Assembly: GCA_907165135.1 (NCBI GenBank)
Contig: OU015566.1
Coordinates: 3,348,001 to 3,412,000 of the forward strand
Source: Oikopleura dioica
Lineage: Eukaryota; Animalia; Chordata
Length of the DNA stretch: 64,000 nt
Direction: 5' to 3'
Positions 1 to 64,000 of this stretch are shown here, in pieces. The notes beneath the pieces are model-generated. The model had not been told where the DNA came from. It made no database searches and saw only the letters and a program-made list of their open reading frames with translations. Position 1 is the first letter of the stretch, and each line of letters starts with the position of its first letter. Made by a program: the position numbers and the translations under genes.

Positions 1-17
1 TCATCTTCACTTCACCC

Positions 18-2765
18 ATGGGTAAAGAGTCACTTTGGGCAGCGAACCCGCGCAACGAGCCCAGCTTCACTCTCGAGCAAATTGCTGAAGAAATAGCTGA
101 AGCAGAAAATGACTCCCCCGAAGATTGGAGCCTAGAGTCGAAGCCATTTCCCTTCAAACCGCTGCTCAGCCCAACAAAACTCCTGAAAAAAGATGCCTCA
201 GGCATGAGCGTAGAACCAAGCGTCAACATTACCGACTCAGAGACATTGGAGGAACTCCTGAAAGCCCTGAACATAGAGAAAGGCCCGTTAAGAATCTTGG
301 CCCGACGAGGAGACACACCAGCTTCAAAAGCCGCCCCAAAGCCTGACGAGAAGGGCAAACTCTATCCCACCAATGTGATGGAAGAATTTTCAAAATGGAA
401 CAAGCTGGCGAGCCAAGACTGGTTCCAAGCATGGGAAGACTCGGAAAATCAGAATGTCCTCAACAAGGGTTTTTGGCACCATGTCTGTCTCCGAGTAATC
501 ATGGAGGACAAAATCAAGGCTCAAGCAAATTACGAAAGACCTGAATTCCCGGATGAACACTGGCTCCAGAGACTCTTAAAAAAGGGACTGGAAGAAATCT
601 TCAACGGACTCAGTTGCACAGAAGCAGACGCAAACCCGGCGGAATTCTTTGACTCACTCAAACAAATGGAAGCGATCAACAGCGACTGGCGCGAGATCTG
701 CCACCAGGAGAACGCCTGGTTGACTCTCAAGAAATACGGTGAAACGAAATGGGCAAGAAAGGAACCAGCAAATAAAAACAGCTGGATTCTGGATGTTATT
801 GGTGAATTCAGACTCGAAGACTCCGAACAACCGGTTCAGACTCCATTATCAAAAATCCTCACGCCACTAGTACTTCACCTAGCTCACCGACAGATCTCAG
901 AAGACTCAGTCATAAGCCAAGACGGAAGCTGCGAGATTATGCTGACTCAGTGGCACATAGAATGGCTCGAGCTCAAAAACAAGAAATCGCTGAAAAAATG
1001 GATTGAAGCAGCAGCAAGAAAGGTTGTCCCCATCAACACAACCGCCAGAATCAAAGAAATTGGGGAAGGGGATTCACATTGGATAATGTGGATTCCATAC
1101 AAGGTGATTCCGCAACTGTGGGTCTTCAATATTGGGAAAGATCAAATCCACCGAAGGGAGAAATCATTGCTCTCACTAGCAGCTCACCCAGGACTCGCTC
1201 CGGAAGAATCAGAAGCGCTAAAGACTCTATCAGCCCAACCATGGACCGAAGAGAACGTCCGGAAATGCATCAGACAATTCCAAAAGCCCACCAGAAATTT
1301 CTACGCGTCAGGAAAAGCCTGCATTGTGGGAGTCAACCGCCCCTTCTCGACTCAAAAGGACATTCTCGAAATCATCGGGAAAATAGTCAGAGACACAAAA
1401 GCTTGCCCTCAGTCCCGCTCAATAGAGCACAACCTCGGAGTCCTGACAGCTGGATGGAACTGGACAAGTGGCAAAAGATTCAGCCCAAACTCGATTTTAA
1501 GATGCTTCATAGACAAATGGACTCAAAAGAGAGAAGAGATTTCCAAAGTGCCAAGACTCCAATTCCAGCGCGAAAAACTGGAAAAACGGAAAAGATCCTG
1601 CGAATGGCCGTTCTGCGGCGAAGCCGATGGAGATTCAGCCTGGTGCAGCAAACACCAGGAAGCACAGGAGATCAGAGAACTCAGACAGCCTCAATGCACG
1701 GAAAGCTGCATGTCCAGAAATGGGATGTTCCAAAAAGGACTCTCAGGAAAGCGTCTCGAGATCGGAATCTCCAGCGACGAGTGGCAACAAATCTATGTCA
1801 GACTCTCAGAAGCCTTCAAAACCCCTAACCTAGCAGACCTTGACGCTGAGCTCATCCAAACCATCCAGAACACCACTGTTCACGGTTTTGACTCAGTAAT
1901 AGAAGCATGGACATCGACAACGATCCTCTTCCAAGGGCAGAACGACTCTACAGCAAGCTTCAGAAAGCTCGAGGACTCCGAGAAATGGATAGCGAAAAGG
2001 CCACGTCAGGAGAAGCCAGAAGCGGCGGGAATCGTCATTTACCACGCTGGCCTTGCAAGATGCGGCAAAAAGTTTGACGCTTTCGTGGTAGGAAACAAAA
2101 CGGCCGGAAAGAATCGGCACTTGGAGAATCTAGCGAAGGAAATCTCCAAGAAATCAGGAGATAAATGGCTCGAAGTAGCAGAGCTGATCAGCGAGCACAC
2201 AAGATTCAAACACACGACTCTGCTCCTACCTTCATACGAAGACGCAAAAGAACTCCGACGGGCCTTGGTCGCCTGGGCAGCACCGTATGTTCGATTCGTT
2301 ACTCAGACTCTGGAAAAGGGCTTCTTATCGAACCTCAAAGGAGACCGAAATCAACGATATTCAGGATTCTGGGAAATCTTCTCAATGGCTTGCGATGGAG
2401 ACTATGAATCTAGAATCACACCTTGTTGGGGCCACCCAAGAGTGGCAGAATTCATGGCCAGAAGCTGCAACAACCTTGGGACAGCGAAAGAAGGAATCCA
2501 GAAAGTGGAAGGACTCAGAATCAGAGCCAACAGAACAACTTGGGAAGACGCGGAGTCAAAAAGACACAAACTAATGCCAAATACCCCTTTCTCGACTCAC
2601 CTCCGGGACATCTTGCTGGACGGAATCAGAGCCGGAGAAAACCTCGACATGGAAGGGAACGAACGAGCCGGAGCAGAAAATTTCTTCCCCAACGTCTGGA
2701 CTCAAACACAACAGACTCTCGAAGATCGGATGGCACGACTAGAGCTCCTTAAAGCCGACAACTAG
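18..2765 (+). CDS. 915-aa protein of unknown function within the element, with a putative C-x4-C-x9-C-x2-H zinc knuckle (CEWPFC...WCSKH); N-terminus may extend past the window edge
   Basis: Long uninterrupted ORF with the same composition and GACTC bias as the element core. The frame is open upstream of the ATG. No family recognised. Confidence 0.75.
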   Translation: MGKESLWAANPRNEPSFTLEQIAEEIAEAENDSPEDWSLESKPFPFKPLLSPTKLLKKDASGMSVEPSVNITDSETLEELLKALNIEKGPLRILARRGDTPASKAAPKPDEKGKLYPTNVMEEFSKWNKLASQDWFQAWEDSENQNVLNKGFWHHVCLRVIMEDKIKAQANYERPEFPDEHWLQRLLKKGLEEIFNGLSCTEADANPAEFFDSLKQMEAINSDWREICHQENAWLTLKKYGETKWARKEPANKNSWILDVIGEFRLEDSEQPVQTPLSKILTPLVLHLAHRQISEDSVISQDGSCEIMLTQWHIEWLELKNKKSLKKWIEAAARKVVPINTTARIKEIGEGDSHWIMWIPYKVIPQLWVFNIGKDQIHRREKSLLSLAAHPGLAPEESEALKTLSAQPWTEENVRKCIRQFQKPTRNFYASGKACIVGVNRPFSTQKDILEIIGKIVRDTKACPQSRSIEHNLGVLTAGWNWTSGKRFSPNSILRCFIDKWTQKREEISKVPRLQFQREKLEKRKRSCEWPFCGEADGDSAWCSKHQEAQEIRELRQPQCTESCMSRNGMFQKGLSGKRLEIGISSDEWQQIYVRLSEAFKTPNLADLDAELIQTIQNTTVHGFDSVIEAWTSTTILFQGQNDSTASFRKLEDSEKWIAKRPRQEKPEAAGIVIYHAGLARCGKKFDAFVVGNKTAGKNRHLENLAKEISKKSGDKWLEVAELISEHTRFKHTTLLLPSYEDAKELRRALVAWAAPYVRFVTQTLEKGFLSNLKGDRNQRYSGFWEIFSMACDGDYESRITPCWGHPRVAEFMARSCNNLGTAKEGIQKVEGLRIRANRTTWEDAESKRHKLMPNTPFSTHLRDILLDGIRAGENLDMEGNERAGAENFFPNVWTQTQQTLEDRMARLELLKADN

Positions 2766-3140
2766 ATTCAAATTCAGGAACGGACTCAAAGATAAAATAC
2801 TTTTAGCGTCAAAATAAATGAAAAATTGAGTCAAAATTAGCCACCCCAGCCAAAACACTAGAATCAAGGAACAGGTTTACATGAATCTACCGATTAAGGC
2901 AGCTGAGCGAGCCAAATTAAAAAAAAAGAGAAAAATCTTATTGTAAACCTTCAAAAACAGCCAAAAACCCTTCCTCCTCTTCTTCTGACTCCCTACTGCC
3001 ATCTTCTGGAGTCCACAAAACGCACAAAAAGAATCCATTCCAGGCCAGGTCCAAGATATTTAAGCATAAAGAGTCAAAATAGCATTTTAAAACAAGATCC
3101 GGGACCGTGGGAAAGTCTTTCCGCGACCCGAGAATCGGGG

Positions 3141-3170
3141 GCGCTGATTGGCTGGCGCGCGCGCCAATGG
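3141..3170 (+). promoter_or_regulatory. Candidate internal promoter: opposed CCAAT boxes around a GC-rich core
   Basis: gcgctgattggctggcgcgcgcgccaatgg lies in the gap between the 915-aa ORF and the next gene, about 250 bp before a TTTTTTTCAG acceptor and the ATG at 3412. Confidence 0.4.
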
Positions 3171-3411
3171 ACAAAGGACGGGATCAAAAGCCAAATTCTC
3201 AGAAATTTTTCCATTTTCAAAGAATCAAGGATTAAAATCCCAAGAAAAAGAGAATCTCAGACGCAAAAGAAGCCAAACCAAAAAGAAAAATTTAGCTTTC
3301 ATTTCTGACTCGAAAATTGTTTCTAGATTCCCTTCCATCCCAAATTCTCCTGGCGCCAAAAATTTTTCAAATCCCCAGACTCTAAAACGAAACTTTTTTT
3401 CAGACTCAGAA

Positions 3412-5916
3412 ATGCCAAGAGACGCAGAAAAAGTCCAGATGCCCAGCGGGGATGAACTAGAGAGACTCCGAAACGAAGCTGGAATCGTCCAAGACCCCAT
3501 CGGCGACGAAAACTTCTGGAGACAGAGAAAGTCGGCAATCAGATCCGACCCGGTGACGCAGAGACCGAACGAAAAGAAGGGCCGAATGCTCAACCGGATG
3601 AGACGCAGAATCGCAGACAGATTCACTGATCTGCTGGAACAGATTCTCGAAGGAAAGGGTCCTCTTAATTTCCCAAGAATATTTAAAATAAAAGAAAAAG
3701 CTTTGATTAAAAACTTCTTAAAGAAAAAGAAGGAAAAGAAATGACCCAAATTAAAGGATTCTCCGATCCAAACAGGCAGATGAGTCTCGACGGCTGGCAA
3801 CATGCGATCAACGGCGCTTCGAACGTTCTCTCGGATCTTATCCGAGAAGAAAACGGAAAGTTCAACGAAGACGACCAGAATCAGTCAGACGAGAGTCTTT
3901 TCTACGGATGCCTCAACACCGCCAAGACCACCATGGACATCCCACCGCTCCTCAACGTCGTCTACGTCGACAAAGACCGCCAGATTCCAGAAGGAAGACT
4001 CCCCGCCTACCAAGAGAGAGTCTCAGCTATCAAGGAATGGGTTCAAAAAAATTCTAGAACTAAAAAACAAGAAACTTAGTACGCCTAATAAAAGGAAAGA
4101 AAAAGAACCCGAAATAAAGTCCAGAGCGGATTTCCTGTTCAGGAAAGATAGACTCCCAAAAAGAGGCGAAGACTCCCTCGAGTCCTGGAAGGAGAAGCGA
4201 AGAGACGAGTACATCAAAGACGGAGTTCCAGAGGACATCGCCAGAGTCCTGACCCGTCGAGACTCAGGAGTCATCGGTTGGACGTCGAGACGAGATGGAA
4301 CCTGCCAGACCGACAGTGTGGACGCTCAGCAGGCCAAGACTCAGCAGACTCAGACCAACTCAGGGACTGGTTTTGAAAACCCGAAACAGAAATATAAGAC
4401 TCAAATCAGTCAAAACTTGACTTCATAAATTCGGAAATCAAACCATTCAAAGACTCAAAAGACTCCGAGACTCAAACCGAGATGTCCAGCACCTCGATGG
4501 CGACCCAAACATCAGCGCCTGCGACGGAAACTGGAACAATTAGCGACACAGACTCAGAAGATTCTTTCAACGCACGCTCAGATCCAAACCAGTTCTTCCC
4601 TCCAGGCTACCAACGAAATGTGGCGCTGACGGATCAAGACTCCGGCTCCGACTCCGACGACCAAGCGATCAGAGAGTCCGACGACGAGGGAGACAACCAG
4701 GACTGGAACCGACGCACCGATACCCTCTTCGCTTCAGCAGAAGAAGAGGCAGAGGCAAAAGAAAGAAGCGCGAGAATCGCCAAAGAAATGGAAGAACGCC
4801 AGGACCAGCCACTGTCGGACATCATCGAGGAGTCTGAAAGCCGATCGCTGGAAAGAATGGCTCAGAAAGAAGAGGCTGAAGCTCAGCGACGAACTCAGAA
4901 GGCGCGCATCGACAGACTCAAGCAAGAAGCAGAGGCAGAAGCCCAGAGAGCAGCGGACAAAGCCAGAGCCAAAGAAGCCTTGAAGATCCAGATGAAGAGA
5001 CAACTGGACGAGAACACCAGAATCCGCCGGGAATACGCCGAGCAAATCCAGCGCGAAAAAGAGGCGAAAGAAGCTCAAGAAAGACGCATGGCTCGAGACA
5101 AGGAGGCAGAAGAAAAACGACTCGCTGCGATCAAGGCTGCAGAAGAAAAAGTCCTCACAGAGCCGAGAATTGGAATCAGACTCGTCGCGGAGACCGGAGC
5201 CAAAGGCAACTACTACTACCTCTCGAAGAAGGAATCCAAGCTGATGGAAAGATCCGCAGGAAAGGGCCCTTAGACTCAAAACAGTAGACTTCAAATCTAA
5301 AAACTCTAAGAATCTAAATCCCAAACCAAAAGAAAAAAGTCTTTTCTCACAAAACTAACATATCAGGGCCCCTTTAAAAGTTCGAGACATGCTCGACAAC
5401 CGAAGCATCAGCAACTTCAACGAGGTCAAGCAAGCCTGGTTCAGCAGCACCGGACTCCAGAAGTTCAAAGACTCTCGACTCCCCGGCCACCGCCACTACA
5501 AATACAACAACAGAAGCAGCTGGGAAATCAAGGAGGGAACCACGGAATGGAGACTCGACCCAATCGACTACCTCACCAAAGAAGAAAGAGCTGTCATCCA
5601 TTATGTGGTGGAGTTTTTAAACTATGAAGGAATCAAACGAAGATTCAAAGAAGCCATAGGTAAGACACACAAAATATAGAAAAAAAAAAAAAGTAATAAC
5701 CAGCAAAATAAGAGTCATAAAAACTTATGCAAATCTTTAGACTCTGGACTCCTCAAGCCAAAGAAGCTGGACGTCATCCTTCTCTTCGCGTACAAAATCT
5801 GTGGAAGTAACCTGGTCCACTACATGCGCTTCATCTTCGTCCGACTCTACAAGCTCCACGAGATTCCCATCCCTCCAGTGCACTCCGACGCTGCACCAAG
5901 ACCACCCAGATACTAG
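3412..5916 (+). CDS. Spliced accessory protein of the element (acidic linker, long coiled coil, helical C-terminal domain); function unknown
   Basis: Frame-restoring GT-AG introns at 3659-3756, 4041-4119, 4370-4452 and 5660-5740 join ORFs 3148/3741/3802/4482 and 5389 to a final exon ending TAG at 5916. The junction at about 5260-5380 is unresolved (possibly a non-canonical donor), so this could be two genes. Confidence 0.6.
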
Positions 5917-6179
5917 AAGACTCAAGAATACAAACTGCCATGAAAAAAAAAACCTCATTGATAAAAAACTGTTAAACTGACTCTTACTTCCCACTGAAAA
6001 AAAAGACTCTTTCACATTTTTAAATCAAAATTGACAGAAGCTGTGCTTAATAAATTAACCCGATCTCACTAGAAGATCCTAGACTCTTTCTTGACTCCAA
6101 AATGAAGAGCATATTCAGAACCGAAAAAGAATAAATAATAAATACAAAGAAGCTTAAACTTTTTCGCTTTTCAGACGCA

Positions 6180-7648
6180 ATGGAATCGCAATATCTAACA
6201 CAAAAAGAAGCGCCTAATGCGCTAGAAATGCCATCGGATTCAGGGAGCGGCTACAAGAATCAATATTAAAATAAAAAGAAACTTAAAAAAGAGGCCAAAA
6301 AAGCCCTAAGCAGGCCTAAAAATCCTAAGCCAGTATAAAAGAGGATTCGAATGCGGAAGCACCCTCAGACGAACCATCCCAAGACTCATCCCCAGCAGCA
6401 GATGCAGGTGCAGCCGCGGGCGAAAACCCAGCGCAGATAGAACACTCAAGCGTCGACTTAGAGATGCTCAAAGGACTCGTCTGGGACATACAAAATAGTC
6501 TCAACACGAACGCAGCAGTCCCACCAAAAAGAATCCCATGCTACGGTTCGACTCTCGCCGAGAAATTGACGAACCTCGCAGCTGAAGCAACCAAGATCAT
6601 TGCAGAGTCACAGGAAGTGTCCAATAGCATCAGAAAGATTCTACAAGAAGCTGACAACGAGGGCCTCCAAGGGGCTCAAATGCTGGAAACCTTCCGCACT
6701 ATTGCCATACTGGCCCACAGCCCTTCGATTGGGATCAACCGCCGTCTAGCCTCAACCAACAAAGTCGACATAGAAAACATCCAAGACACGCTCGAACACA
6801 CAGTCAGACCCCTCGTCTCGGACCTTATGCGACAGGTTTATGAGAAAAGCGTCTATAACTCGGACGAAATCGCATTTTGGGCAAGAATGATGGAGCCATT
6901 AGAAAGAGACTCGATCTCCAAACCGGATCTCCTCAAATTGGAAGAGGGTGTGGCATGGATTCTCCTAAGACTCTGGGGAGAGCCGGCGGAGGCCATCTTC
7001 AGAATGATTCTAGCGCAATGTAAGCCCCCAGAAGAATCGAACTCTCGGATATCGCCAAGACTCACAATGGTGGCCCACATTTGGAACTGCAGATTCAAGA
7101 AGATGCTCGGACGCCCGCCGGCGGAAAGACGAGCTTCTTTTGCAAACGAGAGGCAACTGTGTGCAACAATAGCGAATGCGATCTTCGGAGAAATCCATTT
7201 CCAATTGACCAACACCAGATGCATCTTCCCAAGACTCCTCTCGAGTGCAGCCAGATCGGCCTGGACTCATTTGAACACAATCTTCGGGCCCGCGAACCCA
7301 CTTAGCCTAACGCTCAGAAATTTTCTAACGAACATTGACGCGAATCAAGATTACACTGCGTGGGACGCGATTGGCACGCTGCGCAAACTATGGCCGCATA
7401 GAGACGCAATTCCAGAGGCACAATACAAGACGCTGAACCTCAACGACATCGATAATCGGCTAGAAAAAGGACTCGAAGATCCGTCCTCACTCTACGGCAC
7501 CACGTACGAGAAGCTCTTCTGGAAAATTCCGATCCCAAGAAGCTATGAGTCTACCTACCCAGTCGCAGGACCCAAAAGAAAGAGACAAAAAACAGAAGAC
7601 GAAGAGCTGGAAGGAAATAGAGGCGGAAATGAAGATTCTCGCCAATAA
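6180..7648 (+). CDS. ORF1/gag-like protein overlapping the pol ORF
   Basis: 394-aa ORF whose frame is open back to 6329. ATG 6180 follows a TTTTCAG acceptor and can be joined by a tentative GC-AG intron at 6250-6329. Its 3' end overlaps the RT ORF by about 100 nt in another frame, as DIRS gag/pol do. The gag identity is positional only. Confidence 0.6.
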
Positions 7649-10061
7649 AGGAGTCTTCAACAGACAAAAAATCCCAATTATCTACCCTGTCACCATAAGC
7701 AACACAATCACAAATGGCCCAAAAACTTTACCAGAATGGAAAATCTACGAAACAGAACTGCTGCATAGAGTCATCAGAGTCTTAAACAACGAGGAAAAGC
7801 CAGATTGGGACAAATTAGCGCTGAAGAAAGAATCAGATTTCGTCTCAGGACTCTGGACACACAACAAAGACAACTGGAGGACACTTATCCATCAAATGCC
7901 AGAGAAAATACGGCCACTAATTTATCACTTTGTCCACGCGGGTGCCGACCTATTCCTGAACCTCAAACGGATCCCCCCGAAGAAACCGGAAAGATTCAAA
8001 CACAAAGAGCTGGTGACAATATGGAAGAGAAACGAAGCCAACACGGAAACTCTGAAAAAACTGGGTGGAAATTTTAAAACCTGGTACAATGATAGACTCA
8101 GACTCTCAAAATTCGTGCCACGCCCTTATGAGAAAATCGGTAAACGATTCAAGACTCTGTCCGTCCCGAGCCAAGAAGCAGTGAAAGAAAGGAACGAAGA
8201 AATCATCAACCAAATAACCGAGTGGTGCGACATGGGATCAATCTCAAGACTCACAGACTCGAAAAAATGCTGGATTCAGGCAGGATTTGTCCTCGTCGAC
8301 AAGCCAGGAAGGGAAACCAGAGTCTGCTGGAATGGTGGAGTCCTCAAGCCGCTCCAACTCTACACCTTTCCCTGCAAATTAGAAGGAGTCGGAGCAGCGA
8401 TTCAGATGCTAAAAAAGGGAGACCTACTCTTCAAATTCGACGATAAGAAGGGTAAGGAAACTCGGCCAAAAAATCTGTCAAATAACACCGAAGCCCTAAC
8501 CACATCTTAAGGTTTCCACCAGCTTCCGCTCAGCGAGGAAAGCAGGAAAATGGCATGCTTCGAATGGGGAGGCCAAGTCTTCAGAAACAACATCCTCGCC
8601 TTCGGAATCCCGGCAGCACCAGGAATCTATCAGCTCATGAATCTCTGCGGAGTCAACTTCCTAAGGAAAAATGGAGTCAGGATAACACTCTATCTAGATG
8701 ACAGACTCTTGGCAATCACACCAGACTCTGATAAAGAACGAAAAGAGCTCCTCACAGGCGAGAAAATAAGCAAAGAAGTCTGGGCTACAGTTGCGACTCT
8801 AGTGGCCCTTGGCGGATACGTCAACATAGCCAAGAGCACATTTACACCCACCCAGAGAATCGAATTCTTGGGTTTCATTCTGGACACAACCGAAGAAACT
8901 GTTGAAATACCGTTGCAAAGATGGGAAGCCCTCAAAACCCTTATGAAAGACGCAGAGGCCAAGAAAACGATCCAGACAAAAACGCTAGAAAGAATCAGAG
9001 GCACAATGGCGAGCATGGCAGAAGTACTGACAAACATGAGGATGCTTATTCGACAAACAACGATTCTCATCAGCCAGGCATTGAGAGAAGAAAAAGAAAC
9101 CTGCGCCCTATCAGAAGAGGTCAAAGAAGAATGGAGACTCTGGAGCCTGCTAGAAGAGAAAGGGCTCAAAAGACACTGGACAAATTTAAATCGCCAAGAG
9201 ACAGGCCTAATAATTTACACAGACGCATCCTCTCACGCGGGGGCCATCGTTATTGAGCAATGGAACTTAGAAGAAAGATTCGCTTGGGAACCAGATCTGG
9301 CAGACAAGCACATCGGGATCAAAGAGGCAGCGGCGATCCAATTCACTCTGGAATGGTACGGGCAGAAGCTGAAAGACAAAAGAATCCTATTTTTGTGCGA
9401 CAATGATAGTGTAGTCCAAGGTGTAATAGCCGGAAGCAAAGATCCGGAAATGAATAAGATTCTAGTCAGAATCTGGACTCTAGCGCAGCGCTCAAACATC
9501 GATATGAAAGTCGATTGGGTTAGCACCAAAAAACAACTTGCAGATGGCCCCTCAAGGAATTTAGACTCGCGAGAACAAAAACTAACGGCTGACGGATTCG
9601 CATATCTTCAATCTCACCTCTCGGACTCCTTGGACGTCGACGTGGCAGCAACGGTAAATTGCCTAAAGACTCGAACCAAATTATTTAACAAAATTCAGCC
9701 ACTGAACGCGAAATGCAGAGACTTCATCACGCGCAGAGAGACAAGAGGAGCTTTTGGAAAAGATTTCCTTAATTTCCCGATTCATGAGCTCATAGGAAGA
9801 AAGCTGTATGCATTCCCGCCTCCCAAAACAGCCCACAGATTCTATAACAGACTCGTAGAAATAGCCACGCCCTGGGCATTAGTTGTCCCCTGTTTCGAAT
9901 CAGAACCACTGGTAATCACAGAAGCCAGAATCAAGGGATACAGAATCTTCGACATCCCGGCTGACTCAATCCTCACCCCAGCAAAAGTTAAAACAGCCGA
10001 CGGCTACTGGAAAGTGGCATCTAACATCTCAACCATAAAAGTCGCCACAAACAGACTCTGA
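7545..10061 (+). CDS. DIRS-type pol: reverse transcriptase, RNase H and Dam-like N6-adenine methyltransferase domain, with 2 introns
   Basis: Removing 8452-8511 (GTAAGG...TTAAG) gives FKFDDKKG|FHQLPL, followed by LAFG..AAPGIY and LYLDD. RNase H motifs YTDAS, IKEAAAI, CDNDSV and LADGPSR are present. Removing 9654-9698 gives DVDVAAT|PLNAKC...GKDF...LYAFPPP...LVVP, the DIRS MT signature. Confidence 0.92.
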
Positions 10062-10244
10062 TATACCGATTCTGCCCCCTTTTCACACTCGACTCAAAAG
10101 GCCAGCAAGAATAGCCACTTCTGGCTCGTAGATTCTCCTAAAAAAAAAAACACCACTTACCCAACCTCACCACTATACCAAACTAGAAACAAAAGCCTTG
10201 GCGGTAACTCCTTCCTTTTTTCAGACTCGAAATCCTTGGAAAAA

Positions 10245-11577
10245 ATGTCGGATCAGACCAAGACTCTCTCCAAGCTGCTGGCGGACCACACCAAGCTCAC
10301 AGAGCAAGAGGCGAAGACACGAGCGGCAAGAGTCCAAATTTCAAAGGCCCAATTCTTCGAAATCGCTCAATCCAAGACGAGAACGGAAGAGGCGGACAGA
10401 CTTTTCATGGAAATCGAAGACATCAAGAAGGACATGTTGACTCACGACAAGTTCACCGACTCCCTCATCGTAAGTAGATGACTAGAATAAAATTCAAAAC
10501 CCTCACCGCTTTTTCATAGGCGGAAATCGCGGAACTAGAGGCCAACCGCGACAAGAGTCTTGCGATCAAGGAAAACGAGCCAAACGCCAAAAAACGGTCA
10601 GAAGAAGATAACAAATTCTACGACCGTTGGAATCCAGCGGAGTTGGAGTCGAAAATCCGCCGGCTGATTGCGGACAAGATGGAGCGATACAGCCTCAAGG
10701 GATCCATGTTCGCCCAGATCAAGGCTCGAGAGTCAAAAATCGCCGAACTATCTTCAGGCGGCTCGGAAACTTCGGCGGTCTTCAAAGAAGTCGACCCGCT
10801 CACAGGAGAAGAGTCTTATTTCATGGTAAGTCCAGAAATTCAAAGGAAAATAACAAATGCACGCATACCAATAAACAGAAATCTATACAATTCCACTCAA
10901 AACACGCTTCAGACTCAAATAGGCACAAGCAACCTGCCTCAGGACGACGGCGACTCTCTTCGGGAAATGGGCAAGGAATTCCGAGCTTTCGTCTCAGACG
11001 CGAAAAACCAGCGCACCTTCAAAAAGGACAAGCTCATGCGACTCCTGGGCAACTACAAAAGAGCCATGTCCCCAGAATACCCGGAGCGAGCAATCATCGA
11101 AAGCATCTTGGACGAACTGATCAGGATGCCCGATATGACTCGAAAAGACGCGCTGCTCTCACTCACGGTAAGACTCGTAAAATAGCAACCCTGCTTTTAA
11201 AGCGTCGCATTCAGCCGCTCATGCGCCCGAACGTCCGACACAGCTTCGATCGCGCACTCACGATGAACACCAACCACCATGTCTTCAAGAAAATGATCGG
11301 CAACCCCTGTGACGGCTCTGAAGACTGGCGGTCGGAAAAAGACTCGAAACCGGGTCGAGGACGCCGAGGTGGACACAATAACGGCGGTCAATCAAAAGCA
11401 AAAACTGACCACCAAGGTGACGGCCAAAAGGCCAAGGACGGAGACAACGAGACTCATTCCGGAGGCCGCGGGCGAGGCCGAGGCCGAGGCCGAGGTCGCG
11501 GAAGAGGCCGAGGCCGAGGAGGAGGAAATGCTGGTGGCGACACCAAGAAATTCCAAGATCAGGGTGGAGTCGAATAA
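10245..11577 (+). CDS. Spliced coiled-coil protein with an RG/RGG-rich C-terminal tail (second gag-like or nucleic-acid chaperone gene)
   Basis: ATG 10245 follows a TTTTTTCAG acceptor. Introns 10470-10519 and 11168-11202 (plus a tentative in-frame 10826-10912) link ORFs 10236, 10643 and 10627. It ends in GGRGRGRGRGRGRGRGRGGG...GGVE*. Confidence 0.7.
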
Positions 11578-11738
11578 AAATCACCACTGAAAGAAGCGCA
11601 ACAAGCCAGAAATCTCAAACTAGCCGACTATAGACTCTCAGCTTTTTAGGACTCTTAAAAAAAAAACTGCTTCAAATGCTTAAAATTCTCAGATAGCTCT
11701 TCAAAGGAAAGGTCTCAAATTTTCAATTCTTAAGAACC

Positions 11739-12930
11739 ATGACCTGGCTCGACTACAAGAATCTCCTGGAACACTGGGAAGTAGCAGAAGCAATGGCCAC
11801 GTTCAGTTACGACGAAGCCGAAATCGACGACGTGATTCAACACTTCCTCGACAGACTCCTCACAAGACCGACTCTCAAGGCCTACGCCTACGAGAAAGGG
11901 ATCGTAACGATCCAGGACGTCATCGTTTCTCGACTCAAAAAACCGCTCACCCCGAAGCAAAAACGGAAAATAAAGACCTGGTGCGAGCACAGAGCGCGGG
12001 AGTCAGCAACCCAGACTCTGCAATACCCAAAGGTATAAAAAAAAAAAGGGAGACCCAGCCCGAAAAATAATACTCCTTCAAGCAAGCGGAGGTCGTCGAC
12101 GAGCCCGAGGCAATCCGACTCTGGGAAGAGCTCCTGAAGACAAATAAGCCCAAGCCAAGAGAAGCGGCCATCGCTTTCTTCATCTGCTTTACGACGGGAG
12201 CAAGAATGAAAGAAGCGCTCAATCTCAGAGTCGAAGATCGAGAAGTCGTTACCGAAGACGGAAACGAATTTTGGCGATTCCATATTCGATGCAGCAAAAC
12301 CGATCCGTTCTGCAAGCGAATGGAAACCCTCACCATCGTTATGGACATGCGGCATGGAGTCCCACTCGGCCTAGAACTTAGAGCCCAACTCAGGGATCGA
12401 GATTCAGGTACTTATAGCACTTATTACTCAAGACTCAACAAGAAACTTTTTTAGGCCTTGTTCTCAAGACGCTCGAAGGCCATACTCGCATCGCATCTGA
12501 CTACCTGGCGCGCTACGGAGCCAAGGCAAAACTGTCAAAAAAGGTAACCAATCAAGGAAGAAAACAAAACTCAGATTAATAAACGTCGTAGGTCTCGGCG
12601 CACACGGGAAGAGTCAGTTTCTACATCGAGGGACGCCGAACAGGCTTATCACAACAGACTCTAGCACACACACTCCGTTGGGCACCGGGAAGCTCCATGC
12701 CAGACTACTACGAAAGGTGCTGGCTTGAATGTAGCAACTCAGGAGCGCCGGTCAGCGTGGCAAAATCTAGAGCCAGAAAACGAAACGACAGCACTAGCAG
12801 CGACCAAGACCAACCAAAGGTACTAACATTTAAAAATCCAAGAATCAATTATGAAAGGCCTTAGAGTCAAGAACGACCAGAAGCAAGTCAAAAGCCAAAG
12901 AAGCCGAAAAACACTGCTGAAGAAGCATAA
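11739..12930 (+). CDS. Tyrosine recombinase (DIRS-type integrase) with 3-4 introns
   Basis: Introns 12033-12082, 12408-12454 and 12544-12591 restore one frame containing TGARMKEALNLRVED (Arg I), RCSKTDP (Lys), SAHTGR (HxxR), LRW and MPDYY (Tyr). A possible fourth intron at 12820-12864 would extend the stop to 12930; otherwise the stop is at 12864. Confidence 0.9.
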
Positions 12931-13022
12931 AAAGAAAAAGATGCCTTTTTCCACTTTTAAACAGACTCGAATAAAAAAAGACTCATTTTTACGATTGATG
13001 AGAATAACAAGAATGGTAGGGA

Positions 13023-13067
13023 GGGAATATTCCCATTACCATTGTTATTTATGCGTGATTATAATAC
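13023..13067 (+). repeat. Split direct repeat copy B1 (45 bp)
   Basis: gggaatattcccattaccattgttatttatgcgtgattataatac, identical to 13466-13510. Confidence 0.9.
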
Positions 13068-13465
13068 GAATCTAGGACAAGGGATTAGCAGGCCGCTAAA
13101 AATAGAACGCGGCAGCGGAGCCTAGTCAACGGCAGCAGAGACTCCCAGGAAACGGCGGAAGGTGTCACAGGCGCGCGAGAGCATCTAGATTCAAGCGGGT
13201 GCCCCGAAATCACGCAGGTTCATTCCAAAAGGTTATAGCTTGAGGCTAAAACCTTAAATTGGGAAACTTATATTAGAGACTTTTTCTCAGCAGGAGCATT
13301 ACCAATAAGACTCCTACCTGATTCAAAAAGACTCACCCACCCACCATCCCTGAAATAAGCAGTACAAGTAGGGTAAATCGAGCACACGCCCTACATACTG
13401 CCCAGTCCTAACCTTAGAATCTCAGCGGAGCTTCTCTTACCACAGTATTGTAATTGCGCGTGCTC

Positions 13466-13510
13466 GGGAATATTCCCATTACCATTGTTATTTATGCGTG
13501 ATTATAATAC
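13466..13510 (+). repeat. Split direct repeat copy B2, marking the 3' terminus of the element
   Basis: Identical 45-bp copy of 13023-13067. Element-like composition ends here. Confidence 0.88.
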
Positions 13511-13522
13511 TAATGCCGAACT

Positions 13523-13659
13523 GCGATTCTTTGTTCGCGACAAACTTTCATAGAAAATCCATGAGAAAAACTGGCCAATCAGAGACCTGTATTTGGCCTA
13601 CCGGCCAATCAGTGGCCAGTATTTTTTTCGGGAAAAGTTTTTCGCCAATAAAGAATTGC
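13523..13659. mobile_element. Short inverted-repeat MITE-like element with internal CCAAT boxes
   Basis: gcgattctttgttcgcgacaaactttc pairs imperfectly with gaaaagtttttcgccaataaagaattgc. Two ggccaatcag motifs lie inside. Confidence 0.5.
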
Positions 13660-13733
13660 TGTTTGGCATATTCCCATAATACCAGGAGAAATAAATGGTT
13701 TTTCTTCGTTGCATCGTAGCTTGACAGCTTTAT

Positions 13734-14453
13734 TTAGGCCTTCGGCTTAAGTCCATAACCAGGAATAAACTTAGGGGGTGTTGTGACAGAGTTTGCGAAA
13801 TCAAAGTTTGAAAAATCTGGACATTTAGCTTTAAGAGCATCAGTAAGTTTATCAAAATTTCGAACGCATAAATTATAAGTCAATTTGGTGAGTGCAAATT
13901 TTTGGGAAGGCTTAGGGGTTGTTGAGATAGGGAGAAGGTCTGGACATCTTGCTTTCTCAGCATCAGTAAGGCTCTCATAATGTTTCGGTTTACAAAAATA
14001 TTCAAGCCTCCAATCAGGCTTTGGTTTGCACATCTTTTTATGCGTTTTATCAAATTCATTTATTTTCCCATCGATAAATCTAACCATGCGTTTTGAACTC
14101 CATTTCTTGTAAGTATTACCGTCCATGCACACAAAAGCATTATGAAAGCTCTTGACGGATATGAAGAATTTTTTGACCATTTCGCTGTTGATAAATACTT
14201 TTGGTTTTATGAAATCGTTTTCATCACCTGAAACAGCGAATTCTGAGCAGTTAATTTTCGTTCTGACGGCAAAATTCTCTACACGCTCGAAAAAAGCGAC
14301 AAATTTCTTTGCCGACATTGGGTTGCAATCATACTTATTATACGTTTTATCGGAAATTCTGGCGAGAATAGTCTCGTAGGCGTCGACGATATTGTTCCAT
14401 GCGGTAGCTGATTGCTCGTTCAGTGACTTACTCGCAATCGAAGAAAAGAACAA
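13734..14453 (-). CDS. Protein of unknown function with two Cys-containing LTDA-x-KA-x-CPD repeats; start not resolved
   Basis: 239-aa ORF with an internal repeat (HYESLTDAEKARCPD / NFDKLTDALKAKCPD) and a hydrophobic N-terminal segment after a TTCAG acceptor. No in-frame ATG was found by hand. Confidence 0.55.
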   Translation of the reverse strand: MFFSSIASKSLNEQSATAWNNIVDAYETILARISDKTYNKYDCNPMSAKKFVAFFERVENFAVRTKINCSEFAVSGDENDFIKPKVFINSEMVKKFFISVKSFHNAFVCMDGNTYKKWSSKRMVRFIDGKINEFDKTHKKMCKPKPDWRLEYFCKPKHYESLTDAEKARCPDLLPISTTPKPSQKFALTKLTYNLCVRNFDKLTDALKAKCPDFSNFDFANSVTTPPKFIPGYGLKPKA

Positions 14454-14902
14454 AAAGAATATCTGAATTTTATAATAAGAATTTCGAATTTAATAAACAA
14501 AAATTGAGAAAATTGTGATTCTCTTGTTATACCTTTCTCTTCATAGTATGATAAAAAAAAGATCTTTGAGAAAATTGGGAACAAAATTCGTTAATGAATT
14601 TGTCGTAGTCGCCCTTACCACTAGATGAGTTCATGAGCAAAATAAAACTCTCTTGATATGAGCACGCATATTTCTTGAAAATCCTTGTTACCACAAGTGC
14701 ATCGCTAAAGAGGTTTAATAGAATGTCATGAGAGTTCAACCACTTAGTTGATACTTAATATCGTCCTGCGGGTTGTTTTTTATAATTTGCTATTTTAAAT
14801 TTTGAGCATTTTATTCGTCTGAACAATTGTGAAAAAATAGTATCTCTTATCGTTTTTATGACTCATATCTGACTTTAAATTGCCGGTTCGCCCAGTCGTG
14901 TC

Positions 14903-15286
14903 ACCGTGGTTTTCCATCTTAAGAGCGCCCAACTTAAGAGCGTTTTTTCCAATATTTTTAATATTTTGTCATCTGAAAAAATCCCAACTTTAGAGCGTTT
15001 TTGGGAATAATTAGTATAACGTTTGAAAATCATTGAAAAAAATTTTTTTCTACGCTTTTTTTCAGGTGAAATAGCCTCTGATTCAAAGATCGTAATTTTT
15101 TTATCATAAATAGGTAAAAATGACATGAGATGCATTTTAAGAGTTTTGGAAAAAATTCATATTATGCATTTTCATTCATTATTTTTTCCCACTGTCATCC
15201 TAGTTTGGTCGTAAATTTTCCAACTTAAGAGCGTTTTGGTCTACCCTTGTCATCTGAAAAACGCTCTGAAGATGGAAAACGACGGT
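14903..15286. mobile_element. MITE with about 25-bp terminal inverted repeats
   Basis: accgtggttttccatcttaagagcg ... cgctctgaagatggaaaacgacggt. Internal repeats of caacttaagagcgtttt. Confidence 0.6.
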
Positions 15287-16420
15287 ATATCAATTTAAAA
15301 TGACAATATTTGGTCAAAATCCTTATGCGTCGAAAAATAAGCAATGAAAGGTCTGAGAATTGAGTTCTGAAATCAAGGAGGACTTATGGTATTGTATTAA
15401 CCCGAGATAATAAAATATATTTGAAAATATGCTCATTCATTTTGAACCAGTAGAAATTCCTTTTCGACTCTTGTCAGAGTATGAAAAATATTTTTGAATA
15501 GCAGCAAATAAAAAGCAAATATAACAAAGTATAAGATTATTAAAAAGTAGGAAAAGAAGGTAAATCGAGTTTTCCTTTTCAGTTTCTATCGCTTATTTTT
15601 GTCCAGCAAGAAAAAGTTGAAAGAAGAAAACCAGGTTGGAAAGTGTTGTTTACGCAGTAAAAAGCGATGTTCGTTTAGTTGGTGGCGGTGCGCGCACCTG
15701 TCAGCATCTTCGTTGAGTATTATTAAATGGACAATAATTCATCATAAACTATTCGTAAACATTTCGAGCGCGGTTTTGCGAAGGTGTCAACTTTTACATT
15801 CTTCGCAAAACAATATTCGCCACACTTTCACCTCCCAAACGCATTATATTTACAGTAATTTGAATTTTAGAAAATGAAAAAAATAGAAAAAGGAGGATTT
15901 TCACTTCCCGGGATCATCTTTTTCGCCAGGCGGAAGGGTGAAACTTCCGCGCGAAAACAAACTGACGAGCAAAATACGAATTATTTTCTGAATTTCCGAT
16001 TAAAAAACGGAAAACATCATGATAGGAAGAAATGGAAAAATTTTTTTTTGAACAAAATTTCTTGGAAAGTGAAAAACAGAATCGCCGAGGTGATTTGGCC
16101 TCGGTTGTGGCAGGTGGGCATTTCTCGTCCGTTTTTTGAGACGTTCGTGGCGTCACGTGATTTGAGTGACGGAGGTGCCTTCTGCTTCGACGGGTTGAAC
16201 GGCGAACGTGTTCCGTCCTGCGACAAGTGCTTAGATCCCGACGATAGATCCAACAACCCAACGCCCCTTTTTCGTTACTATTGCCGCAACGTGCGACGCA
16301 AACCGACGCAACAAAATACACCGAATGACGATTCAGCAAAAACAAAATAAAGAATGTCCAATAAAGACTTTTTCAATAAAAAATATCAATGGATTCGGCT
16401 CAGAAAACCGGGCTCGGCAC

Positions 16421-16603
16421 CCTGCGTAGAAAACCTGAGTCAGGTTTTGAAAGGCTAAAATTCTAAGCCGCACTGCGGCTTTTGATAATAAAGCCGCAAC
16501 GCGGCTTCGCCATAATTTTTGATAGCGGCTTCGATATAAAAGAGCCGCTACGCGGCTTTTCATTGAAGACCTTTCAGACCCTGACTCAGGTTTTCTACAC
16601 AGG
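16421..16603. mobile_element. MITE family A: TIRs containing CCTGAGTCAGG, with internal AAGCCGC...GCGGCTT hairpins
   Basis: cctgcgtagaaaacctgagtcagg ... cctgactcaggttttctacacagg, one mismatch. Related copies at about 17771-17930, 24770-24865 and 43270-43400. Confidence 0.75.
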
Positions 16604-17770
16604 TCGTCGAGCCCAGTTCTTGGCTCAAAAACCGTCTCTATCTCGCTCTAGAATTTGGCTTCCCAGGAAGTATAAGTGTCTATTTACCCGACTTTCTGAT
16701 TAAAGAAAACCCGCCAATTGTCAAAATGCAAACAATTGGGGTGAATTGGCAAATATCCGGCAAATCTTAGAAAACTTGGAAATCAGCGAAAAAGCGCCTA
16801 TTTGTTTTGCAAATTTTCGAAAACTTTGAAAGCGTTTCAGAGCTGCTCGAATCGGTCATCAAAAGAGACCTCTTGTTGGCGCAAAATAGGAAAAACAACC
16901 GCGATTCCAGAGATTTGCAAAATGTATTTTTACTTGAAATCACTTCCGTTCTGGCCTCCGTTGATTTAATTTTGGAGACATTTAGTTTCAGAAGTCAGGA
17001 GCTATTAACCGAGGTTTTTTTGAAGAATTTTTTGAATAGTTTTTGAAAAGAAAAGTTCAAACTATCCTTCTCTCAAAAAATACAATGACTAAGCAAAAAA
17101 GCGATGAGCTTGTTTGAAAGCAGCGAAATTGAGCAACCGCAAAAACGCGTGAAAATTGATGAAGCGCCGCTCGGAGTTGCTGCTTTGTTCCCCCAAGTGG
17201 CTTCGTTATGAGAACCGGGACGAGCGCTTTTTCAATCTTTGGATACCAGCGGCTTTCGCTTCAAGTACCCCAAAAGCGGCTTCCTCAAATAAAGACAAAG
17301 TTATGAACTTTTCAAGCTTCATTTTTTAAATAAGATTTTTTTCAGAATTTCGTGAAAAAAATATTTTTCCCAAATTCGAAAAAATAATTTTTCTACCATC
17401 ATCATTGATTCTCGATTCTGAGATGTTGCATCGTGAGCTATCGTTGTTTTGGCGCGTTGGGCTCGGAGGAACTCTTGCTCGGCTCTCTTGCATCACGTGG
17501 CCTCGTCGGAGCTTCTCGTCGCTCCGTAAATCGGCAAGGAGAGGCTCACGGCAATCCAAACGGCAAATATTATTACGTGAGAGATGTACAACCCTCGACG
17601 CTGTTGTGAACACATCGCCCGAGAAAAAATTACGGATCGGAGCAAAAAAGCAAAAGCTGAATACAACTGTTCAACGAGGTTTCGGGGCGGAGTCGATTTT
17701 TAGAAAACTCGATGATAAAAAACATTATCATCTTCTTTCAATTGGAATAAGGGTGGATAGTGCCAAGCTT

Positions 17771-17930
17771 GGGCTCGGCAGCCTGAGAAGAAAACCTGAG
17801 TCAGGGTCCGAAAAATGCTCTGAGAAAAGCCGCTCTGCGGCTTCGTTCTTAAAAGAAGCCGCGGTGCGGCTTTAAAGTTCATGTCATTCAGACCCTGACT
17901 CAGGTTTTTACTCAGGATATCGAGCTCAGA
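17771..17930. mobile_element. MITE family A copy
   Basis: aaaacctgagtcagggtcc ... gaccctgactcaggtttt with aagccgc/gcggctt inside. Confidence 0.7.
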
Positions 17931-18487
17931 TCTCAGCTCAGGAAAGATTTTTATGCTTCGTTCTTAAGTTTTTGCTTCGAGGAAAACCTTAATCTCGCCC
18001 CTTAATCCCGAAAGTAAATTCGCCACGCGCTAGAATCTCGATTCTAGGTCTCCCCAAAATTAGTAGATCCTTATCCCGCTTTCTCAAAAATAACAAAAAT
18101 GCTCGATGGTATCTTCTCCAAACAAAAATGAGCAAAAAGGTCACTTGTCACAAATATACAGCACCAGGGGCGAGCAAGTTAGCCAGGTGCAAAAAGAAGA
18201 GAGTTTTTAACAGGCTCAAATAATTAACTCAACGATTTCTAAATTTTCAATTTTTCAACTTTCCTTTTGCCGTTACTTTGTCGATCGCGCAAAATGACAA
18301 GCGTTTGGAATGTGGCGCAATCAAGAATAAATTCATTTTCGAATTTTTGACGAGCCTGGCGCACCGCGACACTCTTTTTGGGTGAATTTTAATTCACTCG
18401 CAAAAAGTACTTGAGAAAAATTTGACAAAATTAAGTGCTCGACTTCATGATTTTTCTTATTTCATGTGAGATTTTTGAATAAAAATG

Positions 18488-18631
18488 GGTTGGCGTTAGG
18501 AACCGGCAAAAATTCGACAAATTTTTGGGTCAGCGCATTTTTGGCTTCTGATTGGCCGGTAAACGGAATCCAGGCCTCTGAAAATTTCAACGCGAAATTG
18601 GCCAAAATTTTTGTCGGATCCTGACACCACC
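18488..18631. mobile_element. MITE family B copy (degenerate)
   Basis: ggaaccggcaaaaattcgacaaattttt ... aaaatttttgtcggatcc with ctgattgg inside. Resembles 28545-28740 and 21796-21945. Confidence 0.55.
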
Positions 18632-19250
18632 TTGTTTTTATTCGAAAATCTCACATAAAATTTGAAAAATTCTGGTTCAAGATTGTCGGTTTTCGGGTTC
18701 GGTGTCGAAATTGACAATCTTGTGCCCTGAATTTTAGCTTCCACAGCAATTTTCGGCCAGAAAAGTCCGTGATTCATCCGAAAATCGACTATTATTGACC
18801 TTCAGAGTCGATTATTCTTGAGAACTTTGGTAAGGTATATTAAAAAGAAGGAGCTTGTTAAAATGAGATCGTTTGAAAATAAACTGATCAGATAAAAAGA
18901 GCGTCAAAAAACGAAAATTTCCAATTTTGTCAATTAGCGATAAAACCCCGTCCGATTTGTTAATTGCTATCGGACAAAGGCGATAAACCTTCGATTTCAC
19001 AAAAACCGGCGCCAATTTCCGGATCAGTATCTCATTTTTAGCATTCTCCATTTCGAGCTTCCGAAAATTCGAAAATTCGGGAAAACATTTTTCGTCAAAA
19101 ATTGAATTGCCTCTTCTCATGACTCGCACCTGGGCGAGTTAACATCTTTTGGTCAAGAATCCGCAGCTGGAGCAATAAGAGCCAGTGTAAATATAAAGTC
19201 AATTTTCATAAATATATCCCTTCCTAACCGGCTAAATAAGCTCTTTGAGG

Positions 19251-20348
19251 CAGGGTGAAAAATGGCGTGTGATATTCCTGGGATGTCGCGCGCGCGCTGA
19301 AAAAACCTCCCGGGGCGTGTGGGAGGTTTTTGCCTTCTCACAGAGCGTGGGGGAGCTAAATTTTTTCGCGAGGTGAAGTGACGTCACGCTTTTTTCGATT
19401 GTTGAATGAAGTTAGGGACTTTCACGTGGAAAAATAATTTGTTCGTTGTAAAAGTTTACTCATAAATGTAGATTTTCCAGCTGATTTCAATGAAAGCAAA
19501 CTATCCGCAGGATTTTTCAATAATGAAGTTGTTCAATTCGTTCAGAACTGACCAAAAATGAAGTGCTTGGGCCAAGCAGCTTGGCAAAATCTGGTGATAG
19601 ATTTTAGGATTTTAGTTTACGGCTGTTTTCAATGAAAAATTCATAATGAATATTGCTCCAGACCTATAAGAAAGCTATAAATAGGGACTTTCACGGAAAA
19701 ATCAAGGTGCTCCGATAACTATGAAAATTTATCATCTAGTACATTTTTTTTCGCTGATTCCAAAGCCTATAAAGAAGCTCGTAGCGTTCCTCAGGTACCC
19801 GATTTAGTGTCGTTTTATCGCACAAGAATGTTTACGCCACTAACTTTCGCTACTAAAGGCAAGTTTTTAAATTTTAAAACCCCAAAACAGCATGTTCTGT
19901 AAAGTTTAACTCCATGCGAAATGACCCAATATAATTAGTGATTTTTATTGATTTTTATGAGTAGAAAATAATTTGGTGATTTTTGGCTAAAGTTTCACGG
20001 ATCAGAAGTTGTTTTTTCTTACAAAATTAGTTAAAAACATGAACCTTTTTACCTCCGGAAACTTTTTAGTGATAATCACAATCAATTTGCTTCTGATTTC
20101 GAGTACTTGGTCAAAATAAGCCCCCACTGAGATTAAGGCGCGCTGATGCTTTTGGGCTCGCCGAGGATCGCGTAGCCGGAGTGCCCGTGCGCTCCCAGGC
20201 ACTCTGTGAGCTCACAGCGCGTGGGTGATCTCGATTTTTAAGCACCTCACAGAATTTTCTGTGATAATGGCGCCACCTCCCACGCGCTCTGGGAGGTTTT
20301 GCCGCGCGCGCGAGATCCCAGGCAAATCACGCGCCATTTTTCACCCTG
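19251..20348. mobile_element. About 1.1-kb non-autonomous DNA transposon with about 80-bp GC-rich TIRs
   Basis: cagggtgaaaaatggcgtgtgatattcctgggatgtcgcgcgcgcg at 19251 is the inverted match of cgcgcgcgcgagatcccaggcaaatcacgcgccatttttcaccctg ending at 20348. No transposase ORF inside. Confidence 0.7.
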
Positions 20349-21795
20349 CTTTGAGGGGTTTTGATGAGTTTTCCGGTCATTTTTCGGCAAAAAAATTTTA
20401 AAAAGATTTTCGAAAAAGCGAGAATTTTGGCTCAAAACCTCTGAAGACTCAAAATATCTGAGTTAGGGTCAGGGTTAGGGTTCGCGCTTGGTTAAAAACT
20501 GAGTCGGGTCCCAAAAACGCTAAATCTTTCAATAATTATAAAAATAATTTTTTAAATAAATTTGAAGAAGATTATTATTTTTATAAATTTTGAAAAATAA
20601 TTATTTTAAAATATCTTTTGGGGAATAAATAATCCTTCTTTATGTTAACGAAATCCTGACTCAGGGTTTTTGGCAGGTTTTTTGAAGGTTTTTCGCTCGA
20701 AATTGAGATATTTTGTAATGAAAAAGATAATTATTGCCTTGGTAATAGAAAATAAATGGAAAAAAAAGGTTTCTCATTTTTTCTCGTTTTTCGAAAAAAG
20801 CTCTGAGAGAATCTGTGTGTTGGTAAGTTACGTGAACAGTGACGAGAAGGGGTCGGAACGTGTTCGCTATTAACGCGGCGGTCTCTGGCCGAGTTGCGAG
20901 TTATTCCGGCTTAATTTTTACGAAACCGAACGTGAACCACCGCCGGATCACCGTGCGACTGACGAGACGATAACACGCAACCGCCCAAGACATCTTTAAC
21001 AGACACAGCTTTTTCAGAAAACTTAGAATACACAACTTTCTTTTTAGACGCCTTTTTTATTTTTCATTTTTTCGAGCGATTTTTTCTCGAAAAAAATGAA
21101 AAATGAAAGCATTTTTCAATAAGTTTCATTTATAATTGTAAAATTTAAATAGCCGAATTAGCAAGAAAGCAGATTGAGTGATGCATTTGTTCATTCATTC
21201 TCCTCCTTTTTGAAGAGGTGCCCAGCCGACGGCTGATCCAGGCTGAGATTAATTTGCACTTCAGCTGGAAATTCCTGAGCCGCTTGAGCGACGTTTCAAT
21301 CAATCAACCTTGCTCCTCGCTTTTCTGAGCTGACAGAAACAATCGATTACGCATTGCCCGGAAACAAAATCCCGAGCTTTTAATCCAATTATATATAATT
21401 ATTTATATTTTAACAAAATAATTTTCTTTGTTGAAAATTCCAAAAAAACCCTTTTTTCTAGTGAGAAGAGCGTTTTTGGAAAATGCTTATTGTGCGATAT
21501 TTATTGATTTGATTGGGCCTGAGTCGGATCGTGCTCTGAACGAAAAAATGCTCGGCGGCGCCACCAGTCTCTCAACCTTTTTTATTTTACTGTCCTTCAA
21601 TTAATTTTGTTTCTAGCGCAAGATTTTTTCAATAAAAGCATTTCGATAGACAACACCTTTTTAAAAATGTTTTAATAAATAAAAAACGTTCTAATAATCC
21701 AGTTTTTAATTATATGATTATATTTTTTTCATAAAAGAGTGTGAATGATTCAATTTTATAAAAAAAATAATAAAATAATAAAGATTTGAGTTTAG

Positions 21796-21945
21796 GTGTC
21801 TGGAACCAATGAAAAATTTCGAGAAATTTTGAGTGGAAATTTCCGACCAATCAGAAGCCCAGACTCGGCTCACAGGCCAATCCGCAGCCGAGAAACTGCC
21901 AACACAAAATCTGTGGAAATTTTTTGTCGGCTCCCGACGCAACCC
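21796..21945. mobile_element. MITE family B copy
   Basis: ggtgtctggaaccaatgaaaaatttcgagaaatttt ... gaaattttttgtcggctccc with ccaatcag inside. Confidence 0.55.
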
Positions 21946-23169
21946 CAGGCACCATAATTGGATATTTTCTTTGAAAAATAAGGAATATTTTTTAAGCTCG
22001 ACTGATTCGCTCAGTTTAACTCAGGTTATGAAGGCAATAGTAAGTACTATTAGCTCGTCGCTATTTTACCAATTCATAAAAACATATTGTTCTTAACGAT
22101 AAGAAACAAGCCAGAACCAAAAATCGATAAGGCGGTCTTGGATCTCTCAAGTCCGGAAATTTTTTGTTATTTTGGCTTCAGAATTTTGCCGCCGCCGCCC
22201 TAATTGGAGTATAAATTAACCCACCTTGTGATTAAAACATTCGATTTTGTTAGGATTATGCCACTTGCGTCACACAACTCCAGCCTCGCCAGCGTCGATT
22301 CTAGCGTTTTTTTCAAGTCGAGTTCCTCAAAAGTGGCGCGTTATATAAATTCAAGTGGCCTTTTACGAGGCAAAAAATAAATAGTTTTTTTGGAGGAAAA
22401 AAAGAAGATACTCTTGAAATATTATACAACTAGACCACTTTTCTCAATCAAGAGCCAGAGTCCATTTTTACCGTTTTTATTTTTATTTTTTCAAAAAAAT
22501 TTTTTTCCAGAAAATCAACTTTTTTGGCTTGAAAATCATCTCTTCGCGAATTCCGATTCCGGAACTTGTTCGCTATTTTTCGTTTTACGCAAAAATCCAT
22601 GGCATTAGCCGTCGAACAGATCAAAGAGGAGTACCGCGCTCGACAGAATTGAGCTCATCATTGGCTCAAGGCGGATCATCGCGCAACTTTTCCAATTCAG
22701 AGCCGCGCCGCTTTTATCGCAAATCCCCAATTTCATGATGAAAAAAGCAGAAAAGATCCTCCAGTTGTGCCAAAAATAGAAAGTACCGTCAATTATCAAG
22801 GCTTTTAGCAAGATTTGAGCGAAGAAAAATTGGCTTGAAAATTTCATAAAAATTCTAGAATCGAGATCTCGAAAAGGTCAAATGAAAAAGGATCAAAAAT
22901 CTCGATGGAATTCGGGTCACGTGCCAAGATATCGACTGGGAGGAACCATCTGGTGCGAAGGGGAGGTGCCGCCCCACTTGACCAAGTAAGCTCGTCAGGG
23001 CTAGTGCTCATTCCCTAAAACAACAAATTTGCTAATTTTGCTATTATTTTGGCCTAAATGCATCTTAGCCAAGATAAATAAATAGACAAGTTTTTCTAGA
23101 GTTGTTCAATGAAAATAGAAGAAAAATAAATCGGATTTCTCGATATTCGTTTTTGAATTCAATTCAGCA

Positions 23170-23770
23170 ACCTGTGTCTTTAACCTGAGTCAGAGTCCTG
23201 AAAATGCTGAAATAAAGAGCTTCAATTATGACACAGGTTTTTATTCGCAGTTTTCAGGACACTGAGTCAGGTTTTCTTTACTGAATGCAAGAAACAGTTA
23301 AGGGTATCACTGCGTTTCCTTGGCTTACAAAACCTGTGTGAAAAACCTGAGTCAGGGTCCTAAAATTGCTGAAATAAATAGCTCTTATTTTGATACGAGT
23401 CTCTTTATTAACAGTTCTTTAGGACCCTGAGTCAGGTTTTTCAGACAAAATGAAAGAAATATTTAAGGGTATCCCTCCGTTTCTTTGGCTTTTAAAACCT
23501 GCGTGCTAAACCTGAGTCAGGGTCCTAGAAAGGCTGAAATAAATAATTCCAATTTTGATACGACTCTTTTTATTAACAGTTTTTAGGATCCTGAGTCAGG
23601 TTTTTCTTACAAAATGCAAGAAACAGTTAAGGGTATCTCTCCGTTTCTTTGGCTAACGAAACTTGTGTCAGTATTCCCGGACAGGTTTTGAAAGCTGAAG
23701 AAGCGCAGTGATACCCTCAACTGTTTTTTTCCCATTCAGTTAGGAAAACCTGTCTCAGGGTCCTGAAAAC
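23170..23770. repeat. About 163-bp tandem repeat, 3 copies plus an inverted partial copy
   Basis: cctgagtcag(a/g)gtcct recurs at 23184, 23346 and 23511. Each unit also has a second ctgagtcagg and ttaagggtatc. Confidence 0.8.
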
Positions 23771-25607
23771 TGTGATCTAATAGGATCATTTTTAAAATGA
23801 AAAATTCTTTTATGACCTTATTTTCATTAAAATTTCGCCCTGTCTGGCTTATTGAAAATTTGCAGACACGTACTTTTTAGTCCGGTTTTGGAGTGGGAAT
23901 CAATTTCGCGGGTTGAAAATTCGATTGTCGCCACCTTTGTCTCTTGAAAAAACTCACCAAGTCGCGGCTAGAAAAACATCCAACAATAACAGTGGCCGTT
24001 TTTATGATAAATTATGAAATTTCGAAAAAGAAAATAAAACCAGAAATCGCTAATTTTTTTTCACTAAAGCGAGTCGGCCAATGTCAAACACGAGAAATCC
24101 GATTTTGAATCGGGCAAATAATCGTGCTGGAATCGGATTAATTTTGGAAAAAAGGCGAAAAAGAACAAGTCGACGAATTTTTTTTTTACTAAGGAAAAAA
24201 ACTCGGTTGTGTGTATTGAGTGCTGGTTGCATTTCTCAGTTTTCTGAGCAGAATTTGCAAATTTGCGAATTTTCGCCTCTGCCTATTTGTTAGTCAGGTG
24301 GTGAACAATTTGTCGAACAAAGAGGCTGGGTACACAAAGGAAGGCTGAAAGTTTAATAAATAATTCCATAAAATACAATTCGAAAGCACCAACCATGACA
24401 AGACCAACCAACTTGTGAAAATACTGTTTTCACCAAAACACAGGAAACGCGCAGAAAAGGGTTGAATGAAGGGTTGAAGTCGTCGGAAGCGGATTAAAAA
24501 GGGTTGAACAATTGGAAAAAATAAGATTTGAACCGTGTTTTTGATGTGAATGAGGAGTTTTTTTTTCAAAAAATGAAAAACCATAATTTCATTCCGAACA
24601 GAATGATTTGTCAATTTTTAAGAGTCATTTTTTTCTGAAATAGTTTGTTAAAGCTTTGCATACATTAGAGTAGCCTGCTTTCATCATCGACCTAGTTGAA
24701 TAGAGAAATTTTGACTCAAAACCTGGTTTTACTTGAAAAATTTATAGATTGGCTCAAAAACCTGTGCCTCGAAAACCTGCGCAGAAAACCTGAGCCAGGG
24801 TCCCTCGGATTTAAGATTAATCAGGACTCTGACTCAGATTTCCAACACAGGTTTTCTGGGCTCGGTAATTATATTTTAAGGACCCCCCCCATCAAGATGA
24901 GTTTTGTCAAAAATTTTCTGTTGATTGGGGGGGTCCTTAAGATAGCTTTTTTGCAGAATCCGACAGTTGATAATATGCATATAATCACGTGTCAAATCGC
25001 CATAATTGAACAGTATCAAAAATACCATTTTGGCGTCAATTGATTATTCCCGTTGTCGTTTCGTTCCTTCTGCTTCTGCCAGAAAGTAATTAATTATTTT
25101 GAAGTTTTCTGGAATCCGCAGCATTTTCGACGATAAGTTCCAACTAGATAAACATAAAAAACAAACTTCCGCTTTTTTCGTTTATTTTCAAAGGCAGAGC
25201 GGCGAAAGAACTGTTCTTTTTTGGGTAAAAAAAATCATCAAATTTCAAATTTGAAAAATCGAAATCGAAGATATAAAAAAACCAATAGAACTTCTAAAGA
25301 TGATCAAAAAAGGGGTTTTGCTTTTGTCTTTTACGATTCCCATGAGTCTCAGTTGGCTGAATAGCTCGGAAGTATAAATCCAGAGGAGCACTTTCAGCCA
25401 AATGGAACTGTTTATGGCCACACGAGCCCGGAAATTACCATTGATTTTTATTGTCAACCTCTTTTTTATTTTGCTTTCTGTTTTGTTTACTGAGTTTTTT
25501 AATCGAAAAGGGAAAATTTTCCCGGATAAGGGTATCTCAGGTGTTATTTGGGAGAATTTTTATAATAAGGGTGTCATCGCCAAAATCCGCCGTCTGAAAC
25601 TAGCCTA

Positions 25608-26538
25608 TTTTAAACTTGATAAAAACAATTCCGAATTAACAAAGTGACGCCCTTAAACAAGAAATATGGCAAACCGACTAAGGGTATCACTTTTTTATTT
25701 GGAAAAAAGGTACAAACTCGCTCTTTTCCCTCTGTGTCTCTTTTAAGGGATCCCCCCCCAATTTTCCCAACTTTGACCCCTATCTACTTTTTACTCGTCT
25801 TGCGTGTGGGGCTGTATAAGGGCTCAAATTGAAGCCCGTTTCTTGACGAGCAAATGCATGCATGATAAGCCCCTAGTTATAATATTCACTTATGCATTAG
25901 AAGCCGTCTAAGTGACTTAGGTTGCCAAAAACGGCTATTTTCGGTCATTTTCAAGTTGTATCTACTTTTTTTTGGGCTTATGGATTCCTAATATCTCTTC
26001 ATTTTTAGGAAGAATGGACCCTAGTCTACATTTGCATGCATGATCATCAAGTTTGGCAAAGTAGAAAAAAATTTTCTTATTATAAAAGTTTCAGCCGTCA
26101 TTTTAGCGATATTTTGGAGTCTTTTTGCTCTCTAGCGCCGCCAAGTGATGAATTTCTTTCTTGAAAACTGTTTATTTCCTGATAAGGGCGTTATATGTTT
26201 TCAAATAAGCCCCTATTTGCCTCGCTATGAAGACCTTCAAATTCTGAAAAAATCGAAAATTTTTGCCAAGTATTGATTATAGTGCAACTTCAACACGCTC
26301 TCACGAGTAATCAGGTGATATGAGGGCCTTGCCATAAAGGTAAAAAATGACGCTCAGATCATGGGGAATCTAAATATGCACCGCTCGATACTTTTTGGGA
26401 AAATTTTTCGGATCGGGGGGTGATCCCTTAAATAAGCTTTTTTAGAAATAGAAAAGTGATACCCTTAATTGGTTTGCCATATTTCTTGCATAAGGGCATC
26501 ACTTTCTTAATTCGGAATACTTTTTTATTGACTTTAAA
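25608..26538. mobile_element. About 0.9-kb element with about 100-bp inverted termini built from AAGGGTATCAC motifs
   Basis: ttccgaattaacaaagtgacgcccttaaacaagaaatatggcaaacc (about 25630) is the inverted match of ggtttgccatatttcttgcataagggcatcactttcttaattcggaa (about 26470-26517). Confidence 0.6.
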
Positions 26539-27300
26539 TTTCTAACAGAGAAATCTCCAATCAGATTGATTCTTTTGAAAAATCTTAAATAAGGGTGTCA
26601 ATTTTAAATTCAAGACAAAATCATCATTCACAGAGGATGTTTGCAAAACAAAAAGTCCACTTCAGAAGAAGGGGAAAATAAAAATAAGGGTCTTGGTGAT
26701 CTAAGATTGTGCAAAATAACGAGCGGGTCAATAACGGGTTAAGTAGGACACACTTACAAGTAAACCCGTGCATTTTTTATGTGTAATTGCAGCTCGGAGG
26801 AACTCAACTACTAACTGCGCGCGGCCAGTGCCGCACCGGATCTTCAAAACTTTTTTCTTCTCTTTTTTGTAAACTCCGTTTTTTGAGCTTTTTTGCTGAA
26901 TAAAAATTTCACCAGTTGCTTACCAACAATTTCGATGACGCTGGATTTTGGCGATTTCGTCGCTGTTTTCCGACAAATTTCGTTTTTCGCGAATCTGAAA
27001 TCGAAATCGTACGTTTTCGATTTAATCCCTTTACGCCAGGCCTTGTTTATATCCGGTATTTATGATAAATAGTATTTATGTAAATTGAATTTACTCCAGC
27101 CCCGAGACTGCCTCAAAATAACAACAACATCAGGAGCAACATTTCATCAACAACATTTCTTTCTAAATCCCATCAGCATTAAGGGGATTCACGCCAGCCA
27201 GCCTAATCGAATCTAAACTTTTTTTCATGTTTTGAGCGAAAATTTTTCAAAAGAAAAAATTTTACTAAAATAAAAGATAAGGACTTACCAAGAATTGAAG

Positions 27301-27521
27301 TGCATTTTTGAATAACCAATCAGATTGCTGTCTTTGGCGTACCAGCCAATCAAAACCCTGATCAAGAAAATCACTTCTATTTTTTTTTGGTCTGGCCAAA
27401 AATTAAACAAAAAAACGGGCTCAACAAAAATATCGAAGTGATTTTATGGATCTGGGCTTTGATTGGCCGGTAGATCAAATACAGCAATCTTATTGGTTAT
27501 CCAAAAATACACCTCTATTTT
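27301..27521. mobile_element. MITE with about 60-bp TIRs containing tandem CCAAT boxes
   Basis: tgcatttttgaataaccaatcagattgctgt ... acagcaatcttattggttatccaaaaataca. Confidence 0.6.
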
Positions 27522-28544
27522 TTGTTGAGTCAAAAATACTGTTCATTCATCAAAAATCGATAAAAGAAGCAAAAGAGTATGTCTCCTCGTTTTGAAATTG
27601 ATAAGAGAGGATTTGGACCTTCCATCTCAAGTTGTACTCTTGAGAGTAGCAAACCACAGAGTTATCTGAATTTATCAAAAAATGAATTTTTTATCAAATG
27701 GGGTACTTTGCGCCGCGCTGAAAACTTTGAGTGCCGCCCATTACTCCGATAACGGGTTAACTCTCCACACTCGGGTGGGGTCCCTTAACTCCACTGCCAA
27801 AAACGCCTTGATTATTTATCTGAATTGTCAATTAAGGATCTCCCTTGCTTTTCTTCTCAAATTATTGAACGCCGGAAATCAAAAACACGAAAAATCGCTC
27901 ATTTGCGTGATTTAGGGAAGCGCTTGACAGCCAACACGGGTTGTGTTTATTCAAAAATAATTCTCAAAAATGGATTTGTAAACTCAATTACAGGCGAGTG
28001 TATATTCACAAGATTTACGCCGATTTATGGAGGGGCTTAGAAGCCCATTACGTAATTATGGGATGTTGTCAATTTCTAGCAGCAATTTTATGGGCAAAAT
28101 TTATGAAGAAAGATTCTTCCCGCAACGCTTTTTTTTTGTCTCAGTAGCTGCAGTAATAGAACTGTATACCCCCTGTCCTCCAAATCAAGTAAATAATAAA
28201 GTAAAGTATCAAGGTCTACTTTTTTACTTTCATTTCTGCTCAAAATTGAACTGCGGGGGAGGGCGCGGTATAGCGCAGAATTTTATTACTCTTTGGAAAA
28301 ATTAGCAGATGTATATCTGGCCCTCTTATTTTCCAATCTCCGCTCCGAGGATATTGGATAATACAATTTCAACCCTGTTTTTCTTTTTGACTCACCTTGC
28401 TTGTAAAAAAACGCTTCCTGAAAATTGGAAATTGCTTTAGGGTACATTCAGTTCTACTCATCTACTTAAATGAGTTTGACTGTATTTTACAGTCTGTTTC
28501 CTTAAGGGTGTCAACATCGATCAATATTTTCCGATTTAACCTAA

Positions 28545-28740
28545 ATTACCCCCTTAAATGGGGAGGTGTCTGGAACCGACAAAAAATTTCGAAAAATTTT
28601 GCGTGGGCGGCTACTTGGCTGCTGATTCGCCAGTTTGACGAATCCAGTCTTCTGGTTGGTTGAAAATTTCCACGCAAAATTTGTCGAAATTTTTGTCGGT
28701 TCCAGACACCTCCCCATTTAAGGGGGGGGGGGGGTAATTA
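28545..28740. mobile_element. MITE family B, best-preserved copy (about 65-bp TIRs)
   Basis: cccttaaatggggaggtgtctggaaccgacaaaaaatttcg ... cgaaatttttgtcggttccagacacctccccatttaaggg. Confidence 0.8.
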
Positions 28741-28795
28741 AGGGTGTCATCATCGATTGAGTGAAAAATGCAAAAATCGATGATGACACCCTTAA
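28738..28795. repeat. About 58-bp hairpin bounded by TTAA-GGG ... CCC-TTAA
   Basis: ttaagggtgtcatcatcgatt ... aatcgatgatgacacccttaa, a perfect 21-bp stem. Confidence 0.75.
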
Positions 28796-29277
28796 TCCGT
28801 CTGAGCCGTAATAATGGCAAAAATGAGGCGATTGATAATTTTGATTGTAAAAAGTAATTCTAGTGCCCGGAAGAAATAGGCGATAACTAATCTTCGGGAT
28901 TGTGTGGCTGAGCAGGTGGGGATTAACCCGTATCATACCTTGGATAGGAGGCGGATTATAATTGGCAAAAGTCAACTACCGGTACTGCTACGAGTTAGGT
29001 CCTGGTTTGTTTTAGCCTCTGAGTTGGCGTTGTTTTAATTATGCGAAATGACTTTGGCCAGGCGTGGGAAAATTGGAAGAAGCTGAAAATTATTTTAATT
29101 TCGCGTTGCCAAAACAACCGGTTTTGAATTGGCTCAACAGAGAAAGGCTTCTATCTTCTGAATAAACCAGTGATTGAATTATTGGCAATAATTTATTGCT
29201 CTCGACAAAATTTTGCGAGAACAACATTAACAACTGAGGGAATACGGTATTCAAAATATCTTTATTCTTACAATTTC

Positions 29278-29645
29278 AATAAGGGTATCACTTTGGTAAA
29301 TCATCTTTCCAAGTTATTTGTATTTGCTTTTCAAAATCTCGATTCTTTGTGAATATGATTTAACAAAGTGATACCCTTAACTCGTTGTCGAGCATGAATT
29401 TTCAATTTTATTAAGGGTATCACTTTGGTAAATCATCTTTCCAAGTTATTTTAATTTGCTTTTCAAAATCTCGATTCTTTGTGAATATGATTTAACAAAG
29501 TGATACCCTTAACTCGTTGTCGAGCATGAATTTTCAATTTTATTAAGGGTATCACTTTGATAAATCATCTTTTCGATACATTTTTGTAGCTTTTAAAAAT
29601 CTCGATTTTATTTGTAAATATGATTTATAGGAGTGATACCCTTAA
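29278..29645. repeat. 132-bp tandem repeat (3 copies), each an AAGGGTATCAC ... GTGATACCCTT hairpin
   Basis: aagggtatcactttg at 29281, 29413 and 29545, each closed by gtgatacccttaa. Confidence 0.85.
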
Positions 29646-29704
29646 TGTGTTTAAAGATAATCTGCCCATTTTTTAGCAGACGGATACCCTTATTTTTCTA
29701 AGAG

Positions 29705-30105
29705 TTAAGGGGGTAGAACTAGATTTTCCGAAAAACCGAGATTTTCGGGAGGCACTTTAAATAAAAAATACCTGTTTTTACTTTTGATTACGCAATTTCC
29801 TCAAAAATGTTGCTAGATAAAGAGTTAAGCTATCTTAAAATGAGATATAAAAAATTTGGTTAGTCACGTTTCTCGAGAAATTTGAGGACGCGAATACGCT
29901 AAAATTGCGATTTTCGAAGAGTAAGGTTGAAGTTTCGCTCTCTAACGCCAAAATGTGTTGACAAAAAAATTTTAAGAAAAATGTTGTTAGATCTAAGTTT
30001 GCTCTACCTCCAGCCGAAGAGATAATTTGAAAATCTAAGCTCTCCTGGCTTTGAGCGCCGGTCTAGAATCGGCTATTTTCGAAAAACCTAGTTCTACCCC
30101 CTTAA
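29705..30105. mobile_element. About 400-bp TTAA-flanked MITE
   Basis: ttaagggggtagaactag ... ctagttctacccccttaa, a perfect 18-bp inverted match including TTAA. Confidence 0.75.
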
Positions 30106-30147
30106 AATATTTTTTTCTGGCTCGGTTGGAGAAGTCCCGATCAGATA

Positions 30148-30538
30148 CAGTTTGTTGCCAAATTTCCGGAGTCCAAATTTCCGGACACTTTTCAGATTTT
30201 AAGGGGTTTTAGTGGGACACTAACAAATTGACGATGACCCAAATTTCCGGACTTTTTTCAAATTAAGAAAAAATTGACGGTAGCTCATATTTTTCTTCGA
30301 AATAAGGTACAAAAGGTTTAATACATCGACTTTTTGTGTTTATCCTTGAGTTCTCCTATCAAACCCACTTTGTCGTCGTCTTTTTACGTTTAGACGACTT
30401 CTACACGGGTAAGTGACCATATTTCGAAAAATTTTAAGGATGCTTGGTGGGACATTATTTTTCATAGGGAGGCCAAATTTCCGGACATTTTTCGGAAATC
30501 TGGGGACAAAATTAGTCCGGAAATTTGGAAACATACTG
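30148..30538. mobile_element. Tc1/mariner-type MITE
   Basis: TA|CAGTttgttgccaaatttccgga ... tccggaaatttggaaacatACTG|TA. TA target duplication and CAGT termini. Confidence 0.75.
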
Positions 30539-32087
30539 TAACATTGATCTGGGTTATTGGGGTTTATGGGGGATGAAATAATCGCGCGGGGGTAAACAAG
30601 CACTACACAACAGGAACAAATATTCGATTGTTATTGGTTGTTTATGGCCGCCCAGTTCAATAAAAGAACTCCTTGGAAAGCCACTGTTATGTTATGGGGA
30701 CTTTTCTAACTTATCAATTTATCACCAAAGCGCCTTTTAGTGCCCTAAAGAAAGATAGCGCGGTTCGGGTCTTTAGGGGCTCAGTGGGTTAAAGAAAAGA
30801 CCTCTCGTACAGTTAAATCAATTATTAGATGACGTTTGGGCGGTCAGGCCCCTTCTCCTGACCGGCGCCGGGCGCCAATTAACCGGTTGTGATTAAACCT
30901 ATCATTTTACAGAACTTCACGGTCAGCGAGTATCCATCAAATGTTGCGGTTTCGATACAAGTACCCGCCCTTTCCAAGAAAACCTTTAAACCCAATCTCC
31001 CTATTCCGGAAGTACTCTTTTCTCCGTTAAAATAAGGTCCAAACCCGCGGTTTTTCAAAAAAATTTTCGAAACTAAAAATTTCCATTATTTTCAAAAATT
31101 TCTGTCTTATTTTCATCGAGCACCTGAAACAGCGAAATTCAGAAAGAAAACAGGAGCTAGGTTCACCGAGAATCAGTAACCCGTGAATGGGGAAATAATG
31201 ATCCGTCAAAATAATCGTTATCGGCGCTGTCTAAGGATCCGACAGCTAGACTTGTTTTTGCAGCTCTCAAAATTTCAGTCTTTTGAAAAATGTTCCAAAT
31301 AGTAAGGGTGTCTCTTCATTAGAAATAATCTGAAATGGGAAACATACGAGCTTTATCTTTTGTTTTATCTGAGATTGGGTTAAAAATTTTGGGTTTTATG
31401 GGTTAAAAATCAAGGGTTTCAATTTTTTATTTCAAATGCAATTACTGTTGTGACATCCTTAATCTTCGGAAGACTTCAGTTCAAAATAATTGTTTTAACG
31501 CAATGACACCCTTATTTCTTAAATTTTTTTCATAAAATAAGGGTATCATCGCCTCTGAAATGAAATCTTATTTTTTGTTAATAAGGTCTTCCCCCCTTAA
31601 AATTTTTATTAACTGAGCTTCTTATAATTTTGAGGTTACAATTGCATTATTTGATAAATAATATTTGGAGCTTGATATTTTCTGAAAATGCAAATTCAGT
31701 TTTTCAAATATTGCGTTTTTCGCCTGATCATGAAATTAAAATTTGTCAAATATTTACAAGTTCTAAATTCCCATTTTTGCAACAATTGGCGGCGCAATCA
31801 AAGGAAATCTCTTAGTTTGAATCTAATTCAATTTTTAAAGCAAATTTAGTCAGAGCCAATAAAGAAGGAGTTTTCCTCATTGAAAAAAATAAAGCTCCAA
31901 AAGGATCAAAGCGCGGCGCTAATCGCTTATCTCGCCAGAGAAAGTACTTAGAATTTATTCAATAAATAAAGAGTTTTATCTGATTTCCGATTTTGGGAGA
32001 CATTGAAGCGCTCCTTTATTTGGGGAATAATGTAATCGATGCCAAAATTTTTGGTAAGCTACTTCGAAAAATTAATTGATTCATCGA

Positions 32088-32535
32088 AAAGTCAGGACCC
32101 TGAGTCAGAGTCTTTCAAAAATCAGGACCCTGACTCAGGCTTCTTCGAAAGTCAGGACCCTGACTCAGATTCTTCCAAAGTCAGGTCCCTGACTCAGGTT
32201 TTCTCAAAAGTGAGGACCCTGACTCAGGTTCGTTCAAAGTCAGAAACCTGACTCAGGTTCTTCCAAAAGTCAGGACCCTGACTCAGGTTCTTTCAAAAGT
32301 CAGGACCCTGACTCAGGTTTTCTCAAAAGTCAGGACCCAGACTCAGGTTCTTTCAAAAGTCAGGAGTCCTGAGTCAAGTTCTTTCAAAAAACAGGACCCT
32401 GACTCAGGTTCTATCAAAAGTCAGGATTCTGACTCAGGCTTCTTCGATAGTCAGGACCCTGACTCAGGCTTCTTCGAAAGTCAGGACCCTGACTCAGATT
32501 CTTTCAAAAGTCAGGACCCTGACTCAGGTTTTCTC
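32088..32535. repeat. About 30-bp minisatellite, about 15 copies, consensus aaaagtcaggaccctgactcaggttctttc
   Basis: Directly visible tandem array. Nearly every unit has TGACTCA. Confidence 0.92.
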
Positions 32536-33867
32536 CCAGGTAGCTGGTCCCAGCTCCCTCTAAAAGCCCATAAAATCGAAGTTCAACTTGATCGGCTAAT
32601 CATTACAGACCTATTTCTGTAATTGACTCTGCTGCATCTAATTTTTTTGCTTCCCATGATAGCGATCGTCGATCAGGTCGAAATTTACAGGTAGCTCAGT
32701 TGGTGGTTTTCTGGGTCAGGGAGTGGGTGATATCCCTCACTGGGGGTTTATTATCCTCAGCAATTTGTCTATTTGCAAATCAACAATAATGAACTGGAAC
32801 GATTGATTACAATCGACATTTCTAAAGTTTCATGCAAGCTCGGTGGGGCGCCCCTTGAGCCAAAAATTGCAGAAGGGATGACAAAAAAATTTGAGGGGAT
32901 GGCTCACCCCCGGGTTCGAAAACTCCCTTATTAGAAAAGTTCTAGTTTTTGGAACGTCATTTTTTTCGAGATGGCGTGAGTTGTCGAATGTATCATTGTT
33001 CTATTGGCGGCGCGTTCAAAGCATAATCAAGAATATTTACTCAGCTCTGAACGACGGCGAGTTTGATGTATCACTCGCCAAAAAAAAGAAGCGCGAAAAA
33101 GTTGTAATTTATAAAGTTTTTAGCATTGATTTTTGAAGAAATGAGAATACACTATTACTGATTTTGGCGCGGCGCGTGCTCTATTATCAACCCTAATGGC
33201 ATTACAATCCCCGATCCGCGTCTAAGCCGCGTCTCATCTACAAGGCGGTACAACCTTAAAACGCCACGGCTAAACACAAACGTTACAATTGGTGAGGAAT
33301 ATTGTAAAATATATTTTTCTATTATGACTTTTTCTTTTATGAAACTAATGAAAATTTCTATAAAAAATATCAAAACTTCATAAAGTATTTTGCCTCGGCG
33401 CTCGTGTACTCCCTCATGCGGCGTTTCGGAGCGTGGCAAGTTGCTTCGTCAAATCCTTTCCTTTGCGAAAAGAAAAGGGAGCGCGGCGCTTGAGCTCCCT
33501 CGCCCCGGCACTGGGCGGCGCTGTTCGACTCCTCCGCTGGTGGAACCCTCTCTCTAAGACCACGAAAGCGCCGCAGCCCTTATCCGCTACCCTTATTCCT
33601 ACCTAGCTTCGTTGCTACTTATTCCTTTACCAAAAGAAAAGAAATCTCCGACAAAACAATTTCTCCAAAAACAGTTTTTAAAAACCACAATTGACCAATC
33701 AAAAAGAGCCATAGAGTGAAATCAACGAAGAAAAAAAACCCTCAGAAAGAGACTTGAAGAAGAGATTTAACCCGCTGACGTCCTTCATAATGAGAGACTG
33801 AAAGAAAGTCGACGAGAAAAAATAGAAAGCAGTCTTTTCGGATTTTAGCTACAAGATTCTAGAGACA

Positions 33868-36800
33868 ATGAGCTGTCTAGCAGGTAAGAAAATAGACAAA
33901 AGTCAGGTGGTTTCGATTATTTTACTTTGCAAATTTGATTTCCTTTATCATCTTTTTTGAGTCAAGATCTTCTAGGACCATTTTTAAGGGAGTAACTTTC
34001 ATTGATTTCACTTTCTGATTTTCTATAGCTCGGATATTTCAGATAATTGAATTCCAATTTAAAGTGGGTAAATTCACTAATTATTTTTTTATCGATGGGA
34101 ATTTAAGGATATCATCACTGATTATTCTTTTGGTAAAAATTGGGCAAATTAACCGTTTTAGACAGTAAGGAATCACTTATTTAACTTATGGTTTTCTCCT
34201 TGAAGGTACAAAAACGAGATTTTCTAGCTGTAAAATGGATGAAGCTAGCTAGTAAATAAAGCGTAAATGGTCATTTGAAATGATATTTTTCCAAAGATAA
34301 AGTACAGAAAATCAAGGCGGCCCGCTGAGAGCATGTTTGGTCGTTTCCAAATGGCCGATAATTTTGACACTTTGGTACTAAGTACACAACTGCCTCAAGT
34401 AATGGAGGCGATTAGGGCGGCAATTTTGACACCATTATGAAAAACCTTGAGCCCGTGAAGCCAACTAAAAGTCCTTACATCTGAAAACCACCAATACTGC
34501 TTATTTTCATGGCTTAAGGGTCTACCAAACGATAATTGTGAAATTTAAAATTTAAGCTTTTCGGAGAAAATACGAGTTTTCGATTTGTCATCAGAATAAT
34601 AGTAAAGCTCTCCTTAAGGAGGTAGATATCAAGAATCGGGATTTTCTGGCAGACTTTTCTCCCAATCCTAACATAGTGACCTATGATTTTTTTTGTTTTA
34701 ATAAAAAGTTAAGGCCCTTATCTCGTGCCTATGGACGGCCGATTTCTAAATTTCCAGAAAAAAAATCGGTAAAAATGGCGTTGAAAACTCGGAAATCGCT
34801 AAAAATGACCATTTTCTTGGCAGACTTTTCTCGAAACCCTTAAATAGGGCGGAATTTATTTTCTTCTAAGAAGTTAGATAAGACCCATGTCTAGATCCTA
34901 TGAGGGCCAGATTTTAAAATTTCAAAAATTTTTTTAAGAAAAAAATCGATTTCCTGTTTTTCACGATTTTCAATGAAAATATAAAATTTTGAATTTTTAT
35001 TCAGGAGTATTAAAATCATTCTTTAAATGTTCCCAGGGGTTTTTGTTAATGTTTTTCGGACGAAAGCTAAGTAATTACTTATTTAATTACGAAAAATTTG
35101 TCGATCTATTATCAAACGGGCAAATTTTCGAGATTTTAGAGGCGATTTTGTGAAAAATCACGTGGTCCAATCAAAAAATTTTTGCTTACAAGTTTTCTCC
35201 TCAACCTTGAAACTATACGTAGAAAAAGTTTGAGGCGGAAAAATGGAAAATTTTTTTCTTGATATCTACCTCCTTAAAATCGAAACTCAAGCAAAAAACA
35301 AACAGACATCCTCCAATCACCTTTTCAGACCCGCGATTCGCGTCGCCACCGCCAGGGCCGCACCGCTTGGGCCCTATGGAATTTCAGCTCCCACCGCCAC
35401 CAGGGAGTCACATGCTCGGCTCACCAGATATAGTCACCAGTTCCTCGTCACACGATTCCAGCTTTCTCCAGACCCTCTCTGGCCCGCACGATGAGCTTGC
35501 TGGTCCTGGTGGACCACCTCAAATGGGCGCTGGTCCCTTTCCCCTGGACCGTTTGGACCGGGAATGCCGCCTCATGGACCGCCTTTTGGGTGAGTTTTTA
35601 GTTTTCAGGTGATAGGAGAGGCTACACCCTTAAGAAAATAGTGATCCTGAGATTCTTAACTAAAAAAATTTAATTGAAAATTTTGGAATAGCGGCGCGGA
35701 AAATATGTTTGAAGCAGATGGCGTGGGAAAATCTGCTCATTTTTCAGTGGTATACAAATTTTATAATGTATATAATATCTCGCAGCGGGTGGACTGCGAC
35801 CTGGTGGAGTCCGGTTTGGGCCAGGTGCGCCCGCCAGTGCAACCACCGGCGCACCACCTGGTCCCACCAAAAAGAGGCGAAAACCGAGAAAATGAAAACC
35901 TAACTCAATATGTCAGTTCCCAGGGCCAGTCATCTTTTTAGATTCATAAATACCGCTTTAATTTTCACTTTCTGAAAATAGCAGATTGTTGTGAATTATT
36001 TCCGCTCCCTCTGTAAATCCCCATATTTTATTAGTTTGTCACCCACGTGACAGCCCGGCCAAGTCCTAATTCTTAACATTTGAGCACAATAATTTGACGA
36101 TTCTAAAGTTTGATGCGATTCTTGATCAAACAGGGCATATGTGCCGTGCGTCAAGTGCCATCAAGTGCACGAAAATCTGTGCCTACTTTAAGGGTATCAA
36201 CCCTCGCGCTCTCAATTATTGAATTCGATTCATTAATTTTTGCGACTCGCGCATGTCGAAAACGGATTAATGAGTTTGTCTATTGAGATTTCAAATAATT
36301 TATAATTTCCTGCATTTTTCATAAATCGTAGGATATACCCTTAAGTTTATCCTTCTAAAAATTGGTTTTCTATTTATTTTTACTCAAAATTTCTCATTTT
36401 GGAGCACAAAAATCTAAAAGAAATGTAAATTTTTAACTTTATTTTGTTCTTTGGATGTCGAAGGGTATACCCTTAAGGGTAAAGTCGTCGATTTGGCCGA
36501 CTTTAGGGCCGACTTTAATGTTTTTTTAAATTTGTGTTTATTGATATTTTTTAAAAAAAATGATCGTTTTCGGAGCAGAAAATAAAGATTTTCGACTGAA
36601 TTATAATTTTCGTATATCGATAGGTATACCCTTATTTCGCCAATATTCGTTTTATTCAATTCCTAAAACCACTTGCTCCCGAAAAATGTATCCCGGAAGG
36701 AAATTCTGCTTCTCGCGCGTGTCGGAAAACCTTGTCGGAAATGTAGAAAATTATTTCAAGGGTAGTTAGGGTACTTCCTACTGCATTGTGTTTGTCATCG

Positions 36801-39800
36801 CAATTTCCTGTTTACAGTGGCACGCGCGCGACCCGGATTATCCTATTTAGCCCGCTTGGTGATAACCTTTAAATCCCAAATCTTCACCATTTTAAGGCGC
36901 ATCCCCCCAAAGCGCAGCCGGAAAAAAGATAAATTCAAGGGCATATTTTTTTTATTCCAAAATTCGAAAATTGAAAGGTTACTCCCTTATTAAATCATTT
37001 TCAATCGAATTTGAACATCTGCTTTTGCGAAAAAATCAAGGTCGAATGAAAAAGGGAGAAATTTTCCTCTAGAATTTGGCGGCCGAGGTGCTTGATATTG
37101 GAATGTCAATTACACGAGTGGCCAGTGGAATTCGCGCGCACCGGGAGCACCCACTGATCAAGAACATACACACTCATCCACAGAATTTTAATAAAATTTC
37201 TTTCCAAATTTGAAAATTTAAAAATTTCAAGAATCAAAATTTCAAAAAAATTTTCAGGTCTGAAAATATTGATGAAAGTCAATATGTCGTTTACATTGAT
37301 CAAAGGTATCATTTAGCCTGTAGACGCCCTTAAGGGTGGGGCGACGAGAAGTGGTAGTGAACTAGAAAGTAGAAGCACTGGTGAAAATAGTAGATTCCTG
37401 CTTTTTTTTATCAGGACATTAACATTTTGACATGCGAGGAGAAATCTAGTCTTTGATAAACCAAACGCTGGGGGTTATCTTAACTAAACAGGAAGATTCC
37501 TTTTTTTGTGTTTGGGAAAAATGAGAATTTTATGGGTGTCAAAGTCAAAAGAAAAGCTGAGCAGTAATATGTTTTTGAGAAATTTAAGGGTATCGCCCCC
37601 GAAAAATCAATTTTTCGTCGAAAGTCGAAATAGTCGGAGGTACACCCTTAAGCTCTTTCTGTGGCCCGAGTTTTTTTATGACAGCCCTAGTAGGAATTAA
37701 GGGGATACAGTCCGTTATGTCACTTTGAAAGTGAGTTTTTTGGTTCGTTATTTTAGCCCAAGTCATAAGACGACTACGGAGTCGCCCTCTTTTTTTGCAG
37801 GTGCTGTGACAAGGCGCTTCCTTATGAAAATGGCAAGCGATTCTTATCACATTTTCTTATCACTCGCCTTGGATAAGCAAAGAATAGCTCTACTGACAGC
37901 CCAGCAAAATGGTGATCACAGATAGTCATCATCCATAACAAGAAAAGAGAACTTTTTCTTTTCAAAATTTTTCGAGTTCCAAATTTAATATGCTTTTTTC
38001 GAAGATATAATATGCTCCCCAAACACGCGAAAAATGGCCCAGCTGTTTCTATTGAGGAACAATTTTGAGCAAATTTCGCTGTTTAATTTAGCTTTGTTCA
38101 GGTACTTTTTTGACGCGTGTTCCTTTCAGTCCTCAAATGCCGGATTTTGACGCCTCCGGACAATCGGACTAAAATCGGCTATTTACTTTTCCGGATTAAA
38201 TTTTCTTCGCCTCTTCCACTCCGGATTTAATCAGTAATGATTAAAAAAAGGGATGGGAAGTGGCAAAAAGGGCGGGGTTGGAATTGATAAAAAGCAATTA
38301 AGGGTATCCCTATCTTAGATTCGTATTTTCCATCTTTCGCGAAGCTTTTTCATTCGGTTCATTTCCCAAATGTCGGCTTGATCTAATTGCTCGCGGCGGA
38401 TGATCCAGGCTATGATCCGACAAATTCGGCACCTGTGAGTGACAACAATATTCCCTCAAAATCGACAATTCCCAAAAATGCACATGCAATAGATCAATTT
38501 GAAAAAATACTTTTTTGAATCTCCGCCAAAAGGAAAGGAAAGAAGTATTGCATCAATTTTTGACCCCAACCCATCGTGGCTTCCGGATAAAAAATGGGAT
38601 CAGGGCGGGTTAACCGCTACGTCCTGCTTCAGCACAAGGCTTAAAACACTAGTTCTTTTTCTTTGTTTTAATTTTTTAAGCGGAATTGCACGTTTTGGTC
38701 GCTGCTTTTCGAGGCGTAAATTTGCAGTATTTTTCTCCTAATCCCGCGAGTCAATTTGGGCAACACTTGTTTTTGCCAGGGATTATGGAGGAAGCCTGCC
38801 TTTCTATACAAATAATAATTTGGGGATTGACGAATAATTTGAAAAGCCTTAGAAAAGTTCCACATTCGATGAGTCTCAAGTATTTTCATGAAAACTCATG
38901 AAAAAAAAAATTTTTGAGAACCTTTTCGAGCCGAAATTCATGAAAACTTATGAAAAAAAGGAATCATTTTGAGAAAATTTTCGAGCCAAAAATCGTGAAA
39001 ACTCATCTTAGAAGGAAGCTATATAATATAGAACATACAACTTTTCGAGTCGAAAGTCACAATAACTCGTGAAAAAATGATGCGCTTTTGAGAAAACCTT
39101 TTGAGCCGAAAATCATGAAAACTCATCATAAAAACTCGCGCGCTAAAATCAAAAGAAAAATATTCAACTCCGGCGCTAGAATCCAGTCGCGGGTCCCTCT
39201 CATCGGCTCAAGAGCTCACTCTCTTGTCCAAAATTCAAAATTTTCAAATTTCGCGAAAATGTCTTTCTTGAAAGAAAACTTACACGCTAAATTAGCGAAT
39301 ATCAAAGGCCCACGCCCCTGGAAGAGCGCGCGTATGGGGGCTACTTGAGAATGTTTACAGAAATTAGCATTTTGGCACTTTTCTTTTGAGATTTTTTGAA
39401 TTTGAAATTTTAGCGTGAAATGCCAAGAATGTTGGGTAATCAGCTGTTTGCGGCGCCAATTTTGATTCTGAATTAATTAAATTAAGAAGGAACACGATTG
39501 TTTTCCAAAAAACACCCAGCCCAATGATCGTGGCGCTAGAAAAAAAAAGAGCTGAGTCGAAATCAAATTTCTCGACTCGAAATGCCACCCATCTGCTGAT
39601 CACAAATTAATTTTCGGACCGAAATTGAGTTTTCTTATCAAAAAGTCGACATTTTTCGGCTCAAACTTTCTCAAAAATTGGGGGAGAAAGGTTAATCCGC
39701 TGAGTTTTGACTCGAAAAAACGAGGCATCATCGAATTTTTTTCCTTAAAAAATTCAATCAACGAATCAAAAATAAGGGTATCAAAACGATAAACCAGTAT

Positions 39801-42800
39801 TTTATCATTTATAAATAAAGCTCTTTAAAAATCGAAGTCAAAAATGTAAAGATGGGATACCCTTAAGAAAATTAAACGACTTGTTACCAATTTAACCGAC
39901 ATAGTATAGGGGGTCCCCTTATAAACGAATTTTTGTCATAAAAAACGTATTTGATTTTCGATTTTTTTTTTATTTATTTTCTTGAAAAAACAGGTGTCAA
40001 GAAAAAGACTCCACGATTTTTTCTAGTCACAGGTGCAATTTTGAACCCCCCAAAACCTCAAGTCACTTCCGTTTCCGATTTTCTCAGCGCACCTGCGCCA
40101 GGAATATATTTTTGGCAAACTAGTTTAAATTAGTTTTACGCAGCTGGTGCTTAGGCCGAAGCAACAAGGAAGAGAGAGTAATTTTATTTTTAGCCATCGA
40201 CTTGGATTTCCTCCGGGAATGCCCTGTGGACCGAGACTTGGACTGCCGATTCCGCCGCCGCCGTTCTTGGACTTTTATGGAATGCCTGGTGGTTTAGATG
40301 GCAATTATAGAAAGGTAAAAGAAAATTCCAAAAAAAAAACGAATTTAAGGCTCCTCCTTCTGTTTGACATTTATTAAAAGGCACAAAGAACGTTTTCGAG
40401 TCAAAAAACTCAGATATTCTTAAGGGTATCCCTTTCAAATTAAGTCATTTTGTCAATTTATGTTCGAACTTATATTTGATGCATTTTTGACTCAAAAAAT
40501 TAAGAGTATCCCAACAATATTAAACAACAAGATATCTTTTGAAAATATCGTTGGGATGCCCTTAATTATTTTTGACTCAAAAAAGGCTCAAGCATAAATG
40601 ATCATATGACTCGTTTTGAGAGGTATACCCTTAGATATCTTATATTTTTCATTTTTATAATTATGTTTCTTAAAAAATAAAATCAGCTTCAGAAGAGAAA
40701 AGCGTGCGGAAAATGCGTACCCTGCCAGCGAAAAGACAACTGCGGCACATGCCTGAACTGCGTCAACCGAGCAAAAGGCAAACAAATCTGCATCCACAGG
40801 AAATGCGACGCTCTCAAGAAAAAGGTAAGCGGCCACTTTCTAATGGCTGAAAATCTCGGCCGGCGGCGGCGCTGTTGCGAGTTGAATTCATTTCATTTTT
40901 TTTAATTCAAAAGTGCAATTTAGTTGACACACCCGCCGCTCGTTTATAATGCATTAGAGCACAGATTTGGCAGATTTGGGCACGCAATGTTAACTCATTA
41001 GTGACTCCATGTTTTTTCTTTGCCAGTTTTTTCGGGAAGAAAGGGTTCGTGATAGATACACTTTCTTCCCAAAAAAACTGATTGATCCGATTGGGGGGGT
41101 TGAATTTCGACTCGAAATTTTTTCACTCGGAATTTTTTTCGACTCGAAATTCTTTTTCTCGAAATTTTTTTCGACTCAAAATTTTTTGACTCGAAATTCT
41201 TTTCGACTTGAATTAATTTTTCGAGCCGAAATTTCGAGCGCCAGTTTGACTTCTAAAATTCTGTTTAACCCTCTCTGTATCAGCACGATTTTAAAAAAGA
41301 AGAAGCCGGTATGTGCATTCGAGTGCCGGAATGCATGTCCATCTCGATTCACATTTTTATCGCTTGAGCAAAGTGCCCGAGCGGGCTCCTCAAAATTTAT
41401 AAATATTGAAATTTTAAACTCAAAAGGGCAAAATGCTTATTTAATGCATCAAATTCAGCCCGAATATGTCCCTTTCGTTTTGCTTATACAGGCAATTTTG
41501 GAAGTTTCAAGAAAGAAGAAAAGCAAAGTTTCGTTTTCGAGTCGAAAATTCTCAAAAACATCCTCAAGAACCTAATGATTTTCTTGTCGAAAAAGAGTTT
41601 CGACTCGAAATTTGGATTTATTGAAGAATCAGTGATTCTGAATCACTCAAAATAACTCCTCTATATTTTCAAATTTCGGCTCGAAAAAGTGTTTTTTTTT
41701 TGCTCAAAACGAAGAATTCAACGTAGAAAACCACTTTTTCGAGTCGAAATTGAGATCTGTCGAATAATCGTTTTTTTGAGTCATTTTTCGACACATAACC
41801 ATTTTTCTGGCAAAATCTGCAAAATGGAAAAAGAAAAAAATAATGAATCGGATCAGAGGCGGTTCTTAGGCTTGACCACAAGAGTTGGAAAATTCAAAAG
41901 TACTCGCCGTCGCTTTCGATTTTGCATAAAGCAGGGACCACAAATGAAGTTAACCGCGGCGGCACATAATCGCTCTAATTAACCAAACCTAATACTACGC
42001 AGAATCGACAACAAGCAAAAAAAGTAACTGTATTTTTCAGGCTTCGAAATTCGACAAAGATGACGACAAAGACGACAGAAGCAACGGTCACAAGGTAAGG
42101 AGACACCGACAGTTTTTCTCGGAGGGTTGATTAGGCGGCAAATTAAGGGATTCAATTGCGAATATTTCTTTTTCCATGTCGATAGGAATCTGAAGCCAGG
42201 GTAAATAGAGGAAAGTGGGTCTAACTGACGCAGGAATTTGAACTTTGGAAGAAGATTTCGACTCGAAAAAAGCAAAGATTATTAAGGGCTTCCCACCGAA
42301 AACTGAGATTTTCGATTTTCGAAGATTTCGACTCGAGAGAAGCAAAAATTACTAAGGGCTTCCCAAAGAAAACTGAGACTTTCGATTTTGAGGAGATTTC
42401 GACTCGAAAAAAGCATAAAATATTATGGGTATCCAAACGAAACTTAACAAAATTTGAATGGTTAAGGGTATCCTCAACGATCTCATTCGACCGCTAAAAT
42501 CGTTGGTGACACCCTTAAAGTGAAGCCCTTTTCTCGATTTTCTTCGATTCTTTGAATGAGAAAGTCCTCAATTTTTATCACTAGAAATCTTCAAGTGCCC
42601 GAAAAACCCACAAAGTAACATAAAAGCCATAAGTCCTCTTCCCTCCACAAAAAAAAAAGAAAGTGGAGAGTGGCAGCTCGATAAGATCACCGAGGTCATT
42701 GTGCACCTGTTATCTTCACTTTCCCTCTCGATATTTATTTTTTCGCGAAATTTTTTGAAATTTCTTTGTCAAGGAGAAAGAGAGCAAATGATATCACTAA

Positions 42801-45476
42801 TTAATCTACGCGCGCGGGCGCACTCGCTCTAATGCGCTTAGGAAGTCAACCCTTTTTCCGGGCTAAACTGATACCTTTGACATTTTCCTTTTTTCCCTGT
42901 CCCGATTTTTTCCCTTTTCGAGCTGGCTGGATGAAGAAATCAGATATACATTTTTCGCTGTAATTTAACACTGCTCCAAGTCGCGCCCCTGTGTGTATCG
43001 AGGTGGCGTTATCTTGTTTATTTACTAATGCGGTGGTGTTATTCTAACGTATCCTCGCTCGTCTGTTGGGGCGTATTTGTTCAGCTACTCGGTAATGAGC
43101 ACCACCGAGCCCATAATTTTACATAAACACCTTCTACCAAACAAATTATTACTTTAGCTCGAAAATACACAACCACCATCTTCCCCGGTGGCTTTTTGAG
43201 ATTTCAAGGAAATTGACATACAACTATGAAAATAACTTTTTCCGCAGCAAAACAACTCTCGACTCGGAAACCTGCAAAAAAACCCTGAGTCAGGGTTTTC
43301 AATCAGCTCTTAAGAAAAGCCGCTTAAAACAAAGCCGCGAAGCTTCCACGCGGCTTTTCCAGCGGCTTTTCGAAACCCTGACTCAGGTTTCGAAACAGGT
43401 TTTCGACTCGCTTGATTTAAGGGTATCAACAACGATTTTTGAAATTCGAAGCTCACTCCCTTAATTCGGAAAACCTGATTCAGGTTTTAAAATATCTTTC
43501 CGATCCGCTTGATTTAAGGGTATCAACAACGATTATTCGAAAAATCGATGCTCACCCCCTTAATTCAAAAAACCTGGAACGCACCCCATTTTCTTATGCC
43601 ATGAAAATCGTAATTAAAAGTTTTGATTTCATGACTCAACAAAAAAAAAATTCTCAATTCTGCCTAATTGAAAATTTCAAACTCAATCAACTCGTGCAAA
43701 CATTCCCATTCTTCACTGGCGCTCGTTCAAGAAAACGAGTTAAAAAGAGCGATTGCGTTTATTTTTCTTGGAGATATAGTTTTCTTTCTTTCAAAAAGAA
43801 AAATCGCCATTTTTTCGAAATTTTCTGAAAACTTTTTTGCGCCAAATTTGTTTTGAGAAGAAATATGGATATATTTCCATTTGAAAAAAAGGAGGATGAG
43901 ATTTATCATCACAAAAATAATCAATGTCGATTTCAAATTTGAAATCTCAAAATCGCGCAAATCCTAATTGGATTGAAAGGCAAACCAAATAATTGATGGA
44001 TTCTGAGAAGCCGCTTAGCCCGACTGGCTTCAGAGCTCAAATAGACAATAAAGATGACCGACTAAGACCCTTTTAAAATAATGAAATGGAAGGAAAGATA
44101 GATACAGTAACTTATTTTGTCGATTTTAGTCGCCGTTTTCGGAGCGAGATGGAATGAGACCGCCGCAAATGATGCCCTTTGGAGATGGTCTAATGCCTGG
44201 AATGCCTGGTAAGTCAGACTTTTTCATCTTTATTTATCGTCCGGGAGCACCTTATTTTCGAAAAACTTCATTGATCGCTAACCATTATACTTAGATCGTG
44301 ACGGGAACCTCCCTCCTCCGATGATGGGTCTTCCACCGCACATGATGCCTCCTCACCCTGGCATGCTCGGCCCCGTTCCTCCATCTTGGGACGGTCCAGG
44401 CCCCCATGGCCCCGGCCTCCCACCACATCCCCTCGGTCCTGGCGGCCCAGGTCCAGCCTTGGATCCGAATGGCCCGCATCCGCCGCCATTTTACCCACCT
44501 CCTGGAGAAATGATGCCTTTTGACGAGAACTCGCCTCACCATCCTGCATTCATGGCGAACAACAATCCTCAGAATTTGAACTCGTCGAACGATTCATCAT
44601 CTCCACAGCCGCAGAGTAATCCTCAAATCACACCGCTCGGTTCGAATCAATTGCCTCCTGTTAGCGACAGGGTTCGGTAATTTGAGCTCAAGCTAAAACT
44701 CATTTTGGCTAGACGCTCAAATTTCCTCAAATTGAGAACTCAAAGTGACTTGAGAAATCATTTTGAGAAAATTTGAGAGTTTAGAGAGTTTTGAGTTTTT
44801 GGGAGATTTGAGAGTTTTGAGTTTTCAAAACTCAAATTAAGCGAGCGCTTCCTTGATTGGCTCATGGATCGCCCGAATTGATTTCTCACTTGAGCTCTCA
44901 TCTCTGAGTTCTCAAAACTCAAATTAAAAAACGTGAGTCTCAAGCTTTGTTTCCTTGAGTTTTAGCGTGAGCTCAAATTACCGAACCCTGGTTAGCGAAG
45001 AAGGATTGACCCCAATGACGAATCCCCATCATCTTCCCCCTGCTCCTCATCATCCCCATCATCTGCCGCATTTGTCCGCCCCCTTCTTCCCAGGGCCAGG
45101 TGGAGAAATGCCTCTGCCGCCGATTTCGATGGTTTCATCGCTGCCGCAAAGTCTCCCCTTGCCCCTGCCGATGATGAGTCATCCTCCCATCAGCAGCAGC
45201 ACGCCAGACCAGCCCCAACTCAACATCCCCGGCCCTGGCTTGCTAAAACCGATCATTTCAACAACTCCGACTCCGATAACCTCCTCAAATCCTCTTCCAG
45301 CAAATCCGGCAATACCGAATGCGCCATTGCCAACAACAACGACGCCGCAAAATCCAGCGGGAATGAGCGGAAAGAACACGAGTTTGAACAATTCGCCGGA
45401 AAGCGGGAGCAGATGCTCGATAAGTCCGAGAGACTCGGGTTATGACTCGAACGAAGTTGTCAAGACGGAGCTCTAG
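33868..45476 (+). CDS. CXXC4/CXXC5/TET-type zf-CXXC protein, proline-rich, spread over long introns
   Basis: Exon 40693-40824 encodes [44 protein letters not shown]. Phase-compatible Pro/Gly-rich exons at 33868-33883, 35329-35589, 35786-, about 40194-40314, about 42040-42095, about 44130-44208, about 44297-44671 and about 44967-45476. Some internal exons are unresolved. Confidence 0.75.
41101..41240. repeat. Degenerate TTTCGACTCGAAA short tandem repeat
   Basis: Repeated ttcgactcgaa units spaced about 16-18 bp apart in a CXXC gene intron. Confidence 0.7.
42251..42440. repeat. About 70-bp tandem repeat (3 partial copies) with TTCGACTCGAA
   Basis: gaagatttcgactcga at 42251 and 42321, with a variant ggagatttcgactcga at 42392. 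Confidence 0.75.
43270..43400. mobile_element. MITE family A copy
   Basis: aaaccctgagtcaggg ... ccctgactcaggttt with aagccgc/gcggctt hairpins. Confidence 0.7.
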
Positions 45477-46373
45477 AATTTGAGAAAATTCAAAATGGAG
45501 AAATGAGCTGTTGTATTAAATTGTAAGTTGGACAAAATTTATTCTTTTTCAACAAAAAATCTTTAAAAAATAATTCAAATTTAATCGGCAATTCAAAAAT
45601 TCTCTTCCTTGATTTCAAAACTAACTATTTCCTTTCAGATATTTATTTCGCTGGCTGAAAAACACGGAGCAGTTAGGATCTTGCATGATCTTTTTTCTCT
45701 TTGAACCTTCATCTTTCAATCAAAAACTCGCAATAGACTATAGTCAACCCTTCAACTTTCAACTTTCGCTAAAAAGAATCAACCTTACTGTATTTCAAAA
45801 AACTGTACAAAACGACGACAAACACACAAAACCATTCATTTTTAAGTTGCAGTCTGTATCTTTTGTTTATTTCCTGTTGTAAAAATAAAAAACTATCGAA
45901 TAAAAATAAAAATAGAAAACTTTGAGCTTTTTGATGAATTTGATCATGCGCTGGAAATTCTAGCAGCTGCAGCAAATGTCAAAAGAGGGAAGAGCTACAA
46001 AGGTCAATTCCAGCTTATCTTTAATTTTGCGGAATCGAGTTTTGATCGAAAAACTTTCAAAATTGATCCAATTTTTTCGGCACAGGTGCAGAAATTTTAC
46101 TTCCGTAGTCGTTTTCATAAATTTTTACTACCGACTTTGATTGGTTTTTCGAAAAAAAAATTAAAGTAAAAAAATATTTTTCGATTATTAAAAATAAAAA
46201 ATTATGATTTTTGCAATCACCTAAAATACAATTGTCTAATAAGAACGGTACTATTTTCGCCCCAAACTCGCTTTGTTCAACGAACATGTTTCAACCAAAA
46301 ACATGATAAACATAACTTTCCCGGGTCTTCTTGGCCATTTCACGTTTGCATCAAAAATTTTCAAAATTAAAAA

Positions 46374-49362
46374 ATGAGAATAAGAGAGTTTTTCCTCATT
46401 CTCGGCGTAAGAGGGGAATATAAAGACTACGGCTCAGATTTTGAGGTTTTTTATGATTATGAATATGAAACGAGCGAGATGAGTGAGAGATTTTATTTGC
46501 CAGAAGAGTCGGAGGAGAGAGAATATGAATACGAGAATGAAGAATTCGAGGAAGAAATTAATAAAACTGGAGAATCTTTTTTCAGGAAGAGATTGAAATT
46601 AAAGAGGAAAATTTCTAGTAAAATTGAGAATATCTTTATTCAAAATGAAAAAGGCGGAAAATCAGATTTTCAAAATATTTTTCGAACTTCAATTTTTAAT
46701 CGTTTTTGAAGCTCTTTCTTTCAAACAAACAACTCTCCTCTCACAACTCTTCCTCCAACAACCGAAGAACCAATTCAACTCTGCGAATTCAAACATTTTG
46801 CCGAAAAATCCATCGTTGCTTTCCACGCTCGATCTTATGATATCTTTGACCGAGAAAGGGCGAAAGAAATTTTTCGGGGAATCATGACTAGAATGTCGGA
46901 TATCGCGCATGGAATAGATGGCGATTGCGAGGAAAAAATGTTCAATTGCGATTTTTTGAAAATTGATAGAGAAGAGGTTAGTCTCTTAATTTATCAGACC
47001 GCTCAAAATATTTTCAGCATGCATGCACCCTTGTCCGAAGAATCGAAAATCTCGCTGGTTCAATCTCCTCCCTCTGCCCTCGCGTCCAGTTTCCAGATTT
47101 CGAAGAGCTCCAACAAGCCGTGCAGCCAAAGCACATGTCTTGTCCCTTCCCAACCATGCTACGAGAAAACATCAACTCAATGAACAAAAAATTCAAACAA
47201 GAGTACGAGCGATCTCCCCTCAAAGCCCTTTCCCTAGCGCTGGAAGAATACAAAATCAAGCTTCAAAATCTCGTCGAAAAAAGCGCCGAAATTGAAATGG
47301 AAGAATACCCGGAAATGCAAAGCGATGCTTTTGGAGAAATTTTGGAAGAGGAAGAAGAAATCGAAGACGAAATTGACTTTCTCGAAAAAATAATTCGGGA
47401 GAGAAAAAAACGGAAAGAAAAAGCAAAAAATTTTGCAAAAACTCAATTTGAGAAAAAATCCTCTTGGAGGACGAGTTGGCAAGGTCGACTTTCTCCATTC
47501 AATGGGTTCTCTTCGTCGACTTCTGTCAGACAAATGGGAGCAGTGAGCGAGAAAATGAAGCCAAAAAAGTTTGGTGGCGCGTTTTCTGTTTTTCCGAGTC
47601 ATGGGAGTAATAAACCATTCAAGGCGGAGGTCAGAACTTTGGAGCTCGGAATGAAGGTCAAGGATCCGGAAGAGCCAGGAAAGCCAATTGATCCTTGGGA
47701 TGGGGAAGGAACAACGACCCAGGAGCCATTTACGACCACGACGATTTTTGATAGGACGCAGAATCCAGATCCGACTCCTTCTTCTACGACTTCAACGACG
47801 AAATCTACAACGAAATCGACAACAACAAGCACATCAGCATCATCATCAACGAAACCATCAACCACAACAACCACGACAAAATCGACAACCACGACGACAA
47901 CAAAACCTAGCACAACAACAATTACCACGACGACAACAACCACAAAAACATACAAGGGCGATGAACCTACTGGCAAATGCCCGCCTTTAGAAAATCCGTA
48001 CTGGTGGAGTTGTCAGAGAGACGGTATAATTTGCTATTTGAGCACATGTGGCGGTAGTAAGCCAAGAAAAGCAGTCTGCAGAAGAGGGAGCTGGAAAGGA
48101 AATTCGTCCACAACAGGTTGCACGATCCCTGATCATCAAACAACAACAACAAAGGCGACAACTACTACAATGACTTCTTCTCAAATAACAACGACGACAT
48201 CAACCACTACTACATCAACACCGAACACTCCCTGGACAGGTTAAACTGACAATTCTGAAAAAAATAACGATTTTTTTACATCTCTTTTCAGGTCCGCCAA
48301 CGTCAACAACTACCATCAAAACCACAACAACAAAAGCAACAACAACAACAACAACAACAACAGCTGTCACTTACAAAGGCGACGAACCAAATCCGAAATG
48401 CCCCGAATTGCAAAATCCAACATGGTGGACTTGCTCCAATAATGGCAATACCTGTATTCTGTTCACATGTGGAAAGAGGAAGAGGCAAGCTCATTGCAGA
48501 GTGAAGAATGGGAAGTTCTTCTGGAAAGGAATATCCAATACAGACGGGTGTACTATTCCTGGTTATGCTACAACAACAACAGCAAAATCAACAACCACGA
48601 CTACAACCACATCTACAACAACCACAACAACTCCCTGGACTGGTCCGCCGACAACACCAACGACAACAACAACCACGACGGCAAAAACAACAACAACAAC
48701 CACGACATCAACAATCACCTACAAAGGCGACAAACCAAATCCAAAATGCCCTACTTTGCCAAATGCTACTTGGTGGAATTGCGAAAACAACGGAAACACA
48801 TGCTACTTGTTCACATGCGGGAGAAGAAAGAGAAAGGCAATGTGCAGGGTGAAAAAAGGAAATTTCTTTTGGGCTGGTAGTCCAAGCACAAATGGCTGTG
48901 ATAAGCCTGGTTATGTTCAAGAATCAACGGATCAATCTGTCGCTTCCTCTACTACTGCAGTTACTCTTCCTGCAACCACAAATTCTCCTCAAAATCCCAC
49001 ATCTCCGACATCTTCGACATCGTCGTCAGTTTCAGCGAACCCGACATCGACGACCACTACGATTGCAAGTTCTTATATCGGCGATGCTCCCTACTTCAAA
49101 TGCCCTATTCTCCCAAACCCAACCTGGTGGAACTGTTCAAATGATGGAAAAACTTGCATCATTGCAACTTGCGGCAGGAGACAACGGAAAGCCTACTGCA
49201 GATATAAAAAAGTAAGGCAAAATAACAAGACCTCAAATTCATATTCTTCAGAAACAATGGGTTTGGACCGGCAGTCCGGGAACAAATGGTTGTAAACAGC
49301 CGAGTTACGTTACATCAACGACTCAAAGTCCTACTGTACCAGCTACTACAACCGGCCTCTGA
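46374..49362 (+). CDS. Large secreted mucin-like protein: acidic N-terminus, helical region, Thr-rich linkers and four repeats of a 6-Cys/Trp module
   Basis: Hydrophobic start MRIREFFLILGVRG. Introns at about 46977-47017, about 48240-48291 and 49212-49251 join the ORFs. The module YKGD-P--KCP-L-NP-WW-C---G--C----CG-----A-C...W-G---T-GC--P occurs four times. TGA at 49362. Confidence 0.8.
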
Positions 49363-49573
49363 ACTATGAAAACTCTGAATTTTCCTGTAAATAAATTTTT
49401 ACCGAAGCAGCTTTCTTTCTGAATGTTTTGTTATTCAGGTCACCATAGTGAAAACTAAACTTGACCGAAGAAATTGAAGCGCGAATGCATTCTCTATTGT
49501 CTGAATAAAAAAGATCACGCAACAAAAATTTCGAAAGGAACGCTCAAAAGAGCGAGAAAGAGGTCGAGAAAAA

Positions 49574-50887
49574 ATGACGATGAATCAAGTTGGTCCGTTA
49601 GCCGGGGAGGCTATGTCTGGCGATCCGATGGATACCCTTAATTTTTTACAACACGGTTTGCTTCTTGTCTTTTTGGGCCGAACCAAAATAAGGAAGTAAT
49701 AAGCTAGGAAGTGACAGCGTAGGAGCGAACAAGAAAGTATCATACACGAAAGGATCAAATTATAATGGAAGATCCAAGCCAGTATCGTGCAAGATTGGAT
49801 CGGGCATACATTTGAAAATGATTGAGGATGGGTTTCTTATAGGCCGGTAGGCCTTATACGGCAATCTTATTGGTTCCAAAAAAATTCGATCCTTTAATGC
49901 ATGATCCTATTTAATTTGATACTTTCATGTATGATACTTTCTTATTTGATCCTTTCGTGTATGATACTTTCTTGTTCGCTCCTACGCTGTCACTTCCTAG
50001 CTTATTACTTCCCTATTTTAGTTCGTGCCGTCTTTTTCATGATTTGAGCGATTTAAAGAAACGGAAATTCACTGCCTATTGCCAAGATATGGGGCGGCAA
50101 GCGTCATGAATGGGTTTGAAAATCATGATTTCTTTGATTTGATAGGAGTTTTTCGCCAGATCGAGACAAGAAGTAATGACTGCAAAACGAATTCGAGGAT
50201 CTGCTGGTTATGACTACATGGGCTACGATACTTCAGGACTGTTTTTCTTCAAGAAAATTTTGGAGAGTGATTTTTGAAGAAAAATGAAAAAGGCAATGTG
50301 ATTTTGAAGGCTACTGGGAAAAATGAGGCGAATTTTTGCTTACGGCTTTGTATCTGCAAGGTCTGTTTCATAGAAAAATAAGGGTGTCTCTCAACTTGCC
50401 ATTACAATCAGTTTTTATCTCAAATTTTAGGTTGAAGGAGGACTGTACATCGAAGCTGGAGGCTGTCATCAAGGAAGTGCATTGTAAAAATCTCCTTTTT
50501 TGCCCGAAAATAACTTTTCTCTAGCGCTGACGGGCAGTGCCTCAAATACGACATGGGAATTTCCGACAGCAATGGAAAGAAGATTTTCTCCCTCGCTCAA
50601 CCCTTCGGCGGCTGCTGCAACCAACACATGAGCAATCACGAGTGGATCATCAGCGAGTACGGAACTGACAATGAAATCTGCCGACTGAAGTCGTACATGA
50701 ATGTTTCTGACACGAACGTTGAAGTGACATTTCCTCGTGATTTGAGCATCGACATGAAAATTTGTAATAAGAAAAAGAATGGCCACTTTTAATGATTTTT
50801 CTAGGTCTAATGATGACAACGATTACGACTGCCTTCAGCATGATGGACGTCCAGATTCGACGAGAACACGATCGAAGAAGAAGATAA
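49574..50887 (+). CDS. Phospholipid scramblase-like protein
   Basis: Spliced C-terminus VEVTFPRDLSIDMKICLMMTTITTAFSMMD resembles the scramblase FPxDLDVxMKA-TM motif, with Cys-rich GGCC segments upstream. The start at 49574 is tentative. Confidence 0.6.
49685..50019. mobile_element. Young intronic MITE with about 75-bp near-perfect TIRs
   Basis: ggaagtaataagctaggaagtgacagcgtaggagcgaacaagaaagtatcatacacgaaaggatcaaat has an essentially perfect inverted copy ending at about 50012. Confidence 0.85.
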
Positions 50888-50937
50888 CTTTTTACAAAAG
50901 AAAATTTATTTGTATGAAAATTTTTTAATAAAAGAAA

Positions 50938-51567
50938 TTAATCATGATGACTAGAAATAAGAGAAAAGGTTTCAAAATCAGAGAAATTGGACATTTCCTC
51001 GCTTTCGCTTTCGAAAATCGAAAAATCGGAATTGTTGTTTCGCTGATTTTGGTTTTCAAAGTCATCTATGTAAACATAAACGATCTCTTTTCGAAGATTT
51101 TGAATTTCTTCTTCCATTACCATTGCGAATTCTTCCTCTTCCTCGGCTAGATTTTCTGCTTGTTCGTTGTTGTTTTCACCGTCCTCTTCTTCCTCCGCGA
51201 TTTCGACACTAGAATTATCTTTGAGAAAAAATCGAATGATATATTTACTCTTGAGTTATTTCAATCTCGCCATTTTCCGAGCAAGAATCCTCCATATCTA
51301 AAATAAAGAAAAGCAGCCCTTTTAAACTTCCAAACTGATTGAAGAAGATGATCCAGAAGCTTCCTCTTCTTCCTCTTCCGCCTCTAGAATCATCCCTAGC
51401 GGGGTGACTTCCCTCGTAATTTTGGGTGATTTTTTCTCGAATATTTTTGGATGACTTTTGCGATAAACATCCTTTTTACGAGAATTAAGTTCTTGTCGAT
51501 ATTTCTTATTTGTAAGGCCTCTATAAATTTCAGCAATTTCTTTTTTGAAAACACGATAAATTTTCAT
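50938..51567 (-). CDS. Small basic/acidic (Glu-rich) protein of unknown function, at least 2 exons
   Basis: ORFs 51322-51567 and 50938-51210 on the minus strand, both with poly-Glu tracts, separated by an intron-sized AT-rich gap. The start is uncertain. Confidence 0.45.
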
Positions 51568-51819
51568 TTTTTCTTATTTTCATCTTTTTTTTTGCCGAGT
51601 AAAGTGCGAGGAAACCGATTTAGACTGACACATATCCGGGGATTACCCCTTCCGCAAGTTATCGCTTTTTTCTTTATTGAGAAAAGAGATTGCATTTGCG
51701 AAATTATCCGTCTTTAAATTGACGCTAGCAATGTTCAACTTTACATCTGCCCGTTCTCATGCTCGAAAAAGACCGCTCAACTCAACCAAAACTCCTCAGT
51801 TACAAAAAGACTCAAGAGA

Positions 51820-53103
51820 ATGATGCTGACCAGTGCTCTCCTTGGCATGGCCCTCGCCGATCCAATTCTGTAAGTTCTGTAAGTCATTTCATCGTCACTT
51901 TCTCATTCATTAAGCATTCCTTTGAAAAAGACCCCCATGACCCGAGGAATCGGAAATCTCCACTCCAAGTACCGAGCCGACGTCCCCACCAACGAATTGA
52001 CCAACTACTTCGACGCCCAGTACTTTGGCCCTTTGACAATTGGAACTCCCCCTCAAAACTTCACGGTCATCTTCGACACTGGCTCCTCCAACCTCTGGGT
52101 TCCTTCCTCCAAGTGCGATCCTCACATCGGCACTGGTTTCGCTTGTTTGAACCACAACAAGTACAACAGCGATGACTCCAGCACCTGGACCGAGGATGGA
52201 ACCAAGTTCGAGATCCAATACGGAACCGGCTCCATGGTCGGCTTCCAGTCCATCGATGACGTCGACATTGCTCCTGGCTCTGGTGGCCTTGTCGCCAAGC
52301 AGGCTACCTTTGCCGAAGCTGTTGAGGAGCCTGGCGTCACCTTCCTCGCTGCCAGGTTTGATGGAATCATGGGTCTTGCCTACCCTTCCATCTCCGTCAA
52401 CGGCGCTACTCCCATCTACAACCAACTGATGGAAGACGGCCAGGTCAACGGCGTCTTCGCCTTCTACATCCATCGGGATAGCTCCAAGCCCGGCCAGTCC
52501 GACATCGGCGGCGAAATCGCTTGGGGAGGCGTCAATCCAGAACGATTCGAAGGAACCTACCCAGAATCGTTCACCTGGCACGATGTGAGCCGACAAGCTT
52601 ACTGGCAAGTCAACATGGGAACCGTCACTGTCAACGGGGATGGTTTCGTTTCCGACCAGCCTCTCGTCGAGTGCCAGGGTGGCTGCCAAGGAATCGTCGA
52701 TTCTGGCACCTCTTTGATCACAGGCCCAACCGAAATCACCGACCAAATCAACAAGGCTATCGGAGCGATCGAATTCATTGCTGGAGAATGGCTCGTTGTT
52801 TGCCGAAACAAACCAAGAATGCCGACAATCGACATTTACATTGATGATGTTCGATACCGAATGACTCCTGGTAAGATTTAAAAAGGGAATTTTAGCTAAT
52901 AAATGTCGCATTTAGACGACTACGTTTTGACGATTGAGGATCAGGGACAAACCCAGTGCATTTCCGCCTTCATGGGTCTTGACATTCCCCCACCAGCTGG
53001 TCCTCTCTGGATTCTCGGAGACGCCTTTATGGGCATGAAATACACTGTCTTCGACTTTGACACCAACCGAGTCGGTTTTGCTCCACTCAAGGGTGAACAA
53101 TAA
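51820..53103 (+). CDS. CTSD: Cathepsin D-like aspartic protease
   Basis: Signal peptide [13 protein letters not shown]. Catalytic [11 protein letters not shown] and DSGTSLI, flap YGTG, C-terminal WILGDAFM...[11 protein letters not shown]. Introns 51870-51914 and 52871-52915. Confidence 0.93.
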
Positions 53104-53964
53104 ATTTCAATGAATCTCCCGAAAATGTTTCTTTTCACGAAAATTCTAGAAAATTTCATCATAAAATAACGTCCCTTGAAAAATTGGGTGCAAATTACGT
53201 GCCAAGTTCGCTGCAAAAATGGGCCATTATGTCTTGTTTAATTTGAAATCTTATAGATTAGGGGGCGAACATCCCTTTTCCGACCACTTTGACAAGTCCA
53301 GCAAGGGCGGAGCGCATTATTATTCGCGAAACTAGAAATGCAATTTTCTTATGCAATTTTCTATGGTTTTGATTGAAAAATGATAAATAAAAGAAATTGC
53401 GTCTGCAAGTGAAACCAAAATGACCCCGGCCAGTGGCGGCCACGAACAAAAACAATGCAAGTGTCATTATCATAAAGATACGGTTTTTTATCTGAGAGTG
53501 AATGTTGGTTTTTTAGAGTTGATGGCGTGGTTTTCTTAACTAAGATGAAAATGAATATATTTTCTTTTTTAATGCTAAAATGAAAGACACGCATATAAAA
53601 TGAGACAATTAAAAGTTCAATAAAAATATTTATTTTCAAATAAGACTTTGAAAAAAAGGATTTCTTAGAAAAATTTTTTCATCGAAAAATCATTTCTACA
53701 GAAGTAAATCTGTGAGTTTCTTCATTTCGTTGAGAAAATAGCAAAAGAATCAAAGCCTGTTAAAAGCTGCAAAAATCAAATATCATGAAATCGGTCGTGT
53801 TCGCTCGTTGGCGCCCTCAATGTCCGGCGCAATCTTGTTTCGGTTCTTGAATTCCAGCGGTCCTTGTCTATAAGAATTTTTAATTACTTGAGTTTTTTCA
53901 ACATTCTTTCCAGAAGACAAGAGAAGCATAAATCACAGAAAAAAAAAGAAGAACAACAAGAAAA

Positions 53965-56599
53965 ATGAAGCTTTTGCTCCCTTTTCTGACGCTAGCAAAA
54001 GCTAATTCAGGTATTTCAATTAAAAAAATCAAGTCAATAAGATATTGCTTTGATAAATTCAAACCAATCAAATTAAATCTTTTACCTGACCAAATTATAA
54101 GCCCAAAAATTGTCCATGAAAAACAAAAATCAAATTTTAGGATCAAATTTTATCGATTCCAAAAAAGGCTACGTAAACATCACAGCACCAGGAACTGCAG
54201 GTCTTCAATCTCGTCGACCAAATGCCATTTTCGGTATGAGTCAAGGCGGCCGAGATGTTTTCGCAGCTCAAGATGTCGATCGAAATTTCGCCGAACCAGG
54301 TCTAAGCGTGGCTGATCTTGATTTGGACAACAGAATGCCGTCGCCGCTACGATGCAGAAATCCGCTAGTTCGAGGAGTTGTGGATTCTAGAATCGTTGGA
54401 GGATACGATGCACAAAGAGAAGCTTGGCCGTTTATTGTGAAGATAAGGATCGGTTGTGGAGGGACGATTGTCAGTCCTCAGTGGATTGTTACTGCTGCTC
54501 ATTGGTAAGCTATTTTTTGAAGGATCTCCTATCTATCTTTCAGCTGCCGAGTCTCAAACTTGCGATTTTTGGACGTGACGGTTTCTGAATACGATCGCGC
54601 TGGAATCGATAAAGACGCACAAACCATCCAAGTCGACAAAGTCGTCATCCATCCCAAATTCGTCCCTGCCACGCTTTTGAACGACATCTGCTTGCTCAAG
54701 CTCAAATCGCCAATTGAATTCAACAGTAAGATTTGTTTTAAAAGAGGGATTGTTCACGTGTTTCTTCAAGTGCACGCGCAGCCAGTTTGCCTGCCAGAAA
54801 AGAACTCTCGAATAGATAAAGTGAAACTGGGTGAAGGGCCACTTTGCTATGTCGCCGGTTGGGGACGGGTTGGAGAAACAGAAGGAACCGCGCGAATTCT
54901 TCAAGAGACCCAGGTTTGGAGGAGATTTATTTTGAGAGAAGAAGCGTTCACTAGTAGTATAAAAATTGGTTTGAAGGCAGTAAGGTTGATGTTCTCACAT
55001 TTAAATCAAATTGTTATATTGAAAAAAATTCTAAGTACCCAAAAATCGCAGCTCAATTATGGTTTTTTTTTATGTTTGATCTTAGAAATTTTTATTGCAA
55101 TCTCTCCCGAAAAATCCATTTTGATTCAATCAAGAATTTTTGAGTCGACACTTGAGTAAAAATTTATTATGAGGAAAAATTCTCTATTTTTTTAAATATC
55201 TTTTTAGGTGCCAATTATTCCAAATAAAGTCTGCGACGCGGCATATGCCCGAAACAAGGTACACGAAAACGAGATGATGTGCGCTGGCTATGCAGAAGGC
55301 GGCATCGATGCTTGCCAAGGCGACTCCGGCGGGCCAATGATCTGCGTCGAAAACGATCAGCCAGTTCTCCGCGGCGTCGTTTCTTGGGGAATCGGCTGCG
55401 CAAGAGTCGGCCTCTATGGCGTTTACACTAGAACTTCCTCGTACATCGACTGGATCAAAAGCACCGTCAATCCAAACGACCAAACCTTCGGCGATCTCAT
55501 CAGCAATCCTCCCACAACACAAGCTCCATCTACTCCTCCCAAGACAACAATTCCTTCTGGCACAAGTCCGATCCATCCTCGATGCGGTGATCCAACGAAA
55601 AAGGGTTTCAAGATCGCCAACAACGTCCTGGTCTCTTGCCACAGCAGCCAATGCGATTTCAAATGTCCGGATGGAATGCGACCGTCTCTTGCAAAAGCTG
55701 TTTGTAATTTCAAGAAACGACAATTTGCTCCGAAAAAATTCAAGGTAAATCCAAACCTAGGCCCCTTTTTTCACCATTTTTTCAAGAAAACGATTCATTG
55801 TATCAGCGACAAACCATCAGAACCGCCAGTTCAAAGCTCTTCAGGGGGCTTCAACTCGAATCCTTCTGCTGACGTTGCTGCTGAACTCAATACAGGTCAG
55901 GTCCAAAGTCAAGGACACCCTTAATCTGAGCTTTAGGAAATGCAATGACAAAATGTGGAAACATCGTCAAAAAATTCCGACTTGATACATCCGCCCTTTC
56001 TGTCGACTGCGAAAATGACATCTGCAAATTAACAGTAAGAAAACAACCCTTTTTCTTTGACTTAGAAATTCGCTAAGTGTATCGATGACAACATGCGACC
56101 AACTCTGAACAAAATCACCTGCAATGTAAAAGGAAAGAAAAAGAAAACTGCCCCGAAAAAAGCAAAAGTGAAGTGCGTCGTGAAGGAAGGATCCAGAGGT
56201 AAGATAAATAACTTGGCTTGTTAATTACTCAGCTTTTTGGAAAATGCTCAACCAGCTGCGAAATCAATGTTTTTATTCATCCTTTTTAGCGATGCGCCAC
56301 GTTGGTTCAGAAGCAGAGGAAACATGTGGATATATGCCAGTGAGAACCTCAGATCCGGTGGATTATTTTTGCGAGGGAATGCAGTGCAATTTCTTTTGCC
56401 CTACCGACGATCTCAAGGTTAGTCAAAAAAATAAAATTTCAATATTTTTTGAACGAATAAAAAAACTTTTTTTATTTCAATTTTTATTTTTTTATTGAAA
56501 AAATTAATAATTTCTATTCAGCCAACTCGTGAAAAAATCACTTGCAATCCAAGAAAGGGAAAATGGTGGCCAAAACGATTCAACGTCTTCTGCCAATAA
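53965..56599 (+). CDS. Secreted trypsin-family (S1) serine protease with three C-terminal 6-Cys modules
   Basis: Signal [13 protein letters not shown], activation site R|[26 protein letters not shown] and VSWGIGC. C-terminal exons repeat CG...C...C-F-C...P...C modules. TAA at 56599. Confidence 0.9.
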
Positions 56600-57628
56600 G
56601 AAATCGCCTCTCTTACTTTTATCCAATCAGAGTCCTCAATTTCGACTTCTCATCTATTGATCTACTTTTGTAGAATTTTTTTGTAAAAAAACTTGTTCAA
56701 AACTGCGAAATTTTTTTCACACAAAATCACCTCCAAAATTTCCTTCTTTTCTCTTTTGATCGCCCCTTATTTTTGTCTCACATGATCAAAGACAGAAAAC
56801 GAAGCGAAATTTAGTTGGTCGAAATCGTTATTTTCGTCCCTGTTCGCTGAAAAAAGTCCAAGACTCTAAGTGCGTGAAAGTGCTTATTTCAGCGAAAAGG
56901 ACATTTTCCGCTGCTGGATATGAAAAGATAGTAATCTGAAATTCTACTGCTGGATATAATGAAATACTGTCGTTCTGTCTTCTTACTGTAAATAAATGCT
57001 GTTATCAAAAAAATCACAGAAAAGCTGGTTTTTTTCTTTGAAAGTTGAAAATAAGTGCTGATTTTGGAGAAATAAAAATCCGAGTCGGAATTTCTTGAGA
57101 TGATGCGACAAGCGTAAAAATTCGCGGATAGGTTCAGACGTGTAACGGTTTTGGAGGCGAGACAAGTTTTGCTCTTCAAGAAAATCGGCTTTCTAGCATT
57201 TTCTTTTGTCTAAATTGACGAAGACAGAAATCTGCACGCCAGTTGGTTTTTGAGAAAAATCACCTTGAAGATACTATTTTCCAAAAGAGTAGACGACCTT
57301 TAATGCTCATGGCTGGCGTGTTCCAGCTAAAATCGGATGAGCCAAATGTCGACATGCTTTTTAATCGACTTTTCACTTTCAACTTCCGGAGAATTCCTCG
57401 AAATACTGTAGGAAAATTCCGACGATCCTAGCATAGGATGGAAATCCGCCTTCTCTTTTATTGCGGTTAAAAAACTAACACCAGACTGTCGAATTCTCTC
57501 GATTTATGAATAGCACCTTATGTGTTGCTTCCACCTTGACAAAAGCGGTGTCTTCCGGATCAACAAGTCGATTGTTGAAAAAGTGAATATAAAGGTGAAA
57601 AATTCCTAAGGATTTGTTCAAGAAAACA

Positions 57629-58741
57629 ATGACTAAATTCTATGCATTTTTATTTGCAGTCATTGTCTACGCTAACGACAATTTGCCGAGTCTCAAAACC
57701 TGCACCCACGAGTCAAATTATGGTTACCGGTCTCAATATTCAACAAGGATTGTTGGTGGAATCGAAGCAAAGGAAAACCAGTGGCCGTTTATTGCCGATC
57801 TTGCATTTCGTAGAGAGGGAGGAGGCATCGAATTTCATTCTTGTGTAGGAACTATTATCGACAACTTCTGGGTGCTAACGTAAGATTATAAGAGTTATTA
57901 TTTATAAAAATTAAGTGCCGCGCATTGCTGCGATGATGCGACTAAGGTTTTTGCGGATTTCAGTGCTCTTGAATTATTCGACACTCCGGGTGAATATTAT
58001 TTAACATCTGATGACTGGATTAAGCATCCGTCGTACAGGAAGAGTTTATCACAAGAGTAAATCAAGAGTTTATTATACAGTTTTTAATCTTGTTCCCGAA
58101 AATACTTGAAGTGCGTTTCCTTTTAAAACTTTATTAAACTCAACATTATACCCGAGACTTTGGATTTCGATCTCTGCTTGATAAAGTTTCGCGAAGATAT
58201 CATTGCAAAAGACCCCGACAAAGATGTTCGAATGGCGTGTCTTTCAGAAACCGTTCCAGACCATGGATCAAAATGCTGGATTGCAGGCTGGGGAGCAGAA
58301 CATTTTACCGATTTTATGGCCGATTCCTTGAAACAAGCGAGTGTTACTCTGTTGGAAAGAAGCTACTGTCTGGCTCACTCTGGCTATTCATCGTCAGAGC
58401 TTGGACCGGAAGTGATCTGCGCTGGAAGGCTTGATAATGACGGAAACGGGCTTACTGATGGCGGTGTCGATACTTGCACAAGAGATTCGGGAGGGCCGTT
58501 AATCTGTGACATCGAGGGGAAAGCAGCACTTGTTGGCGTTGTTTCATGGCGAAAAAGATGCGCTGTAGAAGGACTACCGGGCATTTACTCATCGGTAGCA
58601 TATCCGAGTTCATACGAATGGATAAGAGAAACTGTTGGCCCTGCTTTGAAGACAACAACAGCCACGAACACGACTTCAGCTTCAAAAGAGCAAATTTTTA
58701 CATTCAACATTGTCTTGATGCTTGTATTCCTGTTCTTTTAG
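57629..58741 (+). CDS. Trypsin-family serine protease or homologue with a hydrophobic C-terminus (putative GPI signal)
   Basis: Signal peptide, R|IVGG, T|AAHCC across an intron at about 57880-57915, DLCLIK, DTCTRDSGGP, VSWRKRC, then a Thr-rich stalk and IFTFNIVLMLVFLFF*. Confidence 0.88.
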
Positions 58742-58965
58742 ATTGCATTTTTTCCCAACTCATCATATTTGCTTTATTTGAAAATATATATTGTTATTAA
58801 AAAAATGTAAAAGGCAAGTTTATATTAGTCTGCATATTGTTCAGGGAAAAGAAAAATTGAAGTTTTGTCAAAATTGCCGAGTCACCCGCCGAGACAGTGA
58901 ACCATGTATGAAGCAAATATGCAATGCAGAATGAAGCAATGCAGAAAGATCCGCAAAATTAATAT

Positions 58966-60018
58966 ATGAAAAGAAGTCAAAACGAAAAAAAGGGATTGAA
59001 AAATGAGCAAGGTGATAAACGCTTGACTCCGTGGGTGATTATCAGCATCTACTCTTCTGTTTACTTTTTCCAAAGAGCAAAAACCTCGAATTTACAAAGA
59101 AGATCGAGAAAATGGCTGATAAAAAATCAGCGAAAAAGGGAAATGAAGAAGATAAGCCAGTCACTATGGATGGTCTCAAGTGAGTTATCGAAATTTTTAG
59201 CCAATAAAAAGCGAGTTTTTCCAATTTTATCCAATCGACGCCCAAAAAAAGGAATGAATGAGATATGTCCTCTTTCTTGCATTTTTGATTTTTTTCGACT
59301 CAATTTCCTTTTTCAGAGGTCAGCTTTTGCGATTTGGCGAGCACAACATCCTCTCCCTTCGAAAAGAGCTCCACGCGGCAGTCGATGAAGAAGCCCGATT
59401 TTCTGATCCAAGCCAAAAGGACATCCGAAAACAGCTGATGGACAAAGTTCTTATGGGAAAGGCTCAAAGAAAAATTAGCGAAAAAACAAGAGGAGTACGT
59501 TTTGAGTCTTGTAAAAAGCTGTTTTGATGATAACCAAACTCGAGGACCAAGTAAACGATCATAAGAAACACGTGGTCGATTTGAACAAAAAGAGCAAGGA
59601 TTTGAAGCTGACCTTCAATGTCCATAAAGAAAATGTCGAGGAACTGGAAGCACACAAGAGACAATGCAATCAAAAGGTTGAAAATCACAAATTTTGCTGG
59701 AAAAAAGGCGTTTTAGATTTCGAATCTGAGGGCGGAGAAAAAATCGCTAGAAGAATATGCTCAAATGCAGAAAACTGAGACAGATGTAAGTTTTTTTTTT
59801 ATTTTGAAAATAACAAAGAGATACCCTTAAGTTTCCATTGAAATTTTAAGCTCATTATTTTATTGATCATTTTTTTTCAGAAAATGAACGCTGAAATGGC
59901 TCCATACAAAAAGCAAAATGCAATGCTGATGAACATCGTTTCCGCAGCCGAAAAGGGTCACAACATGCTGCTGACAACAATGTCCAGCATCAACAAAGAG
60001 ATCAGTTCTGGCTTGTAG
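58966..60018 (+). CDS. Coiled-coil protein of unknown function (multi-exon; start uncertain)
   Basis: Exons spliced by hand give ...HNILSLRKELHAAVDEE...KLEDQVNDHKKHVVDLNKKSKDLK...QK|ISNLRAEKKSLEEYAQMQKTETD|KMNAEM...SSGL*. Confidence 0.55.
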
Positions 60019-60166
60019 AATATGTTTCATAATATATTTTAACATAAAGTATACAAATATTAATTAAAATATGTGTTGATACGGCATCTGGTGGATAAAT
60101 AATTAAGACTGGCAGTATTGAAAAATATGGACTAAATACAGAAATATAAATAAAATAAAATACGAT

Positions 60167-62302
60167 TTATAATGCAGGATTCCAGTTCCAGTTGAACGGC
60201 TCCCGTCCTAAATCGCCAGCGAGTTTTTGAGAAAATGGTTCGAAGAAATTGAAAAGTCGCTGGCGCATGTCTTCGCTCATCGTCTTTGATGGTGATTTTT
60301 GTTGACCCCTAGTGGCGGAAAATCGTTAAAAGGGGACAAAAAAGGGAGGAGTTCTTACTTGATGCAGTATTTGGTATCGTCGCCGGTTCTAGTGTAGCAG
60401 TAGTAGCCGCGTTCTTCGTCGAAGATGAAATTTTTCTCGTCGATGATTCGCTCGATGTTCAAAAATTGCTAGAAAAATGAGGATTCTCGTTAAAAGTTGA
60501 GGTTTTTACCTGTGTTTGGACAACAACGCCTCCGGGATTGGAGATCATTTCAGTTCCATCGACGACCAAAAGTTGTCGCTGGTCGAAATTTTCAAGCCAT
60601 CGTTTGTAAAAGACGGAATAGGCGCTAGAAATCGTAAAATATGCATCTTTTTTTGTTTTTAAGGAAAATTCAAGAGAACCCGGGGGCACTTTTTATTTCT
60701 TACCCATTTACAATCAAGTTCGAAATCGGATCAGTATAATTGAACCAATCCCGTCGCTCCTTGTACATTTTGTAGACCTCATCGTGCCACAAATCGCCCT
60801 GTTCCGCCTTGATCGCCGCCATTTCCGTCTCCATCTTGGAGAATCGCTCGCCAATGAAAGCTTCGAACTCCCCTGGGCTCGGTTCAGATCCAGCGTCGTT
60901 GCTAAAAATGCATTTTTGACAGCTGCTGAATTTTTGAAAAGCAAATATTTCGCTTGTTTCTTACGTTCTTGAATGCAAAAAATCCGAAAGAGTTCTTCTG
61001 ACTGGATCGCACGTGACGTAGATCATCTTGATCTCCTTTTTGACGCCTGAGAGCTTGGAAACTTGGCTTTGGAAGTTTCGGACTCGGTCGGGAACGACAG
61101 GAAGTCGGTAGTAATTTGGCGTTTTTTCGTAGGAGAGAACATCGTCGGTCGTATTGGGCATTTTGGACTTGTAGTAATCGAGTCCATCTTTGAAATTATT
61201 CGCGAAGAAGAAGGTTTCTCCGGCAGAAGCAAGGTCAGGGTGAATCTGAAAGACGTTGAGAAAGTGAAAAAATAAGGGTGTACCTTGAGGAAACGAGATA
61301 GGGCGGAAGTTCCACATTTCTTGACACCGATGATGATAAAGCTTGGCAAGTGCTGGGTCTTGGGCATCGTCTTACGTCGCTTAATCCGCTCGTGGAGGCC
61401 GACCATGATCTGATCCACTGTCTTTGGCGCGGGATCGAATGTCGGGATTTGGTAGATGGGCTTTTCAATGGTTCATTTTTGATTTTTCTTGAAAAATATT
61501 TGAAAACAAAGGTTGTTCTTCGAATTGAAACCATTTCCTGACCATCAAGACCAACACCGATCGCTCCAGCTGGCAAAACCGCGCCGTAGGGCAGAGCACC
61601 TTGCGGAGCAGGGACATTTCCAAAAGCCGGGGCAGCGCCAAAACCAGGGACAGCAGGGGCAGCAGGGGCAGCAGGAGCAGCAGCGCCATAGCCAGGATTG
61701 ACGTCTTGTGGTGGCACTCCATAAGCTGGCACTTCTTGAGCAGGTGGAGCTGCTTCAAACGCTGGGGCAGCGGGCTCGTAGACTGGGGCGGCAGGGGCAG
61801 CAGGTTCGTAGGCGGGAGCAGGGGCGGCAGCTTCGAAAGCTGGGGCTGCGGGAGCAGCGGCAGCAGCAGCAGCGTAGTCATCAACCATCGGGGCAAGAGG
61901 CTCGGGGACTTCAGCAGCACCTTGAGAAACTTGAGGAGCTTCGGGAACTGCTTGGGCGACAGGAGCTTGTTCAAATGCTGGAGCGGGTGCTTCAGCAAGA
62001 GCAGGGAGTTGAGGAGCAGCGGGGACAACAGGGCCAGCTGGAGCGTCCTGAACAAGAGCAGCGGGACGGGCACCACCGGCAATGCCAAGTTCGCTTTCAA
62101 CTTCTTTCTCGAATCGCTCAAGCTCATTGTGAAGATAAGTCGCTTCAGAATCCTGGGCAGCTTGGGCGGAAACGCGAGCTTGTTCCCATTGCGCTTTCCA
62201 ATCTGCTTGTTGGTCTAGGATTTCGTTTTCGAGGATTTCTAGGCGTTGTCGCTCGGTGAGAAGCATCGAGTGGATGAGGAGGATGGAGAAGCCGAGCATC
62301 AT
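60167..62302 (-). CDS. Heparan sulfate 3-O-sulfotransferase (HS3ST)-like Golgi sulfotransferase with a long Ala/Pro-rich stem
   Basis: LPSFIIIGVKKCGTSAL (5'-PSB loop), EKTPNYY, DPVRRTLSDF (3'-PB), WLENF...LLVVDG..MISNP and FNFFEPF. N-terminal transmembrane segment. An upstream exon is possible. Confidence 0.88.
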
Positions 62303-63208
62303 TCCGAGGAAGACTTTTTCAGAGGTCGAAAAAATGAAAATTAAAAGGAATTTTTTTTTTGAAATTTTTTTGATTTTTTTTATCTGAAAAAATGCCGCTG
62401 GACGAAAAATAAATTGAATTGAACCCAACTCGTCGATGAATTAATCTCGCATCTTTTATACGCGAGGATAGATTTCGCCCCTCAATTTTCGCAAAATTAC
62501 AAAATGTTCATTTTGACCTCTTTCCTGTCGACAAGCATGTTAAACTTATGCCGCAACGTGCCATGGCTCTTTCAAGTTCGATCGCGCAAGCGGTATGTAT
62601 GTATCAGATGGCGAGTTTTCCGGGCTGAGGTAAGGATTACAATTTTCTCTGCATGATAAGAAAAAGGAAAAGAGACGAAGGTTGAGATCAAGCTGCAGAT
62701 TTGGGTGCGGCAACACGAATTGGCCGGCCAAATGGAACCTTTCAAAACTGCCCCGGGCAAATTCATGCGCTGAAGTTATGTTTTCTTTTCACTCGATTTC
62801 GTGCACTCAGGCTTAATTTGTGATCCTCTTGGACCATGATGGGATTATTTTTCCGTTGTTCTAGCTTTCTACTGAATATAATGAAGGATCCTTAATCATC
62901 TTCAAAAAAGTGACGTAAAGGTAAGGTGATTTTCAGAAAAAGTGCACTTTTAGGTGCACCTTACAAATTCTTTTTTCATTGAAGTTGAAGGTGAAGTTCT
63001 TTTAATACCCTCTTCCCAAGAATGATTCTATTTTTATCTTTCTAATAAGCACTTGTTTCTGAAGAGATATAGTCTCGTACTTGCTCTAGGAATTCGAGGA
63101 AATTTTATAAAATTCCATCGTAAAAATTCGTCGTAGAATTATTTCTCGGTAAATATGAGAATAATAAAAATGTGCTTCAATGAGAGTTTGTCGCAGTTTT
63201 TTCGAAAG

Positions 63209-63603
63209 ATGATAAGAAAACGACTAATTGTTTTGCTCCCTTTTCTCGCAGCTCTTCCCGATAGAAACTGTACTGATTGCATCACCTTCCTTGACGAAAA
63301 TGATATAAAACCAACACAAGCAAGCACGACAATGACAGTTGATGAAAACGAGCAAGTAACCCAATCATAAAAAATATCTAAAAAATTCGTTAAATTTCAA
63401 GAACGATTTCAATATTCTTGTCCTAATGAACAACTTAACAAATTCATACATTATCTCTGGTGACGGCTCAACAATCACTTCGCCAACAATAAAAGGACTT
63501 CTTGAGTATCCTACAACATCTTATGACTACGTTGCTAATTCTCCATATGCGTTATTAAAGGATCAGTTATATATTTTTGGTGGAAGCAGATATGGAGATC
63601 AGC
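63209..63603 (+). CDS. 5' part of a secreted kelch-repeat-like protein
   Basis: Signal-like MIRKRLIVLLPFLAAL, a Thr-rich segment, then YALLKDQLYIFGG, a kelch GG motif. The continuation is unclear and it may be partial or pseudogenic. Confidence 0.5.
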
Positions 63604-64000
63604 GAAAAGTGTCTTTAAAAATTGTATTAATGTTACAAAAAAAATATAGATCAGAGGTGGATATTTTGAAATCAACCATAATTCCATTTTTTCTATAGCA
63701 AATTTGGCTTGATGAATCGGCTTGAATTTTCGCATGTTATCATCTTTTATATACAATCGGAGTCCAAAATAAGGGACTTTTTTTGCTCAAAATTTTTCGA
63801 AAAAAGTCCCTTAAATTGGGTCATCAAACCAAAAAATATGTCGCAAGCAAATTTTTTCGAAGTATATTTTTTGCGTCAAAATAAGCTAAAAGCATTGTTT
63901 TTGTGTCTTTAAAGACATTTTATAAAGAGGAAAACATATTCTGAACGGCAAATCACTTCAGTTTGTCGCAAAACTGATTGTAATCAAGGCTATTATTACC

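Follow-up and report, generated by a model that had tools for sequence, protein, structure and literature searches.

Tyrosine-recombinase (YR) retrotransposons are described as elements of 4-6 kb with three ORFs. At the start of a 64,000-nt stretch of the Oikopleura dioica genome (the window; contig OU015566.1), six co-oriented ORFs precede a terminus built of direct repeats, and the question raised by this locus is whether a YR retrotransposon can be much larger than that and carry genes of its own, or whether a smaller element lies beside unrelated genes. Sequence comparisons point to the former: with a probability of about 0.85, the locus holds a complete and probably still active element from an autonomous DIRS-order family of 14-15 kb, approximately three times the usual size, with split direct repeat (SDR) termini and a pol gene for reverse transcriptase (RT), RNase H and a Dam-like methyltransferase (MT).

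Window positions 1-13510 hold most, but not all, of the 14.5-kb element, the left end of which lies outside the window. A second copy on another chromosome (L002) is 99.5% identical to the window locus (L001) over exactly the whole 14.5 kb; homology ends exactly at the repeat ends, the flanks are unrelated, and the two copies, 14,507 and 14,604 bp long, differ by 69 substitutions and 22 indels. A further five complete elements, 13.9-15.2 kb long and with three from Okinawan and one from Norwegian O. dioica among them, have the gene order and termini of L001; a sixth related element (L004, Norwegian) lacks its left part, its scaffold starting inside the element with no A1 repeat visible. Six to seven co-oriented genes keep their order in eight elements, including L003, L009, L010 and L011 from Okinawa and L004 and L005 from Norway: the 998-aa ORF1, gene 2, a gag-position ORF, the RT-RNase H-Dam-like methyltransferase gene (pol), a gene for an RG-tailed protein and the recombinase. 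The original prediction had proposed an oversized lineage with its own accessory genes from six co-oriented ORFs of shared composition; these are present as described, with an A-rich coding strand over 1-13000 (AT skew +0.27 to +0.45, about 0 beyond 13500), and the lineage is supported by the 14.5-kb span common to L001 and L002 and by the six further related elements. L002 also provides a dispersed full-length copy, for which a search had been proposed. The opposite possibility, copies devoid of 1-6100, is contradicted by L002 and the six related elements, all of which carry ORF1 and gene 2 in unchanged order. Only a handful of copies were found in this analysis. The assembly gene models are inconsistent at these loci (one, for example, reduces ORF1 to 126 aa), and no locus is flagged as a single element.

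Coding changes between L001 and L002 amount to 16 at 1658 synonymous sites and 11 at 5881 nonsynonymous sites (binomial p = 3e-5). The four frame-breaking indels (3709, 5327, 8468 and 12037) all fall within predicted introns, and the others are mostly intergenic or untranslated, apart from a 92-nt insertion and three homopolymers that differ in length by 1 nt. In L002 an A-run in the 5' part of pol is 1 nt shorter (7666) and gene 2 carries the 92-nt insertion; these may be true defects or Nanopore assembly errors. Between subfamilies the core proteins differ by roughly 30-55%, pol being the best-conserved gene. No RNA gene turned up in the element when it was scanned with Rfam and for tRNAs.

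The termini are split direct repeats of the form A1...B1-A2-B2 (see the table). The right end placed at 13510 by the original prediction is exact, B2 and the homology with L002 both stopping there; the left copy expected for 13068-13465 does exist upstream and is 100% identical, but only 267 nt (13068-13334) are repeated. Identity between A1 and A2 of one element is 98-100% in L001, L003, L005, L009, L010 and L011, and L002 has the same A sequence as L001. In the published SDR model, A and B repeats that are identical mark an insertion as recent (PMC6681497). The end sequences are conserved among elements (5' GAATMTAGG, 3' ...GCGTGATTA..ATAC), and at the internal B1|A2 boundary the sequence equals that of the right and left element ends joined. 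No inverted terminal repeats were found between the element ends, both-strand self-comparisons of L009-L011 giving direct terminal repeats only, and the flanks of seven elements contain no duplicated bases that would indicate a target-site duplication. Seven elements, from different loci on chr1, PAR, XSR, YSR and a Norwegian scaffold, have their left A repeat upstream of ORF1, never upstream of the gag-position ORF; the notion of an A repeat just upstream of 6180 is contradicted, as every left A found adjoins the ORF1 side.

Table. Features of the element at the window locus (window coordinates unless L001 is given)
Feature	Location	Strand	Remarks
Element (L001)	O. dioica OKI2018_I69 chr1, 996 nt upstream of window position 1 to 13510	+	14,507 bp
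A1 repeat	L001 2541-2807 (left end, outside window, upstream of ORF1)	+	100% identical to window 13068-13334
ORF1	1..2765 (L001 3306-6302)	+	998 aa; start 231 nt upstream of window
Gene 2	3412..5916	+	spliced, acidic/coiled-coil accessory gene
Gene 2 as two genes	2a ~3413-4428; 2b 4482-5916	+	candidate split
gag-position ORF	6464..7648	+	394 aa, single exon
pol	7545..10061	+	RT - RNase H - Dam-like methyltransferase domain; annotated product P0002
pol introns	8452-8511 (60 nt), 9654-9698 (45 nt)	+	GT-AG
RG-tailed gene	10245..11577	+	~382 aa, 4 exons
Tyrosine recombinase	11739..12930	+	333 aa, 5 exons
YR introns	12033-12082, 12408-12454, 12544-12591, 12820-12864	+	GT-AG
B1 repeat	13023-13067, 45 nt	+	next to A2
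A2 repeat	13068-13334, 267 nt	+	100% identical to A1
Unique spacer	13335-13465		between A2 and B2
B2 repeat	13466-13510, 45 nt	+	right element end; homology with L002 stops here

The catalytic motifs, originally predicted to be intact, appear so in RT, RNase H, the MT-like domain and YR. Alignment of pol with its relatives reveals YLDD in RT, D-E-D-D in RNase H and D..A..N..R..YAFPP in the MT-like domain. The RT of L001 gives a partial RVT_1 match of 26.2 bits, under the Pfam gathering cut-off of 29.6; the annotated pol product carries PF00078, and the 32%-identical relative L006 exceeds the RVT_1 cut-off. The L001 MT-like domain alone has no match to Pfam Dam; it is aligned with its relatives through the invariant D..A..N..R..YAFPP residues, and six of the eight aligned relatives match Dam (PF05869), with a best E of 1.4e-6. 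L001, L003, L004 and L005 have both pol introns at the same positions, and L006 and L007 have neither; with the introns removed, residues that are contiguous in intronless relatives become contiguous again.

For the recombinase, a single GT-AG model fits the annotated length, and the R-K-HxxR-W-Y residues align with those of the intronless L006 and L007 recombinases. The L006 product passes the Pfam Phage_integrase cut-off and has no match among PDB sequences; annotated homologues carry PF00589, and exon 2 of L001 alone scores only E 0.024. Introns 1-3 are at the same positions in six other elements, except that exon 3 of L005 was not located. By its termini and domain content, the element is an SDR-type, methyltransferase-bearing member of the DIRS order.

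The remaining genes have no such assignable domains. The length of 915 aa first given for ORF1 was wrong, the window edge cutting an ORF of 998 aa (L001 3306-6302). ORF1 is collinear in seven other elements, with 26-61% identity; its dN/dS between elements is 0.15-0.19 (0.147 for L003 vs L011), L001 and L002 differ in it by 10 synonymous and 7 nonsynonymous changes (p = 9.5e-4), and its divergence across elements runs in step with that of pol and YR. These ratios, together with the parallel divergence, favour the earlier view that ORF1 is an accessory gene of the element and not a passenger, and by them it is an orphan under purifying selection. A profile search against 1.84 billion representatives gave 25 matches; ten were looked up, every named one being from O. 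dioica, and among these the homologues occur only in such elements or in unassigned fragments. No match was obtained in Pfam, in PDB by profile, or with the ORFs of the distant relative L006 (hhalign). Foldseek was likewise without match for an AF2 model of the whole protein, the quality of which was too low (pLDDT 51), and found nothing in PDB and BFVD for a core model of residues 200-560 with pLDDT 76 (E > 0.05, TM < 0.15).

Gene 2 had been predicted as a single coiled-coil gene with introns; it is spliced and coiled-coil, but may be two genes, being annotated as 676 aa in L001 vs 275 + 410 aa in L002. In other elements, its conservation is seen as coding blocks in alternating frames; exhaustive GT-AG enumeration gives more than one exon model, and its pieces have no Pfam match. 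The gag-position ORF overlaps pol by 104 nt, with pol in the +1 frame; its protein is identical at two loci, L001 and L002 differing by 4 synonymous and 0 nonsynonymous changes, and relatives were found only in O. dioica. Neither Pfam nor a PDB profile search gave a capsid or any other match, nor did an hhalign comparison with the ORF that precedes pol in L006, and the putative label "gag" reflects position and overlap with pol only. The RG-tailed protein, whose exon order was taken from the homologue P0056, has a C-terminus rich in (RG)n/RGG; its gene is conserved in all O. dioica relatives, Pfam gave no match, and in a word-based search the L003 homologue was the only one.

The introns of the original prediction are real, and more numerous than claimed: about 14-18 in total, of which pol has two, YR four and the RG gene three, with several more in gene 2. 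Those of pol and YR are GT-AG introns of 38-66 nt; both in pol and the first three in YR are position-identical in all O. dioica elements checked, apart from the gap in L005, and the pol and YR introns are absent in distant metagenome relatives. Since pol and YR are broken by introns, the element would depend on host splicing, perhaps SL trans-splicing, for its enzymes. O. dioica has operons and SL trans-splicing, and in several subfamilies acceptor-like pyrimidine-AG motifs precede the start codons of gene 2, RG and YR by 1-20 nt. Poly(A) signals were also considered as a sign of separate mRNAs; this reading was rejected because AATAAA, with 16 occurrences vs 13 expected, is no commoner than composition predicts.

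In the replication cycle that we propose, one long primary transcript would run from A1 to B2. Part of it would be converted into mRNAs by cis-splicing and through the conserved acceptor-like sites before the gene 2, RG and YR starts, which could be used in SL trans-splicing, as in O. dioica operons, or in splicing from a 5' leader. The full-length unspliced RNA would be the template for RT/RNase H; the internal B1-A2 copy would allow the cDNA to be completed into a circle with an ...ATAC|GAAT... junction, which the recombinase would then insert without duplicating the target. We infer the long unspliced RNA, the splicing pattern, the trans-splicing and the circle from sequence. If introns are kept through retrotransposition, spliced RNA must somehow be kept from being copied. 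The orphan proteins of ORF1, gene 2 and the RG gene most likely have a role in the ribonucleoprotein of the element itself: RNA would be bound by the RG/RGG tail, and the others, at a guess, could hold or protect the unusually long unspliced RNA.

Intron retention would need no special explanation if the element moved as DNA, the recombinase excising and re-inserting, or copying, the entire segment as Cryptons or integrative elements do, while the RT lay idle. DNA copying would also give introns fixed in position although the core proteins have diverged, and the internal B1|A2 junction could serve as a recombination site. This alternative is nevertheless unlikely, as intron-keeping retroelements have precedents in retroviruses, Penelope-like elements and Ogre, and because copies accumulate on several chromosomes, copy-and-paste is suggested. 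Moreover, the element keeps an intact, conserved RT, RNase H and MT-like domain, with pol its best-conserved gene, and in PAT, Ngaro and VIPER elements the A1...B1-A2-B2 layout goes with reverse transcription (PMC6681497). A Crypton proper, with YR as sole enzyme and without RT, is ruled out by the intact RT/RNase H within the element.

That ORF1 and gene 2 are without retroelement domains, and are listed as ordinary genes by the assembly annotation, would suit a composite, in which an ordinary 7-8-kb DIRS element (gag-pol-RG-YR) lies beside host genes or another element (1-6100) and the copies are segmental duplications. Such an arrangement is very improbable given the left A repeat upstream of ORF1 at various loci, and never just before the gag-position ORF, the L001/L002 homology that stops exactly at the repeat ends, the ORF1 divergence that tracks pol, and the confinement of ORF1 homologues, among the matches looked up, to such elements or unassigned fragments. 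An endogenous retrovirus-like infectious agent, with an envelope or fusion protein as one extra gene, might be suspected from the additional ORFs beside gag and pol and from the A-rich coding strand, as in many retroviruses; indeed, Oikopleura Tor elements are described with env (PMC5240408). The envelope reading is rejected for want of a hydrophobic segment in any of the products (the best Kyte-Doolittle mean over 19 residues is 1.33); there is no glycoprotein match in Pfam or BFVD, a recombinase takes the place of a DDE integrase and LTRs are absent, so that this explanation, too, has very little probability.

In its features the element, on the preferred reading a giant DIRS-order retrotransposon, stands closest to known SDR-type systems. 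With PAT-like elements (PAT, kangaroo, TOC) it shares the A1...B1-A2-B2 termini, a pol with RT, RNase H and Dam-like MT, the YR, the lack of target-site duplication and a gag-position ORF that overlaps pol (for the definitions see PMC3266345 and PMC6681497). Differently from them, it measures 14-15 kb instead of about 4-6 kb and has six or seven genes instead of three, with three or four conserved orphan accessory genes and spliceosomal introns in pol and YR; Xenopus DIRS-like entries measure 4146-6224 bp (PMC9210276). Ngaro-like elements also have SDR termini and YR, but lack the MT domain (PMC3266345), which the element has in MT-like form; some of them carry a fourth ORF for an SGNH hydrolase (PMC9210276), and no hydrolase domain was found in the element with Pfam. 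Terminons, Burro and Ogre similarly exceed the usual ~10 kb and carry extra ORFs of unknown function (PMC6431247), but belong to other RT clades with other integration enzymes. DIRS1-like elements have the same RT/RNase H/MT/YR core type and are defined by inverted terminal repeats together with an internal complementary region, whereas the element has SDRs and no inverted repeats. O. dioica DIRS1-like sequences are listed in Piednoel 2011 and, reportedly, in Volff 2004, and those published may belong to the same family as the 14.5-kb element or to another. Four sequences in two families are on record (PMC3266345; see also PMC5240408). A full-text literature search, with Repbase, Dfam and Volff 2004 outside its scope, found no published description of the architecture, and the 2019 review of giant eukaryotic transposons leaves DIRS elements unmentioned (PMC6431247).

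The ~10-kb limit on retrotransposon size has been attributed to transcript length, RT processivity and packaging (PMC6431247). A stable 14-15-kb family and a ~22-kb relative, with extra genes under selection, mean that the DIRS order can grow large and stay so. The conserved pol and YR introns raise the question of how spliced RNA is kept out of the replication cycle. For such work O. dioica, a laboratory animal, is a tractable system, with operons, trans-splicing, few copies of the element and a small genome. The genome measures 65-70 Mb (PMC8008620). More tentatively, and with somewhat less than even odds, O. dioica and some marine organisms may host an undescribed clade of giant (14-22 kb) YR retroelements, polycistronic with at least six genes, with selected orphans and, in Oikopleura, old conserved introns in pol and YR, dependent on host splicing yet copied from unspliced RNA; if that is true, the DIRS order would have in them its first giant members. 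A pol-profile scan of IMG/VR gave no match and that of JGI metagenomes short contigs only; among the distant metagenome relatives, one is ~22 kb long.

Position 1 of the window corresponds, with 100% identity, to position 3538 of the chromosome 1 locus that holds the element (L001), and the co-oriented ORFs listed in the original prediction are all present. The right terminus had also been described accurately, with B1, A2, a spacer and B2 found in this order and ending at 13510, and the copy of A2 that was to be looked for at the left end is indeed there, identical along its whole length; thus, the repeat layout of the element is A1 ... B1-A2-B2. At the internal B1|A2 boundary the sequence ...ATAC|GAAT... 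equals the right end followed directly by the left one. Neither target-site duplications at the element flanks nor inverted terminal repeats between the element ends were found. The coding strand is strongly A-rich, with an AT skew of +0.27 to +0.45 from window position 1 to about 13000, and the skew is about 0 in the flank. The 394-aa protein encoded in gag position is also encoded, with identical sequence, in a second copy (L002) on OU015568.1, a 17.1-Mb sequence corresponding to the PAR according to the protein name. The alignment of the two copies spans L001 2541-17047, i.e. window -996 to 13510, and stops at both limits; with a length of 14,507 bp in L001 and 14,604 bp in L002, the elements are distinguished by 69 substitutions (0.48%) and 22 indels. 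Overall, the observation was confirmed and its interpretation as a retrotransposon is supported, and the element is treated as such here.

Coordinates and properties of the element, of its relatives and of neighbouring genes
Feature	Locus	Coordinates	Length, identity or remark
A1 repeat, left end	L001	2541-2807	100% copy of window 13068-13334
B1 repeat	window	13023-13067	
A2 repeat	window	13068-13334	
Unique spacer between A2 and B2	window		131 nt
B2 repeat, right terminus	window	13466-13510	
Gag-position ORF/pol overlap	L001	window 6464-7648 / 7545-8510	104 nt, pol in +1 frame
Gag-position ORF/pol overlap	L004	7866-9221 / 9103-10023	pol in +1 frame
Gag-position ORF/pol overlap	L005	8509-9903 / 9773-10531	pol in +1 frame
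Acceptor-like site upstream of gene 2 start	L001, L003, L011		
Acceptor-like site upstream of RG start	L001, L003, L011, L009		
Acceptor-like site upstream of YR start	L001, L003, L011, L009, L010, L004		
Related element, Okinawa	L003, chr1		14,734 bp; A1/A2 identity 98.2%
Related element, Okinawa	L009, XSR		14,852 bp; A1/A2 identity 100%
Related element, Okinawa	L010, chr1		15,001 bp; A1/A2 identity 100%
Related element, Okinawa	L011, YSR		13,906 bp; A1/A2 identity 99.2%
Related element, Norway	L005		15,225 bp; A1/A2 identity 99.2%
Related element, Norway	L004		cut by scaffold start; A1 not found
Distant relative with leftward extension	L006 (ENA ERZ27286976 k119_502930); L008 (ERZ17099389 NODE_53849)	1-18860; 1-3406	
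Distant relative	L007 (ENA ERZ16350102 NODE_430)	1-15462	15.5-kb contig, all ORFs co-oriented, pol and YR
Host genes: aspartyl protease of pepsin type (Pfam Asp, E 2e-74) and exons for trypsin-like serine protease	window	51922-52881 and 54110-58741	

The first gene, ORF1, had been predicted to encode 915 aa; the ORF exists, its true length being 998 aa, with the 5' end cut by the window. Public annotation retains only the last 126-128 codons of this 984-998-codon ORF (L001 5922-6302, and likewise L002, L003 and L011), and in L009 its models of 1060 and 1363 aa merge ORF1 or pol with adjacent genes; the loci are not consistently annotated as a single element. Acidic and coiled-coil-like stretches abound in gene 2, which is spliced. 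More than one exon model is consistent with it, and it is represented in the annotation by a single 676-aa gene in L001 and by two genes in L002 and L003; a 92-nt insertion in L002 (about 8022-8113; window 4579) falls in its acidic part and may be the cause of the annotators' split. The 394-aa ORF (window 6464-7648), an annotated protein of GCA_907165135.1, the assembly of O. dioica OKI2018_I69 from Okinawa, overlaps pol by 104 nt; on the ORF coordinates of L001, L004 and L005 the overlap is 104-131 nt, with pol always in the +1 frame. Pol might be expressed through a frameshift, from a start codon of its own or from a separate mRNA. Pol contains the RT motif YLDD and the RNase H residues D-E-D-D, while its C-terminal domain carries the invariant residues D..A..N..R..YAFPP; Pfam Dam (PF05869) is matched by six of the eight aligned relatives, the match of the window's own copy alone not being significant. 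The gene of the RG-tailed protein has four exons and the recombinase gene five, the product of the latter carrying R-K-HxxR-W-Y. An envelope gene was also considered and rejected, because a membrane-spanning segment was sought in all element products and found in none.

Several of these proteins are orphans. Pfam, PDB-sequence and fold searches with ORF1 gave zero matches, and a profile run against 1.84 billion representative proteins gave 25 hits; among the ten looked up, all those with a species name are from O. dioica and the others are unnamed metagenome fragments. In word-based searches, relatives of the gag-position ORF and of the RG protein were found only in O. dioica, and pieces of gene 2 matched nothing in Pfam. 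The RG/RGG tail of the RG protein suggests RNA binding.

The five verified introns are of the GT-AG type and 45-60 nt long, and a sixth, pol intron 2, is 45 nt long, starting with GT and ending with AG; the median intron length in the O. dioica genome is 49 nt (PMC8008620). With the two pol introns taken out, residues that adjoin each other in intronless relatives come together, and the first intron contains an in-frame stop; therefore, splicing is needed for full-length RT. The two introns of pol and introns 1-3 of YR occupy the same codon positions in all checked O. dioica elements, the exception being L005, in which the third exon of YR was not located, and at these shared positions they differ in length and sequence between elements. 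The distant relatives L006 and L007 lack these pol and YR introns. Among the indels that distinguish L001 from L002, four frame-breaking ones lie inside predicted introns and most others in intergenic or untranslated regions, except for the 92-nt insertion and three 1-nt homopolymer differences. These three, at window 3394, 4045 and 7666, affect T7, A7 and A6 runs in likely coding sequence, the last one within the 5' part of pol, and could be either Nanopore homopolymer artefacts or genuine defects in copy 2.

Six further O. dioica elements were reached with the pol and gag-position products as queries, and tblastn of all products of the window element against each related locus revealed that its gene order is common to all six. 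The repeat layout is the same in five of them, L004 having the B pair only, and the terminal sequences are conserved. Identity of ORF1 to the window copy is 61% in L003, 60.6% in L011, 41.5% in L009, 40% in L010, 27% in L004 and 26% in L005; in the same elements, the corresponding values are 42-75% for the gag-position ORF and 41% to about 82% for the main pol segments. Thus, the extra genes diverge in step with the core, but faster, a pattern that fits long co-inheritance with the core rather than separate capture.

The comparison of L001 with L002 over ORF1, the gag-position ORF, pol and YR gave 16 synonymous and 11 nonsynonymous changes at 1658 synonymous and 5881 nonsynonymous sites (dN/dS about 0.19, binomial p = 3e-5); 10 and 7 of these changes, respectively, fall in ORF1 (p = 9.5e-4). 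Between L003 and L011, 990 codons of ORF1 give a dN of 0.013 and a dS of 0.085, hence a ratio of 0.147. These ratios indicate that most divergence arose with the genes under selection, as would be expected for lineages still transposing; the identity of A1 and A2 agrees with this when interpreted by the published SDR model.

More distant pol proteins, 31-37% identical to that of the window, were found in ENA metagenome assemblies. The L006 pol (32% identity) is intronless and 818 aa long; the protein is carried by four contigs, and contigs of at least two ENA assemblies were fetched. Together, L006 and L008 contain co-oriented ORFs only, with a YR that is devoid of introns and passes the Pfam cut-off; since a 49-nt B pair and, at the contig start, an A repeat are present, the implied element is about 22.3 kb long and has the A1...B1-A2-B2 layout. 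No element ends occur within L007, so this element is longer than its contig (>15.4 kb). No similarity was detectable between the accessory ORFs of L006 and L007 and those of O. dioica.

Published DIRS-like elements measure about 4-6 kb and have three ORFs (PMC9210276; PMC6681497). Split direct repeats arranged as A1 ... B1-A2-B2 are known from PAT, Ngaro and VIPER elements (PMC6681497). Ngaro elements are characterized by the lack of the MT domain, which the O. dioica element has, and the DIRS1-like group differs at the terminus, inverted repeats being missing here; by structure, as an SDR-type element with an MT domain, it is PAT-like. DIRS1-like sequences of O. dioica have been on record since 2004 (PMC3266345; PMC5240408), and one survey counts them as DIRS1-like and none as PAT-like (PMC3266345), in contrast with the PAT/Ngaro-type split direct repeats of the elements found here (window 13023-13510). 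Either the survey dealt with different elements, or class based on pol and type of terminus disagree. On these sequences, the searched texts report nothing on size, extra genes or introns, and DIRS elements are absent from a 2019 review of giant eukaryotic transposons (PMC6431247). Prior cataloguing of the architecture is somewhat less likely than not.

In the elements listed in the table, gene 2, RG and YR have a pyrimidine-rich, AG acceptor-like site 1-20 nt before the start codon. Operons and trans-splicing occur in O. dioica, and these sites resemble the acceptors at which downstream genes of an operon undergo SL trans-splicing; splicing of a 5' leader in the manner of retroviruses would fit as well. 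In the proposed expression model, a single primary transcript would run from A1 to B2, part of it being processed into mRNAs and the unspliced form being reverse transcribed; the B1-A2 copy would then serve for the formation of a circle, to be inserted by the recombinase.

The remainder of the window contains ordinary animal genes with short introns, including the aspartyl protease and trypsin-like proteases. The gene at 47120-49295 is mucin-like and Thr-rich, with Cys-containing modules that are repeated; its AT skew, due to runs of threonine codons, is as high as that of the element, to which BLASTN showed no similarity there. In the element flank, at 14903-15286, two inverted arms of 25 nt, 92% complementary and 334 nt apart, are found. 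The left arm is also where a related 48-nt direct repeat begins, and the whole is possibly a small non-autonomous transposon.
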